Below are positions 1 to 64,000 of a stretch of DNA of 64,000 nucleotides, one piece after another; the stretch's first letter is position 1; each line of letters opens with the position of its first letter. Location: IMG/VR virus record IMGVR_UViG_3300033273_000833, positions 128,001 through 192,000 of that record. One strand, written 5' to 3'. The translations under genes were made by a program, and so were the position numbers. Origin of the DNA: a virus. Lineage: Duplodnaviria; Caudoviricetes. Below the pieces are notes generated by a model. That model saw nothing but the letters and a program-made list of their open reading frames with translations, had not been told where the DNA came from and ran no database searches.

Positions 1-2
1 GG

Positions 3-146
3 AGACAAAATGCAGAAGTTGTTTTTTGCGAACCTAAAGGTGGAACATCCCACATGGATGACGATGAGTTTGGTGCTTATATCAGAGGCGATAGCGTAGA
101 CGCTGATACAATGGACTATGATGGCATGGGAAACCACAAAAGATAA
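3..146 (+). CDS. Partial hypothetical protein (5' end outside window)
   Basis: Open frame from window edge (RQNAEVVFCEP...GNHKR*) ending 4 nt before next ATG. Confidence 0.5.
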   Translation, partial: RQNAEVVFCEPKGGTSHMDDDEFGAYIRGDSVDADTMDYDGMGNHKR

Positions 147-150
147 TAAA

Positions 151-513
151 ATGAAAGAAATAATAGGAGACGATTATCCAACTTACGAAGATTCAGTAAA
201 GCTAACTCTTGCAGAGAGAGATATTGCTAAATCTAATTCAGATAGATTATTAAAAGAAAATCTTGAACTTAGACATCGCTTGTCTTGTATTGCTGATGAC
301 ATATTAATTATTTCCAATCACATAGAAGATAATTGTAATAAAAAATTTAGAAAACCAAGTCACAATATTGATGGTAGTGTTAATGCAGATGAAGCATGGC
401 ATAATGTTAGCAACATAGAAATTGCTTGCGATTTAAGTGATGATGCTCCATTGGAGTGGGGTAGTGAATTTAAACATGAAGCAGAACTTGATAACTTAAA
501 TAGAGACTTATGA
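151..513 (+). CDS. Hypothetical phage protein
   Basis: ORF track 118..513; ATG at 151 fits tight packing after upstream stop. Confidence 0.7.
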   Translation: MKEIIGDDYPTYEDSVKLTLAERDIAKSNSDRLLKENLELRHRLSCIADDILIISNHIEDNCNKKFRKPSHNIDGSVNADEAWHNVSNIEIACDLSDDAPLEWGSEFKHEAELDNLNRDL

Positions 514-719
514 AAAGAGAATATTGCGTTGGAGTTAAAATAATTAATTGCTTTTATGTCGAAGCAGAAAGTCGAGATGAAGCAGAGCAAATAGTAAGAG
601 AGTATGATCCATACAAAACTCTTGACGATTGCGATTTTAATATTGAGTATGCCGATCCTACCAACGGAGAAATAGCATGGAAAATTAAAGCAGATGAGGT
701 GGATTGGGATAAATTATGA
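510..719 (+). CDS. Hypothetical phage protein
   Basis: ATGA overlap with neighbour, acidic phage-like composition. Confidence 0.75.
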   Translation: MKREYCVGVKIINCFYVEAESRDEAEQIVREYDPYKTLDDCDFNIEYADPTNGEIAWKIKADEVDWDKL

Positions 720-919
720 ACAAAAAAATTATTAAATTATTAAAAGCCGAACAGGAAAATATCGAAGAAATTAAGGAGACTCGAAATATGATAGACAAAT
801 TAGAAGACGAGCTAGAGTGGTATATGTGGAACGCTGAAGATGAGCAAGATCATATTATACATTTAGAAAATACATTAGATAAGCTATATAGACAATTAGA
901 ATTATTGGAAAAATTATGA
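716..919 (+). CDS. Hypothetical coiled-coil protein
   Basis: Overlapping start/stop, heptad-like E/L pattern. Confidence 0.7.
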   Translation: MNKKIIKLLKAEQENIEEIKETRNMIDKLEDELEWYMWNAEDEQDHIIHLENTLDKLYRQLELLEKL

Positions 920-1116
920 AATTAACTAAATATCAAAAAGCTAGATTACTTGAATACGAATGGGATGTGATTTCTAACGATCATGGAAATTGTGCTTGGA
1001 TTAGTATCGCCCCCGAAGATGGTGCTATTTTTGGGCAAGTTGCCAAAGAATTAGGCTTGACAGGTGATGGTGAAGATATTAAGCTATTAATAATAGGAAC
1101 ACAAGAAGGAGAATAA
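916..1116 (+). CDS. Hypothetical phage protein
   Basis: ATGA overlap in operon. Confidence 0.7.
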   Translation: MKLTKYQKARLLEYEWDVISNDHGNCAWISIAPEDGAIFGQVAKELGLTGDGEDIKLLIIGTQEGE

Positions 1117-1120
1117 AAAT

Positions 1121-1321
1121 ATGAGAACGACTAAAGAACAACTACGAGACGAAGAGCCATCAGTTGACGATATGCGTTATGACATTGCCGAACGAGAAGC
1201 AATGAATATGAATGTGAGTGAAATAATTGATCTTTTACTCGATGGGTGCATTGGATTAAATGAAATGCCAAGTGTCGAAATAAAAGATGAATGGAATCAA
1301 ATTTTTGGGGTTGACAAATAA
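1121..1321 (+). CDS. Hypothetical phage protein
   Basis: Operon packing; AAGGAG upstream. Confidence 0.7.
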   Translation: MRTTKEQLRDEEPSVDDMRYDIAEREAMNMNVSEIIDLLLDGCIGLNEMPSVEIKDEWNQIFGVDK

Positions 1322-1345
1322 TTCAATTGCCACTATTGTTTCATC

Positions 1346-1576
1346 ATGGACTATACAAACGAAATAGAATGTGGTTTTAAATTAATAGATCATTTGCTCG
1401 CAAATTCAGCAGATGATTTATCGGAGAAATGTCAAAATGCGATCAATGAAAGATATGAATTACTTTTAGAATATGAGGAATTTTTTAGGTATGACAATAA
1501 AAGATTCTATTTTGAGATGCGTAACTTTATTGATTGGATGTGCGATGAAATTTTAATTGAATATTATTTTAAATAA
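1346..1576 (+). CDS. Hypothetical phage protein (leaderless)
   Basis: TTGACA-17-TATTGT-6-ATG. Confidence 0.75.
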   Translation: MDYTNEIECGFKLIDHLLANSADDLSEKCQNAINERYELLLEYEEFFRYDNKRFYFEMRNFIDWMCDEILIEYYFK

Positions 1577-1577
1577 A

Positions 1578-1763
1578 ATGAAATTAGGACAAGCAATAGA
1601 AATAGTTTTAAATGAAGCAGAAGTCTCTGCCATTGCAGAAACATCAGATGAACATTCAGAAGTCTTAGATGCAGTCGAAGTTGTAAGAATGTTTTATAAA
1701 GGGTTTGGTCATCATTTTAAAAATTTTACTTTACCCGAAGAATTAAACCTTGACAAAGACTAA
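1578..1763 (+). CDS. Hypothetical phage protein
   Basis: ORF track 1557..1763; ATG at 1578 directly follows upstream stop. Confidence 0.7.
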   Translation: MKLGQAIEIVLNEAEVSAIAETSDEHSEVLDAVEVVRMFYKGFGHHFKNFTLPEELNLDKD

Positions 1764-1808
1764 AAAACCTGTCAGTATTAAATAATTAACAATTAACAAA
1801 GGAATAAA

Positions 1809-2408
1809 ATGAATTATTTTACAAATACAAATGTCCGTTGGAAAACATGGTCGCCCGAAAATATCATCTTCAAAAGCAATCAATTAGTAAAGAAGGTTTT
1901 ACCCTCTGAACATATTTTGTCATGGAAGAGCAAAGGTGATCGTGACCAAAAAATGTGCGAGAAAACAGGTTGCAAACAATTTAATGGAGTTTATACATAT
2001 TACACAAGAGAAAACTACAAAGGTGTTATGGTTCAATTAAAAGATGTAAAAGATGATTTTCCATCTGCCAATATCGACTTTATTGATTGCACAGATAGAA
2101 AAGATAGTGTTGGTAATCGAAAAGGTTCTTTGGATATATTAGTTTACCTTAATTCTTTTCATAGTAATTTCAAATGGGATAGATGCCCAAAAACTCATAA
2201 TTGGGTTAAGACAAGCACAGGCAAAACTACACCATTACGAGAAGGTTATCGTATGTGTTATGGTGGACAAGGTGATGCAAATCCTATGGATTTCGATGAA
2301 TTTCATGAGATGATTCAAATAACAGAGATGATTAGAGATTTCCTTGTTGATGTTGTCGTTCCCACAAGGAATGGTGAATTAGTTGAAGAAGATTTATTAG
2401 TAGCATAA
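1809..2408 (+). CDS. Hypothetical phage protein, 199 aa
   Basis: Own promoter near 1750 and AAAGGA ribosome-binding site. Confidence 0.85.
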   Translation: MNYFTNTNVRWKTWSPENIIFKSNQLVKKVLPSEHILSWKSKGDRDQKMCEKTGCKQFNGVYTYYTRENYKGVMVQLKDVKDDFPSANIDFIDCTDRKDSVGNRKGSLDILVYLNSFHSNFKWDRCPKTHNWVKTSTGKTTPLREGYRMCYGGQGDANPMDFDEFHEMIQITEMIRDFLVDVVVPTRNGELVEEDLLVA

Positions 2409-2716
2409 TGCCAATTTATTGCAACGATAATACACTATTGTCTATAAGTAATAATAACATTGAATCATACAAAGATTATTTTAAAAAATCAAAATTAAAA
2501 CTAATGGAAGAAAAAACAGAAAAACAAGAATTAACTGCTGAAGAACAATATTTATATAATATAATTAATTCGTGCGAACTTATACTCGATGATTTAGAAA
2601 AAGGTTCGATTATAGCTCAATCAGATTTTAATATGCTCGGTTATGCAGATGGTATCATGGACAAAATGCGTAAAAATGTTCATAAAGATTTAGTATTTAG
2701 AAATAAAAGTGGATAA
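2408..2716 (+). CDS. Hypothetical protein
   Basis: TAATG coupling; start could be internal (MEEKTEK). Confidence 0.6.
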   Translation: MPIYCNDNTLLSISNNNIESYKDYFKKSKLKLMEEKTEKQELTAEEQYLYNIINSCELILDDLEKGSIIAQSDFNMLGYADGIMDKMRKNVHKDLVFRNKSG

Positions 2717-2834
2717 TTTACCCGAAATTTTTTATGTTTTAAATATGATAATAGGATGCGTTTTAATCTTACTTTTTCTCTTTATCGTAACAAGTGGAGA
2801 ATAATTGTATAAAATTATATGTGTAATTATATAC

Positions 2835-3149
2835 ATGGATAATGATAATATAGAAAGGGATAATGACTTAGAATTTCGCAAACTTGAGCAAGAAATAAAT
2901 GAGCATAGATTTCACAGAAGAAATACTCCCATTCATATTACTCAAAATAAAATTGATTGCTTTAGAAAACAATTAGATTCTTTTCAAGAAAAACTTCACT
3001 ATTGCCATATCAGTAAAGAAAATGTTTTAGAATTTAATAAAATTTTATTCAGTTTACATAATCTCTACAAGGAAATATCTTATCAGAGAGACGATGGAAT
3101 GTATAAAAAATATGTAGAGAATCTTAATAAAAAAGATTCTAGTGATTAA
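2835..3149 (+). CDS. Hypothetical protein with late-type promoter
   Basis: GTGTAA-8 nt-ATG at 2821-2835. Confidence 0.7.
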   Translation: MDNDNIERDNDLEFRKLEQEINEHRFHRRNTPIHITQNKIDCFRKQLDSFQEKLHYCHISKENVLEFNKILFSLHNLYKEISYQRDDGMYKKYVENLNKKDSSD

Positions 3150-3423
3150 TATAATTTATATATTAGTATGTTTTTATGGGTTAATATTAACGCTAACTTA
3201 TATATGTGTTCAAATAACAATCAAACAAAAAGATACTATGGACAAAAAAATAATAATGGATGACTATGACGCAGGTTTTGCTGATGCTACAAAACTAATG
3301 GAAAAAAAATTAGATGAAATTCTCTCAAAATATCGAGACATCCTAAAAAAGTATGATTACATCGAAGAAGCAAGAGATGTTGAGTTGCTTGAAGAGGTCA
3401 AACAAAAACTTTTTGAAAAATAG
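3142..3423 (+). CDS. Hypothetical protein, possible N-terminal TM segment
   Basis: ORF track; hydrophobic N-terminus; start uncertain. Confidence 0.55.
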   Translation: MINIIYILVCFYGLILTLTYICVQITIKQKDTMDKKIIMDDYDAGFADATKLMEKKLDEILSKYRDILKKYDYIEEARDVELLEEVKQKLFEK

Positions 3424-3461
3424 TGTTGACAATTCGGTAGAGCTTCATCATAATTATAGTT

Positions 3462-3683
3462 ATGAAGTATCAAGCCGAAGCAAATGCAGTTTATGAAATG
3501 TTATTTGATCTTGAGGATTTGGTTGATTTACATCAAAGTAGATTTTTACCAAATCAGTTGAGAGAGATAATTTCATTTAAAAATAAAATCAATCATCTAC
3601 TCTCTCGTAGGTTTCCGTTAAAAGCTAAAAGGGAAGTCAAGAATTTAGATAAGTACATCAATGAATGTTTATATGGACGCTGA
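3462..3683 (+). CDS. Hypothetical protein (leaderless)
   Basis: TTGACA-17-CATAAT-7-ATG. Confidence 0.75.
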   Translation: MKYQAEANAVYEMLFDLEDLVDLHQSRFLPNQLREIISFKNKINHLLSRRFPLKAKREVKNLDKYINECLYGR

Positions 3684-3852
3684 AATTATAGTTAAAGAAA
3701 CAAAAATTAAAGGTACTATGGGTACTTTATGGAAGGTAGTCTCAAACCATGCAGAGTGTTTAAATCTACTGACTCGCAGAAAAACTCTTGACAGGGTTGA
3801 TCTTTTATGTTTGACTGATCTTGGTTTTAAAATTAAATACGAAAATAAATAA
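3661..3852 (+). CDS. Hypothetical protein
   Basis: Operon packing; start may be 3673. Confidence 0.6.
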   Translation: MNVYMDAEIIVKETKIKGTMGTLWKVVSNHAECLNLLTRRKTLDRVDLLCLTDLGFKIKYENK

Positions 3853-4112
3853 TGAAAATACAACTAGGGATAAGAGGTAGTTCAGATGCCATAAATCATA
3901 TTTTAATTAAAATAGATGATCTTATTTTAATGAATAAAGATAATTTATTTCTAGCAGGGAATGAAGGCAGAGATAAAACAGGAAAAAATTTAGTTCAATT
4001 ATTAAATACTTTATCTAAGGATCACGAAATATCTGTAAGTGAGAATGTTGCAGGACAGATAGAAAGCGAATTGGACATAGAAAACAATGAAATTAAAAAA
4101 TATGTAAATTAA
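3852..4112 (+). CDS. Hypothetical protein
   Basis: TAATG coupling. Confidence 0.65.
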   Translation: MKIQLGIRGSSDAINHILIKIDDLILMNKDNLFLAGNEGRDKTGKNLVQLLNTLSKDHEISVSENVAGQIESELDIENNEIKKYVN

Positions 4113-4118
4113 ATAAAT

Positions 4119-4292
4119 ATGAAAAGATTAGAAGCAGTTAATAAAGAAAAAGTTTTATTGCAAATAATAGATCATTGCAAGGAACTTTTAAAAGATGAAA
4201 AATTTCTCGCAAACAACGATTGGAATACAGATACTCTGTTGCTTCATTCGGAGAAATTTCTTAAACTAGAATTACAACAATGGATCAAATAG
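4119..4292 (+). CDS. Small hypothetical protein (57 aa, not in ORF track)
   Basis: MKRLEAVNKEKVLLQ...QQWIK* read from sequence, fills gap. Confidence 0.6.
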   Translation: MKRLEAVNKEKVLLQIIDHCKELLKDEKFLANNDWNTDTLLLHSEKFLKLELQQWIK

Positions 4293-4396
4293 CAGAACTA
4301 TGGTCATTACCTTGGGGTGATGGTTTGCTGTTAACTTTTATGTTAATGGCACTTTATACTTACAAGGTTTGGATAGACAACAAATTTAAAAAGTAA
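4280..4396 (+). CDS. Small membrane peptide (38 aa)
   Basis: MDQIAELWSLPWGDGLLLTFMLMALYTYKVWIDNKFKK; single hydrophobic helix. Confidence 0.55.
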   Translation: MDQIAELWSLPWGDGLLLTFMLMALYTYKVWIDNKFKK

Positions 4397-4439
4397 TTTT
4401 GGTATTGACAACCAAGAAAGATCAATCTAGTATTATACC

Positions 4440-4673
4440 ATGAACACAACAGAAGCATTCCTAGCAAGTATTGAACAATCAATCTCTCATGCAGAGAAGA
4501 TAGCAAACTCGATCCCCAAGAAGGGTCTTAATGTTTATCTCGACAAATCTACTATGGTCATGCAGACATTCAGCGATCCTAGTGCGTTTGAGTATGCCAA
4601 GAAGGTTACTGCAAGAGCAGGGCAATCAAGTTGTCTTAGAAATGTATTAGATGCAGGGGGTAGATTACAATAA
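4440..4673 (+). CDS. Hypothetical protein (leaderless)
   Basis: TTGACA-17-TAGTAT-6-ATG. Confidence 0.8.
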   Translation: MNTTEAFLASIEQSISHAEKIANSIPKKGLNVYLDKSTMVMQTFSDPSAFEYAKKVTARAGQSSCLRNVLDAGGRLQ

Positions 4674-4782
4674 TGCTTGATAAAAGATGCGAAATAATTG
4701 TTTAGTTATATAAATACAAAGTTTTTATTAGTAAATCATAATTATGCTTGACATATCATGCAAATCAATCTAGTTTTAATAC

Positions 4783-5043
4783 ATGAAACGAATCAATATA
4801 CAATCACACATGAAACAATTATTTAGAGAGGAAGGACTCATGGATCATTTACCAACATACGAAGAATACATAAAAGATATGTCATTAGTAGATCAAATAA
4901 AATTCTATTATGATGTTGACATCGACAACTATTTAGGTGATCCTTGGGAAATACTCGCAGAATGTGCAGTCGATCCACATTGGTTAGAAGAGTTTAAAGT
5001 TAATTTTAAAGAATATTTACAAGAAAGGGAATACATACAATGA
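4783..5043 (+). CDS. Hypothetical protein (leaderless)
   Basis: TTGACA-17-TAGTTT-6-ATG. Confidence 0.8.
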   Translation: MKRINIQSHMKQLFREEGLMDHLPTYEEYIKDMSLVDQIKFYYDVDIDNYLGDPWEILAECAVDPHWLEEFKVNFKEYLQEREYIQ

Positions 5044-5267
5044 AGGTAAAAAAAGTTTGGAATATTGAACCACAAAAAATGTTAGATTATATTCTTGAAG
5101 CAGACAGATCAAATGGTTTGCATAAAGAAGAAGATTATAGTCCTACATTTTATATCGGCAAAGATTTAGATTACATTCGTGAAGTCTATGAAGATTATAA
5201 TGGTCTTGAATCTCTAACTGAAGAAGAGCAAATAGAACATGGATATTATAGATTGGAGATAGCATAA
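5040..5267 (+). CDS. Hypothetical protein
   Basis: ATGA overlap. Confidence 0.7.
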   Translation: MKVKKVWNIEPQKMLDYILEADRSNGLHKEEDYSPTFYIGKDLDYIREVYEDYNGLESLTEEEQIEHGYYRLEIA

Positions 5268-5443
5268 TGGAATATACAGATGATAATGTAATGATAGTTG
5301 CACAAAAAATTGTTGACGATATGGATTTAGACGATCTTATGTCTTATGTCTACGATGACCTTTGTGCAATCATGGATAAAGATGAGGAATTATTTAATGT
5401 AAATGTAGAACATTTTTATGAGAATGAAAGTAATAAGCGTTAG
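5267..5443 (+). CDS. Small acidic hypothetical protein (58 aa, not in ORF track)
   Basis: TAATG coupling; MEYTDDNVMIVAQKIVDDMDLDDL... Confidence 0.6.
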   Translation: MEYTDDNVMIVAQKIVDDMDLDDLMSYVYDDLCAIMDKDEELFNVNVEHFYENESNKR

Positions 5444-5630
5444 ATATTTTGAAACAAATAAGGGAATTGGTTATCAATGCAAAACCAACATCCAAGGCAT
5501 CCAAATATGCAATGATGGAAATGGTGGAGCAACTTATTTAGATGGAGCATTTAAATACACAAAAAATTTCGATCATTTATCTGAATGGGATTTAGAAGAT
5601 TTAATTGACCAATACGAAAATAACTCTTGA
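5418..5630 (+). CDS. Hypothetical phage protein
   Basis: ORF track; GxxxNDGxGGxT pattern typical of phage small proteins. Confidence 0.7.
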   Translation: MRMKVISVRYFETNKGIGYQCKTNIQGIQICNDGNGGATYLDGAFKYTKNFDHLSEWDLEDLIDQYENNS

Positions 5631-5661
5631 CATCACAACAAAAACACTTTAGATTTATAGC

Positions 5662-5826
5662 ATGAACATTAATTATATATATGAAGATAATACTATTGAA
5701 GAAAAATTTTGGTACGACTCCTACACAGGCACTTATTGGTTGCACGATGAGGAGTGGGAAGAACCAATGGAGTTTACGGAAGATGAATTAATTTCAGAAG
5801 GAATTTACTTAAATGAATATTGCTAA
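5662..5826 (+). CDS. Small acidic/aromatic hypothetical protein (leaderless, 54 aa)
   Basis: TTGACA-17-TAGATT-6-ATG. Confidence 0.7.
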   Translation: MNINYIYEDNTIEEKFWYDSYTGTYWLHDEEWEEPMEFTEDELISEGIYLNEYC

Positions 5827-6031
5827 AGAATATAATGTAGAAATAGGTTTGACTCCAAGCGATATTGAAGCTATTATTAATGGAGAAATGTCAACGCTTC
5901 ACTTTTTACCAACTGATGATACTGATTACGAAGATAAGATTAGTGTTCACCTCAAACCAATTAGCGAAGATGCAACTTTATCAGAACAAATGAATTTAGT
6001 TGTTGACACATGGAGCAAGAAAGAGTTATAG
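5813..6031 (+). CDS. Hypothetical protein
   Basis: ORF track, operon packing. Confidence 0.65.
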   Translation: MNIAKEYNVEIGLTPSDIEAIINGEMSTLHFLPTDDTDYEDKISVHLKPISEDATLSEQMNLVVDTWSKKEL

Positions 6032-6098
6032 TATCGACATATTAATTATGATATGCTTGCAAAAAGTAAAAATATCGACATAAAGTGTAATTTAATAT

Positions 6099-6908
6099 GT
6101 GAGTAATGATCCAAACTTTCCATCCTCTTTACCTATTGCTCCTGCGAGAAATAGTTCTCTTGGGTTTAATTATGTATGGGACACTTTAAATTTACATTGG
6201 ACTCCTAAACCCGAAAGCCAATATGACCTAGCTATTGGTCAAGCAAAAGAAAGCGTAAATAAATTTGGTGCTTTACCTCAAATTACAGATAAATTGTCAG
6301 TCCAAACTATATGGGATGGAGTAACAGAATATGTATTTCCTAGTGATAGTGGCGAATCATTAATCATCACCTCTTCTAGCGGAACGGATAATCAATCTGT
6401 AATAATTATGGGGTTAGATGAAAATTTTGAACAACAATCTCAAGAAATTACTCTTTCGGGCACAAGCAATGTAAATGTACCAAGTACATGGACTAGAGTT
6501 TTTCGAGCTTACAATAATGACTCTACTGATTTTGCGGGAGATGTTTCAATTAAAAGTAGTAATGAAGTTAATACTTATGCAAAAATTTTGTCAAATAATA
6601 ATCAAACTTTGATGTGTGTTTATACTATACCTGCTAATTATACAGGAAAATTAGTTAAGTTTAATTTATCCGCACACAACACTTCTTCAGCGAATTCTTT
6701 GAGTGTAGTTGTTCACCTTAAAACTAGAGAGTACGGAAAAGTTTTTCGGACTAGGAATGTAAAAGGTTTTAGCGATACATCTCCTGCCTCTGAACAATTA
6801 GTTTTTCCGTTAGTTTTAGCACCTAAAACAGACATTATTTTCAATAAAGTAAGCACAAGTGCAACTTCGGGAAAAATAAATTGCGATTTTGACATTGCAT
6901 TGAGTTAA
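6099..6908 (+). CDS. Probable virion structural protein (beta-rich, S/T/N-rich)
   Basis: GTGTAA-8-GTG late promoter; NKFG...TIWDG...GLDENF...TWTRVFRAY pattern seen in phage structural proteins. Confidence 0.6.
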   Translation: MSNDPNFPSSLPIAPARNSSLGFNYVWDTLNLHWTPKPESQYDLAIGQAKESVNKFGALPQITDKLSVQTIWDGVTEYVFPSDSGESLIITSSSGTDNQSVIIMGLDENFEQQSQEITLSGTSNVNVPSTWTRVFRAYNNDSTDFAGDVSIKSSNEVNTYAKILSNNNQTLMCVYTIPANYTGKLVKFNLSAHNTSSANSLSVVVHLKTREYGKVFRTRNVKGFSDTSPASEQLVFPLVLAPKTDIIFNKVSTSATSGKINCDFDIALS

Positions 6909-6950
6909 TTTTTCTTGACATAGAGAGCAATATGCTCTATGTTTATTAGT

Positions 6951-7181
6951 ATGAATTACATCACAGAAAAAATTAGTTTCAATGTTCCTCAAAATGGTGG
7001 AGATCAATATCGTTTGTATGAGTGCGTAGATCAAGTCGCAGATTTAATTGATATGTATTTCGGTACTGCAATAGAAGATACAACCAATATACATAATTTA
7101 ATTGAACAAGAAATTAAAGCAAGTAAACTTAGGGAAGTAGAACACAACAGATTAGAAAACATAAATGGGGGTTCAAGATAA
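6951..7181 (+). CDS. Hypothetical protein (leaderless)
   Basis: TTGACA-17-TATGTT-7-ATG. Confidence 0.7.
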   Translation: MNYITEKISFNVPQNGGDQYRLYECVDQVADLIDMYFGTAIEDTTNIHNLIEQEIKASKLREVEHNRLENINGGSR

Positions 7182-7210
7182 TTTAACAAAAAAAATAATC
7201 AAATAATATT

Positions 7211-7366
7211 ATGAGTAAAAAAGCAATAGATAAAGCAAAAAATTCACCAATGGGTAAAAAAATGTCTCACACAGGAAATCAACCTCTTGTAGAGTCTTTA
7301 ACAAACAAGGGTTGCATGGTTCGACCAAAAGTTAGAAAAGCTCAAGAAAGGAGATTAGCCAAGTGA
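7211..7366 (+). CDS. Small basic hypothetical protein (51 aa)
   Basis: MSKKAIDKAKNSPMGKK...RRLAK* read from sequence. Confidence 0.55.
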   Translation: MSKKAIDKAKNSPMGKKMSHTGNQPLVESLTNKGCMVRPKVRKAQERRLAK

Positions 7367-7506
7367 ACGAGGTTATAGAGTTTATTGAACAAAAAATTTT
7401 AGACATTAAGAATTATCCTATCAGCACACAAGAGGAAGAGCAAATGCACATACTAGAAATTGGTTGTCTAAATCAGTTACTTAGAGTGGCAAATGAACTT
7501 TCTTAA
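7363..7506 (+). CDS. Small hypothetical protein (47 aa)
   Basis: GTGA overlap with upstream stop. Confidence 0.5.
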   Translation: MNEVIEFIEQKILDIKNYPISTQEEEQMHILEIGCLNQLLRVANELS

Positions 7507-7576
7507 AAAAAGTGTTGACATCTCAATCAACATACTCTAGTATTTTATCATAGTTTAATTTAACACAAGGAAAAAA

Positions 7577-9868
7577 ATGATTATCACACAAAACAAATCT
7601 AAAGAAGTAGTTAGTTCTCACGATTTCGAGCAAGTAAATTGCACGATTGATGCCGAAGATATGCGTTATGTTGCATCTCTTCTTCGCAACAATTATTCCA
7701 ATACTCGCCTTGCAGTCGTTCGTGAGATTAGTGCGAACGCACTCGATGCCAATACTGAAGCAGGAGTAAATCGTCCAATCGAAATCAAGTTACCAACTGC
7801 AATGAATCCAACATTTGCAGTTCGTGATTTCGGGGGTGGACTTAGCCAAGAAGATGTTTTCGGTCTTTACTCCAAGTATGGCAAGTCAACCAAGCGTACA
7901 TCCAACAATTATATCGGTGCTTTCGGTATCGGTAAATTTGCTCCACTTTCTTATGGTGACAACTTTACTTGCGTTTCTTTCCATAATGGAACAAAAACTT
8001 CTTACAATGTATTTGTCGATGAGAATGACGATACCAAGATCACAAAGTTGTTTGAAGAACCAAGCAATGAGCCAACAGGTTTGAGTATTGAAGTTGCAGT
8101 CGCAGAAGATGATCGCAAAGAGTTTAGAAATGTTGTGCAAAATTTCTTTCGTTTCTTCTCTGACTCTGATATGCCAAAATTTCTCGGAGTTGAAGAAGAC
8201 TTTATACAAACTCCAAAAAAAGTTTTATCAAGTAAGACTGACGAATGGTTCTTTGTAGAAGAGAATAGACATGGATACAATCATTACTATTCTTATGTTC
8301 TTATGGGTAGAGTTGCTTACCCTATTGATCCAAACGCAATAAATGTAGAAAATTTTGTGTCCGATGAAAGTTCTCGCAGAATAGTTCAACAACTTTTATC
8401 ACAAAGTAATTTCTACTTTCGTGTGCCTCTTGGTTCAGTAAGATTGCATCATAGTCGTGAGTCGCTAGAATACAACAAAGCAACTCAAAAAGAAATTTGT
8501 GCGATTCTTTACAAAGTAAGTAAAGATATTCAGACTATTGCAAAAGAAAAACTTGCCGATAGTGAAGACTTATATGAAGCAAAAAGAAATTATGCTCAAG
8601 TCATCAATGCTCTACCTTATCAAGTAAGATCAGTATTTGAGAATAGTTTCGAGTGGAATGGTATCAAAATTGATAGTTCCTGCTTTCAAAGAGATTACCA
8701 ACTGCAAGAAGACTTAATTATTACTCAATACGAAAAAATTGAAGATAAAGATTCTCGCAATGGTTTTAAGGTGCAAGCACAAAAGTCAAATCGTGTTTTC
8801 TGCCAAGATCATCATGTTATTATGATGCAAGATATTGAATCTTCTCATGGTAATAATCTTAGAGTTCGCACTTTGATGAATGAATTGCCCATTAATGCAG
8901 TCACTATCGTTTACGCTAATTCTGAATGTGCTAAAGCAGAAGTTTACGATAATTGGCAATTTGACCTTATTGATCCAAAGCATATTAGATACTCTTCTCA
9001 AGTCGAGAAAGAGAAGATTGTACGCAATAAAGTATCGGGTACGAGTCGTGCTTCTATTCCCTTGTTCAAAATGAAATTTGACAAATCTAGCTACGCTTAT
9101 CGCAATGCAGACTATTGGCAAAATGTAAGTGATCCAATCAATTCTCTTGAGCTAGACAATATTGAAGGTTCTGTCAACAATAAAATTCTATATGTTCCAA
9201 TCAAGAACTATAAGATTGACAATGAGACTTATGATCTTGACAGGGTTTACAAAATCTGCCAAAGCATCAGAAAGAAAGCAGAAGATAATTCTCAAGAAAA
9301 AAGTTTTGTTTTATTTGGTGTTCGTGCAGGTGATGTCAAAAAATTAGACAAGAGTACATGGATGTCTTTCTTTGACTTTTATGTTGAGCATTGCAAAAAC
9401 ATAATTCGTGAAAACAAGAAAGAGTCTCAATCTGCATACAAAGTAATTCAATTCAGAAAATCATCGAATCATAATTTTGGCGATTATCGTTGGAGTTACG
9501 GAAACCTTTTCTCCAATCGCACATTCAATATTGATACTCTAGGCAAAGAGCATTTGGTTAGTCGTTGTGCAGAAAATTGGAATCTTCTTATGGAAGAAAG
9601 TGCAAGTGTGCGTAAGTTTGAAGTTGCGATCAATGTTGTCAACCTAAGTGATCCCACATGGTTAGATGATGTATTGGGTGTAAAAGTTAATGCTGAATCA
9701 ATCATGGAAGACTTCTCTTTATTGAAGAAAAAATATCCTTTACTTAAAATGGTCGCTAAATCTACCAATCAATGGATGGACTTAGCTAGAAATAGTGATT
9801 ATGATAATAGCGATACAAATGCACAAATTTTACAATACATTTCCTTGTGTGATGGGGTTGGGGCTTAA
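7577..9868 (+). CDS. rIIA: rIIA-like protein (N-terminal GHKL/HATPase domain)
   Basis: LYSN..AVVREISANALDA, RDFGGGLS, YGKSTK, GAFGIGKF GHKL motifs; directly upstream of an rIIB homologue. Confidence 0.9.
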   Translation: MIITQNKSKEVVSSHDFEQVNCTIDAEDMRYVASLLRNNYSNTRLAVVREISANALDANTEAGVNRPIEIKLPTAMNPTFAVRDFGGGLSQEDVFGLYSKYGKSTKRTSNNYIGAFGIGKFAPLSYGDNFTCVSFHNGTKTSYNVFVDENDDTKITKLFEEPSNEPTGLSIEVAVAEDDRKEFRNVVQNFFRFFSDSDMPKFLGVEEDFIQTPKKVLSSKTDEWFFVEENRHGYNHYYSYVLMGRVAYPIDPNAINVENFVSDESSRRIVQQLLSQSNFYFRVPLGSVRLHHSRESLEYNKATQKEICAILYKVSKDIQTIAKEKLADSEDLYEAKRNYAQVINALPYQVRSVFENSFEWNGIKIDSSCFQRDYQLQEDLIITQYEKIEDKDSRNGFKVQAQKSNRVFCQDHHVIMMQDIESSHGNNLRVRTLMNELPINAVTIVYANSECAKAEVYDNWQFDLIDPKHIRYSSQVEKEKIVRNKVSGTSRASIPLFKMKFDKSSYAYRNADYWQNVSDPINSLELDNIEGSVNNKILYVPIKNYKIDNETYDLDRVYKICQSIRKKAEDNSQEKSFVLFGVRAGDVKKLDKSTWMSFFDFYVEHCKNIIRENKKESQSAYKVIQFRKSSNHNFGDYRWSYGNLFSNRTFNIDTLGKEHLVSRCAENWNLLMEESASVRKFEVAINVVNLSDPTWLDDVLGVKVNAESIMEDFSLLKKKYPLLKMVAKSTNQWMDLARNSDYDNSDTNAQILQYISLCDGVGA

Positions 9869-9890
9869 ATGCCTCTTCCCCATTTATTTT
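9852..9890 (+). terminator. Hairpin/terminator between rIIA and rIIB
   Basis: ATGGGG-tt-GGGGC / GCCTC-tt-CCCCAT stem followed by TTATTTT, just before promoter at 9901. Confidence 0.5.
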
Positions 9891-9962
9891 AAGAAAAAAC
9901 TTGACAATATCTGTAAATTTAATTAGTATTATATATATTAACAATTCAAAAAGGAAAAAAAT

Positions 9963-11099
9963 ATGAATCAAGTACCATATCAACTCACAGAAAATTCACT
10001 CACTATCTTTTGGGAAGGTAAACCATATACCTTGCGTAAAGATCATGTAAACTTTAAACTTGCCAAGCAAGCAATCTTGGAAGCAAGATATGATGATCTT
10101 GGAGATTTGCTTGATATTACCAAGGCAGTCGAGAACTTTGTCGAGGGCGATATTGAGGTCAAGGATGAAGTTGTTTTCTACAAAGGTCATCGCTTGCATG
10201 GTGTTGTTGTTGAAAAACTACTCGAAATGCTTCGTGCAGGAATGAAAGATTCTGCTCCACTCACCAACTTTATTTCTCGTTTGCAAGCTAATCCAAGTGC
10301 AAATTCAGTAAATGAACTTTATTCTTTCATGAGTTACAAGTCTCTTGCGAATACTCCCGAAGGTAAGGTTTTGGGCTACAAAGGTGTTCAGAAAGACTTT
10401 TGGAGTACAACAGGCAATGCTGATACAATCGTATTGCAAGGCAAAACCAATGATCGTCACCAAATTCTCAATGAAGTTGGTGCAACTATCGAGGTTGCTC
10501 GCAGATGCGTAGATGACAATAAGGACAACCATTGTTCTTTCGGTCTTCATGTCGGCTCATACGATTATGCCAATAATTGGGCAGGAGTAGATGGTAGATT
10601 GCTCGTTGTTGAATTTGATCCTGCTGATGCAGTATCAGTTCCAACTGATTGTGATTTTCAAAAACTTAGGGTTTCCAAGTACAAGGTGATCTCTGATATT
10701 ACTGATACTCGTAAAGAGTTAAATAAACCTGTCTACGAGGCTAATAAGCCTATTTATGGATCAGATGATGATTTCGTTGATGAAGGCGAGTGGGATGACG
10801 AAGATTATGATAATGATTTTGTTGACATGGAAGATGAAGATGAAGATTACGGCATGGATCAAACTGAGCGTGAGGATGATGTTGTTTCTAAAATTCGTGC
10901 ATATATGAATAATAAATTATTGAACGGAGAAAAAGTTTTAATTAAAAACATTGCTGATTTAAGATTTTGCAAGAGTGAAAGACTGACTTGTGCAGGTGTT
11001 GCCGAAATAATAGATCAGATGAATGATTTTTCAATCCATGAGGAAGATGCAAGGGCAAATGTTCCTGTTAGTCTCAAAAGGGTTGTGAGGGATTCTTAA
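9963..11099 (+). CDS. rIIB: rIIB-like protein
   Basis: NFISRLQANPS...ELYSF...EGKVLGYKGV...GLHVGSYDYA...DAVSVPTD...KLRVSKYKV; acidic C-terminal linker. Confidence 0.9.
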   Translation: MNQVPYQLTENSLTIFWEGKPYTLRKDHVNFKLAKQAILEARYDDLGDLLDITKAVENFVEGDIEVKDEVVFYKGHRLHGVVVEKLLEMLRAGMKDSAPLTNFISRLQANPSANSVNELYSFMSYKSLANTPEGKVLGYKGVQKDFWSTTGNADTIVLQGKTNDRHQILNEVGATIEVARRCVDDNKDNHCSFGLHVGSYDYANNWAGVDGRLLVVEFDPADAVSVPTDCDFQKLRVSKYKVISDITDTRKELNKPVYEANKPIYGSDDDFVDEGEWDDEDYDNDFVDMEDEDEDYGMDQTEREDDVVSKIRAYMNNKLLNGEKVLIKNIADLRFCKSERLTCAGVAEIIDQMNDFSIHEEDARANVPVSLKRVVRDS

Positions 11100-11468
11100 T
11101 TGAATAAAAAAATTAAGATAGTCTTTTTCCTATCGTTATTGTTAATGCTATCGGGTTGCTTGACTCCCTCTATGGTATCCATAGGGGGAGTCTTCGATGG
11201 GGATGATATACTTTACTCTCATATATCTGAACTAACAACAGATCAATCAAGAGCAATTTTAATCAGCAATCCAACAGGTGTATTAAGGTATAAGCAAGCA
11301 TTTATAATAGATATGTCCCAAGATAGAGAAGATTTTTTATTGCGTAGAAAAGGTGATGGAGCAGAATTTTGGGTTGAGTATAATATGTTTAGTGAAAGAG
11401 ATAAAAATTTTATTACAAAATTACTAAAACAGATAGATAAGGAAAATGTTCATGTTGGAAGAAAATAA
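11100..11468 (+). CDS. Predicted lipoprotein with SHD1-like C-terminal domain
   Basis: Signal peptide with lipobox LSG-C; LRRKGDGAEFWVEYNMFSERDKNFI resembles SLA1-homology domain 1 of PVC proteins. Confidence 0.55.
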   Translation: MNKKIKIVFFLSLLLMLSGCLTPSMVSIGGVFDGDDILYSHISELTTDQSRAILISNPTGVLRYKQAFIIDMSQDREDFLLRRKGDGAEFWVEYNMFSERDKNFITKLLKQIDKENVHVGRK

Positions 11469-11631
11469 TAGTGGAAACGAGATTGAAGTTTCGGGGCATA
11501 CTGAAGGTTACTCCATTATTGAGGGTTGTATTCTCCAATCAATAGGTGAACAGAAAAAGGAAGCCGAAGAGATTACAATGGAAGAGTTCTTAAATATCAT
11601 AAAGCAATATACTTCCGATAATTCCAAATAA
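11446..11631 (+). CDS. Hypothetical protein
   Basis: ORF track. Confidence 0.5.
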   Translation: MFMLEENNSGNEIEVSGHTEGYSIIEGCILQSIGEQKKEAEEITMEEFLNIIKQYTSDNSK

Positions 11632-12170
11632 TTTCAAATACAATTAACAATATAATCCCTTTACCCATCCATATTAATAAACTATATACTTATATACTAG
11701 ATCATAATAGCGAATATATACAATAAAAAGATAAACGAATTTTATTTAAATAATTGATTAATAAAGGTTTAGATTAAAAATACAGAGAAGTGGGTTGAAG
11801 TGGGGGAAAGTGGGTGAGTGTGGTACGCGACTTAAATATATAAAAATATAAGTTAAATTAAAATATTGTAAATTGCGTCAAAAATAAAAGAAATAAATAA
11901 ACTAAATTTTTTTTGATATAGCCAAATAACTTAATAAGAAAATTAATAAAGTATAATGAACAAACTACAAATAAATTTTAATCAAATAATTGCAAATAAC
12001 AATATGAAAGATAGCCGACTTAATTTAATAAATTTTTTTATACATTTTTGCGTTTTAGTTAAATAAAAATTTGAATGAAATCGGGCGAAATAAGATGAAA
12101 AAAAATAGAATAAAATATAATAATTAATTATACTAAATTTTTTGTTGAATTCGGGCGAAATAAAAATGCA
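11632..12170. other. Long AT-rich non-coding gap, origin or regulatory region candidate
   Basis: No ORF of 60 aa or more in an otherwise densely packed region; contains phased GTGG boxes and a 13-bp direct repeat. Confidence 0.5.
11788..11824 (+). promoter_or_regulatory. Four GTGG boxes at 10-bp period (MraZ/DCW-box-like or iterons)
   Basis: GTGG at 11790, 11800, 11810, 11820; first three are AAGTGGG. Confidence 0.55.
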
Positions 12171-12201
12171 CTTGACACAAATAAGAATTTAAATTATAAT
12201 T

Positions 12202-12435
12202 ATGGTATTGATGAGCGAGAAAGATAATAGCGTTAGTTACCTTCAGCACCATATAGACTTCACATTCCCCGAAATAATGATGCAGGAGCAAATAAATGAT
12301 GTAGGATGGATAGATCAGTCGCAAATAATGGGCGAGCCACAAATAAGAGCGTTTGCGAGCTTTGAGGGGTCGAATCTAATTGCCCTGTTCCCCTTCTTTG
12401 ATCCAACAGGGAACTACCCTGTGCAGGAAGATTGA
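12202..12435 (+). CDS. Hypothetical protein
   Basis: TTGACA-17-TATAAT promoter at 12172; start 12202 or 12211. Confidence 0.6.
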   Translation: MVLMSEKDNSVSYLQHHIDFTFPEIMMQEQINDVGWIDQSQIMGEPQIRAFASFEGSNLIALFPFFDPTGNYPVQED

Positions 12436-12514
12436 ATAAAATTTTTTATAAAATAAAGAAAAATAAAATTAATACTTGACTTGTTTTATATTCTATACTA
12501 TACTTATATACATC

Positions 12515-12853
12515 ATGACAATAGCAAAAGAGATAAATAATAAACTTGATACAATATTAAATATTAGATCAGAAATAAAAAAGATGCGGGCGGAACTAAG
12601 TGCCGACTCCGAGTTAGTGAATCCCGACACAGGCGACAAACTGCTTCGGGACGAAGCAATAGGTATCGCCGAGGAAGTAATAAATAAAGTACAAAATGAT
12701 ATAAATCAAATAACAAATAATGGGAAGAATGTACGAAATATTTTTAATAATCAATACTATATAAATGATATGCTACAAGATAAGCAAATTGCAAACGAAA
12801 ATTTATCAAATATAAAAGCATTTATACAGGAAAGTGAGGATAAGATTAAATAA
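12515..12853 (+). CDS. Hypothetical coiled-coil protein
   Basis: TTGACT-17-TATACT promoter at 12476 places start at 12515. Confidence 0.7.
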   Translation: MTIAKEINNKLDTILNIRSEIKKMRAELSADSELVNPDTGDKLLRDEAIGIAEEVINKVQNDINQITNNGKNVRNIFNNQYYINDMLQDKQIANENLSNIKAFIQESEDKIK

Positions 12854-13010
12854 AAAATTTTATTAATTTATTTGGAGGCATAGAGTCCGTCGATGAGGCG
12901 GGACGAGGTAAGTCATCACCTGCATTGAACACTCCAAATCTTTTTTCTTGACAAAACGAAGACAATCGACTAGACTTATAGCATAACAATCAAACAAGGA
13001 GGAAAAAATT

Positions 13011-13208
13011 ATGGGTAACATAGCTAAATGTGCAAGAGCAACTTCAATTATGAACAATGTACAAAGAGGGGCATATGTGGGCATGAGTAAGTTCGCCAAC
13101 TATGGTTCTATTGTCGAGGATAGTATCTTCGCACAACAAAGAGAGGCAGATCGCAGGTTGAAGGAGATTCAAGCCAAGCGTCTCAAAAAAGCAAAGGGGG
13201 TAGCGTAA
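13011..13208 (+). CDS. Hypothetical protein
   Basis: Own promoter near 12948 and AAGGAGG RBS. Confidence 0.75.
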   Translation: MGNIAKCARATSIMNNVQRGAYVGMSKFANYGSIVEDSIFAQQREADRRLKEIQAKRLKKAKGVA

Positions 13209-13462
13209 TGGATGCAACAATTAAACCAATTAATAATAAGGTTAGTATGTTCGCAACTGATGAAGAATTATATGAACAATTAACTGCAAAAGAATTAATG
13301 TTAATTAAGTTGGTTAAAGTAGAAGAATATGTAGATGATTTATATAGAGCACATGATTCTGATACAAATAAAAAATTATTTCCACCTGAGAAGAGTTGGT
13401 TTAAAATAAAAGAATTATTAAGAGAGTGCAGAAAAATTAATAAAAGTAAAATAAATACTTGA
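13208..13462 (+). CDS. Hypothetical protein
   Basis: TAATG coupling. Confidence 0.65.
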   Translation: MDATIKPINNKVSMFATDEELYEQLTAKELMLIKLVKVEEYVDDLYRAHDSDTNKKLFPPEKSWFKIKELLRECRKINKSKINT

Positions 13463-13493
13463 CAAATAAGACTAAATATACTATAATTATATA

Positions 13494-13834
13494 CATAAAT
13501 TGAGAAACAAACTCAAATAAATAAAATAAATTGATCTTTAACATTTTTAACACTTTGGAAGGGCTTATAATCCTTCCTGTGGGTGACTGAACAAACCTGT
13601 CGTAAGCGGGTTAAAGTATGCAGATCCCTGTGGTGGGGATGACAGAGTCCAATCGGATGAGTCAAATGGCAAATACCACGCCTAGTCTGTAGTTCAAAGT
13701 AGGAAACTCGAAACTGAAAGTTTACGCCGAAAAGATGGAGGTATCTCAGAATCCTCCCCCACACTATATTTCCCCATCCGTGTAACCCCCACACATCCCG
13801 CCCCTCTCAGGAATATTCTTGAGAGGGGTTTTTT
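13494..13834 (+). ncRNA. Candidate structured non-coding RNA with boxA leader
   Basis: Perfect TTGACA-17-TATAAT promoter with no ATG at +1, boxA-like TGATCTTTAACA, multiple GC-rich stems, strong terminator. Confidence 0.7.
13801..13834 (+). terminator. Rho-independent terminator
   Basis: CCCCTCTCAGGA / TCTTGAGAGGGG stem followed by TTTTTT. Confidence 0.9.
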
Positions 13835-13872
13835 GTTTTGACATTTCCAGGAAACCTGCCATACTTATTATT

Positions 13873-14127
13873 ATGAAAACATTAAAAGACATATTATCAA
13901 ACTACGGATACATCACGAAACCTCAGCTTGCCGAGATCGTTGATTATTTCCCGCACATGAAGGTCGTCATTAAATGGGGAGGAATGCCCCGTGAACGGGT
14001 TCATGCTTGGGAGGCAATCCAACGCATCGAAAAGGTAGAGAACGAGGATATTGACTACTGTCGAGAAGTTTTTCTTAGTGGTAAAGATTGCGAGAATCTT
14101 AGAGTAGCACTACATATAGCAAACTAA
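13873..14127 (+). CDS. Hypothetical phage protein (leaderless)
   Basis: TTGACA-16-(TG)CATACT-7-ATG. Confidence 0.75.
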   Translation: MKTLKDILSNYGYITKPQLAEIVDYFPHMKVVIKWGGMPRERVHAWEAIQRIEKVENEDIDYCREVFLSGKDCENLRVALHIAN

Positions 14128-14187
14128 ATGGAAATTATTTTAGGTGCAATAGTAATTACAATTTGTCTCGTCTGTAAAGAAGATTAA
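14128..14187 (+). CDS. Tiny hydrophobic peptide (19 aa)
   Basis: MEIILGAIVITICLVCKED immediately after upstream stop. Confidence 0.35.
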   Translation: MEIILGAIVITICLVCKED

Positions 14188-14316
14188 TCTTTTTATTCAA
14201 TCATATCATATAATGACATAGCAAATATACATATAACAAATATATAAGTAGCAAATATACAACAAATATATAAAGCTATAATTTAAACAAAAATTTATAA
14301 AATTAAAATTCAATTC

Positions 14317-14447
14317 GTAAAGGGTTGAGCGTCAGTGTTTTGCGGAATCGCCCTGCCAAATTTCGCAATTATATGGTATTCAACAACTTACGAATCACAA
14401 AGTAGTTTTTTGCAATTTTCGCAATTATATGGTATTCAACGACTTAC
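14317..14447. repeat. 27-bp degenerate palindrome, three copies (one inverted)
   Basis: Inverted copy 14317-14343; GCAATTATATGGTATTCAACAACTTAC 14365-14391; GCAATTATATGGTATTCAACGACTTAC 14421-14447. Confidence 0.85.
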
Positions 14448-14501
14448 GACTATTTTAAAAAAAGGCTTGACTTGCGGAAGTTTTCTGTCATAATTGTATA
14501 C

Positions 14502-14879
14502 ATGATCAGAACAAAAAGCGACAAGAGATACGACATCGACTTTAGTAAGAAGGTGTTTGTATATAAGAATCTTCATAAAGACTGTTGGTCAGTCAAACAA
14601 GGCGGGCTTGTCAAGGCACACGCAGACAGCTTGGAGATGTGGGATTGCAGCTTCCAAGTAAACCAAAAGGGGCGGGCAAAAGTCATTCAAGAAAAGCGTA
14701 AGAATGTTCATGCGGGCATTTCAGGCAGGATAGACGATCTTGGTGGAACAATTGCAATTGGCACAGAAGTTACATACAACCCGTACAAGTATAGCTCTTT
14801 TGTAGAAAAAGGCACAGAAAATCCCGTATATTATGCAGGATTTGCATCATTAACCCATAACAGAGTACTAGTAGCATGA
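14502..14879 (+). CDS. Conserved hypothetical phage protein (leaderless)
   Basis: VYKNLHKDCWSV...FQVNQKGRAKVIQEKRKNVHAG...YNPYK pattern widespread in aquatic phages. Confidence 0.8.
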   Translation: MIRTKSDKRYDIDFSKKVFVYKNLHKDCWSVKQGGLVKAHADSLEMWDCSFQVNQKGRAKVIQEKRKNVHAGISGRIDDLGGTIAIGTEVTYNPYKYSSFVEKGTENPVYYAGFASLTHNRVLVA

Positions 14880-15076
14880 AAGAAGAATTAAAAAGAATAG
14901 AATGTGCAATCGACGGAGTCGCCGACGAATTATTAGAACATCGTCGTCATGGAAACATGGCGGATCTACTCAGAGTTATGCGGGACATTAATGAAAATCT
15001 ATGCACCATCAGCTATGAGCTCAAAGAGTTAGTTAATCAGAAAAAAAACCTTGACATTGAACAAAAAATTTCATAG
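14876..15076 (+). CDS. Hypothetical coiled-coil protein
   Basis: ATGA overlap. Confidence 0.7.
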   Translation: MKEELKRIECAIDGVADELLEHRRHGNMADLLRVMRDINENLCTISYELKELVNQKKNLDIEQKIS

Positions 15077-15085
15077 TATTATATC

Positions 15086-15253
15086 ATGCAAGAAACAATA
15101 GATATCACACCAAAATGGTCAGCACTCATTCCTATTATGGTTGAGGTGTTGAAGAGTCCAAAAGCAAACAGCTCAGCAAAAGCAGAAGTCACCGAAGAAC
15201 TACTTCGTCTCGCAAAGATTGTAGACGATCAAAACCAAAAAGCAAAACAATGA
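15086..15253 (+). CDS. Small hypothetical protein (leaderless, 55 aa)
   Basis: TTGACA-17-TAGTAT-6-ATG; MQETIDITPKWSALIP... Confidence 0.75.
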   Translation: MQETIDITPKWSALIPIMVEVLKSPKANSSAKAEVTEELLRLAKIVDDQNQKAKQ

Positions 15254-15474
15254 CATTATCAGAATCAATTATGGATATCGTTAGAGGTAACCTCGCATGG
15301 TCAGATCCCATGTCAACAGTTTGCCTCGATCAACATGAGCGTCATCCCGAAAAGTTTCCACTAGGGAGTGCATTCCAAAGTGAAGATGAATCTTTAGCAG
15401 ATATCATTAGAGACTTGACAGTATTACAAGATGAGCGTAGAATAGAATCATCTTTTCAATCAGCAGAACTATAA
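15250..15474 (+). CDS. Hypothetical protein
   Basis: ATGA overlap. Confidence 0.7.
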   Translation: MTLSESIMDIVRGNLAWSDPMSTVCLDQHERHPEKFPLGSAFQSEDESLADIIRDLTVLQDERRIESSFQSAEL

Positions 15475-15478
15475 AATT

Positions 15479-15682
15479 ATGACAGTATTAGACACACCCG
15501 AACAAATCGATATGTTTCGATTCCTTAGCCTCAAATCCGCACTCAAGCTAGAGTGTCTTGGAATGACTAGAAGAGGTCAATCAGCATATTCAATTATTAA
15601 AGCCGAGTACGGATTCAAAGGCAACAAGAACTCCGTCTTAGAACAAATGGAACAAATTATCAAGGAGTTTAAAAATGACTAA
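15479..15682 (+). CDS. Conserved hypothetical phage protein
   Basis: LDTPEQI..F....LKSALKLE..GM....SAY..IK...G.KG pattern common in aquatic phages. Confidence 0.75.
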   Translation: MTVLDTPEQIDMFRFLSLKSALKLECLGMTRRGQSAYSIIKAEYGFKGNKNSVLEQMEQIIKEFKND

Positions 15683-15878
15683 AGCACAGGTTGAATCACA
15701 AGTAGAGAGTTGGAATTGGAATCTCAATATCTTTGAGATTTATGATGAGCTCCGCGATGGGTATACCGCAGACGAGCAAGAACAACTTTTAACTTACGCA
15801 TATAATTTTTTCAATAAAGATAAAATGATGGTAGAACTTGCGTCCCACTTTGGAATTAACATAGGAGAAGATGAATAG
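15675..15878 (+). CDS. Hypothetical protein
   Basis: Operon packing. Confidence 0.7.
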   Translation: MTKAQVESQVESWNWNLNIFEIYDELRDGYTADEQEQLLTYAYNFFNKDKMMVELASHFGINIGEDE

Positions 15879-16032
15879 TTCAGCATTAGAATATATCCGT
15901 AAGATCCAAAATCTTTTAGAAGACAACGAAGAACTCGTAATCCATAAAAATTCTTTTGAACTTAAAGATGAAGAAAATGAAGAGAATTATGATTTTGATG
16001 TTGACATGATCAAGCAAATGTACGATAATTAA
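15871..16032 (+). CDS. Small acidic hypothetical protein (53 aa)
   Basis: AGGAG RBS, overlap with upstream gene; not in ORF track. Confidence 0.55.
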   Translation: MNSSALEYIRKIQNLLEDNEELVIHKNSFELKDEENEENYDFDVDMIKQMYDN

Positions 16033-16035
16033 ACC

Positions 16036-16293
16036 ATGACAAACACAATGCAAAACAATTACTTAGAAGCCCTATGCGAGGGAAAACCACTCGGATTACC
16101 CGAATACAACGAAGGTACAGAACAATGGGAGCTTTTCTTTGAAGAGAACCACGACGATTGGCATCCGTACTTTCAGAGAGATATAATTTCATATAGTTGT
16201 GACTCAGCTGAGGAAGCTACAGACTTATACAACTATTACAACAGAAACCCAATAGTGGCAGAACCACTAGTAGAAGAAGGAGAACAATCCTAA
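16036..16293 (+). CDS. Hypothetical acidic protein
   Basis: ORF track, operon packing. Confidence 0.7.
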   Translation: MTNTMQNNYLEALCEGKPLGLPEYNEGTEQWELFFEENHDDWHPYFQRDIISYSCDSAEEATDLYNYYNRNPIVAEPLVEEGEQS

Positions 16294-16529
16294 TGTTAAG
16301 GAAACTCAAAAACAAGTTAGCTGCTTTGTTCAGCTCAACCTATAATGTCGTGTATACTACCGAAGATGGTAGGACGCAAATGTACACCATCTCCAAGCCC
16401 ATGCACAAGCGTGAGTTTGGCAACGCTAGCGAGGGCAAGAGAGTCGTAGGCTTTCGTGCTCATTGCTTTAACCGCAACGGAATTCGTTCTTTCCGTTATG
16501 ATCGTATCATCTCTTTGGTTAGGGGGTAA
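16293..16529 (+). CDS. Stand-alone WYL-like domain protein
   Basis: C-terminal FRAHCFNRNGIRSFRYDRIISL matches the WYL signature (A.C..R...R.FR.DRI). Confidence 0.6.
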   Translation: MLRKLKNKLAALFSSTYNVVYTTEDGRTQMYTISKPMHKREFGNASEGKRVVGFRAHCFNRNGIRSFRYDRIISLVRG

Positions 16530-16532
16530 GAT

Positions 16533-16697
16533 ATGCAGAAGCGAATCGAACACTTAAGGCGCCAAGTTCGCGAGTTAGCTCATATGCTAGCTAGCGAAGA
16601 GGCGGAAGGCATTTATTTATCAGAGCATAACGAGCGCAGGTCTCGCCATAATGCGCTACTAGAAGAGCTCTATCATCTAGAGAAACGAGTCTTTTAA
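16533..16697 (+). CDS. Small hypothetical protein (54 aa)
   Basis: MQKRIEHLRRQVRELAHML... fills gap before terminator. Confidence 0.6.
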   Translation: MQKRIEHLRRQVRELAHMLASEEAEGIYLSEHNERRSRHNALLEELYHLEKRVF

Positions 16698-16732
16698 TTT
16701 CATGGTCATATCGTAATCGGTGGTTAGTGTAT

Positions 16733-16760
16733 GCCCCCTCCAATTGGAGGGGGCTTTTTT
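16733..16760 (+). terminator. Rho-independent terminator
   Basis: GCCCCCTCC-AATT-GGAGGGGGC followed by TTTTTT. Confidence 0.9.
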
Positions 16761-16828
16761 GTTGGTAATCAACGTTTTATGAAATTTTCCTAAGCGATCT
16801 TGCAATTATATGATATTCAACAACTTAA
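16754..16828. repeat. 27-bp palindrome locus (degenerate upstream site plus full copy)
   Basis: TGGTAATCAACG centred 16767; GCAATTATATGATATTCAACAACTTA 16802-16827. Confidence 0.75.
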
Positions 16829-16892
16829 GATAACTGCAAAAAAAAATTATTTTTTGCTTGCAATTAACTCACAATCTGTCATAATTATATAT

Positions 16893-17012
16893 ATGAAAAC
16901 GACAGAGATAAAGATAAGAAAACCGATCCTTTTCACTAAGGCTCGCCCGCACAAACTTAAAAACAAAATCATACATAGAAAGCTGAAGCACAAAAAATCT
17001 TTAATTTCCTAA
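16893..17012 (+). CDS. Small very basic peptide (39 aa, leaderless)
   Basis: TTGCAA-16-(TG)CATAAT-7-ATG; MKTTEIKIRKPILFTKARPHKLKNKIIHRKLKHKKSLIS. Confidence 0.6.
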   Translation: MKTTEIKIRKPILFTKARPHKLKNKIIHRKLKHKKSLIS

Positions 17013-17057
17013 AATTAATTCTTGACAAAACACTAAAACTCAACTATTATTATACTT

Positions 17058-17906
17058 ATGAATAACGAACAAAAAACCAACAATCTCCGCATCTGTGGCG
17101 GTGAGCACAAAGTAGTAGAAATCGACCAAGTTAGAGCAGTTCAGACTCCGCCTATCGAGTTTCGTAAGGAACTCAACAAGAATGGCGAGCGTTCAATCTC
17201 TTACCAACCGATCTCTCATTCTCTTCTTATTGATAAAACTCGCAATCATCTTGAGCAAGCGGGCTTTACTATCGAGGCAGAGTGCCATAACCTAGCGAGA
17301 AACGATCAAAGATACTTTGGTCTGTACCAAGTTTCTCATCCTAAAAGAGAAGCTTCAGACCGAGGCACTATCGTAGGGCTTCGCAATGCCCATGACAAGT
17401 GCTTCCCTGCAGGACTTTGTGCAGGTGATGCTCCTTTTGTCTGTGACAATCTTATCTTTACCAACGAGGTCAAACTTGCTCGTAGGCATACCAAGAACAT
17501 TCTCAATGAGCTTGACCATGTTATTGCTCGTACTCTTGGCAGACTCTTCAACTTTTGGGTTGCCCAAGATAGTAGGATTGATGCCTACAAAGAACATGAG
17601 CTTAAAAATGCTCAAGTCAACGATCTTGTGATCCGTGCTTGCAAGGCAGGTGCTTTGCCTAAGTCAAAGATCATTGATGTTGTTGACCAATGGGAGAAAT
17701 CCGATCATCCCGAATTTTGGGATAGGAATGTAAACTCATTGTACAACGCTTTCACAGAGGTTTACAAGGGTAACCTTACCGCATTACCTCAACGCTCCGA
17801 AGCATTGCACTCCGTGCTTGACTCCGAAGTGGGCTTTGATTCATCAAGCTTTAAGCAGGATGAGATAATCGAAGCCGAGGTAGTCGGTGCAGGTGACCCC
17901 TTCTAA
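17058..17906 (+). CDS. DUF932-family protein
   Basis: YQPISH...GLRNAHDKCFPAGLCAG...FVCDNLIF...RHT...SLYNAFTE pattern. Confidence 0.8.
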   Translation: MNNEQKTNNLRICGGEHKVVEIDQVRAVQTPPIEFRKELNKNGERSISYQPISHSLLIDKTRNHLEQAGFTIEAECHNLARNDQRYFGLYQVSHPKREASDRGTIVGLRNAHDKCFPAGLCAGDAPFVCDNLIFTNEVKLARRHTKNILNELDHVIARTLGRLFNFWVAQDSRIDAYKEHELKNAQVNDLVIRACKAGALPKSKIIDVVDQWEKSDHPEFWDRNVNSLYNAFTEVYKGNLTALPQRSEALHSVLDSEVGFDSSSFKQDEIIEAEVVGAGDPF

Positions 17907-17932
17907 GGTTGCTGGTCATATCGTGTCGTTCA

Positions 17933-17960
17933 GCCCCCTTCCAATCGGAAGGGGGTTTTT
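17933..17960 (+). terminator. Rho-independent terminator
   Basis: CCCCCTTCC-AATC-GGAAGGGGG followed by TTTTT. Confidence 0.9.
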
Positions 17961-17965
17961 CTTTT

Positions 17966-18040
17966 GCAAGTGACTGAGTATCAGTTAATTGCGAAAATCG
18001 CCTAAGAAAAATTTTAATTATATGATATTCAACGACTTAT
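17966..18040. repeat. 27-bp palindrome locus (inverted copy plus forward copy)
   Basis: GCAAGTGACTGAGTATCAGTTAATTGC 17966-17992; TTAATTATATGATATTCAACGACTTAT 18014-18040. Confidence 0.85.
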
Positions 18041-18105
18041 GACAAAGTGAAAAAAAATGAAAAAAGGGGTTGACAGATGTCCCCAACTTGTCTAGTATTG
18101 TATAC

Positions 18106-18846
18106 ATGATTAAAACGACACTACTCACTTCAGGTAACCAAAAAATTGTCAAGGGCGAAAAACTTGGTTACATCACAAAAGGAATTCACTTAGCTCCAGC
18201 CAACCTTGCGGGCTACGAAGTTTGCCAATGGCGTTCTAAAGGTTGCACAATGGCTTGTTTAAACACAGCAGGTCGTGGTCAAATGAATTCCGTTCAAGCT
18301 TCACGCATTGCCAAGACAAAGTTATTCTTTGAACAGAAAAAAGATTTCATGATTAAGCTTTGCAAAGAAATCGCTTCAACAATCAAATCTGCAAACAAGA
18401 AAGAAATGAAAGCGGTTTTCCGTCTCAATCTCACAAGTGACATCGCATGGGAAGATGTTTACATGAAAGATCCAAACTATAACATTTTTGAATACTTTTG
18501 TGCAGAACAATTCTACGACTACACAAAGTCATTCAAGAGAATGTGTGCTTATCTTGGCAAGCCATTCACTAAAGATGAACAAAAATTTCCATCTAATTAT
18601 CACTTAACCTTTTCTCGCTCAGAGCATAACGATAAGAAGTGCGAAATGGTGCTTGCTATGGGTGGGAATGTTGCCGTTGTGTTTCGCAATCAACTTCCTA
18701 AGACTTGGAAGGGTTATGAAGTTGTCAATGGTGATGATACCGACTTGCGTTTCTTAGACAAGAAAGGAGTGGTCGTTGGGCTTATCGAAAAAGGTATGGC
18801 AAAGAAAGATGAGACAGGCTTCGTACAGGAAGGAGTGGACTCATGA
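18106..18846 (+). CDS. Gp88-like phage protein (leaderless)
   Basis: LAPA...C...S.GC..ACLNTAGRG...RIAKT..F...RLN.TSDI.WE...FYDYTK...YHLTFS.SE...GDD.DLRFLD..G..VGL..KG.A. Confidence 0.75.
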   Translation: MIKTTLLTSGNQKIVKGEKLGYITKGIHLAPANLAGYEVCQWRSKGCTMACLNTAGRGQMNSVQASRIAKTKLFFEQKKDFMIKLCKEIASTIKSANKKEMKAVFRLNLTSDIAWEDVYMKDPNYNIFEYFCAEQFYDYTKSFKRMCAYLGKPFTKDEQKFPSNYHLTFSRSEHNDKKCEMVLAMGGNVAVVFRNQLPKTWKGYEVVNGDDTDLRFLDKKGVVVGLIEKGMAKKDETGFVQEGVDS

Positions 18847-19010
18847 GCGATACTTATTACGACTCAGCCGAATCCGTTATGATATCACAAGAGCGGGCAT
18901 TTCAAGAGCTTACAAACCACGGTTGCCAAGAATTCGAAGAGTTCCTGGCGGACATGGGCGACAAGGAAGAATACTCAGCTCAGGCAGTGCTTGAATGGCT
19001 AGGATATTAA
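18843..19010 (+). CDS. Small hypothetical protein (55 aa)
   Basis: ATGA overlap; ends YSAQAVLEWLGY, a phage-typical pattern. Confidence 0.7.
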   Translation: MSDTYYDSAESVMISQERAFQELTNHGCQEFEEFLADMGDKEEYSAQAVLEWLGY

Positions 19011-19047
19011 ACACTTTAAAACAATTAAAAATTTTATACAATCATAT

Positions 19048-19212
19048 GTGGACTACGAAGAATATATTTTTTGCCTTTACCTTTTTAATGAATGCGCGCA
19101 GGACCTGGACGGATTCCTGGAAGCCTTTGACGTTATCGACATGGCCTTTCCGCGAACTTGCAGAGTTTTAGCGGACCAGGGATTCTTTCATAAAGACTTG
19201 TGCTTCAATTAA
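19048..19212 (+). CDS. Possible small protein (GTG start, 54 aa)
   Basis: VDYEEYIFCLYLFNECAQDLDGFLEAF... open frame in GC-richer island. Confidence 0.4.
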   Translation: MDYEEYIFCLYLFNECAQDLDGFLEAFDVIDMAFPRTCRVLADQGFFHKDLCFN

Positions 19213-19381
19213 TTGCAAGAAAACCCTATCCATTTTTGCAAGACGTTGAACCATAGGCATTTATAAAATCAAAACTATACAGACAAAAATTAAAATCGAA
19301 TTTACTGAAAAAAAAGGTTGACTTTACTTAAAAAAATGTCATACTTATAGGTATAGATTAACTTAACAAAGGAATATTATT

Positions 19382-19789
19382 ATGGGATTAGATCAGTCAG
19401 CATACGCAACTAAAGACAATCAACACGAAGATATAGCTACATGGAGAAAGCATAACAGGCTTCAAGGTTGGATGGAAGACTTATGGGAGCACAAAGGTAG
19501 ACCAAACTTTAACAAAGCAGACGCTACTCCGATGGGCGACTTCAACTGCATACCCGTAGAACTAACTCTCGAAGACATTGATTCACTAGAATATGCAATC
19601 AACAACTTTGAGCTACCCGAAACAGGTGGATTCTTTTTCGGCAATGATTCTTATTTTTGGACAGATGAAGAAGGTAATCCTTATCCCGATAATCATTACT
19701 ACTACAAAGACAATGATCTTTATTTCATCAAGAAGGCTCGTGATCTAATCAACAAAGGTTGGAAAGTATTCTACGACTCTTGGTGGTAA
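19382..19789 (+). CDS. Conserved hypothetical phage protein
   Basis: MGLDQ.AY...WRKHNRLQGWM...FNC..V.LT.EDI..LE......LPET.GFFFG...VFYDSWW family pattern. Confidence 0.85.
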   Translation: MGLDQSAYATKDNQHEDIATWRKHNRLQGWMEDLWEHKGRPNFNKADATPMGDFNCIPVELTLEDIDSLEYAINNFELPETGGFFFGNDSYFWTDEEGNPYPDNHYYYKDNDLYFIKKARDLINKGWKVFYDSWW

Positions 19790-19833
19790 AAAAACTCTTG
19801 ACATAACAACTTTAATTTTATAGAATTTATATT

Positions 19834-20208
19834 ATGATTAAAGCACTAAAATCATTCGATGACTTAAAATTCGGTCCTCATCCTCACGCAAAAGACATGG
19901 GAGTTGTAGCAAGTCTAACTCTTGACAATGGCTACGCTTTTAGCGTTGTCGCCAATACTGAAGGCGGTAATCTGTTTTACGGCAATCATCCCGATAACTA
20001 TGAGGTTGCAGTATTTAATCCAGCAGGTCAATTCGTTCCTCTCTCTGTTTCGGACGATGTAATTGGTTGGCAACCTCCACATCAAATCACTTCATTAATG
20101 CATCAATTTGAGATTGACGGATTTCTTCATGAAAAATTACTCGTTGATCTTCGATCAGAATTCAATGAAAAAGTACTAGCGGAGCAAGAAGCAAGATTTA
20201 ACGCTTGA
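19834..20208 (+). CDS. Conserved hypothetical phage protein (leaderless)
   Basis: FDDLKF...NGY..SVV....YG....YEVAV...DVIGW pattern; TTGACA-17-TAGAAT-7-ATG. Confidence 0.8.
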   Translation: MIKALKSFDDLKFGPHPHAKDMGVVASLTLDNGYAFSVVANTEGGNLFYGNHPDNYEVAVFNPAGQFVPLSVSDDVIGWQPPHQITSLMHQFEIDGFLHEKLLVDLRSEFNEKVLAEQEARFNA

Positions 20209-20262
20209 CTTTTAATCAATCTTATACTATACTTATATCATAACAATCAGATAAACTAAACT

Positions 20263-20499
20263 ATGACAAAAAAACAAAAACAAGCACTAAGTAAGGTTAA
20301 AACCTATACTCCTCATAATGTCAACAATCGTGACGAAAAGATTTGGTTCACATATGTTAACAAGAACAGAGTTCCCGTCTCTGCTTACTACGATACAACT
20401 AACGGATCATTCGTATCAGTTGTCAAGGGTTCTCAGTACAATGGCATCGCATTCCGTAAGGGCGTCGCCAAGAGAGTAATCTCAAAGATTCTTGGGTAA
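20263..20499 (+). CDS. Hypothetical basic protein
   Basis: Own promoter near 20205. Confidence 0.75.
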   Translation: MTKKQKQALSKVKTYTPHNVNNRDEKIWFTYVNKNRVPVSAYYDTTNGSFVSVVKGSQYNGIAFRKGVAKRVISKILG

Positions 20500-20576
20500 T
20501 GGAACTACTATTTTTCACTCCGTGGATATTCGTATTTTATATGATGTTCTCGGATTTGTTAAGTGAGGATTCATAG
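20499..20576 (+). CDS. Tiny hydrophobic peptide (25 aa)
   Basis: TAATG coupling; MELLFFTPWIFVFYMMFSDLLSEDS. Confidence 0.4.
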   Translation: MELLFFTPWIFVFYMMFSDLLSEDS

Positions 20577-20603
20577 TCGTTTATATCTTAGGTCAACTAC
20601 AAG

Positions 20604-20634
20604 CCCGCTAGCCTAAAAACTAGCGGGTTTTTTT
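20604..20634 (+). terminator. Rho-independent terminator ending the rightward early block
   Basis: CCCGCTAG / CTAGCGGG stem followed by TTTTTTT. Confidence 0.9.
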
Positions 20635-20746
20635 GTAAATAGGCAAATAGGCCAAATATAGATAAATAGGAGAGAATTTCGAGCGGTTTTCGAACTAACC
20701 AATTCAACTAAAAAGTTGTAAAATTCTTTTTTGCCTCCCCAGTTTC

Positions 20747-20773
20747 GCAATTATATGATAATCAACGACTTAC
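20747..20773. repeat. 27-bp palindrome copy
   Basis: GCAATTATATGATAATCAACGACTTAC. Confidence 0.85.
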
Positions 20774-20925
20774 TGACTAGATAAGATCGGGGCTTTTGTT
20801 TTTTTGCTGAGCTTGCGGGCTATACGCATGGCGTTCGCGTGGCTCGTGGCGTTGTCTACTAGCTTGCCAAAAAGTCTGATATCAAACCAATTGGTAAAGT
20901 TTGGGTTTTTGTCTACATTTATCAT
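20770..20925 (-). CDS. Small hypothetical protein (51 aa), paralogue of 23638-23814
   Basis: MINVDKNPNFTNWFDIRLFGKLVDNATSHANAMRIARKLSKK...; not in ORF track. Confidence 0.7.
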   Translation of the reverse strand: MINVDKNPNFTNWFDIRLFGKLVDNATSHANAMRIARKLSKKTKAPILSSQ

Positions 20926-20929
20926 AGTA

Positions 20930-21115
20930 TTATGCAAAGAATGGATGAAGCCTTACATCCGAAAAGCGGATGCCAACCTTGCGGTTGGTGCGATACGGGC
21001 GAACCATTGCGATTCTTCCGAGATCTTCATGATCTGTTGGTTTGATAAACTCGAAGAGTTTGCCGTCGCGTGAAATGAGCAAATCGCCCTTTTTGAATTG
21101 ATCTCCGTAAGCCAT
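20930..21115 (-). CDS. Hypothetical protein, possible small beta-barrel
   Basis: QFKKGDLLISRDGKLFEFI... Confidence 0.65.
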   Translation of the reverse strand: MAYGDQFKKGDLLISRDGKLFEFIKPTDHEDLGRIAMVRPYRTNRKVGIRFSDVRLHPFFA

Positions 21116-21121
21116 AATTTT

Positions 21122-21304
21122 TTAGTGTTGAGTTACTACATTGAAACGAGGAGAGTTGAGATTCTCTTCTCTTTTGATTGTTCTAAGGTGTGAAAGACTT
21201 GAGGCAGTCCGAACCCGTGGGTAATCGGTTCCTGTGTCGAAGATCTTAACAGACCAATGCGTTGACCATTTTTTGATTCTAACTTGTATTTTATCGTTTA
21301 ACAT
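21122..21304 (-). CDS. Hypothetical protein (leaderless, 60 aa)
   Basis: TTGCAA-17-TATAGT-6-ATG places start at MLNDKIQ. Confidence 0.7.
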   Translation of the reverse strand: MLNDKIQVRIKKWSTHWSVKIFDTGTDYPRVRTASSLSHLRTIKREENLNSPRFNVVTQH

Positions 21305-21356
21305 ATTATTACTATAAGAAATTTTTTTTGAAATTGCAAGAAAAAAGTGATTTTTT

Positions 21357-21542
21357 TCACTCCCATTCGGAGTGAAAGCCCCAATCAATGTCGGGCTGTT
21401 CCTCAAAGTCGAGGAGGGCAACCTTATCTTGAAGGTCGCCGATTTCGTTGCGGATCGCAACGCGATCAGCGGAAGTGAGAACGGAGTCCGCAAGGACTTC
21501 GTGGAGGAGAGAGATTTTGTCGAGCATTTCAGTTTTAGTCAT
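21357..21542 (-). CDS. Hypothetical protein
   Basis: Own promoter (-35 ends 21611). Confidence 0.7.
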   Translation of the reverse strand: MTKTEMLDKISLLHEVLADSVLTSADRVAIRNEIGDLQDKVALLDFEEQPDIDWGFHSEWE

Positions 21543-21674
21543 ATCTTTTTTTTGGTTAAATTGTTTATCTTAGTATATGTATAACATAGCACAGAAAAGG
21601 GCAAAAGTCAAGTTTTTTTTGAAAAAAGATTCGATTATTTTTTTGCACAATTATATTTTTGCCTAGCCAGATTT

Positions 21675-21701
21675 GCAATTATCTGACTTTCAACGACTTA
21701 G
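21675..21701. repeat. 27-bp palindrome copy
   Basis: GCAATTATCTGACTTTCAACGACTTAG. Confidence 0.85.
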
Positions 21702-22006
21702 AAGACAAGAGGATCGGGCAATGAATTAGGAGCCGCGAACCAATCGTTTGCGTCAATTACTTCGCCGTTTAGTACAGGCTCGAATTTGAATTGAGAAACA
21801 TTTGCATTGGCTATGCCGTTGACGCGTTCGCGTGTGGTCGGAGTATTCCAGCCCGCAAGTGACCAACGCACAAGCCCGTCGGCGTCACGCTTTACAATTG
21901 CGTTGCCATGTAGCCAAACGGTTTGCCCGTCTGTCTCGGTGTTTCCGACTTTTAAGGATGTGCCAGCATTGAAGGCGTTTCTTATTTGTTCTGTAACTTT
22001 TCTCAT
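21698..22006 (-). CDS. Conserved hypothetical phage protein
   Basis: MRK....I..AF......K.GNT.......V.LHGN.I......L..AGW.T.TT.ER.NG pattern. Confidence 0.8.
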   Translation of the reverse strand: MRKVTEQIRNAFNAGTSLKVGNTETDGQTVWLHGNAIVKRDADGLVRWSLAGWNTPTTRERVNGIANANVSQFKFEPVLNGEVIDANDWFAAPNSLPDPLVF

Positions 22007-22033
22007 ATCTTTATTATTAATGATTTTGTGTGA

Positions 22034-22243
22034 TTATGCAAGCGGAAAAAAGGAAAAAAAGAGTTTTTGTGCAAGTAAATTTTGTGCCCGCTCTTCGGCT
22101 TCTTCTTCTTGCTGTTCTAGTTTCTCAAGATCAATTTCTGCCTGAATTACTTTTATTTGAGATTGGATGTGTCCAGCGTTTGCATCGAAGACATGATCTT
22201 TGATAAGTTGCTCTAGTTTACTGATTTCTTTTTTTATGTTCAT
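22034..22243 (-). CDS. Hypothetical coiled-coil protein (leaderless)
   Basis: TTGCAA-17-TATAGT-6-ATG. Confidence 0.7.
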   Translation of the reverse strand: MNIKKEISKLEQLIKDHVFDANAGHIQSQIKVIQAEIDLEKLEQQEEEAEERAQNLLAQKLFFSFFPLA

Positions 22244-22295
22244 GATATAACTATAAGAAAATTTTTATTTAATTGCAAGCTAAAAAGAAAGTTTT

Positions 22296-22487
22296 TTACG
22301 CAACCCACTCGACAAGCTCGAACTTGCGAGGCAAGCCAAACTTTGCGAGATCTTTGTTTAAGTCTTCAATGGATGCGTGGTGCTCGCATTTCATCATTAC
22401 ATTACGCTCGACGACTTCGCCGCTTTTGCGATCAATTATATTTACTTTGGCGATGAAGCCGTTTACTTGTTTATCATTTTTAATCAT
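22296..22487 (-). CDS. Hypothetical protein
   Basis: Own promoter (-35 ends 22521). Confidence 0.7.
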   Translation of the reverse strand: MIKNDKQVNGFIAKVNIIDRKSGEVVERNVMMKCEHHASIEDLNKDLAKFGLPRKFELVEWVA

Positions 22488-22574
22488 ACCTTACTATCGC
22501 ATAAAAAACGCAAAAAGTCAAGAAAAACTTTCGACTATTTTTTTGCACAATTCTACTTTTGGTAGGCTAGTCTC

Positions 22575-22601
22575 GCAATTAGCTGACTAGCAGTAACTTA
22601 G
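22575..22601. repeat. 27-bp palindrome copy (degenerate)
   Basis: GCAATTAGCTGACTAGCAGTAACTTAG. Confidence 0.7.
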
Positions 22602-22862
22602 GTAATCGTCTATATCGTCGAAGTTTGCATATGCAAAAGGTGTGCTTCGCTGTCTTGTACCACTATTATAGGCAGATTGTGCATCTTCTAGTATTCCAAG
22701 CTTCTTGAGATAGGATATTGCACCTTTATCGTAGAATGGCACACCATGGTAGCCTAGCGTCCAGGCGAAGTCAATTGCTTTGTCGGGGTCATCATCTAAG
22801 TAGGCATCCTTGGCGATCTTGCCTGATTCTCTCATTTTAGATTCTAATTTTGTATAGCTCAT
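22587..22862 (-). CDS. Hypothetical protein
   Basis: TAATG coupling to upstream gene. Confidence 0.7.
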   Translation of the reverse strand: MSYTKLESKMRESGKIAKDAYLDDDPDKAIDFAWTLGYHGVPFYDKGAISYLKKLGILEDAQSAYNSGTRQRSTPFAYANFDDIDDYLSYC

Positions 22863-23098
22863 TACTTAGCCTTTCTTTCTTTGTAGATTACTGCTTGGTA
22901 TGCCTTGCGAGCTTCTTGCACTGCATGGAGAGCGTCGAGGATTGCCATGCCTTGGGTGATGGTCAAGGTTTGGTCGCCTTCGGTGTTGGTTGACTCGGCA
23001 AGGAAGTTGAGGTTACCCTCGGCTTTAGATAGGGCAAGCCCTAGGTCGAGCTTGCTACGAAACTTGTCGATTGTTGTAGTTGTAGTTGTAGTTGTCAT
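22862..23098 (-). CDS. Hypothetical protein with N-terminal poly-Thr
   Basis: Own promoter; ACAACT microsatellite encodes MTTTTTTTT. Confidence 0.7.
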   Translation of the reverse strand: MTTTTTTTTIDKFRSKLDLGLALSKAEGNLNFLAESTNTEGDQTLTITQGMAILDALHAVQEARKAYQAVIYKERKAK

Positions 23099-23132
23099 AT
23101 GTGTTATATACTAAGGTAGTTGATGTTAAAAG

Positions 23133-23327
23133 TCAAGCATTTCTTTCTACTGATTTCCATCCAAAAGCTTTTACTTTATCTTGATGGCGGGCTTGTGGCA
23201 ACATTGCCTTGAGTTCAGCAATGCGGGCGAGCTTCCAATCTATCTCGCTTTGATCCATTTTACCTTTCCACATTTGCATTTGTAGTTTGTCTAATCTTAT
23301 TTCTCTTTGTATTTGTTCTTCTGTCAT
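23133..23327 (-). CDS. Hypothetical protein (leaderless)
   Basis: TTGACA-17-TAGTTT-6-ATG. Confidence 0.75.
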   Translation of the reverse strand: MTEEQIQREIRLDKLQMQMWKGKMDQSEIDWKLARIAELKAMLPQARHQDKVKAFGWKSVERNA

Positions 23328-23370
23328 ATCTATAAACTAGCAATCTTTTCTTGTTTTGTCAAACTTTATT

Positions 23371-23448
23371 TTACTTTTTTTTAGCTATTACAAACTTAAG
23401 TAAAATCTTTTCTCTTTCAGTTAGTTGTGTTGTATCAATCTTTATCAT
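23371..23448 (-). CDS. Tiny peptide (25 aa, leaderless)
   Basis: TTGACT-17-TATGTT-6-ATG; MIKIDTTQLTEREKILLKFVIAKKK. Confidence 0.5.
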   Translation of the reverse strand: MIKIDTTQLTEREKILLKFVIAKKK

Positions 23449-23536
23449 ATATACAACATAGCAAAGAAATGCTAAAAAGTCAAGAAAAACTTTAAACTAT
23501 TTTATTGCACAATTCTACTTTTGCTAGAGCAATCGC

Positions 23537-23563
23537 ACAATTATATGACTATAAGCAACTTAC
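23537..23563. repeat. 27-bp palindrome copy between divergent promoters
   Basis: ACAATTATATGACTATAAGCAACTTAC. Confidence 0.7.
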
Positions 23564-23637
23564 AACAAAGTGAAAAAAACTTTAATTTTTTTTAAAAAAC
23601 ACTTGACTTTTGCAGAAAAATTTCTTATATTTAGAGC

Positions 23638-23814
23638 ATGATTAAGATTGAGAAAAACGAAAACATTTCACGCTTTTGGAACATCTTCGCCTTCGGCAAG
23701 TTCGTCAAGGAGATCGAAGGGCGAGCCAAAGCATTCAGCTATGCCAAGGCTCTTGCACAAGAGAATGACCAAAAGTTTTTGGTCGATCACAAAAAAAGAA
23801 TCATTGAGGCTTGA
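23638..23814 (+). CDS. Small hypothetical protein (58 aa, leaderless), paralogue of 20770-20925
   Basis: TTGACT-17-TATATT-6-ATG; MIKIEKNENISRFWNIFAFGKFVKEIEGRAKAFSYAKALAQE... Confidence 0.75.
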   Translation: MIKIEKNENISRFWNIFAFGKFVKEIEGRAKAFSYAKALAQENDQKFLVDHKKRIIEA

Positions 23815-23846
23815 CATTACAACCCAACTATACTAGATTATATACT

Positions 23847-24134
23847 ATGGATAACATCGAAAGAATTCGCCAAGCAGTAGAAAACGCCGAGCAAGGTTTC
23901 CGCCTCGCTCCTAGATTTGCATCATTGCAAGAAGAACTCCAAGAAGAGATTCAAGCTGAAGAGCTTGTAGTCAATCATGGTTTACTTCAAGCAAGTGATG
24001 ATGACATCAGAGAAGAACACGCTTCTCTTGATTCAGTCGAGTATGATATGGATGATGTCGATTATGACATGGACGAGAACGAGGTTGACATGACTTCTCT
24101 CAGTCCTGCAATGCGTGAGATCTTCGGAGAATGA
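23847..24134 (+). CDS. Hypothetical acidic protein (leaderless)
   Basis: TTGACA-17-TAGATT-7-ATG. Confidence 0.75.
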   Translation: MDNIERIRQAVENAEQGFRLAPRFASLQEELQEEIQAEELVVNHGLLQASDDDIREEHASLDSVEYDMDDVDYDMDENEVDMTSLSPAMREIFGE

Positions 24135-24364
24135 AACAGCTACCTAAACGAAACAAGCGTGAGTCATCTTTCCGTTGGGTTATGTTCGGGCAAGCAGGTC
24201 AAGTCCTGTTTGCCCTGATCGACCCAAACAATTGGGTACTCAAGCCGAACTCTTATTTTGTCAGCGATTCATTCATTCAAGCGAATCTTGCGAGAGTCAA
24301 GAACATATCGAGACAAGTCGAAGGCAAGACAAAGGTTCTCATGCTACAGGATGGGGTGGCATAG
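24131..24364 (+). CDS. Hypothetical protein
   Basis: ATGA overlap. Confidence 0.7.
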   Translation: MKQLPKRNKRESSFRWVMFGQAGQVLFALIDPNNWVLKPNSYFVSDSFIQANLARVKNISRQVEGKTKVLMLQDGVA

Positions 24365-24365
24365 C

Positions 24366-24458
24366 ACCCCCTACCCCCCTCCCGCGTTGCTCGCACGATG
24401 ACCCACCCCATTTTTCAAAAAAAATCGATGAGTGCTTTTTGAGAAAGTGGTGGGGGGT
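24366..24458. repeat. C-rich/G-rich imperfect inverted repeat at early/late junction
   Basis: CCCACC..TTTTTCAAAAA / TTTTTGAGAAA..GGTGGG stem plus upstream ACCCCCTACCCCCC. Confidence 0.65.
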
Positions 24459-24549
24459 ACTATTTTTCAATATTTGCATTGTTTAAAATATTTTAAATTA
24501 TTTGCTTGAATAAAAAAATAACCGACCACTATTTGGTGTAAAGTAAAGT

Positions 24550-24744
24550 ATGAAAGAAATCGAGTTTTATAATGTAAAAAAGAAAGCTAAAGTTCAGATA
24601 GCCGCCGAACTAGTTGAAAAAAAACAGTATCAAACTACAACGAAGGCTGGCAAGCAAACTACTCGTTACGCCTTTAAAGCTGTAGACGAAGACGGAACTA
24701 AGCTTACGAAATTTTGCAGTAAGGCAGATTACGACAAACTTTAA
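24550..24744 (+). CDS. Small basic protein, CC1-like chromatin protein candidate
   Basis: IEFYNVKKK...TKAGKQTTRYAFKAVDEDGTKLTKF resembles Thermoproteales CC1 (LKFYDIKAK...). Confidence 0.5.
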   Translation: MKEIEFYNVKKKAKVQIAAELVEKKQYQTTTKAGKQTTRYAFKAVDEDGTKLTKFCSKADYDKL

Positions 24745-25328
24745 TGTTTTTTTACGAACTTAGTGATTTTCCTCAATTAACTGAGTTGGTCGAAAATTGG
24801 AAAACTATTAAAGAGGAAGCTTCGCACCTGAGCGGCTATAACTTAAACATTAATAGGGTTGATAAAGACCATGAAGTTGTTGCTGAAGAAATATTAAAAA
24901 AAATAAAATTAAATAAAAAAAATGGATGGGTTGATGGGTGGAATAACAAAGGCGAAATAAATAAAAGTTGGATTCAATATGGCTTAATAATTAATGATCA
25001 AGAAATACCGTGCAGTAATATGCCTAAAACTATAAAACTATTAAAAAAAATAAAAGGAATAAAAGTTGCGGCGCTAAATATACTAAAAAGTGAATCAATA
25101 TTAGGAACCCATACTCATCCAGAAATGATTACAGAGAAATTGGCGCAAATGCACATCTCTCTTGACGCACCAGAGCCGAAGCAATCATATCTTTGTATTA
25201 ATGGAGATTTTTTTGAACATAAAACTGGCAATTATGTAATATTTAACGGGGCCTATCCTCATTTTGCTATAAACGCAGGAAAAAAGGACAGAATGATTTT
25301 ATATTTAGAATTTAAAAAAAATAATTAG
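24744..25328 (+). CDS. Aspartyl/asparaginyl beta-hydroxylase-like 2OG-Fe(II) dioxygenase
   Basis: L..NWKTIKEEA, ILGTHTH, HISL, IFNG...H...N....RMILY pattern. Confidence 0.8.
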   Translation: MFFYELSDFPQLTELVENWKTIKEEASHLSGYNLNINRVDKDHEVVAEEILKKIKLNKKNGWVDGWNNKGEINKSWIQYGLIINDQEIPCSNMPKTIKLLKKIKGIKVAALNILKSESILGTHTHPEMITEKLAQMHISLDAPEPKQSYLCINGDFFEHKTGNYVIFNGAYPHFAINAGKKDRMILYLEFKKNN

Positions 25329-26611
25329 TATCTTTTTATTAATGCGTAAAAATCATTGCCGTTGGTAACTTGCCCGTAAAAATTGTAATCACCATTACTA
25401 TCTAACTTGGCCTGAAATTTATTGTTGACGCCGATGTAAACAACATCCTTGTGCGCAACGGCATCAAGCGTTCCCGTGGTAAATCTGCTGGATGAATGAT
25501 CGAAACCTGTAAATGTATCATCAGCTGGATTTATTGCTAAAATTGATTCTTTTTCCAATTGTCTGACATGCATCTCAAAAAAACTAGTATCCTTCTTTTC
25601 GAGCGTTCCGCCTCCCCCCATAGTCTCTAGAGTATAATTCACGCCACTGCTAGGTTGGGCGGCTTGCCCTCCGCCTCCACCTTTTGTTACTGCAAAATAA
25701 AAAGTGCGCACATTCCCGTCCGCTAGTGTCAGAGCGGGGTTTGGTTTAATATGGAGCTTGTCGTTTTCAAACTTAGCTACCCAATATTCTTCTTCTCTAT
25801 AACCAACTGGTACATAATTCGAGTCTAATTTATTCCAATTACCCATCATCACCCAAGGCTGGTGGAAACTTGCAGCCCCAGAAGCTCCAAGCACGTTGCA
25901 GTCTGAGAAATCTGTGTCGCTATTCCAACTTGCGACACTACCAGAGGCATCGGTTGGGCGGTGCATGTCTATTATATCTCCTTGAGGTAAATCAACTAAA
26001 TGAAAGTTTGCCAAGTCATTATTATAAGTGTTTCTACCTGATTGAGTTTGATTTGCAAAATCAATTTCTAGAACTTCTTCATGAGTGCTTCCTCCAGGCA
26101 GAGTACAGTAAACATATCCAATAATACCGCCTTCTCCGCCACTAGTTCGAGTGTCTTGGGTTGCGGATGCTTTTGTAAAGCGCATAAGGTTAATTTTGCC
26201 CGAGGTCGACTTGCTATGACTGGCTGTAACGACCCCAGCGTCAGTAAGGCTTAATGTTACCGTGAAAGACGAAGAGCTGTTCTGCGTTATAGTAGCCGTC
26301 ACAGAAGAACCAGGTATAAGCTCGACAGTCTCCATGCTGTATTGTGGATAACCGTTCGCAGCAAATGAAACAGGTTGAGCAACTATTATTTGAGTGTCTT
26401 TGTTGAAATCAGAAAATGTAGCGGTATTTGAGCCTTTAGTTAAAACAGTAGCGCTATCGATGTAGCCACCAGTCGAGCCGCCGCCACCTAAACCTCCTTC
26501 ATTTAAAGTTTTAATGCTGATTTTGTAATTTTGCGATTCATGCTCAATAGGTATATAGCCTCCTGTGGGAGCAACACCCGTTTCTGTAAGTTCTGAGATT
26601 TTCGAGCCCAT
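25325..26611 (-). CDS. Fibre/receptor-binding-like virion protein
   Basis: N-terminal SKISEL anchor, G/S/T-rich beta content, late promoter. Confidence 0.65.
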   Translation of the reverse strand: MGSKISELTETGVAPTGGYIPIEHESQNYKISIKTLNEGGLGGGGSTGGYIDSATVLTKGSNTATFSDFNKDTQIIVAQPVSFAANGYPQYSMETVELIPGSSVTATITQNSSSSFTVTLSLTDAGVVTASHSKSTSGKINLMRFTKASATQDTRTSGGEGGIIGYVYCTLPGGSTHEEVLEIDFANQTQSGRNTYNNDLANFHLVDLPQGDIIDMHRPTDASGSVASWNSDTDFSDCNVLGASGAASFHQPWVMMGNWNKLDSNYVPVGYREEEYWVAKFENDKLHIKPNPALTLADGNVRTFYFAVTKGGGGGQAAQPSSGVNYTLETMGGGGTLEKKDTSFFEMHVRQLEKESILAINPADDTFTGFDHSSSRFTTGTLDAVAHKDVVYIGVNNKFQAKLDSNGDYNFYGQVTNGNDFYALIKRY

Positions 26612-26635
26612 AATTATTATATTATAATTACACTA

Positions 26636-27709
26636 TTATTCCAAATCTATTGTGTCTCCATTAGCTAGCAATAAACAACTATCATCAACTAGCTTTATGC
26701 ATGCGGAGTTCACTATAACTGTTCGAGTAACTTCATCGGCGGCAGCGCCTTCTAAATCAGTAACGTTATATGTAACTTCATAAGTCGCAGCTACAGAAGT
26801 GTCAACTGGATTATTTGTAACAATTCTACTTGTAATATCTCCATCTGCCGTATCAAATGCTGTGGCACCTGCATCAGTATAAATGGAATCATAATCTACA
26901 TTAACTTCAGCATCACCCAATAAAGTAATAACAGGAGGATTATTAATAATATTTACAATTCTATTTCCAGATACAGTTAACCCTCCAGAGTCAGTAACTT
27001 CATAATCTACAGTATATAATCCATTAGATCCAGTATTTACATTATTTGTTGTAATTATTGCGCTAGTCAAATCCCCGTCTTCAGGATCACTCGCTGTAGC
27101 TCCCGCATCACTGTAGACTACTCCATGAAAATGGTCTACGAAAGCGCTTCCAAGAATTGTTATGGTTGGCGGCTGATTCCATTCCACATTAACCGTCACC
27201 TCTAAACTATCTCTTCCAGCATAATTATCAGCAAAAACATTAAACACTATTTCAATAGTATCTCCAGCACTATAACCTAAATCACCTAAATTAATAGTAC
27301 CTTGCAATAATCCTGTATTAGAATTAAATGTAAGACCAGAAGGATAACTATTAGCAATATATAAAAATGGATGATTAATATCACCAGTCATATTATCAGC
27401 TACAATTTGATAAGAAAAATTAAATTCTCTACTATTAGTTTCAATATTAATAATTGAATCAGATGTTATAACAGGAAGTTCTGATTTAACTATTCCCCTA
27501 AATTCAGAAAACCGATAGGTTTTAGTGGTGCTCCCTTCAGGTGCTAGTAGCCCTACAGGAATAGCCTGACCATAATCATCAATCAAAACCTCATTCGGCA
27601 TCTTATATGGCGCGCTCCATCCAGCAATACTGGATGTACTAACTTTTTTAGAATTATTGTCTAAAAAACCACTAATTTCAGAAAACTTTATTTCCCCTTC
27701 TTCGAACAT
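26636..27709 (-). CDS. Ig-like domain virion protein (putative Ig domain plus two DUF5011/HYR-like repeats)
   Basis: YPSGLTFNSNTGLLQGT; PPTITILG...DAGATASDPEDGDLT...YTVDYEVTDSGG repeated twice. Confidence 0.8.
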   Translation of the reverse strand: MFEEGEIKFSEISGFLDNNSKKVSTSSIAGWSAPYKMPNEVLIDDYGQAIPVGLLAPEGSTTKTYRFSEFRGIVKSELPVITSDSIINIETNSREFNFSYQIVADNMTGDINHPFLYIANSYPSGLTFNSNTGLLQGTINLGDLGYSAGDTIEIVFNVFADNYAGRDSLEVTVNVEWNQPPTITILGSAFVDHFHGVVYSDAGATASDPEDGDLTSAIITTNNVNTGSNGLYTVDYEVTDSGGLTVSGNRIVNIINNPPVITLLGDAEVNVDYDSIYTDAGATAFDTADGDITSRIVTNNPVDTSVAATYEVTYNVTDLEGAAADEVTRTVIVNSACIKLVDDSCLLLANGDTIDLE

Positions 27710-27876
27710 GGGAATTTTTTGTTTATTATTTTTATTAATGGTTCGGTATTGCCAGATTTTATGTAGTCTGCGGGATATCCTCCTTTTAAATCTTTATTAG
27801 GCTCTCCAAGCCATATTGCTGCATCGCGAGGACCAAGGTGATCACATAATCGTTGGAAAATTTGAAATTTATTCAT
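27688..27876 (-). CDS. Stand-alone Xre/MbcA/ParS-type antitoxin C-terminal (DUF2384-like) domain
   Basis: DAAIWLGEPNKDLKGGYPADYIKSG matches A..WL..PN..L.G..P.D.....G. Confidence 0.75.
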   Translation of the reverse strand: MNKFQIFQRLCDHLGPRDAAIWLGEPNKDLKGGYPADYIKSGNTEPLIKIINKKFPCSKKGK

Positions 27877-27915
27877 TATAATTGATTACACTAGTGTAAA
27901 TTTTATTTTAATAAT

Positions 27916-28644
27916 ATGCCACGTAAAAAAACTACGAAAAAAGAAGAGGCGTTCAAAATCCCTCAATTAGCTAGCCCAGGTTTTAAAGTTGAAAATAAAA
28001 AATTAACTGAAAGACAAAAAGAGTTCCTATCCCTTTCTTTAGATCAAGATACGCGCATAATGTTTGTATGCGGGCCAGCAGGAAGTTCAAAAACTTATAT
28101 GGCTGTTTATTCCGCATTAAGGCATTTAAGCAATAATGATGATTATGATTTAATGTATATTAGAACTGTAATTGAAAGTGCTGATAAGGGGCTTGGCGCT
28201 TTACCAGGCGATATTGCGGATAAATTTAATCCATATATAGCTCCTTTAAAAGATAAATTAGATGAAATGCTACCAGCTAAAAATACTGCACCCTCAGTCA
28301 TGAAAGAATTAATGGATCAAAGAGTAGATGCGCTACCCATTAACTTCCTTAGGGGCGCTAACTGGATTAATAAAATAGTTGTAGCAGACGAGGCTCAAAA
28401 CTTTACTTTCAAGGAATTAACAACTCTCGTAACGCGATTAGGTGAAAATAGCAAACTATTCATTTGTGGAGATTTTATGCAGAGTGATATTAATGGAAAA
28501 AGCGGCTTCGGGCCAATGTACGATATCTTTGATGACGAAGATAGTAAATTGAAAGGCATTCATTGCTTTCGATTTACAAAAGATGACATCATGCGAGATG
28601 AATTACTTAAATTTATTATTGGAAAACTTGAAAATAGAAAATAA
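27916..28644 (+). CDS. phoH: PhoH-like ATPase
   Basis: GPAGSSKT Walker A, RTVIE, GALPGD, FLRG, DEAQN, TRLGENSK, GD..QSD. Confidence 0.95.
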   Translation: MPRKKTTKKEEAFKIPQLASPGFKVENKKLTERQKEFLSLSLDQDTRIMFVCGPAGSSKTYMAVYSALRHLSNNDDYDLMYIRTVIESADKGLGALPGDIADKFNPYIAPLKDKLDEMLPAKNTAPSVMKELMDQRVDALPINFLRGANWINKIVVADEAQNFTFKELTTLVTRLGENSKLFICGDFMQSDINGKSGFGPMYDIFDDEDSKLKGIHCFRFTKDDIMRDELLKFIIGKLENRK

Positions 28645-28662
28645 AGGTGTATATCTTTATAT

Positions 28663-29229
28663 ATGGAGCTAGTCGCAGCAATAATAGGAGCAATATCTAC
28701 GCTATTTGGGGTATATTTAACCCATAAGCTAAGGGTATCTAAGGATCCTTTACCTAAAGATATAGATAGAAATGATAACATTTATACTGCTTTATCGTAT
28801 CTTATTGAAGAAACTGAAGCTGATAGATGCTATGTATATGAATTTCATAATGGGGATTATTATTACAGTGGAAATTCTCAACAAAAATTCAGCAATACAT
28901 ATGAAATAGTCGAAGAAGGTATTAGTTCTGAGTCAGAAAGAGAGCAAAATTTAAGAGTATCAAGTTATAACTTTTTTATTAAACAATTAATTAATGAAGG
29001 TGGAGTTTGTTACGCAAATACAGAAAAAATACCCGACCCTTTGTTTAAGGAAAGAATGCATAATAAAGGTATAGTTAGCATTTCTTGCGTACCAATTAAG
29101 TTGTTGAATGGGAAAATAATAGGTATTTTGGGGGTAGATTACGTAAAGCATAAAAATAAATGCGATGAAACTATGTTTCAATTACTGAGAAATCAAGCTA
29201 GAATTATTAGCGGTTACTTAGGCGAATAG
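28663..29229 (+). CDS. Membrane-anchored GAF-domain protein (holin candidate)
   Basis: N-terminal TM helix; ADRCYVYEFHNG...SISCVPIK...IIGILGVDY GAF pattern. Confidence 0.6.
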   Translation: MELVAAIIGAISTLFGVYLTHKLRVSKDPLPKDIDRNDNIYTALSYLIEETEADRCYVYEFHNGDYYYSGNSQQKFSNTYEIVEEGISSESEREQNLRVSSYNFFIKQLINEGGVCYANTEKIPDPLFKERMHNKGIVSISCVPIKLLNGKIIGILGVDYVKHKNKCDETMFQLLRNQARIISGYLGE

Positions 29230-29262
29230 TTGAATTTTAATTAAATAATTATATAATTAACT

Positions 29263-29613
29263 ATGAATATAGTTTATTGTACTAGTTGTGGCCACAAAAT
29301 CGAATATACATCTCCTTCGCCAAAATTTTGTCCTTCATGTGGTAGTAGTATGGGTAACTCAAGCGCGTCTGTAGCTAGCAGCGCCTCAGTCGAAAATACT
29401 ATTGTTGAAGAAAAGATACCATCTATATCTAAATTAGAATATGAGATAGATGCAAGCAATGGAAATCGAGTAATCTCAGGAAGCGATATACAAAATATAT
29501 CAGAATCTCCTAAAAGAAAAATTTCCAATAGCCAAGGAGGCAATGAAGATCTTATCAAAGAAGGTATGCAGTTATGTAGGCAAAGTAAAAAGCAGACCGA
29601 TATTGATGGGTAG
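29263..29613 (+). CDS. Zinc-ribbon protein
   Basis: YCTSCGHK...KFCPSCG. Confidence 0.8.
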   Translation: MNIVYCTSCGHKIEYTSPSPKFCPSCGSSMGNSSASVASSASVENTIVEEKIPSISKLEYEIDASNGNRVISGSDIQNISESPKRKISNSQGGNEDLIKEGMQLCRQSKKQTDIDG

Positions 29614-30322
29614 AAAAAAGAAACTTAAATACGAAGATTGCGTAGATGTAATTGATAACGAACTACGTAAAAGGAAGCACAAGTGGAGACTGCATGCGCT
29701 TGCATGGATGGATTATGACGATGTTCAGCAAATTATAAGAGCTCATATTTATAAAAAATGGGATCAATGGGACCAAAAGAGGGGACTGGCTCCTTGGATA
29801 AATAAAATTATATCCAATCAAATTAAAAATATATTCAGGAATTACTATACTAATTTTGCAAGACCATGCCTGAACTGTCCTTTTGCGCAGTCATCTGCCA
29901 GTGAACATGAAGAGGGTCATACAGGATTATGCGGATTTACCCCAAGCGGCGTACAATGTTCAGAGTGCCCGCTATACTCAAAGTGGGAAAAAACTAAAAA
30001 AAGCGCTCATGACATAAAAATGCCCTTAGCTCTAGAGCATCATCCCCAAGAAGTTTATAATATATCAGAGCAGTTAACAGATATTTCCGACGCTGAAAAA
30101 AAGTTGCATACTCTTATGCGCACTAAATTGTCTGAAAAGCATTATATTATTTATGATATGATTTACATTCAACATATGCCAGAGGATAAAGTTGCCGAAA
30201 AAATGGGATATAAGAGTAACGAAAAAGGAAGAAAAGCTGGGTACAAACAATTAAAAAATTTAAAAAAGATTTTTGTGGAAAAAGCGAAAGAAATTATTGA
30301 CAAGAAAGATATTATAATATGA
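29606..30322 (+). CDS. Phage RNA polymerase sigma factor (ECF-like) with Cys-rich insertion
   Basis: sigma2-like DYDDVQQ...LAPWINKIISNQIKN; sigma4-like LSEKHYIIYDM...EDKVAEKMG; CLNC...C...CSEC between them. Confidence 0.75.
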   Translation: MGRKKKLKYEDCVDVIDNELRKRKHKWRLHALAWMDYDDVQQIIRAHIYKKWDQWDQKRGLAPWINKIISNQIKNIFRNYYTNFARPCLNCPFAQSSASEHEEGHTGLCGFTPSGVQCSECPLYSKWEKTKKSAHDIKMPLALEHHPQEVYNISEQLTDISDAEKKLHTLMRTKLSEKHYIIYDMIYIQHMPEDKVAEKMGYKSNEKGRKAGYKQLKNLKKIFVEKAKEIIDKKDIII

Positions 30323-31380
30323 GTAAAATAACATTAACAGATGCGCAAAAAGAATATTTAAGGGAAAATCATAAAAAAATTCCTGATCTAATTAAATTGA
30401 CTCAAAATACATTTTTAGATGAAAGCTTAGATGGGCGATCTAAAGAAGGTCGAGCTGTCAAAGATTTTCTCGTTGAGGAAAATCTAGACTACAATACGAC
30501 AAAAAAAGAAAAAAAGGGACCAGTTGAACTTACTGATGAACAAAAAGACGAAATCTTAGACTTGGCTGAAGATGGCTTAAACTCTTTTCAAATTGCTCAA
30601 ATAATATTCCCTGAGGATGAAGTAAAAAAATTATCAACAGAACAACGCACCGTTATGGCTTATATTAAAGATGTAGCGCCAGATCTTTTGCAAAAAGATG
30701 AAAAACCAAGAGTCAGGGAAAAATATCAACCACCATCCGAATTGAATCACGTATTAGCATTAATATCCGCTCACACTGGAGACGACATTAATCCTGAGGA
30801 ATTAGGATTGGTTGAGAAAAAGTCGGCAGAAAAAATGCTATTATTCTTATCTGCTCCTAGGTTTCTAAATACAATAAATAATTATAGAGATAAAGATGAT
30901 AGAGATTTGTTTGAAGCTGAGTTTGTTAGGGCTACTTGGGGCAAACCAGATTTAACTACCGATGAAATTAATTTATACATTAATGTTTGTATTGATTATA
31001 TTAACCTTAGGAACATAAGTAGAAATATCGAAAAGCTAAATAGAATGTTTAATGAGGCTGACTCTCAACAAGAAATGACCGTAAGGCTCGCAGAACTCCT
31101 CAAGACAAAAAGTGAGGAGTATGATAAATGCGAAAAAAGAATGGAGTCTTTGATTAAAAAATTGAATGGTGATCGAGCAAGAAGATTAGAAAACCGTCAA
31201 TCTCAAAACGCATCTATACTTTCATTAGTTGAAACATTCCAGAATGAAAAAGAAAGAGCTGTTATGGTTCGAATGGCAGAAATGCAAAAGAAATTAGTTA
31301 AAGAAGAGGCTGATCGCATGGAGTCCATGGATTCGTGGAAAGCTAGAATACTAGGACTATCTAAAGACGATGCAATATAA
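30319..31380 (+). CDS. HTH/coiled-coil protein, terminase small subunit candidate
   Basis: LTDEQKDEILDLAEDGLNSFQIAQIIF HTH; C-terminal coiled coil; upstream of terL. Confidence 0.4.
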   Translation: MSKITLTDAQKEYLRENHKKIPDLIKLTQNTFLDESLDGRSKEGRAVKDFLVEENLDYNTTKKEKKGPVELTDEQKDEILDLAEDGLNSFQIAQIIFPEDEVKKLSTEQRTVMAYIKDVAPDLLQKDEKPRVREKYQPPSELNHVLALISAHTGDDINPEELGLVEKKSAEKMLLFLSAPRFLNTINNYRDKDDRDLFEAEFVRATWGKPDLTTDEINLYINVCIDYINLRNISRNIEKLNRMFNEADSQQEMTVRLAELLKTKSEEYDKCEKRMESLIKKLNGDRARRLENRQSQNASILSLVETFQNEKERAVMVRMAEMQKKLVKEEADRMESMDSWKARILGLSKDDAI

Positions 31381-31945
31381 ATACGTACAGCCTCAAAGAA
31401 TTACTACTGTATACGATCAGTTGTTTACAGCCAATTCAGTCCTTTCTAAGGAGGGTTGTAGTTACTTAATTGACTCTTATTCAAATAAATGCAAGCAAGC
31501 GACTGTAGTAGGTTCTAATGAAGGTAGCCGTAATAATTTACATACTATCGCAGAAGCATCTCACCCTGTCATCAAAGAGATTAAAAAATATTGCAGTCAG
31601 ATAACTAAAACTAATATTAATTTTCAAGAAGAAGTTCAATTTGTAAAATATGACCCCTCTATGTATTATGGCGAACACTATGATTTCTTTGAGAATACCA
31701 GATCTGTCATAGGTAACAGTTTTGGGAAACAAAGATTGTTTAGCATTTTATTCTATTTAAACGATGGCAAAGAAGGTGGGGAGACACGGTTTCCAAACTT
31801 TAAAATATCTTTCACCCCTAAAGCTGGTAGAATGTTAATGTGGAAAAATTTAAAAAATAATCAATTAAATTATGATATGCTTCATGAGTCTAAGCCAACA
31901 AAAGACTGGACGAAATACGCTCTAATATTATGGATCAGGACTTAG
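31370..31945 (+). CDS. Prolyl-4-hydroxylase-like 2OG-Fe(II) dioxygenase
   Basis: QFVKY....YGEHYD...QR.FSILFYLND..EGGET.FP...PKAG....W.N...LHES......K. Confidence 0.9.
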   Translation: MQYKYVQPQRITTVYDQLFTANSVLSKEGCSYLIDSYSNKCKQATVVGSNEGSRNNLHTIAEASHPVIKEIKKYCSQITKTNINFQEEVQFVKYDPSMYYGEHYDFFENTRSVIGNSFGKQRLFSILFYLNDGKEGGETRFPNFKISFTPKAGRMLMWKNLKNNQLNYDMLHESKPTKDWTKYALILWIRT

Positions 31946-32859
31946 ATTATACATGCAAAGTTTGTAATAAATCTTTTAAATCTGAAAGAGCATTGCATAT
32001 ACATATAAAATCTCATAATATTTTATTGAGTGAATATTATACCACTTACTATCCTATGAAAAATTGGTACAATGGCGAGCCATTACCTTTCAAGAATAAA
32101 AAAGATTATTTTCGTAAAAAATTTTCGAATCGATGGCAAATGATACAATGGTTAATTCAGAATAAACATAATTTTATCGCCAAAGATTATGCTATTAACG
32201 AATTAAAATATAGAATACAAGAAAAAAAGCTCGAGAGAGGCCCTAATCATATCGAATTAGAAATATATGACTTGCCACCCATCGACAGCTATAAAATGCT
32301 TTTTGGGTCATATACGGATGCCTGTAGACTATCTGATGTAGAGCCGATATTTAATAAAAGAATATGTAAAGAATTTTACTCTAACAAATATAGCGATATA
32401 CCAATTTTTATAGACACAAGAGAACAACAGCCCCTTGAGTTTTCAAATTCAAAGACAATGAAACTGGATTTCGGCGATTATACATCTTCGGGCGATTATT
32501 ATTCGTATACTTATGTTGACAGAAAAGGAGAGCAAGATTTTAAGTCTACAATGTCTACAGGATTTAGCAGATTCAAGAAAGAATTAGATCGATGTAAAAA
32601 TATGGGATGCTATTTATATGTCGTTACTGAGAGTGATATAGAAAAAATTAAAAAAAGAAATAACTTTGCGAAACATAGATCAAATTTAGATTATATATGG
32701 CACAACATGAGACTTTTATCTCATGAATATGCAGGATGCTGTCAATTCATCTTTACTGGTGATCGTGAGAAATCCATAGAAGTTATCCCAAAGCTTTTAG
32801 TTTTAGGCGATAAATTATGGAACACTGACATACAATACTACTTAGATAAACAAAAATGA
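31930..32859 (+). CDS. C2H2 zinc finger plus ERCC4/XPF-family nuclease
   Basis: CKVCNKSFKSERALHIHIKSH; IDTREQ, LDFGDY, VDRK...DF. Confidence 0.8.
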   Translation: MDQDLDYTCKVCNKSFKSERALHIHIKSHNILLSEYYTTYYPMKNWYNGEPLPFKNKKDYFRKKFSNRWQMIQWLIQNKHNFIAKDYAINELKYRIQEKKLERGPNHIELEIYDLPPIDSYKMLFGSYTDACRLSDVEPIFNKRICKEFYSNKYSDIPIFIDTREQQPLEFSNSKTMKLDFGDYTSSGDYYSYTYVDRKGEQDFKSTMSTGFSRFKKELDRCKNMGCYLYVVTESDIEKIKKRNNFAKHRSNLDYIWHNMRLLSHEYAGCCQFIFTGDREKSIEVIPKLLVLGDKLWNTDIQYYLDKQK

Positions 32860-34724
32860 GCTGGGAAACAGGAAATCAACCACATAATCCATCCAAAGAG
32901 GATATTAATAAACTACTTTTAGATAAAGGTTTTATTGAAGAAAAAGAAGCGAAGATATTATTATATCAATTTTTACGCGAAAACATTACATTCACAACTA
33001 ATTTATTATCGGGGGTTGATTTATTCCCATTTCAACATATGGCAATCAAAGGTATGTTCGAAACTGATTATTTCCTGGGTATTTGGAGTCGAGGTATGTC
33101 CAAATCTTTTACCACGGGAATTTATGCTTTTCTGGACGCCATACTTAATCAGGGCGTAGAAATAGGAATTCTTGCAGCTTCATTTAGACAGTCCAAACAA
33201 ATATTTAAAAAAATTGAAGATATCGCTAACAAGCCTCAGGCAAAAATGCTCGCAGGATGTATAACCAAAAAAAGTAAAAGTAACGATGAATGGTTGATGG
33301 AGATAGGGAGAAGTAGGATTAGGGCTCTACCTTTAGGTGATGGTTCTAAGCTTCGTGGTTTCAGGTTTCATAGAATTATTATTGACGAAATGTTATTGAT
33401 GCCCGAAAGAGTATATAATGAGGTTATTGTACCGTTCCTCTCTGTCGTAGAAAATCCCACTCAGAGGGAAGAGCTCTATAATCTCGAAACAAACCTGATA
33501 GAAAAAGGGCAAATGACTGAAGAAGAGCGGTATAGATGGCCTAATAATAAATTAATAATGCTGTCATCTGCTAGTTATAAATTCGAATATTTATATAAAT
33601 TATATTCTAATTTCGAAGATTTGATATTAAATCATGTTGATCATAAAGATGGTTCTAACGCTAGAAGATCTATTATGCATTTTAGTTATGATTGTGCTCC
33701 TAAGCAATTGTATGATGTGAATTTGATTAATCAATCTAAGGCTACAATGAGTCAATCTCAGTTCGATAGAGAGTTTAATGCTATATTTACAGATGATAGC
33801 AGTGGATATTTCAAGACTTCTAGAATGGCGGAATGTACAATAAAGGATGGAGAAGGGCAGTGCGTGGAAATAGCGGGCGAGCCTGACGCTAAATATATTT
33901 TAGCTATAGACCCCAGCTGGGCAGAGAGCGAAAGTTCTGATGACTTTGCAATGCATGTACTTAAATTAAATGATGAAAAGCGAAATGCTACTGTAGTTCA
34001 TAGCTATGCAATGTCTGGGACTCGACTGCAGGATCATATGTTTTATTTTAAATACCTTATAGAAAAATTTAATATTGTTAGTATTGTAGCTGACTATATG
34101 GGAGGTGTGCAATTTATTAACGCCGTTAATGAAAGCTCTATGTTTAAAAAGGATAATATTAATTTTAAACAGATAGATGTTAACTTTGATGACTTGAATG
34201 ACTATCAAAATGTACTAAAGGGCGTTAAACAACAATACAATCAGCAAGATAGAAGAATTTGCTTTCTGAGAAAACCTAGTTCTGATTGGATTCGTAGAGC
34301 TAATGAATCATTGCAGGCTAACTTCGATCATAAAAGAATATGGTTTGCCTCTAGAGCAATTGATGAAGATTATGCCATGCAGAGAAGAAAAAAGATTCCT
34401 ATAACTAAGTTAAAGTTCTTAAAAAATGAAGAAAAAAATCAATCCCCTCAATCGAAAATGATTGATTTGATTGAGCATCAATATGATTTAATGAATTTAA
34501 CTAAATCTGAGTGTGCTCTTATCCAGATTAAAACATCCCCTCAGGGAACTCAAACATTTGATTTGCCCGATAACTTAAAAAGACAGACTGGTCCAGAGAA
34601 GACTAGAAAAGACTCCTATTCTGCACTTGTGCTGGGAAATTGGATGGTTTCTCTGTACTACGAATTCATGCATGTCGATTTAGCTCCAAAATATTTAGAC
34701 TTTACGCCAATGTTTATAAAATAA
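32856..34724 (+). CDS. terL: Terminase large subunit
   Basis: SRGMSKS Walker A, RIIIDE Walker B, LAIDP and KDSYSAL RNase H acidic motifs. Confidence 0.92.
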   Translation: MSWETGNQPHNPSKEDINKLLLDKGFIEEKEAKILLYQFLRENITFTTNLLSGVDLFPFQHMAIKGMFETDYFLGIWSRGMSKSFTTGIYAFLDAILNQGVEIGILAASFRQSKQIFKKIEDIANKPQAKMLAGCITKKSKSNDEWLMEIGRSRIRALPLGDGSKLRGFRFHRIIIDEMLLMPERVYNEVIVPFLSVVENPTQREELYNLETNLIEKGQMTEEERYRWPNNKLIMLSSASYKFEYLYKLYSNFEDLILNHVDHKDGSNARRSIMHFSYDCAPKQLYDVNLINQSKATMSQSQFDREFNAIFTDDSSGYFKTSRMAECTIKDGEGQCVEIAGEPDAKYILAIDPSWAESESSDDFAMHVLKLNDEKRNATVVHSYAMSGTRLQDHMFYFKYLIEKFNIVSIVADYMGGVQFINAVNESSMFKKDNINFKQIDVNFDDLNDYQNVLKGVKQQYNQQDRRICFLRKPSSDWIRRANESLQANFDHKRIWFASRAIDEDYAMQRRKKIPITKLKFLKNEEKNQSPQSKMIDLIEHQYDLMNLTKSECALIQIKTSPQGTQTFDLPDNLKRQTGPEKTRKDSYSALVLGNWMVSLYYEFMHVDLAPKYLDFTPMFIK

Positions 34725-34791
34725 AAGTTAAAAGTAACTTTAAAAGTAACTTTTTTTACTTATTATAATATATAGGTGTAATTCTCGACAA

Positions 34792-36756
34792 ATGGCTAAA
34801 AGAAAATATAATAAGAAATCTGAATACTGGAAAAAGTTTGATAAAAGTCAACCTTTAGACAATGTTATGATCTCAAACTCTGCGCAGTGGTCGCCAGAGT
34901 TATCTGGAGAAGGTTTTTATGAATCGATAGCAAGTCAATATACTCGATCAGGGAAAGTTGACACTCAGACAAGAAAGAATCGAGCAGCATTAGGCACTAA
35001 AGCTTCGAAATACGAAAACATTCATAAGGGTTTATTGCCTTATCACTTTGGTGCAGATGGCATACATATCAGAGAGGCTATTGAGTTATGTCAAAAGGCG
35101 TATTGCAATATATCGATATTCAGAAATGCTATCGACATTATGGCTGAATTTGCAAACGCTGAAATTTTACTAGAAGGTGGTAGCGAGGTGGCAAGAAACT
35201 TTATACAGAAATGGTTTGATAGAGTCAATTTATGGTTTTTAAAAGATCAATTTTTTAGAGAATATTATAGATCTGGTAATGTTTTTTTATATACGTTAGA
35301 GGGAAAAATAAATTTAAATGATTTAAGGAAATCTTATCGTTCAGAAATTTTAGGATTAAAGGGTAAGATTCCATTGAGATACATTATATTAAATCCATAT
35401 GATATTGTTAGGCGTCACAGCTCTTCTTTTTCCGATTCTCTTTATGAGAAAATATTGAGTGAATATGAAATTGAAAGACTAAAGACTCCAAAAAATGATC
35501 TAGATAAACAAATATTTGAATCGTTATCTCCAGATGCAAAAAAGAAGGTTACTGATAATGCTTATTTGAGGGATGGGGTAAAAGTCCCGCTTGATCCTAA
35601 ATATCTTAGATATTGCTTTTATAAAAAGCAAGACTACGAGCCGTTTGCAATTCCTTTTGGTTTCCCTGTTTTAGATGACATTAATTTTAAGCTTGAGTTA
35701 AAAAAAATTGACCAAGCAATTACGAGAACCATCGAAAATGTAATTTTACTTATCACCATGGGCGCTGAACCAGACAAGGGAGGGGTGAATCCAGCAAACA
35801 TGGTCGCAATGCAAAAACTATTCCAGAACGAGAGCGTTGGTAGAGTTTTAGTAAGCGATTATACTACTAAAGCTCAGTTTGTTATTCCTGAAATTAATAA
35901 AGTTTTAGGCGCCGAAAAGTACGCAATAGTCAATCAAGATATTAAAGAAGGATTACAAAACATAATCGTTGGTCAAGAAAAATTTTCAAATACAGCTGTT
36001 AAGGCAGAGATATTTTTAGAGAGATTAAAAGAATCTCGTAATGCATTTTTAAAGCAGTTCTTGCAGCCAGAAATTAATCAAATTTGCAAAAACCTGGGAA
36101 TGAAGTCAATCCCAAAAGCGAAATTTGAAGAAGTAAATGTTAAAGACGAAACTCAACTACAAAGAGTGACTACTAGGCTTATGGAAATCGGTATACTTAC
36201 TCCGCAACAAGGTGTTGATGTCATAAAAACTGGAGTGTTTCCAGAATCGAAAGAAATTGCTCCTGCTCAAGAAAAATTTGTAGAAGAAAGAGAGATGGGG
36301 TACTACAACCCATTAGTTGGAGGAGTGCCAATGATTGAAGGAGAAGGTGCGTCTGAAACCCCTAAATCTGCTGGTAGACCAACAGGCACAAGTGGGATAC
36401 CAAAGGAGTCTACGTCTAAAGAAACATATGGCAGAACAGATATACAGAATGTAGTTTACGCAACAGAACAATTTTCTGAAGAAGCGAAAAAGATATTAAA
36501 AACGCACAAAAAAATTAAAAGATTTAACAAGTCTCATCAAAAACTTTTAAGCGAATTATGTTCTAAAATTATAGTATCTTCAGAAACTGATAATTGGCAT
36601 AAAGATTTTGAGGCTATCGTAAAAGATTCGGAAAAAATCATGGATCTAGACACCCTGCCTGGAATTAATGAAATATGTGCCGAGCACCAAATCGAAGAAT
36701 ATCCAGCTGCACTTCTATATCATAGCAAAAAAATTAAAAACGAAAAATCTGTGTAA
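34792..36756 (+). CDS. Portal protein
   Basis: Follows terL; IFRNAIDIMAEF, FFREYYRSGNVF; 654 aa. Confidence 0.85.
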   Translation: MAKRKYNKKSEYWKKFDKSQPLDNVMISNSAQWSPELSGEGFYESIASQYTRSGKVDTQTRKNRAALGTKASKYENIHKGLLPYHFGADGIHIREAIELCQKAYCNISIFRNAIDIMAEFANAEILLEGGSEVARNFIQKWFDRVNLWFLKDQFFREYYRSGNVFLYTLEGKINLNDLRKSYRSEILGLKGKIPLRYIILNPYDIVRRHSSSFSDSLYEKILSEYEIERLKTPKNDLDKQIFESLSPDAKKKVTDNAYLRDGVKVPLDPKYLRYCFYKKQDYEPFAIPFGFPVLDDINFKLELKKIDQAITRTIENVILLITMGAEPDKGGVNPANMVAMQKLFQNESVGRVLVSDYTTKAQFVIPEINKVLGAEKYAIVNQDIKEGLQNIIVGQEKFSNTAVKAEIFLERLKESRNAFLKQFLQPEINQICKNLGMKSIPKAKFEEVNVKDETQLQRVTTRLMEIGILTPQQGVDVIKTGVFPESKEIAPAQEKFVEEREMGYYNPLVGGVPMIEGEGASETPKSAGRPTGTSGIPKESTSKETYGRTDIQNVVYATEQFSEEAKKILKTHKKIKRFNKSHQKLLSELCSKIIVSSETDNWHKDFEAIVKDSEKIMDLDTLPGINEICAEHQIEEYPAALLYHSKKIKNEKSV

Positions 36757-36764
36757 TGCTTTGT

Positions 36765-38366
36765 ATGAAGGCTCCCTTTAAATATAAAACAACTTTCTCC
36801 CAGAGTTCTTTGGCTTCTCTGGAGATTGAGTCTGAAGAAGGTATTTCAACTGCATCACTTAAGCCACTTTTACCTCTTATACCACAAGAAGTTAATTTAG
36901 AAAAAAATTTGGACCTATTAGGTGTTGCATTTAACGCTGCGGTAGCAAATAAATTTAATAACAATGGTGATGGGATTGAAACTGCTACTGCAATAGCGAT
37001 TAAAGATTATTTTATACATAAACCAGCTAATTTAGAGCATAACAGAGAAAATATTGTAGGTCATATAGTTAATGCTGGTTTATCTGAATACCAATCTGAG
37101 TCTGGCAATTTATTGAATGAAAAAGAAATTGCTGGAACACATGATGCATTTAATATAGCTTTAGCTGCTGTGGTATATAGAATTGCAAATCCTTCATTTG
37201 CAAAACTGATTGAAGATAGTGGAGATGAAGATTCAGATAATTATCAAGTTGTATCGGCTAGTTGGGAGCTAGGCTTTAATAAATACTATATTGCGTTAGG
37301 AAGTGATGACCTAAAAGAAGCGGAATTGGTTACTGATGAAAAACAAATAAAAGAACTGTCTCAATATTTAATTACCCAAGGAGGCTCAGGCAAAACTGAA
37401 GATGGTGTCAGAGTAAGTCGCTTAGTTATTGGTGATGTATATCCTCTTGGGATAGGCTTTACTGCTAAGCCAGCAGCTGATGTAAAAGGGGTAATATCTT
37501 ACGAAGATGAAGAACCTGAAAGTTCTGCAACTTCTTACTCAAATATAGAAAAAATTAAAATTAATAAGACCTTTTTAAACCCTTTTTTAGAAAAAGAATA
37601 TAAAAAAATTTCCCACAATAACAAAAAAGGGGTAATCTTACAAGATAACACAAAATCTAATATTATGGAATCACAAGAATTAATTCAAGAATTCAAATCT
37701 GCATTAGCCGAACATAAGTTCGATAAAGAAGCAGTAGCTTCCATGACAGAAACATTCACTCAAGCTATCAAGCAAAAAGATGAAGAGTATTTGTCAAGCA
37801 TCGAAGCAGCAAAAAATGCAGAGGCAGAATTATTGAAGCAGCAAGAAGAGCTCAAAGCTTCTGTAGAAAAACTTCAAACCGAGCTTAAGCAAGCTCAGTC
37901 TGCAGTTGAATCTTTAGAAGCTGAGAAGACTCAAGAGCTTATCAAAGCTACCTTCAATGAAAGAATGGGTGCCCTTGATTCTGAGTACAATCTCGAAGAC
38001 GAAGATAAAAAGATTGTTGCTTCGGAATTAAATGAACTTGACTTATCTGCTGAATCATTTGCTGAGTATAAAGCTAAGTTCGAGCAAGTGTGGCAACACA
38101 AGAACAAATCTTTCATCGAAGCTCAAGAGAAAGCTTTCGAGGAAAAATTAAACGAAGCCGTTGAAGCAAAATTAAAAGAAATTCAAACTAGCGAAGCATC
38201 TGAAGTTGAAGCAACTGAAGAAGTTACAACAGAAGAAGTTCTTGATAATGCTGAAGCTTCTAACGTAGAAATTTCAAATTCAAGCGAAACATTATCTGAA
38301 GAGCCTGAATCTCTTACTGAGAGATTTCAAAAAGCTTTCAAAGATAACGTAATCGTAAAATACTAA
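36765..38366 (+). CDS. Prohead protease fused to coiled-coil scaffold
   Basis: KPANLEH...VGHI, SASWELGF; acidic coiled-coil C-terminal half; between portal and capsid genes. Confidence 0.8.
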   Translation: MKAPFKYKTTFSQSSLASLEIESEEGISTASLKPLLPLIPQEVNLEKNLDLLGVAFNAAVANKFNNNGDGIETATAIAIKDYFIHKPANLEHNRENIVGHIVNAGLSEYQSESGNLLNEKEIAGTHDAFNIALAAVVYRIANPSFAKLIEDSGDEDSDNYQVVSASWELGFNKYYIALGSDDLKEAELVTDEKQIKELSQYLITQGGSGKTEDGVRVSRLVIGDVYPLGIGFTAKPAADVKGVISYEDEEPESSATSYSNIEKIKINKTFLNPFLEKEYKKISHNNKKGVILQDNTKSNIMESQELIQEFKSALAEHKFDKEAVASMTETFTQAIKQKDEEYLSSIEAAKNAEAELLKQQEELKASVEKLQTELKQAQSAVESLEAEKTQELIKATFNERMGALDSEYNLEDEDKKIVASELNELDLSAESFAEYKAKFEQVWQHKNKSFIEAQEKAFEEKLNEAVEAKLKEIQTSEASEVEATEEVTTEEVLDNAEASNVEISNSSETLSEEPESLTERFQKAFKDNVIVKY

Positions 38367-38386
38367 TTTAATAAAGGAAATCAAAA

Positions 38387-39013
38387 ATGGGACTAAGAAT
38401 ATTACCATTCAGACAGTACGACGAAAATGATGTTGTTAATCTTTTTGCCGCTAAAAGCGGTCAAGAGGTGAATCAACTCGATGATGCCCTTACTGGAGCA
38501 GCAGTACATGGCGGAGCTTTCGTTCAAGTTGAAGTCGGAGACCTTAATAATGATCCAATTGAATATGGAGCTGATTCCTACTTGGGCAAGACAGATTATC
38601 CCCATATTGGCGTCAATCAATATCCAACTGTTCCTCATAAGGTCAAACTAGCAGATGGCAGCGCAAAGGCGCTCGGCATAACGCTAAATCAAGTAGCTAA
38701 GTTTGATGAGAATGGAGAAAAGCTTCTCTATTATCCTCAAAAAGCTTTAGAAAATCACGCAGTGCTTCCTGGTCAAGCAGTACCTGTAGCTCGTAAGGGT
38801 ATATTCACTCTTCACGATTCTGCATTTGATATTGCTGACTGGGCTACAGACGCAGCTATCGGTCACACCCTTAAGGTAACTGCTGATGGAAAAGTTTCTG
38901 GACAAGCAGGAGCAGATGTAAGCGGAGTAGGAACTATTCTTGCTACTGGATCTCGCTCAGAGCCTGTCGGATCTCTAAGCGGAAATTATGCTATTTGCGC
39001 AATTGAATGCTAA
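38387..39013 (+). CDS. Head decoration/capsid-associated protein
   Basis: Position immediately before major capsid gene; strong RBS; ALGITL...AVPVA.KG.F. Confidence 0.65.
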   Translation: MGLRILPFRQYDENDVVNLFAAKSGQEVNQLDDALTGAAVHGGAFVQVEVGDLNNDPIEYGADSYLGKTDYPHIGVNQYPTVPHKVKLADGSAKALGITLNQVAKFDENGEKLLYYPQKALENHAVLPGQAVPVARKGIFTLHDSAFDIADWATDAAIGHTLKVTADGKVSGQAGADVSGVGTILATGSRSEPVGSLSGNYAICAIEC

Positions 39014-39034
39014 ACAAAAGGAGAAATTAAGAAA

Positions 39035-40147
39035 ATGAATATTACATTAAAAAGAACAGAAGAGCAAGTTGAACTCGTAAAAGCAATGGCTTCGAAAAAT
39101 CGCGAAACCGCATATGAGGCTCAAGCGGCTCTAGCAGCTTTCTTGGCTCCAGTTTTGGCAGAAGTGATTAACAATGCTCCTACATTGAGCAACTTGTTCC
39201 AAACCTTGTCTTTCGATGCAGACGATAATCCAAGTATTCCATTGGATCTTTACTATGACGTAGAGGACGAAGATTACATTCAGGTTTACAGTCAGTCTGT
39301 ACCAGGTGGTCTTCCTACCAGCCAAGTACAACCTAGCTTCAGCGAAATGAAGGTTACTACCTACACTCTTGACAGCGCAGTATCTTTCGATAAGAAATAT
39401 GCAGCAAAATCTCGCCTTGATGTAGTTGGTAAAACCTTTACTCGTGTCGCTCAAGAGCTTTTGCTTAAACAAGAGCGTACTTCGGCTAATTTGATTATGG
39501 GAGCTTTGAAAAAAGCTAGTACCAATGGTCAATCTCATGTTATTGATTGTTCTGTAACCAGCAGAGTTATGCTTGATGATTTTAATCGTCTTATGACTCT
39601 TGCTAAAAGAATCAATACTTCTTATAGTGGCGGAACTCCAACTGATCGCAGAAGTGGGGTCACAGACCTTATTTGTTCTCCAGAAGTAGTACAAGAGCTT
39701 CGCTCCTTGGCCTACAATCCAGTGAACACAAAAAGCGCTTCTGGAGCTTCTGCGCAAGCAGGTAATCCTCCGATTGCTGCTACTGACAACATGCGTGAAA
39801 GCATTTATAACAATGCTGGAATTCCTGAGTTCTACGGCGTTTCCATTATGGAAATCAATGAGCTTGGCGTTGGTCAAAAATACAACAAGATTTATAGCAC
39901 AATTTCTGGATCTGCTTTGGGTGGTACAGAAGAGCTTATTCTTGGTCTTGATCGTAGTCGCGATTCTCTCATGAGAGTTCTTTCTCGCGATTCCGAGAGC
40001 GGTTCTGAAATGAGCCTTGTAGCAGACGATCAATACAGCGTTCGTCAGCAAAAAATCGGATACTATGGATCTCTTGAAGAAGGACGCGTTATCCTTGATG
40101 ATCGCGCTCTTTATGGATTGATAGCTGATAACCTCAGCGGAATTTAA
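39035..40147 (+). CDS. Major capsid protein
   Basis: 370 aa, strongest RBS and optimised codons, followed by strong terminator. Confidence 0.85.
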   Translation: MNITLKRTEEQVELVKAMASKNRETAYEAQAALAAFLAPVLAEVINNAPTLSNLFQTLSFDADDNPSIPLDLYYDVEDEDYIQVYSQSVPGGLPTSQVQPSFSEMKVTTYTLDSAVSFDKKYAAKSRLDVVGKTFTRVAQELLLKQERTSANLIMGALKKASTNGQSHVIDCSVTSRVMLDDFNRLMTLAKRINTSYSGGTPTDRRSGVTDLICSPEVVQELRSLAYNPVNTKSASGASAQAGNPPIAATDNMRESIYNNAGIPEFYGVSIMEINELGVGQKYNKIYSTISGSALGGTEELILGLDRSRDSLMRVLSRDSESGSEMSLVADDQYSVRQQKIGYYGSLEEGRVILDDRALYGLIADNLSGI

Positions 40148-40171
40148 TTCCCCAAAACTTAACCCTTAACC

Positions 40172-40199
40172 AAAAAAGCTCGCTACGGCGAGCTTTTTT
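40172..40199 (+). terminator. Rho-independent (bidirectional) terminator after capsid gene
   Basis: AAAAAAGCTCGC-TACG-GCGAGCTTTTTT. Confidence 0.95.
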
Positions 40200-40262
40200 G
40201 TTTTCTATTGAGCTTGAAAAAAGTGTATATTCCTATTATAATACAAAGGAAAGGTAAAAGGT

Positions 40263-40700
40263 ATGAAAAAAACAAACACAAAGAAGAGTTCGTCAAAAAC
40301 TCAATCAAAAGCTTCGGGCCAACAGAAACCAAAGAAAAACCTAATTGAAGAATTGGCGTCAATGGAGCAAACTACTGGAAAAGAGTACATTCAGAAAACA
40401 AAAGAGTTAGAGGATATTCTCGGAGTAAAAGAAGTAAATCCGTTTAAGACTGCCAACGCTAATGTATTTCAAGAAAATTTATCAGAAATGACTTTGGTGG
40501 ATATGCAGTCACTAGCCGTAAGGGTTGGTGTTATGCCGTCTTCAAACCGAACAAATCTCAAAAAAAGATTAATGAAGGAATTTGAGCATAGAAACAAATC
40601 CAGAACTATTATCGGAGCTGCTGACTCTAGGCAAGTTGGATTAAACACTAATAGTCCAGATTTCGAGGAAGTTTCAAAAATTTTAAAAGAGGGTATGTAA
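40263..40700 (+). CDS. Hypothetical head-associated protein
   Basis: Position after capsid gene; RBS. Confidence 0.75.
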   Translation: MKKTNTKKSSSKTQSKASGQQKPKKNLIEELASMEQTTGKEYIQKTKELEDILGVKEVNPFKTANANVFQENLSEMTLVDMQSLAVRVGVMPSSNRTNLKKRLMKEFEHRNKSRTIIGAADSRQVGLNTNSPDFEEVSKILKEGM

Positions 40701-41165
40701 TTGAGTAATATTAGTGGTTTAGCGCAAGAAATATTTGACTATGAGTTTGATGGAGACTCTGAGGTAATTACTTTGTCTTCAATTTCTGGCTGGCTAGATT
40801 CACATATAGGAAATTTAAACACAATGATCCACACATCGTTTGATGTGGTCAGTGGTCAAGTAGAACCTCAGGCTAATTTTAAAAATGAAGAACAGGCTAT
40901 ATACCGAGCCATGTACTTAAAAAACTTTAATTCAGCAATGTCTCGTAAAACTCTCCAGGGAGCCACCAAATCGAGCGATTTTATACAGATACGAGATTCT
41001 GATGGTTCAATGATTGTAAGGCCTAATAAGAACACAGCAGCAGGCGCATATCGATCTTTAGCTAATGGCTACGACCAGGAATTAAAAGAATTAGTATCTT
41101 CATATTTGTCGTTTGAAAGCAAACCTATACAGGTAGCAGGAAATGACGCTCCATCTAGTCAATAA
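40701..41165 (+). CDS. Probable head completion/neck protein
   Basis: Position and size (154 aa). Confidence 0.5.
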   Translation: MSNISGLAQEIFDYEFDGDSEVITLSSISGWLDSHIGNLNTMIHTSFDVVSGQVEPQANFKNEEQAIYRAMYLKNFNSAMSRKTLQGATKSSDFIQIRDSDGSMIVRPNKNTAAGAYRSLANGYDQELKELVSSYLSFESKPIQVAGNDAPSSQ

Positions 41166-41179
41166 GTGTAATTTAGAAT

Positions 41180-42643
41180 GTGGATAGAACATTCAATACT
41201 AGCCTAGGAGGAATCACAAAGAATTGGCCACAAAGAAATGGTCAATACTTAGCACCTGATTATGGTTACTCTGCGAAATACGAAGGAGCTATAAGAATGT
41301 TTAGTTATGGTGATGGCTATTACGCTATATCACCAAAAGGCATTAATAATATTACTTTCAGTCTATCTTTAAACTATAGTAATTTACATGATAACGAAGC
41401 AAAGCAATTAATTGATTTTTTAGAAACATCTAAAGGTCTTAATTTTCCTTTCACACCTCCTGATCCATTTTGTAAAAGAAATATATTTAGATGTCAGGGA
41501 TTTTCTCATTCTTTTAATCAGGATAATTTAAATAATATATCAGTTAACCTAATCACAAACAGGCAGAGTTCGTTGAATATAGAGTCTGCTATACCTGGCT
41601 CCTCAGAAACGTTATTAAACGCTCCTCGAGCTACAGACGCGCATACTATGTATTTATCAATTAATTCTGATAATGAGTCGAACTTTTCGGCATCAAATAG
41701 CGCACAACATTATAAGAATTACTCTGACTATTGTAAAATAGGCTATAAGGAATACTTGAGAAGTATATTCACTTTTGAAGAAATGATGAAGATTCCAAAT
41801 TATGATTTCAATGATGGTATGTTTAGCTTTCCCTGGCATAAAATGGGCTTTATAGAGAGAAGCGTTAAAGATAGTTATGGATGGCCTGATAGTACTCATG
41901 ATGTTAGGTCGATACATGCTGGTTATTATGATCCTCCTAGCTCAACTAACAACTCTAAGCCTTTTGAAATTAGAGTTGTTCCATGGACGCAACCTTTTGG
42001 GTATAACACAACTGATGACACTCTTTATGCCACCACAACAAGTACCGTCAATGCATTGAAGTATCTTTCGCAGTGGGCTTACCCTAAAGATATAGTGGTG
42101 TTTAAGCCTGATTATAGCGAACAGAGCTTCGACAAATATTATTATTGCAAGAAAAGCCATTTCGCAAGACCAACAAGCAGTGCTTTTACTTCTTGGTTAG
42201 AGGGAAACAATTTAGATACTGGCAGTGGTACATGGGTGGATGATCACAGAATTCCAGGCAGTACCGATGAAAGACATTGGACTAAAAACTTTTTCTGGGA
42301 ACCAAGTTATGCTTCATCTATTAGTCAACAGTCAAGAATATTAAGTAAGGTTTATGATAATGATAAAGTTGAAGTACTATCTGACGGAAGAAATACTAAT
42401 CCTTTAGTGTTTGATGTAAAATTTAATAATCGAGATGATAGGGAGACTTATGCAATATTGCATTTTCTTGAAAATAGAAAAGGGTATGTAAGATTTAAAT
42501 GGGATTCTGTTCCTGAAATGTATAACACTACAGATAGATATTTTATATGCAATAATTGGAGCTTTTCAAAACGATATATAGATAACAACTCTATTACAGC
42601 TGTTTTTATTGAAGATAGTTTAGGTTCGGACTTAGGATATTAA
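41180..42643 (+). CDS. Minor tail protein with two lambda gpM-like domains
   Basis: YGDGY...GINN...L.Y.N....EA..L..FLE..KG..F.FTPP; second copy at C-terminus (DGRN...F.NRDD.E..AILHFLE.RKG..F.W). Confidence 0.7.
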   Translation: MDRTFNTSLGGITKNWPQRNGQYLAPDYGYSAKYEGAIRMFSYGDGYYAISPKGINNITFSLSLNYSNLHDNEAKQLIDFLETSKGLNFPFTPPDPFCKRNIFRCQGFSHSFNQDNLNNISVNLITNRQSSLNIESAIPGSSETLLNAPRATDAHTMYLSINSDNESNFSASNSAQHYKNYSDYCKIGYKEYLRSIFTFEEMMKIPNYDFNDGMFSFPWHKMGFIERSVKDSYGWPDSTHDVRSIHAGYYDPPSSTNNSKPFEIRVVPWTQPFGYNTTDDTLYATTTSTVNALKYLSQWAYPKDIVVFKPDYSEQSFDKYYYCKKSHFARPTSSAFTSWLEGNNLDTGSGTWVDDHRIPGSTDERHWTKNFFWEPSYASSISQQSRILSKVYDNDKVEVLSDGRNTNPLVFDVKFNNRDDRETYAILHFLENRKGYVRFKWDSVPEMYNTTDRYFICNNWSFSKRYIDNNSITAVFIEDSLGSDLGY

Positions 42644-43611
42644 CGAACAGATTCCTTGATCGTAACAGTGCCCTCCATGAACCCATTTTGGCTGATTGAA
42701 ATTTCTTGAGTATCTATTTGGCCTGCAATTGTTAAAGTTCTAGCGATTGCCTGCCCAGGTTGATTCTCCGCACCAATTGCTTTTAATAAAATGCTGATTG
42801 TTGCATTTCTTTTGTCGTGACCTTTAAAATTTATGACTTTACCAATATCTTCCCCTTGCACTGTGACTTCGCGGTTAATTGCTCCAAGATTTACTTCCAC
42901 AGGATGTCTTTTTCCAACTACATAAATAGGAAGTCTTTCATATGATTCCGTCCAACTAATGGATACTGGATGCTCTACTCCGATAGTGGCTCTATTATAA
43001 CCGACTAATTCAGTTGTTACATGATTTTGGGTGTTTAAAGGAGTTATGGATATATTTGGTTCAGGCGGAGGAACTACAGGGGTAAATGTATCTCCCTCTA
43101 GTTCGTCTGGGTTGGATGTTCCTATATTTCTAAAATCATCATTTACGCTAGCAGTTGAACTGCCATCGCGATCTGAAGTCATTTTGTAAATAGAAAAGTC
43201 CGCGCTAATATTGGCGGGTTTGTATGGCTCCAGCGTTAAATTAAAAGAATTTAAATATGTTTGGCCAAAGTTGAATCCTGCAAGTCTTCCATATAATTCA
43301 TCAGCTTCACCAGTTTTACTAATAATTTGATCGCTGTTTCCATTTAAAAAAAAGTCTGTATTTAAGCTTGCGGTTAAAGGTGCGTCTGGGAAGTATCTAT
43401 GAAGTTGTTGTTTGCCCAGAGTTCGCATTGGGGGGACTGAGGCAGAAATTTGCAATCCAGCACTTGTTGAATAAATGTAGTCATTTGAGCTTGCGTTGAC
43501 TGGGTAGTCTGGGTAATCAGCAGCATTAGCTCTTGAGTGATAACTTGTTCCAACCGCTCCTATATAAAGCGGTGTTTCTGTATATCTGTAGAAACTTCTT
43601 TGGTTGCTCAT
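42640..43611 (-). CDS. Tail tube/hub-like structural protein
   Basis: Homologous to N-terminus of 48452-54463 (ERLPIYVVGKRHPVEV vs REPVYVVGRDRPVEV); late promoter. Confidence 0.55.
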   Translation of the reverse strand: MSNQRSFYRYTETPLYIGAVGTSYHSRANAADYPDYPVNASSNDYIYSTSAGLQISASVPPMRTLGKQQLHRYFPDAPLTASLNTDFFLNGNSDQIISKTGEADELYGRLAGFNFGQTYLNSFNLTLEPYKPANISADFSIYKMTSDRDGSSTASVNDDFRNIGTSNPDELEGDTFTPVVPPPEPNISITPLNTQNHVTTELVGYNRATIGVEHPVSISWTESYERLPIYVVGKRHPVEVNLGAINREVTVQGEDIGKVINFKGHDKRNATISILLKAIGAENQPGQAIARTLTIAGQIDTQEISISQNGFMEGTVTIKESVR

Positions 43612-43636
43612 ATTCTATATTACACTAAATTAAAAG

Positions 43637-44161
43637 TTAAATTCCAATAAAGGAAAAATAAAACTTATTGTTGTTTACTCCAGCCAAATTATTATTAATA
43701 TATAAATTACTGCCACTAATAAAAGCGTGTGCTGCATAATTTAAACCAGACCCCCCGCCAGCATTAGCGATCCTCGGGGCGTCACTTAAATATTTTGACC
43801 CAGCAAGCACTGGAATCTCTACTCCATTATATTGAAAAAATTGAGCAGTTGACCCTCCATTTGACTCAGCATGCATGCCTAAATAGTAATAAGTTTTTGT
43901 CGAATCAATGGAAATACCTGACAGACCAGGCGTATTCAGATAAGTCGATATAAGTGTTCCCTGGTATTGTGCCGTAATCCCTTTTTCCCACTTTACGACA
44001 CTAGCAGAACCTTGAGATGAATTTGATGATATATACAAAAGTAAGTCTGAAGCTTTAATATTTTCCGTAGTACCAGCATTTCTAGCTACAAGCAATAAAT
44101 CATCATCATGTAATGTAGATACTGTATTTAAATCTCTTACTTTTATGCTTTCGATTGACAT
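43637..44161 (-). CDS. Short fibre-like virion protein
   Basis: N-terminal IKVRDL...DDLLLV anchor shared with other fibres. Confidence 0.6.
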   Translation of the reverse strand: MSIESIKVRDLNTVSTLHDDDLLLVARNAGTTENIKASDLLLYISSNSSQGSASVVKWEKGITAQYQGTLISTYLNTPGLSGISIDSTKTYYYLGMHAESNGGSTAQFFQYNGVEIPVLAGSKYLSDAPRIANAGGGSGLNYAAHAFISGSNLYINNNLAGVNNNKFYFSFIGI

Positions 44162-45798
44162 ATTTTTTCCAACTCTTTAATTCTTTTTTCTTGATCTTTT
44201 ATACACTCTATTAGTAATGGTATTATACTATTATATTTTACACTTTTAAAGCCATTTTCTTTATCTTTGACGGCTTCTGGCAAAACAAGCTCTACTTCTT
44301 GAGCAAGCACACCGTAATCTTTACCAGAATATTTTGGCTGCATTTCTTCTTTCCAGTCAAAAGATATTCCATTTATTTGTTCTATTTTATTTATCGGACT
44401 ATCTATTGTTTGGATGTTTTCCTTAAGTCTTTGGTCAGAGGCGCTATAGTATGCAACAACATCATTATAACAGAGCAGGTCTCCACTGGCGTCAATTTCC
44501 ACGCTCTTGCTTCCTGATGTATAGAAACATATACTATCCAAATCTGGGCTTTCTTCTGTTGTTATATAAGTATCATTGTCTGCATCAGATATACCTGTTA
44601 ATAAGTCTATGGTTGCGAAATCTCCCGTTTGACCCGTAGTGACGAAAACGCCAGTTTCTCCAGTTGTCACAAAATCCCCTGTTAAGCCAGTAGTGACAAA
44701 GTCTCCTGTTTGAGCTGTAGTAACGAAAATGCCAGTTTCTCCAGTGGTCACAAAATCCCCTGTTAAGCCAGTAGTGATAAAGTCTCCTGTTTGAGCTGTA
44801 GTAACGAAAATGCCAGTTTCTCCAGTGGTCACAAAATCCCCTGTCAAGCCAGTAGTAACGAAGTCTCCCGTTTGACCCGTAGTGACAAACACGCCAGTTT
44901 CTCCAGTAGTTACAAAATCTCCTGTCAGGTCAGTAGTAACGAAGTCTCCCGTTTGACTCGTAGTGACAAATACACCAGTTTCACTATCAGTTACAAAATG
45001 ACCTGTCTCAACTCCAGTTAATACAGTCAAACCACTAATTGTCAGCTCTTGACTGAAGTTTCCTATTTGCCCTGTGATAGTATCGAAAACTCCACTAGTT
45101 CCTTTGAATTTATACCCACTAATGTCACCCGTAACAGAAACATCAGTTACAGACTCTACAAATGTTTCTCCCGTAACATATAGATTTCCTCCAATAGCTA
45201 AATCTCCAGTAACTCTAAAATCATGAAAAAATCCACTGACGCCACTCAATTGCTCTTCTGAATATATTAAATTAGAGCTTCCGTTGAATGATGAACCGCT
45301 TTTGTATTGAATTGAGTAATTAGGTCCACTAACGGTTGCTGTTGAGTTAGAAAATGGAGCCCATGCATTATTCGTGTAGCCTTCAAATTGGCTTAGTTCT
45401 GTATTGTATCTTATTAAACCGTCTGCAGCGAACGGTCTTTGGGCAGATGATCCCGCAGGCAACTTAATGCCGTCAGATGTAAAAACTCCTAGTCCGCAGT
45501 TTGTTGAGACGGGAGCATTTAATGGGTTTATATTGATGCCTGATTTATTGAAATTTACAGAAGTTATTCCGCTACAACTTATGGACGCAGTGTCGTCTCC
45601 AGTATGAACACTAAATTTTGTGTCGCCGTCTTGATCTTCTATTTCTATATACTGCTTTAATTTGCTTATAGATATTTTAGAAGTTCTTGGAACATTGGCG
45701 GTTTCAGCTCCTGATTCAGTTATGACTAAAAAATCAGTTGATTCATTTGTGAAATCATCTGAAAACGTAGGTAAACCTCTTATTTTAACATTAGCCAT
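44143..45798 (-). CDS. Tail fibre with C-terminal Peptidase_S74 intramolecular chaperone
   Basis: SDQRLKENI...YGVLAQEVE...VKY..IIPLLIE.IK; DGLIRYNTELSQFEGY; 9-aa tandem repeats. Confidence 0.88.
   Translation of the reverse strand: MANVKIRGLPTFSDDFTNESTDFLVITESGAETANVPRTSKISISKLKQYIEIEDQDGDTKFSVHTGDDTASISCSGITSVNFNKSGININPLNAPVSTNCGLGVFTSDGIKLPAGSSAQRPFAADGLIRYNTELSQFEGYTNNAWAPFSNSTATVSGPNYSIQYKSGSSFNGSSNLIYSEEQLSGVSGFFHDFRVTGDLAIGGNLYVTGETFVESVTDVSVTGDISGYKFKGTSGVFDTITGQIGNFSQELTISGLTVLTGVETGHFVTDSETGVFVTTSQTGDFVTTDLTGDFVTTGETGVFVTTGQTGDFVTTGLTGDFVTTGETGIFVTTAQTGDFITTGLTGDFVTTGETGIFVTTAQTGDFVTTGLTGDFVTTGETGVFVTTGQTGDFATIDLLTGISDADNDTYITTEESPDLDSICFYTSGSKSVEIDASGDLLCYNDVVAYYSASDQRLKENIQTIDSPINKIEQINGISFDWKEEMQPKYSGKDYGVLAQEVELVLPEAVKDKENGFKSVKYNSIIPLLIECIKDQEKRIKELEKICQSKA
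44602..45006 (-). repeat. 15 x 27-bp coding tandem repeat with 81-bp higher-order unit
   Basis: TG[DVIH]F[VIA]T..[EQL] x15, last residue cycling E,Q,L. Confidence 0.95.
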
Positions 45799-45810
45799 AT
45801 ATAGTATATA

Positions 45811-46044
45811 TTACACTTTTACAATTGATCCATTTTTATAATAAAGTTTTTCTTTATCGTCACTTTTATTTCGTATAATATTTTCTACATTAATATATTC
45901 AGAGTCATCTACTACTACAACTTTTATTTCGTCTTTATTGTGTGATTTATCTATATATTGTATAGCATCTAATCTTGGCTTTTTTGATTCAGCTGGAAAT
46001 GCAAAAATAATTTGATCGTTTTTGTTTATAAATAAATGTATCAC
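45811..46044 (-). CDS. Small hypothetical protein in fibre cluster (possible fibre assembly factor)
   Basis: Position between fibre genes. Confidence 0.55.
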   Translation of the reverse strand: MIHLFINKNDQIIFAFPAESKKPRLDAIQYIDKSHNKDEIKVVVVDDSEYINVENIIRNKSDDKEKLYYKNGSIVKV

Positions 46045-47051
46045 CCTATTACTCCTTTTAGTGTTGCAGATCCAAAAGTCCCGTTGTATAAACTGCTTGA
46101 ATTGATTGTGAAACCGTTTTTTCTTAACAAATATCCAGCAGCTCCTCCACTTGCGGCGTTACCAAATCCTGCCTTCGCCAGATTTCCTCCAGGCATTGGA
46201 GCATACATATCTTGCGAAAAAGTGGATCCTGGAGAGCCTCCAGTCGTGCTTGTTCCAGCGCTTCCATTTGCGTTGCCTAAGCCTCCTTGCCCAGGAAGGA
46301 TACCAGCTCCCCCGCCTCCACCGCTGTAAAGAGATCCTGAACCTCCTCCACCTCCTCCAAAGATGCTTCCACCATTATTTTCTATATAAATTCCATATTG
46401 CAAGCTAATTGCATCCCCACCATCTTTTCCATTTACGTCTGTGTTATAATTTAGCGCATTTCCACCATCCCCGCCTGCAGCTGAAATTATACCTTCGTTG
46501 ATAACTTTTACATAAGAGTTATTCTCCCAGCCAGTTCCCGTTTGCAGTGCTGGTACGCTACTATCTTTAGAATAAATTATTCCTTTATTTATAAAAATTA
46601 AAGCCTCTGCCTCTGTAGTATAACCTCTTGTCTGATATAAAAGCGATCTTAAATTAACATTTGCTAGCGAGGTTTCATTGACAATATGTATGGCTACAAT
46701 TGATGTAGATCCAGTTTCATCGTCGCTCACTAAATTATCTCCGTCGTCTGTTGTTAGCCAGCCGTCATAAGATTGCTCTAAAAGAGTGGGATAATCTCCT
46801 TCTCCATCTGCAATAATATAGTACCCAGGATTTGCGTCCATAAATTCAAATTCAGAAAATTTAAAATCTGAACCTAATGTAAATGGGCTTAAGGTTTCGC
46901 CAGCATCTCCTATTCTTGGAAAAGATGAATTAAAGGCGAAATTAGAAACATCTCTTGTTGATATAGAGCTTGTTAAGGGAATTCCTCCCGCCTCTCCTCT
47001 TATCCTGCTTAGTGATATCGGGCCTGTAGTCTTTGAGTTTATGCGGGTCAT
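46041..47051 (-). CDS. Glycine-rich tail fibre-associated protein
   Basis: GPISLSRI...FKFSEF N-terminal domain; GGDGG...GGGGGSG glycine-rich C-terminus. Confidence 0.75.
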   Translation of the reverse strand: MTRINSKTTGPISLSRIRGEAGGIPLTSSISTRDVSNFAFNSSFPRIGDAGETLSPFTLGSDFKFSEFEFMDANPGYYIIADGEGDYPTLLEQSYDGWLTTDDGDNLVSDDETGSTSIVAIHIVNETSLANVNLRSLLYQTRGYTTEAEALIFINKGIIYSKDSSVPALQTGTGWENNSYVKVINEGIISAAGGDGGNALNYNTDVNGKDGGDAISLQYGIYIENNGGSIFGGGGGGSGSLYSGGGGGAGILPGQGGLGNANGSAGTSTTGGSPGSTFSQDMYAPMPGGNLAKAGFGNAASGGAAGYLLRKNGFTINSSSLYNGTFGSATLKGVIG

Positions 47052-47656
47052 AATAGCTGGGTATAAGAGCCATAGTTTTGTGGACTAACAATGCTTCCAT
47101 TGTTGATTAAAATGATTTCAGAACTTGCGGGCCAGCTAGATTGCTGCAAATGTATATTATTAATATTTCCGTTATTTGTGAACTCAAAGAAAATTCTTGA
47201 ATATGGATAACCAAAATTTCTGCAAAATTCTGCAAAAAGATAAATGTCTCCAGTGTCGCTGTTGTTTTCGGCTTTATGTTTTATTATAGTTTCATCCCCA
47301 ACTTTATCATCGGTCCTTAATGCTCTTCCATTGTCGTCTGTGATTAAAAAAGCGCCAGTATCTTTTATTCTGCTAGAATGAGCTTGCGCTCCGTCTTTAA
47401 ATTCAGAAATCAAAAAATTATTATCATCATAACCATCAAATTGATAAAATTCAGAAAATTTAATGTTTGAAGATCTGCCTGGTATAATTTGGCCATATTC
47501 GTCTACAAAATTTGGGGCAGATACGTCTCCTGTTCTGTATGGATCCGAAGATTTGTCTCTTACAAATTGATCTTGTTTTGATATGTTGCCGTATCCGTAT
47601 GAACTCTCGCCTATAATTTCACTCAATGAAATTGGGCCTGATCCTGGCAGTGTCAT
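47048..47656 (-). CDS. Shorter paralogue of 46041-47051
   Basis: MTLPGSGPISLSEI...IKFSEFY; ends where the paralogue's glycine-rich part begins. Confidence 0.7.
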   Translation of the reverse strand: MTLPGSGPISLSEIIGESSYGYGNISKQDQFVRDKSSDPYRTGDVSAPNFVDEYGQIIPGRSSNIKFSEFYQFDGYDDNNFLISEFKDGAQAHSSRIKDTGAFLITDDNGRALRTDDKVGDETIIKHKAENNSDTGDIYLFAEFCRNFGYPYSRIFFEFTNNGNINNIHLQQSSWPASSEIILINNGSIVSPQNYGSYTQLL

Positions 47657-48435
47657 TTTATTTTACTCTTTAATTCGTCAATTTGTTTTTGTTGATCTTT
47701 AATAGCTTCAATCAGTAGTCCAATTATGTTTTGGTAGGCAACAGCTTTTTTGCCTTCAGGTAAATCTTTAACTACTTCTGGGATAACTTGTTCAACTTCT
47801 TGCGCAACTAGACCCATGTGAATTTTTTCTTTGTCTTCAGAATCTTTTCTCGTATACAAACGCCCATTGAGTCTTTTAACTTTTTGGATAGCATGAGGGA
47901 TTGGTCTTATGTTATCTTTTACAGAAACGTCAGAGAAAGCAACAATATCATTTGACGCATAAATAGATGTAGTCCCTACTACATTATGTACTTCAAGGGC
48001 TCCCAGAATGTTATTTCCGATTGAGGAAGATTCAATATCTGCTGATCCGTTTTGACCTATAGAGACATGATTGTTAAAACCAACATTTTCATCAAATACT
48101 TTTGCTGCCGTAATATCTTGGGCTGTATTTACCGTAACAAAATTATTACCTAGATTTGTAAGCGCAGATGTGTTTGCGTCTATGTCTGAAATCAGATTCG
48201 TAAATATATTACCAGTTCCTCCTACTGTGATATCATTAGTTGATTCCAGGTCGGTTGTAGTTACTGACAGAGGAGAAATATTAACATCTCCATTTTGAAT
48301 CATGGCTCCTTCTAAATTTGAAAAGGTAGTTTGTTTTGTTTCATCCGCGCTTGAGTCTACAACCACAAACAAGTCTGCGGTAGCTATTTCGTCGTAAGCT
48401 AAAGAATTTAGATCTGAAATTTTACTTTCTGCCAT
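47653..48435 (-). CDS. Tail fibre/spike with Peptidase_S74 chaperone
   Basis: MAESKISDL anchor; SDVSVKDNI...MGLVAQEVE...VAYQNIIGLLIEAIK. Confidence 0.88.
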   Translation of the reverse strand: MAESKISDLNSLAYDEIATADLFVVVDSSADETKQTTFSNLEGAMIQNGDVNISPLSVTTTDLESTNDITVGGTGNIFTNLISDIDANTSALTNLGNNFVTVNTAQDITAAKVFDENVGFNNHVSIGQNGSADIESSSIGNNILGALEVHNVVGTTSIYASNDIVAFSDVSVKDNIRPIPHAIQKVKRLNGRLYTRKDSEDKEKIHMGLVAQEVEQVIPEVVKDLPEGKKAVAYQNIIGLLIEAIKDQQKQIDELKSKIK

Positions 48436-48451
48436 ATATTATATTACACTT

Positions 48452-51400
48452 TTAATTATTGTCTTCTAATAAAATAATACCTGAGTTTTGTTGTAAAATT
48501 GGAGATTCGTCTTGTTGTAAAAGAGCTTTGGAACTAGAAAAATCAAATACTGCAGACTCGCATGATTCTCCAGATTCATTTTCAGCAACGCCTATTGCGT
48601 AGTATTGAGCTCCAGGAGATAAGGATGAAAGATTAACTGAGTTCGACTCAAAATCATCTTCGAAATATAAATTATTTAAATTTTCATCTGTATAAACTCT
48701 TATAGTGTATTTCGATACTGTTGTAGATGAGTTTGATGTATTTTCTGAAAATGTGGATATAAAGTTTAATGTTATACCTGCTCCAGAAGCTCCATTGCTA
48801 ACCGTAAAACCTGGTCTAAATGGTTTTGTTAGTACAGTAATTATATTAGAGCTTAAGGAGTCTCCTTCTGCGTTATAAGATCTGACTCTATAATAATATA
48901 ATGTTCCCGTCGAAAGATTTTTAATATCTAAAGAGTTTGACGATCCACCTGAAACTTCATAGTTTTCTAGATATATCTCAGATCCTCCAGAGTCTTGAAC
49001 GCTTGAGAAAGTTGAAAAGTCGGAATTTTCTGATAAGTCAATATAATATCCAGATGCTCCTGCTTGCGCATTCCAATTGATAGTAAATGATGCTGCGGTT
49101 GCTGAAAAGGTATGACCTGTTTCGCTGCAGTCAACGTTGTTGTTTGTTGCGGCTGTAGCCGTTGGAGAAGAAACTATTAGAGTTGTTGTTTGTACCGATG
49201 ACGCTCCGCAGGTTAGATCTAGGGAATTATAAGCTTCTACTTTTGAGTAATAAACATTTTGAGTTAAGCCATCAACCGAAATATTGTTCGTAAAAACATC
49301 TATTCCGTCATAAGAGGCTAATACCGTAGAAAAATCAGAAACTTCGGATAAGTAAAATTTAAAATAACTAACTCCATCTGGGTATGACCAGCTGGCTGTA
49401 AAAGAGGTGGCTGCAATTTGAGAAGAAATTCTGGTTGTTGGTACTTCTGGTGGTGTTATAATAATTATTTCGGAGGCAGACCCTTCTCCGCAATCGTTAT
49501 ACGGTACAATTTTTACATAATAAGTTGTACCCTTCGAGAGGTTGCATATTTCATGAGTGGTATCAGATTGCGAAATTTCTTTGTGGCCATAATCTGCGAT
49601 AGTATCTGTAAAGCTTGAATCCGTAGCAACGTATAATTTGTAACCATTGACTCCTGTTGAGGAGTCCCAAGCGATATCGGCGCAATTATCACAACCAATA
49701 TCGGTATACCTAAAATTCGAAACCTCGTTGGGTATTGTTATTATATATTCTGAATTAGAATAAGATGTTTCAGAATCTTTATTTTTGGCCTTAATCCGAA
49801 AATAATAAGTAGTACCGCCTAATAAACCAGTAAATACAATTGACGTTGAGGCTGTAGAGTGTGATGTATCAAAACCATTTACGAAAGAAGAAAACGATGA
49901 TGATGTTGAAAGATTAACTTCGTAAGAAGTTGCGTTTTGACTAGCTATCCAATCAAGAGTAAACCCAAAAGATGTATCAGTATAATTACAGTTAGAAGTT
50001 TCTATACCAGTAACTGCAGAGGGAGCTGACGAATTTGTTGTAAGAGAAATTGATGAAGATTTTGCACCTTCTCCACATGAAGAATTAGAAGCTGATACTC
50101 TGATGTAATAATTTGAATCTTGCTGTATTCCCGTTGTAAAAGTAGTGCTAGTTAAGGCTGTTGTTACGCTTTCGAGCACTGAGCTAAAATTTGGGTTTGT
50201 GGAAATGTCAACTATATACTGATTCGCGGATGCAGAACTATCCCATGTTGCAGTAATTGACGTGTCAGAAAAAGATGATATCGATAGATTCGATGGAGCT
50301 GCTGGCTTTGTGGTGACATAGAGAGGACTAGATTCTGAAGAAAGGCCATATTCATTTCCAGCTTGAACTGTAACCCTGTATTGGGTGCCGTCTAATAAAT
50401 TATTAAACTTAACAGAGTTCTGATAGGAATTGACAAACGTAATTAAGTTTGCGTTAATATATAAATTTACTCGATAGTAATCTGCGCTAGATGTAGCAGT
50501 CCAATCAACTTCAAACCCTCCTAGAAAACAATCTACTTTCGATAAGCCTACAACCGAAGACGCTAAAGATTTTGTAGTAAAATCCTGTACACTTGAGGCT
50601 TGGCTTTCTCCGCACCCATCGTTTTCTGATTTAATATAAATAAAATATTTTTGATCAGAATCTAGTCCATTTATTGTATATGCAGTATCAGTTGTAGATA
50701 TTTCTGAATAAGTAGATACTCCATCTTTTCTATAAAAAATTATGTAATTACTTGCTGATTGTACTGAATTCCAAGATAAGGAAACTGAATCAATTGAAGT
50801 TGAATTAATATTCAAACTTGGAGTTTGTGGGAAAGTTAGAAAGTTTTTAGAAGGAGAATACTCTGAATACCCAAAACTATTTTTAGATCTTACCTTATAA
50901 TGATATTTTTTTCCAGGATCTAGATTGGTTATAACCTCAGAGGTAGATGAGGTTAAGAATCCTTGCGTATAACCACCTTCGAAAAATGAGAAATTAGGAT
51001 CTTCTGATAATACTAAATTATACTCACTGGCATTAGCTGCAGCATTCCAGGAAGCGGTTATTCCATAATAAGAACAATTTGCCGAACTAAGCCCTGCGGG
51101 CGTTGACGGCATGGATGCTGTAAGGACATTAACGCTTGATGAATTTAAGCTTAATCCGCATCCTAAATTTTTAGCCCTAGCTCTTATGTAGTATCTTGTG
51201 TTTGAGGATAGACCGTTGACTGAGATTGTCGTATCTGTTGTTTCTTTGGATTGAAAATCATCAATAAAGCTAGAAAAAGTTGAGCTTGTTGAAATATCTA
51301 CCTCATAGGAAATTACTGAATTCGGTTCCGATAAAGAAATTTGAAAACTATCAGCCGTAATATTATCGGTAGTTATTGTTGGGGCTGAGGGAGCCATTTG

Positions 51401-54400
51401 TACAGACTCTGGATCAGAATATTCAGATGAGCCATATTGATTATAAGCTTTAATTCTGTAATAATATTTTGTGCCCGCAGTTAAGTTTGTTATATCCAAA
51501 GATGATGAGCTTGTTCTGAATGAAGTATTGTAAGATCCTATAAAAGACGAAAAATTAATATCCGTAGATAAATTGAATTCATATTCGGTAGAATTTGGGT
51601 CTTCTCCCCAAGAAGCTGTAAATCCATAATAAGTACAGTTAGAAGGGGGGTTTAAGCCTTTTAATGAAGACTTGGATGGAGTTATTAAAGATGCTATACT
51701 GCTATAAGGACTCTTTCCGCAATCTCCATTAGAAGACCTGACTCTAAAATAATACTCTGTTTTTTCTTGCAAATTAGACAAAGAAATAGAAGTGTTAGAC
51801 AATTCTATTCCAGCATAGTTATCGATCAATGGACTCATTGTTTCTGATTTTGATAAATCAAAAATATATTTTATACCCGATCCCGCAGAGTTCCACAAGA
51901 CATTGAAAGAATTAGGAGTAGCAGAAGAGGTCCGTACATTTGTAGGAGTGGGAGGGGCAGTACAATCGCTTCCTGTTATAGAATTTTCTGATATACCACA
52001 ATCATTTACAGCCCTTATTCTATATATATAATTTTGTCCAGCGGTCAAGCCTACGACTTTTAAACTGTTATTATTTACAGACTTAGAATTATAATTTATT
52101 AAATTTGGATTAAAATTATTAGATTCGAGTGAAACATCAACTTCATAACTTTCTGCTCCGTCAACGTCGTTCCATTTTATAAGTATAGATGTCTGCTCTG
52201 TTGTTGGAGATTCGATGAGTAGAGGGGGCGGAGGTATTGTTACTTTATATTTATCGTCAGAATAATCACCTGAGCCTGTTGCGTTAATAGCTCTTACTCT
52301 GTACCAGTATCTGGTTCCTGCTAGTAAATTAGAAATAACATAACTATTTGTAGAAGATGTTTTTGTTGTATTGTAAATCGGAAAGCCATTTGAGTCAATA
52401 GAATTAGTATATTGTATTTCATACTGCGAAGTTCCGTCTAGGTCTGGCCAGGAAAGCTTGAATCCATAAAGGGTGCATGTGTCTGCCGTAATGTTTTTAA
52501 CTTTATCTGGTATTAGCGTGATTGTTTCAGGTGATGTTCCAGATGTTTCTCCGCAATCGTTTTCTACATGCAATACAACAGAATATGTACCTCCTTTGTT
52601 TAGTCCAGTTACCTCCATTGAGGTATGATCAGTTCTCTTTCGGTTATATTGAGAAAGAGGGGTTGATGATCCTGAAGGGTAAACTGAAACCATGTAACCA
52701 TCATTTAATTTAGAAGGATCCCAGCTTAGCATAAACTCTGTCTCTAGGATATTTGAAAAAGTAATGTTTGTTGGCTTTGGTGGGCGGCTTTGTGTTTTTG
52801 AAATAGCGGAATTAGAACTAGAGCCAGAATTATTGACCGCTCTTACTCGTGAGTAAAAATTAGTTCCAGCTTCTAGCTCTTGTATTAAGTAGCTATTTTG
52901 TGTTACAAGATAGGAGTCTAACACTAAATTGTCAAAATTAGGATCGTCAGATAAATCTATGAGGTAATGATTTGACCCTTTAGAGTTAGTCCAATTTAAT
53001 CTAAAACCAAAGCTTGGAGTGTCTTGACAGTCTGAGAATCCAGTAATTATAGGGTCGGCTGGGATTGTTATTGTTTCCACTACATTAGACCAGTCAGAAA
53101 TCTCTCCATTTTCATTTTTTGATCTTATGCGATAATAATAAACTGTTCCTGCTTCTAGACCGCATAATTCATATGAATGCAGAATTTGTTCATTACTATC
53201 CCCTTGAAAAGGCATTCGGTCAAGAACTTTATTATTTATGTTAAAATAAGGATCCTCTTTTGATACATCAATTTCATATTCATGATCAATTATATGCCCT
53301 TTCCAGTTTAATGTTAAGCACTCTTGTTGGTGATTTGTTGGTAGCTTTGCCTGAGGTATATAAACAGGCATAGTCGGTTCTTTACATTCTTTAATTTCTG
53401 TAACTGGTGGAACTTCAAAATCTCCTGTTAATTTGCCAGATATAATCGACTCATCAAGAAAATTGTAATAACCTTTGTAACTTAGGGAAATTTCTAATTG
53501 TTCGTTAGCTGAAGCTGTAATATTTTCTGCAAGAAGTCTAGCATTAGGTATATTGTATGACCCTATAACAGATGTATTGTCTGAATTTTTAACTAAAATT
53601 GTTAAGTCTTTTTTGTGTGGACTTGTTTGCTGAATGAGGTAGTCAAAGACATTTTTAGCTTCATAATCATCTATATGTAAAACAATTTCAGCATTAACTT
53701 CATATGGAGGTATGGCTTGAACTTCTACTGGTCTATCTCTACCAACAACATATACAGGCTCTCTTGGTGTAGAAAGGGAGTATGTGAAGCTCTGAACTCT
53801 ATTAGTTTCGGTTCCAAATCCTGATACATGTATTGATCCTTGATCGGGTATTTGAATTATGTCCCCCTCTTCTTCGGGAAATAAAACAGGATCTGCAGGT
53901 ATTGGGTGGTCGCCGTCTTGACTAATCCAATTAAAGTCTATCCAGTCTTTAGCGTCTAGTTTTATTACTCCAGGATCTGTTGTGATTCCTGTAGTCAATA
54001 TTCCTGTTTCTAATAGATTTTTAAATAAGCCTACCTCTGTGTGATCTAGAGTTGAGTTGTAATTTTTGACTGCATTCTTTTCAACCGTTCTGGACTTGCC
54101 CCCAATGTTTCCAAATACAACAATTTGAGATGATACATTTGGAATTGCACCTACAGAACAAGAAACAGAATACTCTTCAAGATATCCGCTGACAAAATCA
54201 AAACTTGTACCATTATAATAAATTCCACCGTTAAAACCACATTCTCCTGTATAATTTAGAAGAGGGTCTCTTGTAATTAAACTTCTTTCAATAGAAAAAT
54301 TACCCTGTAGGGGAGCATTGACCAAGCTATCAAAGTACCCATGACCTAAAACGTTGAGGGGCTCTTCATTAATCTGGTAGCCACCATCAATCGAAGTTAC

Positions 54401-54463
54401 TCCAGAAACTTCGTAATGTTCTAGGAAAAACTTTTGTTCGTAATTGAAATTGGCTCCATTCAT
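48452..54463 (-). CDS. Giant virion protein: tube/hub-like N-terminal domain plus about 17 fibronectin type III repeats
   Basis: Repeating P..P....(S/T)F...W......Y....S......(I/V).(G/N)L..GT.YY.R.RA.N..G.S..S units. Confidence 0.88.
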   Translation of the reverse strand: MNGANFNYEQKFFLEHYEVSGVTSIDGGYQINEEPLNVLGHGYFDSLVNAPLQGNFSIERSLITRDPLLNYTGECGFNGGIYYNGTSFDFVSGYLEEYSVSCSVGAIPNVSSQIVVFGNIGGKSRTVEKNAVKNYNSTLDHTEVGLFKNLLETGILTTGITTDPGVIKLDAKDWIDFNWISQDGDHPIPADPVLFPEEEGDIIQIPDQGSIHVSGFGTETNRVQSFTYSLSTPREPVYVVGRDRPVEVQAIPPYEVNAEIVLHIDDYEAKNVFDYLIQQTSPHKKDLTILVKNSDNTSVIGSYNIPNARLLAENITASANEQLEISLSYKGYYNFLDESIISGKLTGDFEVPPVTEIKECKEPTMPVYIPQAKLPTNHQQECLTLNWKGHIIDHEYEIDVSKEDPYFNINNKVLDRMPFQGDSNEQILHSYELCGLEAGTVYYYRIRSKNENGEISDWSNVVETITIPADPIITGFSDCQDTPSFGFRLNWTNSKGSNHYLIDLSDDPNFDNLVLDSYLVTQNSYLIQELEAGTNFYSRVRAVNNSGSSSNSAISKTQSRPPKPTNITFSNILETEFMLSWDPSKLNDGYMVSVYPSGSSTPLSQYNRKRTDHTSMEVTGLNKGGTYSVVLHVENDCGETSGTSPETITLIPDKVKNITADTCTLYGFKLSWPDLDGTSQYEIQYTNSIDSNGFPIYNTTKTSSTNSYVISNLLAGTRYWYRVRAINATGSGDYSDDKYKVTIPPPPLLIESPTTEQTSILIKWNDVDGAESYEVDVSLESNNFNPNLINYNSKSVNNNSLKVVGLTAGQNYIYRIRAVNDCGISENSITGSDCTAPPTPTNVRTSSATPNSFNVLWNSAGSGIKYIFDLSKSETMSPLIDNYAGIELSNTSISLSNLQEKTEYYFRVRSSNGDCGKSPYSSIASLITPSKSSLKGLNPPSNCTYYGFTASWGEDPNSTEYEFNLSTDINFSSFIGSYNTSFRTSSSSLDITNLTAGTKYYYRIKAYNQYGSSEYSDPESVQMAPSAPTITTDNITADSFQISLSEPNSVISYEVDISTSSTFSSFIDDFQSKETTDTTISVNGLSSNTRYYIRARAKNLGCGLSLNSSSVNVLTASMPSTPAGLSSANCSYYGITASWNAAANASEYNLVLSEDPNFSFFEGGYTQGFLTSSTSEVITNLDPGKKYHYKVRSKNSFGYSEYSPSKNFLTFPQTPSLNINSTSIDSVSLSWNSVQSASNYIIFYRKDGVSTYSEISTTDTAYTINGLDSDQKYFIYIKSENDGCGESQASSVQDFTTKSLASSVVGLSKVDCFLGGFEVDWTATSSADYYRVNLYINANLITFVNSYQNSVKFNNLLDGTQYRVTVQAGNEYGLSSESSPLYVTTKPAAPSNLSISSFSDTSITATWDSSASANQYIVDISTNPNFSSVLESVTTALTSTTFTTGIQQDSNYYIRVSASNSSCGEGAKSSSISLTTNSSAPSAVTGIETSNCNYTDTSFGFTLDWIASQNATSYEVNLSTSSSFSSFVNGFDTSHSTASTSIVFTGLLGGTTYYFRIKAKNKDSETSYSNSEYIITIPNEVSNFRYTDIGCDNCADIAWDSSTGVNGYKLYVATDSSFTDTIADYGHKEISQSDTTHEICNLSKGTTYYVKIVPYNDCGEGSASEIIIITPPEVPTTRISSQIAATSFTASWSYPDGVSYFKFYLSEVSDFSTVLASYDGIDVFTNNISVDGLTQNVYYSKVEAYNSLDLTCGASSVQTTTLIVSSPTATAATNNNVDCSETGHTFSATAASFTINWNAQAGASGYYIDLSENSDFSTFSSVQDSGGSEIYLENYEVSGGSSNSLDIKNLSTGTLYYYRVRSYNAEGDSLSSNIITVLTKPFRPGFTVSNGASGAGITLNFISTFSENTSNSSTTVSKYTIRVYTDENLNNLYFEDDFESNSVNLSSLSPGAQYYAIGVAENESGESCESAVFDFSSSKALLQQDESPILQQNSGIILLEDNN

Positions 54464-54478
54464 TACTTATTATATGTA

Positions 54479-57400
54479 TTATTTATTATTTTTCTGCAAG
54501 ACTCCACCTAATCTTTGTTGATCTGTTAAAATTTTAATAACAGCTTCTTCAATTTGTTTGGCTATACTATCTGCCTTGCCGTCAACGCTTCTGTTTACGC
54601 CGTTAGCTGTTTGCATATCATCGCTACCGCCTTCATATGTTGAGTTAGAGTTGCCTTTATTGTCAACTGTAACATTGATGTTAATATTACCTACGCCACC
54701 CCCAGAACCTCCACTGGACGTTTTAAATCCTCCGCCTCCTCCTGATGGTTTAGATTGTACAGCTAATAATATTTGTGATAATAAATCATTTTGTATTGTA
54801 GCTTGATCTACAAAATTAGAATTGTTTGAAATATTTGATACATTAGAAGAATTTTTTATGGATGATGAACTTGAGCTGGATGAATTATTTATTTCAGTAG
54901 ATTCAGATGTTTGGCGTTTATCAATTATATTTTGTACGCTATTAGATATCTCTTGAGAGATAGTAGTATTTTGATTTTTAATTTCTTCTAAAATTGATTG
55001 TAATATAGCAGATTGGTTTGTGTTGGGGTCAGAAGCTTCTCCTGTAGTTACGTTATTGGTAGTTTTTGATTCTATCGTCTCTTTTAATGTTTGAGTTTCG
55101 CTGCGAGTTGACTCCGCAGTCTCTCCCTGCATTATTAAAGTGTCTAGTATTTGCTGCAATAATTCTGATTGAGAGTCTATGTTGCTGCCTGCAGGCATTG
55201 ATATGTTTTTGCCTACAACCCCACCTCTGTTTAACCTTTGAGCATTGATACTGTTGAAGAAAGATAGTCCATGTTTTTTGACTGCATCTTTATTGATGAC
55301 AAATTCTCCTCCAGTCAAGAGTGTTGGGACATTTTTATCTGCTTCTCCACTTGGTCTAGTAACTTTGCCCCCAACGGCAAAACCAGTTAATCTTCGTTGG
55401 ACGTTATTAATTACTCCTGTAGCTCCAGATTTTGTTTTAGTTTCTGCTAAACCAGCTGCATTATTAGATAGTGGTGCCATATTTTGACCTAGCATAGCTG
55501 TTCCAGCTGAAGTGTTCCAGGAGGTGTTTTGCGAAGAAATTATACCTCCCACTGTCCCACCGCCGCCAATATCTTGAGCAAAGTTTGGAGTCTGAAATCC
55601 ACCAAAGAAACCAGAGCTTTGAGAGGCTATACCTAGTGAATTTACTTGGAAGCCAGAACCTGCAAATCTAGAATTGGCTGCATTACCCCCTCTTGAGAAT
55701 AAATTTTTAGTAAAACTGGTTGAGCCTCTTGTAGAACCTCCTGGGTTTTGACCTCCTCCAGTAAACGCTACATAAGCCTGAGGGTTACTAATTCCGTTCA
55801 TTGCAAAACGAGAACTAGCCTTGGCCATGTTTGGCATTCCTCCTGACATATAAACGTCTCCAGCATTAATGCCCATCTCACTCATTACGGCTCCAGAGTG
55901 TTTTTGAAAAGTTTCTGGTCTTAAGGGGCCTGTTGGTACGTTTGCCTCAGCTCTTACTCCTTGTTCTAAGCCCATTGTGTTTGATGCTTTTGCTATTTGG
56001 GTACTTTGAACTGCGCTCTGTATTTGAGACATCCCAAAACTAATTGCTGCGCCTATTAAGGCTTGTTTTATGGCATTTTTAATAGCCTTTCTTCGCTGCT
56101 CTCTATATTTTCTTAAAGCTTCAACATTTCTATCGTAAGCGCCAACTGCATCAAGAGCTTGCTGTTTAGCTTGCATAACCTCATCAGCAACGGGACCGCT
56201 AATTAAACCAAGTCCAGATAATTTAGCGCTTTCATCTTCGAGCTGCATATTTATTCCACGACCAGGTATAGCTTGGCCATAATCATCGACAGCTCCTGTA
56301 GAAGAAATCACATCTCTAGCTCCTGAGGTTCCTGTTTGTCTGGCAAATGACATTAAGTTATCTCTACCTTCAATGTTACCCGCTTCAAAAGTTCCTGCTT
56401 GACCAAAAGATGATACTAAAAATCCGCCTTCACCAGTTTGAGCCTCTAATTCTCTTGTAGGATCTGCAGGCCCAACTGTACCCCCTTGGTTTCTTTGCTT
56501 AACTGTGCCTGAGTTGATGGCTGTTAAAAAATCTTTTCCATATTTATTGACTGCAGATTTACGAATAACATATTCTCCACTATTCAACATTGCTGGAACG
56601 TCATCTTTTGTACCGCTACCTCCGTAAACTTCACCCCCGTCACTTCTTCTCACTACTCCTCCTTTAGAAAATAATTTAAAACTATTACCCATTGTAGCTC
56701 CTATTCCAGTGTTAATGGCTCCTAGAATTTGATCGGCTAATCTTCTTTGTATGGCTTGGTTTAAAGTATTTAAAAAAGATAGAGCGACATCTTGGAATGC
56801 ATCCCCCCAGGATTTTATTCCTGCTCCAGCTTCAGTTAGAGCTTTTGCCATATTGTCGGCGAATGTTCTTGGCAAATCTCTGCCTAGGGTTTCGTAAAAT
56901 GTCGTTTCGCTAGTTTTTACGGCACTATCATTTAAGGCAACCCCTGAAAGGAAAGCCTCTCTTTTTCCCATTGGAGTGAAGCCTCCTGCCTGCATAGATG
57001 CTCTAGCTGTAGGACTAGATATGTCATACTGTTTTTGTAGGTCTAGCATTCCTCGTGCATAACCAGTTGAGTCTCCTTTTAGCTGCATTTTCCTCAAACT
57101 CTCTACAGTATTTTCTGTTTCATTCTTAAGTTTTGAAAAAACGTTGGTACTTTTTCTGATGTTTTCTCTTTCTTTTTCTCTGTCTAAAACTCCTTCTTTA
57201 ATTATTTCCGCTTCCTTCATTTTATCTTGAGCTAATTGACTCATGTTAGTGGTCAATTGCACTGCTTGATTAGATAGATCAGGGAAATCATTAGCTAAAG
57301 AGTCAAACTTATCTTGTATTTCACCTAAAGGTAAATCGCTTAAATCTCCTGCAGCCTCAGAAAAGCCAGGGCTTGTTCCTGCAAGTTTAATAAGTTGCTG

Positions 57401-60400
57401 TTTTAAAAGACCTCCAACCTCTTCGTGTATTCCTTTTTGTGATTGAGATAACTCTCCTGAAGGCGGAAGCTTACCAAAAATTTGAGAAAGTCTATTGTTT
57501 AAATTAGCTCCTTGATTAACTTCTGTTGAATCGTTTGAAATATCTGAAAGAGGCTTATTAAAATCTATAATTCTTTGTTGCTTGCGCAGGTTTGAAATTT
57601 CACTGTTTAGTGCAGAAATTTCACTGTCAAAATCTTCTAATGTTTTTGTGTTTTCTTTTGTAGCCTTATCTTCAGAAATTGACTTTTGTTGTTGGTTCCA
57701 ATCTGCAAAAGCTAAACTTAAATCTCCTGGTTGAGAAAAGTTTCTTTGATTTTGTGATATAGCTTTCATTATTGGGTTTTGTCCTGAAAATTTATTTCCA
57801 TAACCAAGGGCGCTAATAAAATCTACTTGAGGCAATTGTTTTTGCGCTACTTTATTTACTGTTTTACTATTTGAGGCTAATTTTTCTTCAGCCTGTTTTG
57901 CCATTTCTAATGCAACTTTATCATTTTGCAGCTTTTTTATTTGAGACTCTTTATTTTTAATTTCATCAGATATTTCGGAGGAAGATTTACTTGGGTAAGG
58001 CCCATCTTCTGTTTTGTATGGCCCGCCTGATAGAACGTTTACTAGGTCGCGGTTTGTTTTTTCAAGATCGTAGATAGATTTCTCTAAGGTTTTATTTGCA
58101 GATATCAATCTATCCTGGATAGCTTGGTCTTTAAGCATGTTTGTAAAGATTTTTTCTGATTCTAGAGCTATGTTGACTTTTAGATTTTTTAAATCTTCTT
58201 TAGCTAGTAAATCTTGTTTTTGCAGATTAAGTAATTCTTGAGCTCCTTCACCTACTGCAGGGAATGGAGTGTTAAACCTTCTTTCAATTGCTCCTTTGGT
58301 TCTAATATTAGATATATCTTGCTCGAATTGTTGTTTAGAAATTTCATTTAATCTCTTCTGTATTTGAGAATTTAATTGCTGCATCAGGCCAGACCTTTTT
58401 GCGTTTATAAGCTTTATTTGTTCATCTACTTCGGCTTGGTCTTTCTGTATTTGAAGATCAGCATCTAGAAGAGCGTTTTTATCTTTGTAGCCATCAATCA
58501 AGCCTCTGATTTGACTTAATAGCTCTCGACCTTCTGAAAGTGATCCTTCTAACCCAAGCAGAGTCTCTAATTTTTCGGGAGAATCTACAAGAGTCTCAAC
58601 TATTTCACTGTTTGCGTTTTCAATTAAATTAGCAAATTTTTCTATGTTATCTTGAGTTGCGCCCTGTGCTCTAATTTTTTTCAAGACATCTGTTAGTAAT
58701 TTTTGTCGAACAGATTCTAGGTTTTCTGATTTAGCAAGACTGTTAGCTGCTTGAGCTTGGGTTTTTTCAAATTCTGTTTCAAGCTTTATTCTGTTGCTGA
58801 CGGATTGATTTAAAGATTTATATTGTAGGGCGTATTTATTTATTTCTTGTTTAATTTTTAAATTACTTCTTAGGAATTTAAAGGCTGTAGCACTTTTATT
58901 TGCTGCATCTTTAATGTTTCTTTCAAGCTGCAAAAAAGCATTAAGCGTATTTACTTCAACAACACCCGTCTCTTCCGTAATCTTTGTGGTTTTTTTGGCT
59001 TGTTCGGCTTGTTTGAGTATTTCTTCTTTAAATTTAGAAAAATTTTCATCTTTAGCTATTTTTTCAACTATAGTTTTTAGATCATTAAACTCTTGACTTG
59101 TTTCGTCTAAACCTGTATTTAGGATACTTGTGAGTTTCGTAACGTATTTGTCTGTGATTTCATTGCCTTTATCACCTGGACCAAATACAAATTCAGGCTC
59201 CCTTGACGGGGATTCCAGGGCTTTCAGTTTTGAAATCTTATCTTGATCTGAGAAAATATCACTGAGTTGAGATATGGCTTTGTTCTGTCCTGATTTCCCT
59301 AAGACTTTAGATACTGCTTCAAGAGACTCTCTCGTGGAAAGGCCTGACGTTTTCGAAGCTTGAGCTTTTTCGAAATCTTTTATGATTTCTTTCATTCTGT
59401 TAATACTAACTGGCCCAGCCATACTTTCCATTTCGAGCTGCTCTCCAACGGTTCTATTATTGACTAATACTCCTTGCTTAGATGTGCTTTTGATAATATC
59501 TTGCAGTTTTTTGGCTATTTCCGTGGAGCTTAACCCTTGGGTATTTTGTATTTTTTCTAGCTGACCTATGGTATTATTTAATTCAGTTTGAATGGCTACG
59601 GATTGCTGTACGGCTTCGCTAAGTTCTTCTTGCGTTAATTCTGATTTGCCTAGTGCAGAAATTAAACCTCCTGCTCCTCCAATTGCAGCTCCAACGGCGG
59701 AGCCTACAGCTGTACCTATTACAGGAACAATACTGCCTATAGCTCCTCCCAATAAAGCACCACTTGACATTCCTGTTGTGATGCTTCCTGCCGCGCTACT
59801 TAAAACTCTTTGGGAACCAGTCATTGATGTCCTATCTCCACCAAAAGCTTGACTTAATCCTTGATCAATTAGTCCTCCAGCCATTGGCAAACCTATTGTT
59901 GCGCCGAACCCTTGAGTAAAGTTTCCAAAACCTCTTACTCCTCTAGCAAAAGTTCCTTGAGATTGCTGGAAGCGATTAAGTCTGCTGCCTATCAGCCCTT
60001 CTTCCCCAAAACCAAATCTCCCAGATCTTCTTTCTAGGGGGTCATTGCCTCCTAACTTTCTTGCTGCATCAATTTGTTTGATAGCTTCATCTGTTTCTTT
60101 TCTTGAAAAATTAAGCTGCCTCAAAGCTTCTGCTGTTTGTTCTTTTGATAAGCCTTTTTCTTTAAGCTTAGCCATTACGGTTTCTTTATTTAAACCTTTA
60201 ACAACTCCAGTTTGTTGTTGAGCATATTTTTTGTGTTCAGCTACGAATTTTTCCATCTCTTGGTTTAACTTGACTCCAGTGCTTTTTATGTTTTCAAAAG
60301 TGTCGCTAACTTTTTTGCTTGCAAATTTACTTTCATCAAAACCTGGTAATTTATTTTTGGCAAAATTTGGTACATCTTTCATGCCTCTTGGCTCATCTCT

Positions 60401-63301
60401 TGTATTAGTTACCGCAAGACCCATTGGGTTATTTGAGCTTTTAAGTCTATTGCTTTGATTAACTCTTATTTTGGAAACGGGAACGCCAGCATCTTTTTCT
60501 CTTTGTATTGCTTCGATCAATGGGTGATCTTTTGCAAAACTCGGAATGAATCCTGATGAAGCTGTTTGTCCTATCTGAGCTAAATATTTAGCTTTATTAT
60601 CGTTGAATATTTTTTTAGCCATACTGTTTACTGTAGCTAAACTGTCTGACGCTTTAAAGTCCATCCGAGACACTGTTCCTGGAATACCAAAAAGATTTCT
60701 TACTTTTTGCATTGATCCTGGGCTTTTTTTTGTATTGCTTAAATTAACATCAAAGTCTCCCCTGCCTCTTTCTGCCGACATGGCGCTATCTATGCCGTAT
60801 GCTTGAGCTACTGCAGCTTCAAATGCAGCACCAACAGCAGCTCCTATCGCGCCTTTACCTCCTGGCGTTGATTCTAACTTCTTTTTAATAGTTGGAGCAT
60901 TGACGCCCTTAGCTCCTGTGGGTTTTATGGCATTAGAGAATTGAGCAGAAGATTGAAAAATGCTTTGGCTAACGCTATCTTCAAGGGCGCTTTCTTGTGG
61001 GTCTGTTACATTGTCTCCAGCAGGGCTTTGTGGCCCAGCTACCAAAAGATTATTCATTGTGTAGCCAAGCTTGCCTTTAACTCCTCCAGCGCTAAACTGA
61101 CCAACTTGACCTGTTATATAAGAGGGAGGACGATTGATGTTTGGAACTAATACAGCATATCCAGAGCCATCCATCATAATTCTTTGTTTGCTTTGTCTGG
61201 CAGCTTCTGCAGCAAGATCTCTATCTCCTGTGCGGCTACCTCCCATAATTCCTTCTAATTCTTCTTTAGAATAGCCACCCTCTTGAACCCATTTTGTATT
61301 TGTGGTTATTTTTGGTTTATTACTAGGATCGAATCCAGGTGAATTCACAAACGATTTAAAATCTTCCAGGTTAGAGAATTGACTGAGTGTATTTTTTCTC
61401 GCAAAATTAGGTATGAATCCTTTATTAGCGTATGGATCAAAGCCATACATTTCCATTGTTTTTTGACGATGATTTTTACCTGCTCTAGAGTCTAGCGGCG
61501 GATTTATGAAAGGGTCTTGGAATCCTGGAACTTTTTTCACTTTTTCAGCAGTGTTGTATATAACCATTTGCCCACTTGGCATATCCATGCTCTTGACAGA
61601 GCCTGGAGCATAACCTCCTGCAATAGCACCGTTCCTTTCTCTTTGTTTAGCATTGAAATTAGGTATGTATCCCGACGCACTTCTTCTTGCTCCGCGCTCA
61701 GGTATGATTAGACTTTCATTAGCTCCAACGTTAACAGCTACCCTCGAAAGGTGTTGAGCTAACTTAACTTGCTCTCGTTGAGCTGCTGTCTGCTTAATAA
61801 TTAAATCTAATATAACCTGCTCTTGCTGTCTTTTGGTTTGACCTTGACCTATTAAGGAGCCTACAACTTCGTGATTGCTTCTTAATAAATTTAAAATACT
61901 TTCTTGTACGGCTTTTTGTTTTTGAGCCTCTGATGTCATGCCCATGAAATTAGCAATACTGGTTCTGGCAAACTTAGCGACATCTACGAAAAGCTTACCA
62001 ACAAGACCCAAAATCAAGACTGCTCCTGGACCAGAAATCACATTACCTAACCCTTTAAGGAAACCATTTGCAAAAGTACTACCTATCGAATCTCCGTCTA
62101 AAACGTTAGAGATTCCATCAGCTAGCCCATTTACAGCTTTTAATATTTTTTCAATTCCTGGACCGACTGTAATTGATCCAATTTGTTCGGCTAGTTTTTG
62201 TAAACTGAGCCCTGTCTTAGTTAGTAGTGCATCTAAAGTTTTATTTAGTTGTTCATTTTTCTTTACGGCTTCATCTGTTGCGTTTGATGATATTTGAATT
62301 GCTCTAGCTGTAATGCTATTTTCTTTACCCAAGTCACGCATTGCTGCTTTCAATGTATTGATTTGAAACATTCCACCAACTAATTGTGCAATATTGGATT
62401 GTTGTGATTGCGACAAGGTGTCGTATGTTTTAGCTAAATTTTCAAGAATTTTGATGGCTGGAATAACATTACCCTGCATATCCTTAACTGCTACTCCTAG
62501 CATTTCTAGCTGTTCAATGGTTTGAGGCCTTTGTATTCTTGTAAAAATTGTTTTAAACGAGTTACCAATAACAGCGCCACCTCTAGCGGTAATTTGCTGA
62601 GCTGCTGTAATCGCGCCTATCAATTGATCAATATTCATTCCCGCATCTTGAGCAACTGCAGATGCTCTGGATAAACCGTCTATTAAGTCTTCGGAGCTAA
62701 CGGCAAAAGCCATATCAACAGCGGCAAGTTTATTCATTATGTTCGCTGTAGTTAAGCCAGCTTCTCCAAAAGCATTAATTGCAGCAGTCAGACCTTTAAC
62801 TGAATCAGCTGCCTTCATTCCAGTCAATCTAGTTAAAACAAGAGCGTCGCTTGTCCTCTTTAGCGTTTCTTCCATAGATAAACCTTGTCGAGCAAATTCC
62901 GTGGCGGCGCTAGCTACTGAATCAAAACTTTGTGCTGTATTTTTTGCTATTTTAAATAAACTATTACCAAACTTATCTAAGTTCTTGGAACTAGTTCCCA
63001 TAACTACATTAATGTCCGCAAGAGCTTTCTCTACTTTAATTGTCTGTACGACAAGTTGAGAAAAAGCATTTTTAACAGAATCAATAACTGCGACTGAGGC
63101 ACCAAAGGCTACAACGCGAGCATTAGAAGCTTCGATTGATTTAGTAAATTCATCGGCAGCGCCAGTTATTCTTCCTAGCGGTTGAGTAAAAGAACGATCA
63201 TCAACATTTATTTTTAAAGGCTTACGATTAAACTGATCCATAGCCTTTTGTATGGACCGCTCTAAACCAACTTGCTCTACTGGAAGTTTAAAAGTACTCA
63301 T
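54479..63301 (-). CDS. Tail tape measure protein (2940 aa)
   Basis: TP901-type core (FARQGL...L...AVSSEDL...ARGGAVIGNSFKTIF), long helical repeats, two DDVPAML..GE.VI motifs. Confidence 0.93.
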   Translation of the reverse strand: MSTFKLPVEQVGLERSIQKAMDQFNRKPLKINVDDRSFTQPLGRITGAADEFTKSIEASNARVVAFGASVAVIDSVKNAFSQLVVQTIKVEKALADINVVMGTSSKNLDKFGNSLFKIAKNTAQSFDSVASAATEFARQGLSMEETLKRTSDALVLTRLTGMKAADSVKGLTAAINAFGEAGLTTANIMNKLAAVDMAFAVSSEDLIDGLSRASAVAQDAGMNIDQLIGAITAAQQITARGGAVIGNSFKTIFTRIQRPQTIEQLEMLGVAVKDMQGNVIPAIKILENLAKTYDTLSQSQQSNIAQLVGGMFQINTLKAAMRDLGKENSITARAIQISSNATDEAVKKNEQLNKTLDALLTKTGLSLQKLAEQIGSITVGPGIEKILKAVNGLADGISNVLDGDSIGSTFANGFLKGLGNVISGPGAVLILGLVGKLFVDVAKFARTSIANFMGMTSEAQKQKAVQESILNLLRSNHEVVGSLIGQGQTKRQQEQVILDLIIKQTAAQREQVKLAQHLSRVAVNVGANESLIIPERGARRSASGYIPNFNAKQRERNGAIAGGYAPGSVKSMDMPSGQMVIYNTAEKVKKVPGFQDPFINPPLDSRAGKNHRQKTMEMYGFDPYANKGFIPNFARKNTLSQFSNLEDFKSFVNSPGFDPSNKPKITTNTKWVQEGGYSKEELEGIMGGSRTGDRDLAAEAARQSKQRIMMDGSGYAVLVPNINRPPSYITGQVGQFSAGGVKGKLGYTMNNLLVAGPQSPAGDNVTDPQESALEDSVSQSIFQSSAQFSNAIKPTGAKGVNAPTIKKKLESTPGGKGAIGAAVGAAFEAAVAQAYGIDSAMSAERGRGDFDVNLSNTKKSPGSMQKVRNLFGIPGTVSRMDFKASDSLATVNSMAKKIFNDNKAKYLAQIGQTASSGFIPSFAKDHPLIEAIQREKDAGVPVSKIRVNQSNRLKSSNNPMGLAVTNTRDEPRGMKDVPNFAKNKLPGFDESKFASKKVSDTFENIKSTGVKLNQEMEKFVAEHKKYAQQQTGVVKGLNKETVMAKLKEKGLSKEQTAEALRQLNFSRKETDEAIKQIDAARKLGGNDPLERRSGRFGFGEEGLIGSRLNRFQQSQGTFARGVRGFGNFTQGFGATIGLPMAGGLIDQGLSQAFGGDRTSMTGSQRVLSSAAGSITTGMSSGALLGGAIGSIVPVIGTAVGSAVGAAIGGAGGLISALGKSELTQEELSEAVQQSVAIQTELNNTIGQLEKIQNTQGLSSTEIAKKLQDIIKSTSKQGVLVNNRTVGEQLEMESMAGPVSINRMKEIIKDFEKAQASKTSGLSTRESLEAVSKVLGKSGQNKAISQLSDIFSDQDKISKLKALESPSREPEFVFGPGDKGNEITDKYVTKLTSILNTGLDETSQEFNDLKTIVEKIAKDENFSKFKEEILKQAEQAKKTTKITEETGVVEVNTLNAFLQLERNIKDAANKSATAFKFLRSNLKIKQEINKYALQYKSLNQSVSNRIKLETEFEKTQAQAANSLAKSENLESVRQKLLTDVLKKIRAQGATQDNIEKFANLIENANSEIVETLVDSPEKLETLLGLEGSLSEGRELLSQIRGLIDGYKDKNALLDADLQIQKDQAEVDEQIKLINAKRSGLMQQLNSQIQKRLNEISKQQFEQDISNIRTKGAIERRFNTPFPAVGEGAQELLNLQKQDLLAKEDLKNLKVNIALESEKIFTNMLKDQAIQDRLISANKTLEKSIYDLEKTNRDLVNVLSGGPYKTEDGPYPSKSSSEISDEIKNKESQIKKLQNDKVALEMAKQAEEKLASNSKTVNKVAQKQLPQVDFISALGYGNKFSGQNPIMKAISQNQRNFSQPGDLSLAFADWNQQQKSISEDKATKENTKTLEDFDSEISALNSEISNLRKQQRIIDFNKPLSDISNDSTEVNQGANLNNRLSQIFGKLPPSGELSQSQKGIHEEVGGLLKQQLIKLAGTSPGFSEAAGDLSDLPLGEIQDKFDSLANDFPDLSNQAVQLTTNMSQLAQDKMKEAEIIKEGVLDREKERENIRKSTNVFSKLKNETENTVESLRKMQLKGDSTGYARGMLDLQKQYDISSPTARASMQAGGFTPMGKREAFLSGVALNDSAVKTSETTFYETLGRDLPRTFADNMAKALTEAGAGIKSWGDAFQDVALSFLNTLNQAIQRRLADQILGAINTGIGATMGNSFKLFSKGGVVRRSDGGEVYGGSGTKDDVPAMLNSGEYVIRKSAVNKYGKDFLTAINSGTVKQRNQGGTVGPADPTRELEAQTGEGGFLVSSFGQAGTFEAGNIEGRDNLMSFARQTGTSGARDVISSTGAVDDYGQAIPGRGINMQLEDESAKLSGLGLISGPVADEVMQAKQQALDAVGAYDRNVEALRKYREQRRKAIKNAIKQALIGAAISFGMSQIQSAVQSTQIAKASNTMGLEQGVRAEANVPTGPLRPETFQKHSGAVMSEMGINAGDVYMSGGMPNMAKASSRFAMNGISNPQAYVAFTGGGQNPGGSTRGSTSFTKNLFSRGGNAANSRFAGSGFQVNSLGIASQSSGFFGGFQTPNFAQDIGGGGTVGGIISSQNTSWNTSAGTAMLGQNMAPLSNNAAGLAETKTKSGATGVINNVQRRLTGFAVGGKVTRPSGEADKNVPTLLTGGEFVINKDAVKKHGLSFFNSINAQRLNRGGVVGKNISMPAGSNIDSQSELLQQILDTLIMQGETAESTRSETQTLKETIESKTTNNVTTGEASDPNTNQSAILQSILEEIKNQNTTISQEISNSVQNIIDKRQTSESTEINNSSSSSSSSIKNSSNVSNISNNSNFVDQATIQNDLLSQILLAVQSKPSGGGGGFKTSSGGSGGGVGNININVTVDNKGNSNSTYEGGSDDMQTANGVNRSVDGKADSIAKQIEEAVIKILTDQQRLGGVLQKNNK

Positions 63302-63325
63302 TGTTCATGAGTATTTACACTAATA

Positions 63326-64000
63326 TTATTGTTTTGGATTGGCTCCCATCAACTCAATTAAATCATTCATATCCAGCGATCCGCCTTTTTTCTTAGCTTC
63401 TTCGTATAATGAGACTTCTTTTGGGCCATTTTCTTTATCCACGCCCATATATTCATAGTCTTGCTCGGTTGCTCCGAATACAGTTGTGGCCCCTCTTTTA
63501 TCCTCATCTTTTGATAATGTTTCTTTATTTTTATCAGAAGAGTTGGCGAAATCTAATAAAGCCAAAGGATCTTTCTTGATATGCTCTGGTATTTTTTCGT
63601 GTTTTTCTAAAATAGATTTAAATATTCTACTATATACTATTAACCTTATTTGATGTTGTGTTAAAAAACAGACAGGCTTACCGTAAAATTGAGTCGAGTC
63701 TTCGCAAAAAGGCATGTATGGAAAAAAGAATTCTTCTAAGCAAATTTTTTGTATATTATATTCTGATATATCATTATGCCATTTATTATGTAGCGTTATT
63801 ATTTCTGTTAATTCAGATCTTGATATAGAGTCGTATTGTTCTTTTGTAAATAAATGTGTTTTTAGTGATTCGTCTTTATAAAAACATTGTAGTATGTAAT
63901 AATCATTTACTCTTTCTTTCGCATATCTTTCGGCAGTTCTACCAAGGAGCTCATCCTTTTCTTCTATCTTTTTATTTAATTCAATTTGTATATCTGATAT
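63326..64000 (-). CDS. Partial protein upstream of tape measure (tail assembly chaperone-like)
   Basis: Frame is open from window edge through the ORF-track segment; position immediately before tape measure gene. Confidence 0.55.
   Translation of the reverse strand: MSDIQIELNKKIEEKDELLGRTAERYAKERVNDYYILQCFYKDESLKTHLFTKEQYDSISRSELTEIITLHNKWHNDISEYNIQKICLEEFFFPYMPFCEDSTQFYGKPVCFLTQHQIRLIVYSRIFKSILEKHEKIPEHIKKDPLALLDFANSSDKNKETLSKDEDKRGATTVFGATEQDYEYMGVDKENGPKEVSLYEEAKKKGGSLDMNDLIELMGANPKQ

Follow-up and report, generated by a model that had tools for sequence, protein, structure and literature searches.

An MraZ operator-like array of phased GTGG boxes is conserved in the early region of a family of marine phages

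A non-coding gap in the genome of an uncultured marine phage carries four direct repeats that match real bacterial mraZ operators. Few bacterial regulators are as conserved as MraZ, whose physiological role is still debated. The array occurs once in the phage genome, is kept in related marine phages and is found in a genome in which no mraZ was detected. We estimate a probability of about one in two that it is an operator for host MraZ, gating a promoter-like phage core and acting at the same time as a sink for MraZ by titration.

A four-box array in a non-coding gap of the phage genome

The stretch of DNA that was analyzed (64,000 nucleotides, hereafter the window) comprises bases 128,001-192,000 of the virus record, and the array lies at ~139.8 kb in genome coordinates. 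The record (203,067 bp) is that of an uncultured marine phage with 34% G+C; it is classed as linear and has a CheckV completeness of 100%. Its genes include those for a large terminase, a tape-measure protein of 2,940 aa and tail-fibre proteins, among them lambda-J-like ones. No DNA match to cultured relatives was found, and the best protein matches to them were 33% (rIIB) and 25% (terminase). About 20 to 24 sequencing runs from 11 studies contain part of the stretch, all of them marine/aquatic metagenomes in which it is present as contigs. Contigs from three marine DNA runs span the array; the sole true RNA run comprises positions 10797-11068, outside the element, and scraps. Elsewhere in the genome, a phage tmRNA gene is located at 66,699-67,062 (L067:12699-13062) with the predicted tag GNKNRVKAFGLKAKKLALAA. 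Positions 1-330 and 201,088-201,420 form a near-identical direct repeat (96-99% over ~300 bp), which may relate to the physical genome ends; the terminal region at 199.8-203 kb is gene-poor and contains the largest non-coding gap.

The array occupies positions 11788..11824 on the + strand, the strand of all flanking genes. Its boxes read AAGTGGG at 11788, 11798 and 11808 and GTGTGGT at 11818, and the whole reads ...gagAAGTGGGttgAAGTGGGggaAAGTGGGtgaGTGTGGTacgcgactt... in the window. An earlier note on this DNA had placed GTGG at 11790, 11800, 11810 and 11820 with an exact 10-bp spacing, and this is borne out by the sequence itself. The pattern GTGG-N6-GTGG-N6-GTGG has a single site in the window, which is the array (two overlapping matches), and was encountered in none of 100 dinucleotide-preserving shuffles of the window. 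In the complete 203,067-bp record the array again was the sole site of the triple pattern, and the reversed-pattern control gave no match. AAGTGGG by itself occurs 10 times in the window against an expectation of 4.18 +/- 2.16, and three of the ten occurrences are boxes of the array. The array is far above chance expectation.

The gap that holds the array (11632-12201) is 79% A+T and is the second largest non-coding gap in the genome. The earlier note had described it as AT-rich, non-coding and ~540 bp long; the composition and the lack of coding stand, and the measured length is 570 bp. The same note took the array for the only G-rich island of the gap, which is nearly correct, the exceptions being two small TCGGGCGAAAT islets at 12081 and 12151. 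In the window's clade, the upstream neighbor of the array is an rIIB-like gene (9963..11099, + strand), which is itself preceded by rIIA (7577-9868).

The array matches bacterial mraZ operators

Two sources describe MraZ boxes as having a GTG(G/T) core, 6-nt spacers, three to four direct repeats and an A-rich 5' flank (PMC12957436; bioRxiv 10.1101/2022.02.09.479790). For Mycoplasma genitalium, the first source gives four boxes with A-rich flanks, AAAGTGT-N3 ... AAAGTGG (PMC12957436), and the MraZ motif is present just once in the chromosome of this organism (PMC8475190). For Bacillus subtilis, the second source gives three GTGG[A/T]G repeats, a triple seen nowhere but at the mra promoter (bioRxiv 10.1101/2022.02.09.479790). 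The phage array shares these features: the window has four GTGG boxes in direct repeat, the 6-nt spacers and 10-bp period hold for the window as for each of the 16 arrays described below, and there is a single triple repeat per genome. Repeats of the form TGGGN are said to have been described by Eraso et al. in 2014.

In order to assess what the phage pattern represents in bacteria, we scanned the window's first three boxes, as AAGTGGG-N3 three times, against one genome per species (185,579 species, 596 Gb). At least 120 matches in at least 120 bacterial species were obtained; arithmetic on 21 fixed bases and 596 Gb gives a chance expectation of ~0.3 matches. The phyla represented among the matches listed are Bacteroidota, Pseudomonadota, Actinomycetota, Chloroflexota, Planctomycetota, Verrucomicrobiota, Bacillota, Patescibacteria and others. 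The downstream genes were read at 80 loci among the matches listed, taking open reading frames (ORFs) of at least 90 aa on the same strand within 400 nt. Such an ORF was present at 76 of the 80 loci. The first one encoded a Pfam MraZ protein above the cut-off in 65 of these 76, and one more locus encoded MraW; among the other 10 loci are tandem-repeat loci, a transposase and frames that were picked wrongly. Judged by the genes that follow it, the exact pattern in bacteria is the mraZ operator in at least four of five cases, and the phage array is indistinguishable from such an operator. The proposal of the earlier note that the array is an MraZ operator look-alike is strongly supported, both by the published box features and by the occurrence of the pattern at mraZ in 65 of the 80 bacterial loci.

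The resemblance extends to setting. Like a bacterial MraZ operator, the phage array is single per genome, shares its strand with the gene that follows and has identical boxes; its orientation and the distance of 50-100 nt to the next ORF in the phage relatives also resemble those of mraZ promoters. Unlike its bacterial counterpart, it is not located directly 5' of mraZ at the head of the cluster of cell-wall and division genes (dcw) or 5' of any other dcw gene. Instead, it sits in the phage early region, is followed by a phage-specific conserved core, and has small phage ORFs downstream.

Co-opted host sites on phages include Pho boxes and NtcA sites in cyanophages and LexA and DnaA boxes in coliphages. 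As in those cases, the array is the site of a host regulator carried on phage DNA at a promoter-like region, with no phage copy of the regulator. It differs from them in that MraZ was not found reported in such a role in the literature searched, and in that we infer its function here from sequence. Full-text searches, covering literature outside the subscription journals, yielded no description of a phage-borne operator or decoy for MraZ, in agreement with the earlier note, which knew of no described phage MraZ decoy. Down-regulation of mraZ after Kayvirus infection is recorded in a published account.

Conservation of the array in related marine phages

We gathered 16 distinct arrays from related marine phage contigs, comprising 64 units. 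Conservation in relatives had been put forward in the earlier note as a check on its proposal, and the array passes it: every one of the 16 versions has the exact 10-bp period. The conserved unit has the form AAA-(G/a)TGG. Forty-six units have GTGG as their core, 12 have ATGG, and GTGT and AGGG are found in three each; GTG[GT] accounts for 49 of the 64, and the ATGG (12/64) and AGGG (3/64) units, about a quarter, fall outside the published GTG(G/T) core. Position 3 of the core is G in all 64 units, positions 2 and 4 are T and G, respectively, in 61 of 64 each, and position 1 is a purine in all 64 (G in 49). Upstream of the core, A is found at -3/-2/-1 in 46/37/43 of the 64 units, corresponding to the A-rich 5' triplet described for M. 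genitalium, and the other spacer positions carry 0.1-0.6 bits. This per-position conservation indicates that the cores and the 10-bp phase have been kept while the spacers drift.

Several surveys delimit the distribution of the array. Among 49 rIIB-relative loci, exact GTGG triples were found in six, and two further arrays were recognized at L020 (through the flanking ACGCGAC) and L031 (through a looser score). A scan of IMG/VR with TACGCGACTT-N-AATATATA, derived from the core that follows the boxes, returned 12 contigs, and phased boxes lay directly 5' of the core in all 12. Diverged forms of the core are present in L073, L077, L079, L083 and L031. In 17 whole related records, RTGG-N6 repeated three times identified real arrays in eight, and the reversed pattern gave none in 17; two extra matches made up of ATGG only lie inside coding DNA, look like chance and were set aside. 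The gap between box 4 and the core is 2 nt shorter in the window's clade than in the other arrays.

The genes around the array are not equally constant. A 65-aa ORF (window 13011-13208) is present downstream in all eight of the other distinct loci compared. The upstream neighbor differs: one clade has rIIB with small genes at this place, and another has an ATP-dependent DNA ligase. The array therefore travels with the downstream block and not with the upstream genes. In the relatives, a lysine/asparagine-rich ORF of 52-73 aa starts 50-100 nt past the core, directly after the array (L053:2552-2731, L054:2603-2806 and L022:5948-6106), and ends in the C terminus RN(K/S)(Y/H)GFP; it matched no PHROG family. 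The window's clade has the array without an intact form of this small ORF, and G011 has the small ORF with most boxes lost, only GTGGTGTGG being left ahead of a diverged core. Either of the two can thus be kept where the other is lost, and the array is therefore more than a switch of the small ORF. In G004, the core is retained without boxes.

Two further observations concern this region. Contigs L021 (G010) and L005 (G002), recorded as complete, end inside or ~600 nt past rIIB, and assemblies seem to break at the AT-rich gap region. Within the early block, a manA RNA motif (RF01745, 85 bits, E 3e-20) is present at window 13557-13767 on the + strand; this stretch is kept in relatives, where it appears as a spurious minus-strand ORF.

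Other elements of the gap

Directly 3' of box 4 lies the conserved core TACGCGACTTAAATATATAAAAATA (11824..11848, + strand), which is present in a single copy in the genome even when four mismatches are allowed. It holds a -10-like TATAAA/TATAAT that begins ~19-23 nt from where box 4 starts, and it may be a promoter. No convincing -35/-10 pair could be assigned within it and a consensus promoter scan called none there, so the core is termed a promoter by inference only. The order of boxes before promoter also is found in Bacteroidota loci by our own reading. On the other side of the array, a weak sigma-70-like TTGATT ... TAAAAAT was noted by eye just 5' of box 1 (11754..11781, + strand); it is absent from the list given by the consensus promoter scan. 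This element would match the promoter-then-boxes order of many bacterial mraZ promoters, and by our own reading a TTGAC-type promoter lies just 5' of box 1 at the mraZ loci of many other phyla. A conserved motif, ATAAAGGGATT, was observed 10-30 nt 5' of the first box in relatives (e.g., L052, L053, L056, L057, L031 and L077). Its form in the window is AATAAAGGTTTAG at 11760-11772, and a motif of this type persists in G011 despite the decayed boxes.

No other 300 bp of the genome are as AT-rich as 11851..12150 (83.7% A+T), which start 27 bp past box 4 and are either the remnant of a degraded gene or a candidate unwinding region. They contain a 36-aa ORF (11956..12066, + strand) in the position of the 52-73 aa ORF of relatives, which probably is the decayed leftover of that small gene. 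Further downstream, TCGGGCGAAAT is present as two direct copies on the + strand, at 12081-12091 and 12151-12161, 70 bp apart. The 203-kb genome has no copies beyond these two, and the pair may be an operator for a different regulator. The second copy adjoins the -35 of a perfect TTGACA-17-TATAAT promoter-like site (12172..12200, + strand; 12 of 12 consensus matches) that precedes the ORF at 12202-12435.

The early region and a host lead

Sites of the form TTGACA-N16-18-TAnnnT number 39 in the genome, and 18 of them lie directly 5' of genes (17 at 108-151 kb and one at 45.8 kb). Of the 15 Bacteroidetes-type TTTG...TAnnTTTG sites, one precedes a gene. Because the TTGACA-type gene promoters cluster at 108-151 kb, the array appears to lie inside an early region that is read by the host polymerase. 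A 259-aa protein encoded at window 29543-30322 (+ strand) is a possible phage sigma factor; its match to sigma-70 region 2 is weak (Pfam E 1.4e-4, below the cut-off), and its match to a PHROG sigma factor has an E of 2e-4.

The genome also carries Planctomycetota-type PSCyt2/PSD1 (DUF1549/DUF1553) and DUF1501 genes at 104,263-108,243 (L069:14263-18243). The Atlas clusters nearest to the DUF1501 protein are commonest in Planctomycetota, and its identity reaches 54% among the 201 Planctomycetota genomes sampled and is 36% in a single Verrucomicrobiae genome, the sampling of other phyla having been unequal. We take this Planctomycetota-type protein as a lead to the host only. At one Planctomycetota locus (L165), the array pattern lies directly before a Pfam-confirmed mraZ.

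GTGG arrays in other phages

IMG/VR was scanned with AGTGG-N5 repeated three times. This gave at least 118 matches and the reversed control at least 113, numbers from which no enrichment can be read. Among the matches listed, 26 of the 80 loci examined form one family with conserved flanks that is unrelated to the window phage. In this family, two to five perfect DnaA boxes (GTTATCCACAGG) lie ~40 nt 5' of AGTGGAG-type triple boxes, which are followed by CAAACCT repeats; an example is found at L269:1180-1420 on the minus strand, and the 25 other loci are within L221-L300. No Rfam family and no cultured relative was found for it. The family resembles the window array in having three GTGG boxes with a 10-bp period in non-coding phage DNA. 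It differs in the GTGGAG flavor of its boxes, its two to five perfect TTATCCACA boxes and its CAAACCT repeats, and it has no sequence similarity to the window's core. The neighborhood of DnaA and AGTGGAG boxes could be either an origin or a hub of sites for host cell-cycle regulators. Several further small families with three to five phased boxes in non-coding DNA were seen among the matches listed, and by these sequences GTGG arrays appear to be recurrent in phage intergenic DNA.

Alternative readings of the array

The search for a phage mraZ that the earlier note had suggested returned none: PF02381 (MraZ) had no match anywhere in the 203-kb genome even at E = 10, and control genomes responded. 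As the phage is without its own mraZ, host MraZ is the probable binder. The array might instead be the operator of a phage-encoded regulator, either P0001 or a small unannotated protein, that happens to share MraZ geometry, with no selected role for host MraZ; we consider this unlikely. P0001 is a 98-aa SpoVT/AbrB-MazE-type protein (genome 125,078-125,374; L070:17078-17374; PF04014, E 1.9e-7, above the cut-off) and is encoded by the sole AbrB-fold gene of the phage. Its fold superfamily is that of MraZ, and AbrB sites have the form TGGNA. By our own reading of its sequence, P0001 is without the Asp-x-x-x-Arg signature, which one source ties to MraZ DNA binding in B. subtilis (bioRxiv 10.1101/2022.02.09.479790). 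Relatives of P0001 are present in 12 of the 17 related records. Three array-bearing genomes, G005 and G009 (both 100% complete) and G012 (93%), yielded none, and the four records G002, G010, G011 and G017, which show no array, have one; for G002 and G010, the lack of the array is unsafe, since these two contigs stop at rIIB or shortly past it, a possible assembly artefact. The near-complete array-bearing G005, G009 and G012 lack P0001, which therefore is not an obligatory partner of the array, and we rejected it as the array's regulator because gene and array do not occur together across relatives. When the 251 predicted proteins were tabulated for presence or absence in array-bearing (G001, G005, G007 and G009) versus array-lacking (G002, G010 and G011) genomes, four of the 251 genes co-varied perfectly with the array, in a comparison of only seven related genomes in which the status of G002 and G010 is unsafe. 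These genes encode a basic 51-aa peptide (7211-7366), a GP88-family protein (18070-18846), an acidic 107-aa protein (23811-24134) and a tail-fibre-like protein (47653-48435). No recognized DNA-binding domain was found in any of the four. Most small early genes are without annotation, and any of the 43 genes common to all seven genomes could in principle encode an array binder. A phage regulator would, however, require an unexplained letter-for-letter convergence on a bacterial operator, and because of that match a host factor would be the more economical binder.

Another candidate, which the earlier note had raised, is a replication origin, in which the boxes would serve as iterons or would control a priming promoter, with the AT-rich DNA as an unwinding element. 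The data weaken this alternative, and we give it a low probability. Like the iteron- or promoter-primed origins of other phages (lambda ori; T4 oriF/oriG), the locus has tandem repeats that are unique in the genome next to the most AT-rich DNA, which begins within 27 bp of box 4 in the second largest gap. In T4 oriF/oriG, a promoter is followed by an unwinding region, and the present layout is the same in a phage that has a UvsX-like recombinase and rII genes. The remainder of its own replication set consists of a DnaB-like helicase, a primase, Pol III alpha and a clamp-loader-like ATPase, and the unrelated AGTGGAG lineage, with its neighboring DnaA boxes and further repeats, offers an origin-like setting for comparable boxes. 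Unlike at those phage origins, however, no cognate initiator gene was recognized among the 251 called ORFs with Pfam (~240 ORFs) and PHROGs (55), four window ORFs being in neither set, and the replication genes lie ~85 kb from the array. Only two perfect DnaA boxes exist in the genome, none of them within 3 kb of the array. The GC-skew check proposed in the earlier note went against an origin: cumulative skew rises smoothly across 125-150 kb, with no inflection at 139.8 kb and no strand switch. The repeat unit is much shorter than in the known cases, a 4-nt core being short for an initiator iteron, and the AT-rich DNA past the core is partly a conserved small ORF in relatives. An origin role and MraZ binding can coexist. 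Least probable of all is some other role or none under selection, such as a pac site, a G-quadruplex, a structured RNA or host DNA that was captured and left as a relic. Small-terminase sites typically are helically phased short repeats, and the array is both phased in this way and single copy; against a pac site, the terminase gene is 21 kb off and the contigs of relatives do not end at the element. A G-quadruplex was rejected because TGG alone, and not the length of the G run, is kept in relatives. For structured RNA, no Rfam family covers the gap (the best was a tmRNA-like match, E 0.18), no tRNA was found, and folding was no better than that of shuffles (RNA z = +1.73, worse; DNA z = -0.41, ordinary). 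A neutral relic does not fit an element conserved across rIIB lineages of only ~60% identity. A phage-polymerase or late promoter consensus also was set aside, the core being single copy and TATAAATA preceding only one gene.

Discussion

We propose that the phage carries, in this array, its own copy of the bacterial MraZ operator, with four AAAGTGG-type boxes disposed on one face of the helix. If the host has MraZ, the ring-shaped oligomer of that protein would very likely bind them. The boxes stand just 5' of a TATA-rich conserved core, with box 4 over what would be the -35 position. This core precedes a small early gene in relatives and heads a conserved block of small genes in all of them. 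Host MraZ could in this way gate a phage promoter, either as a repressor or as a stand-in activator. As the phage DNA multiplied, the many copies of the operator would draw MraZ away from the single division/cell-wall promoter of the host. The decoy and the coupling to host division state that the earlier note put forward are among these putative functions.

A broader interpretation is more tentative. It is possible that this family of ~200-kb marine siphophages keeps a working MraZ operator without mraZ as a protein-free device that both reads and drains a division regulator of the host. MraZ might hold one phage promoter until it is outnumbered by copies of phage DNA, and the same titration might release or starve the host's division/cell-wall operon; replication may even be primed from the array through the AT-rich DNA that follows.

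If this were true, then together with the DnaA-box arrays of the second lineage it would mean that phages are commonly wired to DnaA and MraZ as the two cell-cycle regulators of the host. A conserved MraZ operator on a phage would be a natural case of a virus that couples its early program to the division and cell-wall control of its host. Alternatively, the phage would disturb that control by DNA titration alone. In either case, the array would provide a sequence signature by which similar host-regulator sites may be spotted in uncultured phages.

Follow-up and report, generated by a model that had tools for sequence, protein, structure and literature searches.

The stretch of DNA analyzed here (64 kb, referred to as the window) comes from an uncultured marine phage and carries a folded RNA that is real and transcribed separately, a known RNA family found in a new context. 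The body of this RNA is not a new class but a divergent representative of manA RNA, an already catalogued family. In the reading that we favor and consider reasonably probable, the locus is a stand-alone early phage RNA gene with a probable Nus-type leader, whose product would self-associate like other manA RNAs.

A manA RNA (RF01745) was the sole match to an Rfam covariance model in the 64-kb window, and the copy is the single one in the 203,067-bp virus record that contains the window. The first-pass annotation had proposed a novel RNA class. As the manA match is full-length and above threshold, this claim falls; nothing was found in support of the suggestions that the RNA is catalytic or serves as a protein decoy. 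The description of a non-coding, independently transcribed and highly structured phage RNA was borne out by its own promoter, its terminator and its conserved fold, and the stated lack of tRNA or tmRNA hallmarks agrees with ARAGORN and Rfam, which detected neither in the 64-kb window. The order of helices P1 to P9, the GUGACUGAA junction, the GUGGUG of loop L5 and the ACCA of loop L7 are as in the Rfam manA family (Table 1). The manA body has a GC content of 47%, and the stability of its single-sequence fold is modest, with z = -2.4 for the plus and z = -1.2 for the minus strand.

Table 1 Features of the RNA gene and its borders in window coordinates. Identities are mean pairwise values among 16 co-linear relatives, that of the 13768..13799 spacer being among relatives. 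Helix and loop names follow the supplement of 10.64898/2026.07.01.735769.
Feature	Position	Strand	Description	Identity
Sigma-70-type promoter	13459..13487	+	-35 TTGACA 13459-64, 17-nt spacer, -10 TATAAT 13482-87; score 12/12	
Leader hairpin TTGAG-AAACAAA-CTCAA	13500..13516	+	boxB-like position	0.91
boxA-like word TGATCTTTAACA	13532..13543	+	11/12 to E. coli boxA TGCTCTTTAACA	0.89
manA RNA fold (RF01745)	13557..13767	+	85 bits against cut-off 55.2; model 1-192; E 3e-20	0.74 (manA body)
P1	13557-62/13572-77	+	GGAAGG/CCTTCC, co-varying	
P2	13578-83/13758-63	+	TGTGGG/CCCACA, outer closing helix of Rfam model; invariant 24/24	
P3a	13586-87/13616-17	+	invariant in relatives	
P3b	13595-600/13606-11	+	AACCTG/CGGGTT, co-varying	
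P4	13620-25/13685-90	+	co-varying	
P5	13626-28/13636-38	+	inner three pairs of ATCCC/GGGAT, co-varying	
L5 loop GUGGUG	13630..13635	+	complementary to L7; conserved loop of Rfam model	
P6	13640-43/13661-64 plus 13647-50/13655-58	+	TGAC/GTCA and GTCC/GGAT, co-varying	
P7	13668-70/13680-82	+	GGC/GCC, co-varying	
L7 loop UACCAC	13674..13679	+	complementary to L5 (5 Watson-Crick pairs + 1 G-U); includes ACCA of model	
P8b	13711-14/13720-23	+	AAAC/GTTT, GAAC/GTTC in relatives; co-varying	
L8 region CUGA	13714..13717	+	complementary to UCAG in L9 (13746-13749); read by eye for the window	
P9	13737-41/13753-57	+	GGAGG/CCTCC, co-varying	
Spacer	13768..13799	+	pyrimidine-rich, poorly conserved	0.45
Intrinsic terminator	13800..13837	+	13-bp stem (hairpin 13800-13829), 4-nt loop, T-run	
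Next gene's promoter	13838-65	+	TTGACA-16-CATACT; region 13838..14127 marks the RNA-gene boundary and lies outside the RNA gene	
Leaderless 84-aa ORF	within 13838..14127	+	ATG 13873; 58-95% identical in 30 loci	
Promoter hexamers				0.93-0.98
Neutral spacers				0.45-0.54

The fold was assessed by compensatory changes, using RNAalifold on 20 clade sequences and per-pair counts over 24 relatives. Compensatory double changes were seen in 25 of the 54 pairs that make up the RNAalifold consensus, which recovers P1, P2, P3a/b, P4, P5, P6 (two segments), P7, P8b and P9. Helices P1, P3b, P4, P5, P6, P7, P8b and P9 co-vary (20 relatives) and P2 and P3a are invariant, the invariance of P2 in all 24 sequences being neither support nor contradiction. 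Among the helices drawn earlier from the single sequence, GGAAGG/CCTTCC, AACCTG/CGGGTT, TGAC/GTCA, GTCC/GGAT, GGC/GCC and GGAGG/CCTCC are backed by compensatory changes. For ATCCC/GGGAT the inner three pairs are supported and the outer pairs are not, and AAAC/GTTT holds with the AAAC at 13711-14, which replaces the copy at 13704-07. The helix CCTA/TAGG shows zero compensatory change and competes with the co-varying P7. The CCCACA at 13788, considered as an alternative partner of TGTGGG, is missing in 22 of the 24 relatives, though single-sequence folding prefers it, and a pairing of CTTTAAC in the leader with GTTAAAG in the body showed no co-variation in the alignment.

The P8a helix of the Rfam model is not formed in this clade. 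At the site where the model has P8a, the pair 13695-13734 co-varies perfectly (C-G in 11, G-C in 7 and T-A in 3 sequences) with no support for its neighbouring pairs, and could be a tertiary or lone pair.

The same relatives bear on a 93-aa protein that could be encoded on the minus strand (13513-13794). Its frame is open in the window and in 5/23 relatives, but a stop-free minus-strand frame across the body exists in only 6/24 sequences (window included), stops interrupt all three minus frames in 11/24, and body lengths differ by non-multiples of three. The 93-aa protein has no Pfam match, and substitutions are paired across helices and not codon-like. Homologues, proposed at the outset as the test between this ORF and compensatory pairs, thus preserve the pairs and not the ORF. 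From these sequence comparisons a coding reading of the stretch is effectively excluded, and we regard it as extremely improbable.

Relatives were collected in two sets. For the syntenic set, the 84-aa protein encoded downstream of the RNA was used as query and retrieved the 30 loci given in Table 1; the upstream protein retrieved nine. A manA RNA above the cut-off was found in 20/20 relatives tested (61-93 bits), namely 19 syntenic loci and one further locus on a 210.8-kb contig binned into a MAG labelled Cellvibrionales. The entire unit, consisting of promoter, hairpin, boxA-like word, manA, a sequence-variable terminator and the separate promoter of a leaderless next gene, is retained in about 30 syntenic relatives, which stem from other marine samples. 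The classic set was obtained by a pattern scan of IMG/VR followed by Rfam and comprises 20 manA copies of 122-197 bits. Given these scores, the syntenic relatives evidently form a distinct, lower-scoring manA subgroup, and their phage lineage is not T4-like. Genes for rIIA and rIIB are present in the carrier phage. No INPHARED phage has a TerL more than 25% identical to that of the carrier, and DNA searches against the INPHARED phages (blastn, megablast) gave no match. A clade-specific pattern scan of a genome collection returned two matches, one of which, in Algoriphagus, is a chance hit inside a coding region without manA.

Like the manA motif as originally described (Rfam RF01745; PMC2864571), the window copy is of marine phage origin and lies right after an early sigma-70-type promoter region. 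In comparison to classic cyanophage-type copies it scores far lower (85 versus 122-197 bits), lacks P8a, has an extended P6 without a GNRA loop and carries a 9-nt loop in L1 instead of GACG. It also has a conserved 63-nt leader, its own terminator and a position other than a 5'-UTR, and its carrier is not a T4-like cyanophage. In the 20 classic copies, the fold starts ~5-10 nt past a sigma-70-type -10 and is mostly followed directly by an ORF, with a tRNA in two cases and a terminator in one. This ORF often begins with MSFADLKK or MKIFLDTAD, which we take to be gp32-like and transaldolase-like, respectively.

Several further features were seen around the manA copies. In four classic loci, L045, L038, L036 and L087, a second conserved hairpin-like element (GACCTAAGATGCAAC...GGGGCAGATGGTC) lies directly past manA and precedes a tRNA, a transaldolase-like ORF or a gp32-like ORF. 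In the classic cyanophage-type loci L045, L019, L086, L093, L057 and L113, the -35 TTGACA of the manA promoter sits inside the loop of the preceding terminator hairpin, so that terminator and promoter are fused; an example reads GAGGG-TTGAC-TCCCTC, followed by a T-run. Relatives have tRNA genes in the neighbourhood of the RNA gene, at a distance of 1.6 kb on its upstream or 3 kb on its downstream side (L131:1113-1187, L133:790-947, L138:864-1061, L127:5989-6061 and L146:6032-6105).

The promoter of the manA unit is, as first described, a perfect TTGACA-17-TATAAT without a start codon at +1, unlike its neighbours. Transcription is predicted to start at ~13494, and the window sequence contains no ATG within 14 nt after the -10. 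Among 16 relatives, the two hexamers reach identities of 0.93 and 0.96, compared with 0.69 in the spacer between them. Nine neighbouring promoters, at 13.8-24 kb of the window, have an ATG 6-7 nt past the -10 and would give rise to leaderless mRNAs; the many sigma-70-type promoters of this layout (13838-24000) confirm a leaderless early-gene programme. The neighbouring promoters have in common an initial transcribed motif, TATATACAT(G), which the manA promoter shares in the form TATATACATAAA.

At its 3' end the unit is closed by a strong intrinsic terminator, as had been noted from the sequence; 32 nt separate it from the manA fold. In 24/24 distinct relatives this position is taken by a hairpin (-21 to -31 kcal/mol) with a T-run, the stem sequences being unrelated. 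The next gene follows with a promoter of its own, which in relatives reads TTGACA-16/17-CATACT with hexamers 0.98 identical, and its ATG lies 6-8 nt past the -10. The encoded 84-aa ORF has no Pfam match. In the spacer before the terminator, CCCCCACAC is the second of two copies within 13756-13794, 30 nt apart; this copy (13786-94) is non-conserved, the segment that holds it is common only to the window and L122, which suggests that the pyrimidine-rich stretch recently underwent a local duplication or insertion.

This layout speaks to the established view of the family. manA has been a riboswitch candidate since its description (Weinberg et al. 2010, PMC2864571) and is typed 'Cis-reg' in Rfam. 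Applied to the window, binding of a ligand to the fold would decide whether the terminator hairpin at 13800-13829 forms, and hence would control read-through into the 84-aa gene. The short distance between fold and terminator would suit such a switch, as would the position of most classic manA copies between a promoter and an ORF. However, an expression platform would call for a conserved pairing between aptamer and terminator, and the terminator stems differ wholly among relatives despite the conserved fold. No conserved anti-terminator is thus possible, and the terminator looks constitutive. The cis-regulatory label rests on a 5'-UTR position, and here a terminator and a separate promoter stand between the RNA and the next gene in 24/24 relatives. 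Since that gene is served by a strongly conserved promoter of its own and is leaderless, the manA RNA is not its leader. In addition, extra RNA modules are inserted inside the manA unit in relatives, and no manA ligand has been found since 2010. We consider a cis-acting riboswitch at this locus quite improbable and favor the stand-alone RNA gene.

RNA-library contigs from four separate studies cover 13537-13764. Such contigs show no start, strand or level, and the flanks that they leave uncovered are not evidence of silence. They are consistent with an abundant stable RNA, with DNA carry-over as a possible source. One of them begins at 13537.

Between promoter and body lies a part of the unit that differs from classic manA loci. 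The leader hairpin TTGAG/CTCAA was confirmed in the window; its stem is kept in relatives with differing loops and reads TTAAG/CTTAA in one lineage. The boxA-like word takes the forms TGTTCTTTTACA, TGTTCTTTAAAA or TGTTCTTTAATA in relatives. The first-pass annotation had read these elements as an rRNA-style boxB/boxA leader. The 11/12 word is indeed present and conserved, but the match as such is at chance level in this AT-rich window, with 0.76 matches expected and at least one in 57 of 100 shuffles, and several boxA-similar words occur elsewhere in the phage genome, unlinked to RNA genes. Since the match alone is non-significant, the weight of the word comes from its conservation in relatives only. 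By the identities in Table 1, hairpin and boxA-like word are conserved to about the same degree as the promoter hexamers and are under strong sequence constraint. The composite of a hairpin, an A-rich linker and G[A/T]TCTTT[A/T]A is present as a single copy in the 203-kb genome and in each relative, always upstream of manA.

In some relatives one or more extra folded modules of ~60-140 nt lie between the boxA-like word and manA (L122:2573-2700, L134, L139:2527-2690, L140:1869-2000, L142 and L126:700-910), and a further TTGAG...CTCAA stem closes some of these modules. This suggests a modular make-up of the RNA gene, and because the insertions sit past the boxA-like word, the leader stays promoter-adjacent.

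In rRNA operons, the anti-termination leader comprises a boxB hairpin, boxA and boxC, and acts with NusA, NusB, NusE, NusG and SuhB. The phage unit resembles such a leader in that a promoter-proximal hairpin and then a boxA-like word precede a long untranslated structured RNA, and an intrinsic terminator ends the unit; a consensus boxA word near the promoter of an untranslated transcript is thereby present. It differs in that base 3 of the phage word is A or T and not C, in the hairpin-boxA gap of 15 nt and in a transcript of only ~340 nt. The MAG that holds one of the relatives has an rrn leader made up of a promoter, a small hairpin and CGTTCTTTAACAA, and the core TCTTTAACA is identical in the window word, E. 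coli boxA and this rrn boxA. The DNA round the rRNA operon of that MAG is AT-rich (31-36% GC), and the host link, a single phage-sized contig binned into the MAG, is weak. Taken at sequence level, Nus-type anti-termination at the phage leader is plausible.

Downstream of boxA, the same MAG rrn leader (L162:1230-1330; the MAG that holds L160) contains GTGTGGGTG, at the position where E. coli presumably has boxC. The 8-mer TGTGGGTG occurs in this rrn leader and, without variation, as the 5' strand of P2 throughout this manA clade (window 13578-13585), where classic manA has GGGAG instead. The sharing may be a coincidence.

The RNA gene could also be as described here with a leader that does not serve as a Nus site. 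At 13500-13527, overlapping the leader hairpin, a weaker promoter-like sequence (TTGAGA-16-TAAAAT) scores 10/12, so that the conserved bases might belong to a tandem promoter with a start near 13534, or to the binding or processing site of another factor, the boxA likeness being coincidental in AT-rich DNA. The site fits the same conserved leader bases as TTGAGA-16/18-TAAAAT, its spacing remaining 16-18 nt where relatives have longer hairpin loops, its start would fall inside the boxA-like word, and the RNA contig that begins at 13537 would agree with such a start; the chance expectation of a boxA match points the same way. A promoter would not call for conservation of the 3' arm of the hairpin, which lies in the would-be spacer, is conserved and changes jointly with the 5' arm (TTAAG/CTTAA). 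The identity of the core to both the E. coli and the MAG rrn boxA also counts against a leader of another kind. So does the direction of change in relatives, whose variants (TGTTCTTT...) shift towards, and not away from, what we take to be common bacterial boxA forms. On balance we hold a leader other than a Nus site to be rather unlikely and retain the Nus-type leader as part of the favored reading.

The loops of the body are of interest in view of recent cryo-EM structures of other manA RNAs (Ren et al. 2026 preprint, 10.64898/2026.07.01.735769). Pentamers are the building block of all the assemblies seen there, namely decamers, an octamer and an icosahedral-like cage of 60 subunits. According to the supplement, L5-L7' forms a kissing loop between molecules in each of the four structures described, with L8-L9' as a second interface in the cage former A0F1. 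This self-assembly was seen in vitro, for other family members and in an un-reviewed preprint. In the window RNA the same interface loops are complementary, and they co-vary in relatives. Five or six contiguous L5/L7 pairs are possible in 15 of the 22 relatives scored (two more were not extracted) and three contiguous pairs in the other 7. A two-sided change from U-A to C-G occurs in L125, where it was read from the alignment, and in L127; one-sided changes in other relatives convert the G-U into A-U or G-C. For L8/L9, CUG(A)/(U)CAG is kept in scored relatives, with a joint change to CUAAA/UUUAG in L131 and L133; the L9 scoring pattern failed to match the window, L121 and L122. Classic copies are unable to test loop covariation, since they were chosen by a pattern that fixes GTGGTG.

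The first-pass annotation had interpreted GTGGT/ACCAC as a pseudoknot within one molecule. The complementarity is real and extends to six pairs, but since L5 and L7 are intermolecular in the solved manA assemblies (10.64898/2026.07.01.735769), the intramolecular interpretation did not hold up. As the window loops are L5 and L7 by position (GUGGUG and ACCA), their pairing is by analogy most likely a contact between molecules and not a pseudoknot within one; covariation itself is blind to this distinction, and for the intermolecular step the basis is the preprint. In the periphery, the helices L1, P6 and P8 differ from those of the cage- and decamer-forming manA RNAs, so that the stoichiometry of the window RNA is not predictable. 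The large bacterial and phage RNAs ROOL and GOLLD are likewise structured, non-coding, often phage-borne and assemble into RNA-only multimers, which are dihedral (as cited in the supplement of 10.64898/2026.07.01.735769). They measure several hundred nucleotides and are unrelated to manA in sequence and fold.

Combining these observations, we propose that an uncultured marine phage of ~203 kb has a free-standing early gene whose product would be an untranslated RNA of ~340 nt with a manA core. Transcription of the unit would begin near 13494, directed by host-type sigma-70 RNA polymerase signals, and end near 13836 at a constitutive intrinsic terminator. The boxA-like word may recruit host NusB/NusE-type factors, which would shield the sole untranslated early transcript from Rho and may help its folding, as in rRNA operons. 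The finished RNA could then self-associate through its L5-L7' and L8-L9' loops into pentamer-based closed assemblies, as other manA RNAs do in vitro.

A further-reaching version is speculative and, in our estimate, unlikely: that a whole clade of ~200-kb marine phages exploits the rRNA anti-termination machinery of the host at an early stage of infection and so makes large amounts of a self-assembling manA RNA, that the RNA-only particles formed from it, pentamers or cages, fulfil a separate function inside the cell, and that manA RNAs are generally structural products and not riboswitches. If true, such particles might enclose or present something in the infected cell.

The advance is incremental with respect to the family, which was known; unusual is the free-standing gene with a conserved rRNA-like leader. 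The RNA-only cages formed by manA in vitro (10.64898/2026.07.01.735769) came without biological context, and the preprint gives no in-vivo role. In the present locus and its ~30 relatives, manA appears as an independent, strongly promoted and terminated gene with an rRNA-operon-like leader that is under sequence selection. The loop pairs corresponding to the assembly interfaces are maintained by compensatory change, which, together with the stand-alone layout, argues against the cis-regulatory label. The locus thereby offers a concrete system for asking whether RNA cages form and matter in phage infection.

What the first reader, a model, noticed from the sequence alone, without database searches (positions are those of the whole stretch)
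14317..23608. Dispersed 27-bp palindromic element held in helical phase with early promoters
Seen: about 11 copies of a degenerate palindrome, roughly GCAA(T/G)T-N3-TGA-N3-TCA-N3-ACTT(A/G)C, only in 14.3-23.6 kb. Forward copy centres are 14378, 14434, 16815, 18027, 20760, 21688, 22588 and 23550; partner sites are at 14330, 16767 and 17979. Spacing is non-random: the partner-to-main distance is 48 bp at all three loci; centre to downstream -35 is 33, 43, 43 and 53 bp; centre to the leftward (minus-strand) -35 is 67, 67 and 77 bp. A CCT(A) motif sits 26 bp left of five centres. Orientation on the + strand is constant even where transcription reverses, and the 23550 copy lies between divergent promoters. 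Inference: a dimeric DNA-binding protein (phage or host) acts on these promoters from a fixed helical face, defining a separately regulated sub-region, perhaps the first-injected DNA. An alternative is recombination sites for shuffling gene cassettes.
Basis: partly seen in the sequence, partly recalled or inferred. Interest (0 to 1): 0.8.

Follow-up and report, generated by a model that had tools for sequence, protein, structure and literature searches.

The report
Paired palindromic sites bounding early cassettes
An uncultured 203-kb marine phage marks the boundaries of its early gene cassettes with a conserved two-fold symmetric DNA site that looks like a docking place for a still unidentified DNA-binding or DNA-bending protein, and the same paired element occurs in many other large uncultured aquatic phages.

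Summary
The window comes from an uncultured 203-kb marine phage. It holds 13 copies of one dyad-symmetric site, all within 14.3-23.6 kb and nowhere else in the genome.

Relatives show what the site is: a family-wide 29-bp palindrome, CGTAAGTCGTTGA-N3-TCAACGACTTACG. It normally comes in pairs around a GC-rich core, at a fixed distance for each genome (41-58 bp; 48 bp here). One pair sits at each boundary between early transcription units, usually 30-55 bp upstream of a host-type promoter.

- **Protein site, not hairpin:** both halves keep the same invariant triplets (YAA, TTG) but do not co-vary.
- **IHF resemblance:** each half equals the IHF core (TCAA-N4-TTR).
- **No binder identified:** the phages carry no HU/IHF, HTH, ParB, integrase or Y1 transposase gene, and no gene's presence tracks the sites.
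- **Phasing:** 10-bp phasing with promoters holds loosely for rightward promoters and not for leftward ones.
- **Cassette exchange:** cassettes between the sites are swapped among relatives, as with PeSL elements of T4-type phages.

This scan had already noted the same kind of element in other uncultured large phages. It is a new variant of a known kind. The binder and the function are untested.

The parts
14317..14343 (.). Partner (A) site of the first composite, centre 14330
   Evidence: Symmetric matrix score 22.2; lies 48 bp left of the 14378 site
14365..14391 (+). Main (B) site, centre 14378
14421..14447 (+). Second main site, centre 14434, 33 bp before the -35 box at 14467
16754..16780 (.). 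Decayed partner site, centre 16767; directly abuts the terminator at 16733-16754
   Evidence: Score 8.5; 48 bp from 16815; terminator
16802..16828 (+). Main site, centre 16815, 43 bp before the -35 box at 16858
17966..17992 (.). Partner site, a near-perfect palindrome, centre 17979; follows the terminator at 17932-17957
18014..18040 (+). Main site, centre 18027, 43 bp before the -35 box at 18070 (promoter of the GP88-family gene)
19190..19264 (.).
   Evidence: Scores 10.8 and 13.5; spacer. Each site alone is at chance level; the 48-bp spacing and the spacer make the pair credible
20747..20773 (+). Main site, centre 20760, at the switch from rightward to leftward genes
21675..21701 (+). Main site, centre 21688; the stop codon of the leftward gene 21698-22006 lies inside it
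22575..22601 (+). Main site, centre 22588; the stop codon of the leftward gene 22587-22862 lies inside it
23537..23563 (+). Main site, centre 23550, between divergent promoters
14467..14494 (+). Host-type promoter (TTGACT-16-CATAAT) with a start codon a few bases after the -10 box
16858..16885 (+). Host-type promoter downstream of the 16815 site
18070..18098 (+). Host-type promoter (TTGACA-17-TAGTAT) downstream of the 18027 site
23603..23631 (+). Host-type promoter downstream of the 23550 site
21583..21611 (-). Leftward promoter (TTGACT-17-TATGTT with TG) of the conserved ~150-bp leftward module
22493..22521 (-). Leftward promoter of the same module
23455..23483 (-). Leftward promoter of the same module
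17932..17957 (+). Intrinsic terminator that closes the preceding unit just before the composite
20601..20630 (.). Two-way terminator hairpin between the rightward and leftward blocks

Best explanation
The 27-bp motif is this phage's version of a family-wide 29-bp palindrome, [Y-A-A]-N4-[T-T-G]-A-N3-T-[C-A-A]-N4-[T-T-R]. It is a docking site for a two-fold symmetric DNA-binding, probably DNA-bending, protein.

The ancestral unit is a composite of two such sites around a GC-rich core. One composite sits at each boundary between early transcription units: after the end of one unit, and usually 30-55 bp upstream of the -35 box of the next host-type promoter. In this phage the promoter-distal site has decayed, so the surviving sites look polar.

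**Inferred mechanism.** The bound protein shapes the DNA upstream of the promoter. This would place the site centres at roughly -65 to -90 and -115 to -140 relative to the transcription start (my estimate from the -35 distances). It thereby sets the activity of, or insulates, each early unit.

**The binder is not identified.**
- The sequence fits the host protein IHF best, since each half-site is the IHF core.
- An unrecognised phage protein is equally open.

**Side effect.** The roughly 80-bp repeats, all in the same orientation, serve as seams where cassettes are exchanged between related phages.

**Shown:** the sites, their symmetry, their conservation, their position and their distribution.
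**Inferred:** that a protein binds, and what it does.
For: **Real and confined.**
- 15 pattern matches against 0.38 expected.
- No copy elsewhere in 203 kb.
- The same clustering is seen in whole relatives: G001 has 28 of 33 sites in 1.9-16.7 kb, and G004 has all 16 in 67.6-77.4 kb.

**Family-wide consensus.** It was built from 392-397 distinct sites. TAA, TTG, CAA and TTA are nearly invariant (0.96-0.98 at the core positions), while positions between them and the central three bases vary.

**No co-variation between the two halves.** Symmetric matches are 7.86 of 13 against 7.82 for shuffled halves. The symmetry is therefore kept by sequence, as for a dimer's site, and not by base pairing.

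**Purifying selection.** Against strains about 88% identical, the motif is 94.4% identical. The other nearby intergenic DNA is 77-87% identical, and the promoter stretch is 90-94%.

**Pairs at a fixed distance within each genome.** This holds in nearly every relative. It also holds in 60 of 69 further viral stretches with two or more pairs.

**Position.** The composite lies between a terminator or stop codon and a sigma-70-type promoter.

**IHF core.** The half-site matches WATCAR-N4-TTR at every conserved position (consensus from 10.1101/382655). The 20747 copy reads AATCAACGACTTA.

**Constant invariants across divergent phages.** The same invariants recur in phages that share few or no proteins with this one. 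This argues for a conserved binder.
Against: **No binder found.**
- No HU/IHF gene in this phage, in four relatives, or in 42 further element-bearing records.
- No HTH_3, HTH_17 or ParB domain.
- No Pfam DNA-binding domain in 30 genes of the region.
- No gene whose presence or absence follows the sites.

**Dispensable.** Relatives without the palindromes (G003, L041) keep the same gene backbone and promoters, so the sites are not essential.

**Geometry does not fit a single IHF dimer.** The two inverted IHF-like cores are 2 bp closer than one IHF dimer could read symmetrically. This rests on my recollection of the 9-bp kink spacing in the IHF-H' structure.

**Host unknown.** The phage tmRNA tags hint at cyanobacteria, which as far as I know lack IHF proper.

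**No shared helical phase.** Pair spacings of 42, 48, 50, 52 and 58 bp do not share one phase.

**Not needed by every early promoter.** Many strong early promoters inside the cassettes have no site.
Confidence: 0.6

Rival explanations
1. The element is a recombination seam only. On this view it is a PeSL-like repeated promoter/boundary module, kept because its homology lets co-infecting phages swap cassettes by homologous recombination. No dedicated binding protein is involved.
For: - Between close relatives, sequence is replaced just downstream of the module promoters, at about 21357-21620 and 22299-22513.
- Alignment breakpoints between relatives are enriched at the sites: 31% lie within 120 bp against about 20% expected, and the 0-30 bp bin is the largest.
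- The leftward half is hyperplastic. Small-gene families recur in different combinations between the elements.
- All copies are direct repeats, which permits exchange without inversion.
- PeSLs behave this way (PMC2839356; PMC4122927).
Against: - Homology alone does not explain a position-specific pattern: invariant triplets separated by free positions, the same in phages that share almost no proteins.
- It also does not explain two-fold symmetry, or a pair distance fixed to the base within a genome.
- Breakpoint enrichment is expected for any conserved island in intergenic DNA.
Confidence: 0.15
2. The element is a target of site-specific recombination or transposition. It would be an integron attC-like or REP/MITE-like selfish element that inserts in one orientation between genes.
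For: - One element per cassette, in constant orientation whatever the gene direction.
- Presence or absence differs between related phages at the same intergenic places.
- The composite has inverted-repeat ends.
Against: - No tyrosine recombinase and no Y1/RAYT transposase in five genomes.
- attC and REP sites are read as folded single strands and keep structure rather than sequence. Here the sequence is kept and pairing is not.
- I saw no target-site duplications in the sequences printed.
Confidence: 0.07
3. The element is a hairpin or cruciform acting at the nucleic-acid level. Possibilities are a terminator, an RNase III-type processing site, or an N4-like hairpin promoter.
For: - In some relatives the palindrome could form a 12-13-bp stem with a 3-base loop.
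- The GC-rich core is a true small hairpin with varied tetraloops in some lineages, for example L316.
Against: - There is no compensatory change between the arms.
- In this phage only 7 of 12 arm positions pair.
- Most sites lie in DNA that should not be transcribed, after a terminator and before a promoter.
- No Rfam family matches.
- The palindromes lack G+C-rich stems and T-runs.
Confidence: 0.03

Closest known systems
PeSL (promoter-early stem-loop) cassettes of T4-type phages (Arbiol et al. 2010, PMC2839356; Comeau et al. 2014, PMC4122927)
   Same: - A repeated composite of a boundary motif plus a near-consensus sigma-70-type early promoter.
- Concentrated in a hyperplastic region of small unknown genes.
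- Cassettes differ between close relatives at these elements.
   Different: - A PeSL is a G/C stem-loop plus a promoter. Here the conserved part is a pair of 29-bp dyad-symmetric sites with no pairing constraint, flanking a GC-rich core and lying upstream of the promoter.
- The phages are unrelated to T4. The large terminase is only 23-25% identical to any cultured phage, and the nearest are Clostridioides, Clostridium and Bacillus phages.
IHF binding sites (core WATCAR-N4-TTR), such as the lambda H' and H1 sites (10.1101/382655). From memory, IHF sites also lie upstream of lambda pL and Mu Pe.
   Same: - Each half-site carries TCAA-N4-TT(A/G) with exactly the IHF spacing and the same invariant bases.
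- The location upstream of sigma-70 promoters is where IHF is known to act.
   Different: - Known IHF sites are asymmetric, with one core and often an A-tract on the other side. Here two cores face each other 3 bp apart, and further positions (outer CG, A22) are conserved.
- No IHF gene is in the phages, and the host is unknown.
Dispersed operator sets of phage repressors: phiC31 conserved inverted repeats, P1 C1 operators, L5 gp71 stoperators (from my own knowledge)
   Same: One short protein-binding word is repeated at many promoters or gene boundaries of a phage genome, giving one regulator control over a whole block.
   Different: - Those systems have an identified phage repressor, and sites that overlap the promoter or lie in the transcribed strand in a set orientation.
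- Here no cognate gene was found, the sites lie upstream of the promoter, and they come in fixed pairs.

Membership tests
PeSL cassettes | Near-consensus sigma-70-type early promoter as part of the repeat | tested here: met
   TTGAC(A/T)-16/17-(-10) promoters lie next to 7 of the sites
PeSL cassettes | G/C stem-loop (terminator-like) directly upstream of the promoter as the conserved partner motif | tested here: not met
   The conserved partner is a 29-bp palindrome whose arms do not co-vary. True terminators are separate elements. The GC-rich core is a hairpin only in some lineages.
PeSL cassettes | Lie in hyperplastic regions and flank genes that differ between close relatives | tested here: met
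PeSL cassettes | Carried by T4-type myoviruses | tested here: not met
   The large terminase is 23-25% identical to cultured phages, none of them T4-like. No nucleotide match in the phage collection.
IHF binding site | Core WATCAR-N4-TTR | tested here: met
   Family matrix: T16 0.70, C17 0.83, A18 0.98, A19 0.75, T24 0.96, T25 0.98, A/G26 0.97. The window copies have 0-2 mismatches in the right half.
IHF binding site | Asymmetric site: one core, with the other half A/T-rich or an A-tract | tested here: not met
   The other half carries a second, inverted core. In this window the left half is A/T-rich (GCAATTATATGA) but still keeps YAA and TGA.
IHF binding site | An IHF protein is available (host or phage) | tested here: inconclusive
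   No PF00216 gene in 47 phage records. The host is unknown, so host IHF cannot be checked.
Phage repressor operator set (phiC31 CIR, P1 C1, L5 stoperator type) | Cognate DNA-binding repressor encoded by the phage | tested here: inconclusive
   No known DNA-binding domain found. No gene with a matching presence/absence profile. A novel fold cannot be excluded.
Phage repressor operator set (phiC31 CIR, P1 C1, L5 stoperator type) | Site overlaps the core promoter or lies within the transcribed region | tested here: not met
   Site centres usually lie 30-55 bp upstream of the -35 box. The only overlaps are weak promoter-like matches at 21678-21650 and 22578-22550, which are not conserved in relative G003.
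Integron attC / REP-type elements | Structure conserved with free sequence; a dedicated recombinase or Y1 transposase | tested here: not met
   Sequence is conserved without pairing constraint. No PF00589 or PF01797 gene.

The most novel reading that the evidence does not exclude
A whole clade of large (about 130-240 kb) uncultured marine and freshwater phages shares one rigid cis-element: two mirrored IHF-core palindromes around a GC-rich core. Through it, a single conserved architectural protein would switch on or insulate every early gene cassette. That protein could be the host's IHF-class protein used in an unprecedented symmetric double-site mode, or a phage protein of unknown fold. The same element would double as the seam of a cassette-exchange system that builds the phages' accessory-gene repertoire.
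Probability: 0.25. Interest if true: 0.75.

Novelty: new variant of a known kind. Interest (0 to 1): 0.6.

Why it matters
Early regions of large uncultured phages are full of small genes of unknown function, many of them likely host-takeover and anti-defence genes.

- **A practical handle.** A rigid, easily recognised boundary element upstream of unit-initial early promoters marks the early regulon and its cassette borders in metagenomic contigs.
- **A route to the regulator.** The element offers a short bait for pulling down the regulator.
- **A clue to the host.** If the binder is a host protein, the element also points to the still unknown hosts.
- **A wider principle.** It extends the PeSL idea, that regulatory repeats also drive modular gene exchange, to a phage group far from T4.

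Tried and rejected
1. **Nucleotide searches against cultured phages.** The region gave no match. A composite and a perfect palindrome gave only chance-level partial matches. The best of these, Burkholderia phage WTB, has no site by the matrix.
2. **Literature search for the motif letters.** It returned only primers in unrelated papers.
3. **Scan of bacterial genomes for the stringent palindrome.** More than 120 hits came back.
   - Most are long generic hairpins with fully co-varying, extended stems after tRNA genes or ORFs in many phyla.
   - They have no recurrent neighbouring gene.
   - I read them as the chance tail of ordinary hairpins, not as host evidence.
   - Three short MAG contigs (L153, L158, L173) carry the true paired composite and are probably binned phage fragments.
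4. **A pair of small proteins with an N-terminal KRGRPKG motif (L093, L097).** They first fitted the profile 'present with sites, absent without'. They were rejected because the gene is present in the site-poor G010 and absent from the site-rich, 93%-complete G013. They have no Pfam match.
5. **Synechococcus phage S-SKS1 as a possible relative.** It did not appear in the GP88 or terminase searches, and its gene content is unrelated.
6. **Polarity test of the composite in relatives with 52-bp spacing.** It was inconclusive: 11 of 20 and 24 of 52.
7. **Public sequencing runs.** Only assembled contigs were available, nearly all DNA. A few short RNA contigs fall inside genes. Nothing can be said about transcript ends.
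8. **One viral-collection scan was wasted** on a pattern with one N too many.
9. **Cassette clustering by translated DNA search.** Everything merged into one group, so it was replaced by ORF families.

Full report
**What the window is.** The window is bases 128,001-192,000 of a single 203,067-bp, 34% G+C virus contig.
- It has no nucleotide match among cultured phages.
- Its large terminase is only 23-25% identical to any of them.
- The stretch 14-24 kb is a run of small, mostly unknown genes. The first block is rightward (14.5-20.5 kb) and the second is leftward (20.8-23.3 kb).
- Pfam hits there are limited to an L5 gp82-like protein, DUF932, a GP88-family protein and a Kyano_Gp96-like protein.
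- The region is dense in near-consensus sigma-70-type promoters, with the start codon a few bases after the -10 box.

- A weight matrix of the eight forward copies finds them at 41-52 bits and nothing else in the genome.
- The CCT word 26 bp to the left is present at six sites.
- A fourth, decayed pair at 19203/19251 has the same 48-bp spacing and the same A-run/CCCTA/T-run spacer.

**Relatives show what the motif is.** I took 47 related loci around GP88 homologues and iterated a symmetrised matrix over them. It converged on 392-397 distinct sites with the consensus CGTAAGTCGTTGA-N3-TCAACGACTTACG.
- The triplets TAA and TTG and their mirror images are almost invariant. Positions 5, 7 and 8 and the central three bases are free.
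- In this phage the right half keeps the family sequence. The left half reads GCAATTATATGA, which still keeps G, AA, T and TGA.

**The unit is a pair.** In relatives the sites come almost always in twos.
- The centre-to-centre distance is constant within a genome: 52 bp in most, 55, 48-50 or 42 in others, and 48 here.
- Between the two sites lies a G+C-rich core, flanked in many lineages by an A-run and a T-run.
- There are about 8-14 composites per genome, one between consecutive transcription units. Each follows a terminator or a stop codon and precedes a promoter.
- In whole genomes the sites are confined to one 6-15-kb region: G001, G002, G004 and G013.

**The element is widespread.** A capped scan of the viral collection for the stringent palindrome returned 119 stretches.
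- 86 of them hold at least one pair.
- 60 of the 69 with two or more pairs keep one spacing to within a base. The modal values are 41/42, 48-50, 52/53 and 57/58.
- Many of these stretches share few or no proteins with this phage.
- By the completeness estimates of the records that are held, they belong to phages of roughly 130-240 kb.

**Protein site or hairpin?**
- If the arms had to pair, the free positions should co-vary. They do not: 7.86 symmetric matches of 13 against 7.82 when left and right halves of different sites are combined. No variable inner position exceeds the shuffles.
- Against strains about 88% identical, the motif is 94.4% identical. Most of the surrounding intergenic DNA is 77-87% identical, and the downstream promoter stretch is about as conserved as the motif.
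- No Rfam family matches.

I conclude that the sequence itself is read, on both halves, by a two-fold symmetric protein. This is an inference from the conservation pattern, not a demonstration of binding.

**Who binds?** The conserved positions of each half, T-C-A-A, four free bases, then T-T-(A/G), are the IHF core WATCAR-N4-TTR (consensus as given in 10.1101/382655). I noted this before I saw that another agent of this scan had reached the same reading on a different phage.

*Against a simple IHF site:*
- Known sites are asymmetric.
- The two inverted cores are about 2 bp too close for one dimer to read both, by my recollection of the H' structure.
- Extra positions are conserved.

*No phage-encoded candidate emerged:*
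- No HU/IHF gene in 47 records.
- No HTH_3, HTH_17 or ParB domain.
- No gene with a fitting presence/absence profile across five site-bearing genomes and the site-less G003.
- A tempting pair of KRGRPKG mini-proteins failed the profile.

*Host or phage protein?* The same invariants persist across phages that are only about 50% identical at the protein level or unrelated. That suits a host protein or a very conserved phage protein better than a fast-evolving repressor.

*The host is unknown.* The tmRNA tags of two relatives begin ANNIV/AKNIV, which I recall as cyanobacterium-like. The window also carries a manA RNA.

**Phasing.**
- In the window the four rightward distances differ by exact tens.
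- With 74 non-identical rightward pairs, the distances form three clusters (30-33, 41-47, 49-53) with a broad period near 10 bp.
- The 52 leftward pairs show none.
- The sequences share ancestry, so three module types would give the same picture.
- The pair spacings of different genomes are not in a common phase.
- The helical-face idea is therefore possible for rightward promoters but not established.

**Orientation.**
- In the window all good copies point the same way, whatever the direction of transcription.
- At rightward units the good site is next to the promoter. At leftward units it is next to the end of the preceding gene. There, the promoter-side position holds a different conserved element, ATTGTGCAA followed by an A-run and TAGTTGAA.
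- That element and the GC-rich core persist in relatives that lack the palindromes altogether (G003, L041). These relatives have the same gene backbone, so the palindromes are an add-on to an older boundary module and are dispensable.
- In relatives with two good sites, the composite is too symmetric for its polarity to be scored.

**Cassette exchange.**
- The rightward backbone is conserved in order.
- The leftward half differs between genomes in number, order and content of cassettes. A few small-gene families recur in different combinations.
- Close relatives have replaced sequence just past the module promoters.
- Alignment breakpoints are enriched at the sites.
- No integrase or Y1 transposase exists in these genomes. 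Exchange, if it uses the elements, is by homology, as proposed for PeSLs (PMC2839356; PMC4122927).

**Verdict.**
- The feature is real and under selection, and it is much wider than the window.
- The best reading is a paired protein-docking boundary element upstream of early promoters, with cassette exchange as a by-product.
- The binder and the direction of the effect (activation, shut-off or insulation) remain open.
- I found no description of it in the searchable literature.
- This scan has flagged the same class of double-palindrome elements in several other uncultured large phages.

Noticed in passing
window 13557-13767 (+): Full-length match to the manA RNA family (RF01745, 85 bits against a gathering score of 55), just upstream of the first composite. 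An earlier follow-up of this scan already described it.
   Followed up: partly
window 21620-21660, 22530-22560, 23490-23525 (- strand reading); also L021 (G003) 11921-11983, 13421-13483, 15278-15340: A second conserved upstream element lies between the GC-rich core and the leftward -35 box: ATTGTGCAA, an A-run, then TAGTTGAA. It survives in relatives that lack the palindromes. In the window it overlaps promoter-like matches (TTGCAA-17-TATAAT at 21678-21650) whose -10 box is not conserved in G003.
   Followed up: partly
window 20770-23327 (- strand genes): This is a hyperplastic block of about nine small leftward genes in roughly 900-960-bp units. Each unit is headed by the same ~150-bp module, and paralogous small-gene families are shuffled among relatives.
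   Followed up: partly
genome 90989-91195 and 116615-116848 (loci L093, L097), outside the window: Two paralogous small proteins (68 and 77 aa) start with an AT-hook-like KRGRPKG motif. They have no Pfam match, and homologues occur in several relatives. They do not track the palindromes.
   Followed up: partly
genome 66699-67062 (outside the window); G001 55016-55391; G002 169776-170138; G003 66721-67082: Each of these phages carries a one-piece tmRNA. The tags are GNKNRVKAFGLKAKKLALAA (this phage), ANNIVRFEDFTACGEELALAA, AKNIVSFEDFVHSEELALAA and AKNINSVESFSQEGLALAA.
   Followed up: no
window 27916-32859 (+): A run of genes just right of the early region: PhoH, a GAF-domain protein, a sigma-70 region-2 protein, a 2OG-Fe(II) oxygenase and a protein with an N-terminal C2H2 zinc finger. 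PhoH and the sigma-like gene recur next to the palindrome arrays in other viral contigs.
   Followed up: no
L101, L103, L114, L115, L129, L136 and others (one WOR-3 MAG); L127, L157, L167, L169 (a Hydrothermia MAG): These bacterial MAGs hold many copies of a ~215-bp repeat whose centre happens to fit the stringent palindrome pattern. It looks like a separate REP-like family.
   Followed up: no
window 16552-16762 (+): Weak, sub-threshold match to GcvB RNA (25.8 bits, E 0.024). It ends at the terminator at 16733-16754 and is probably chance.
   Followed up: no
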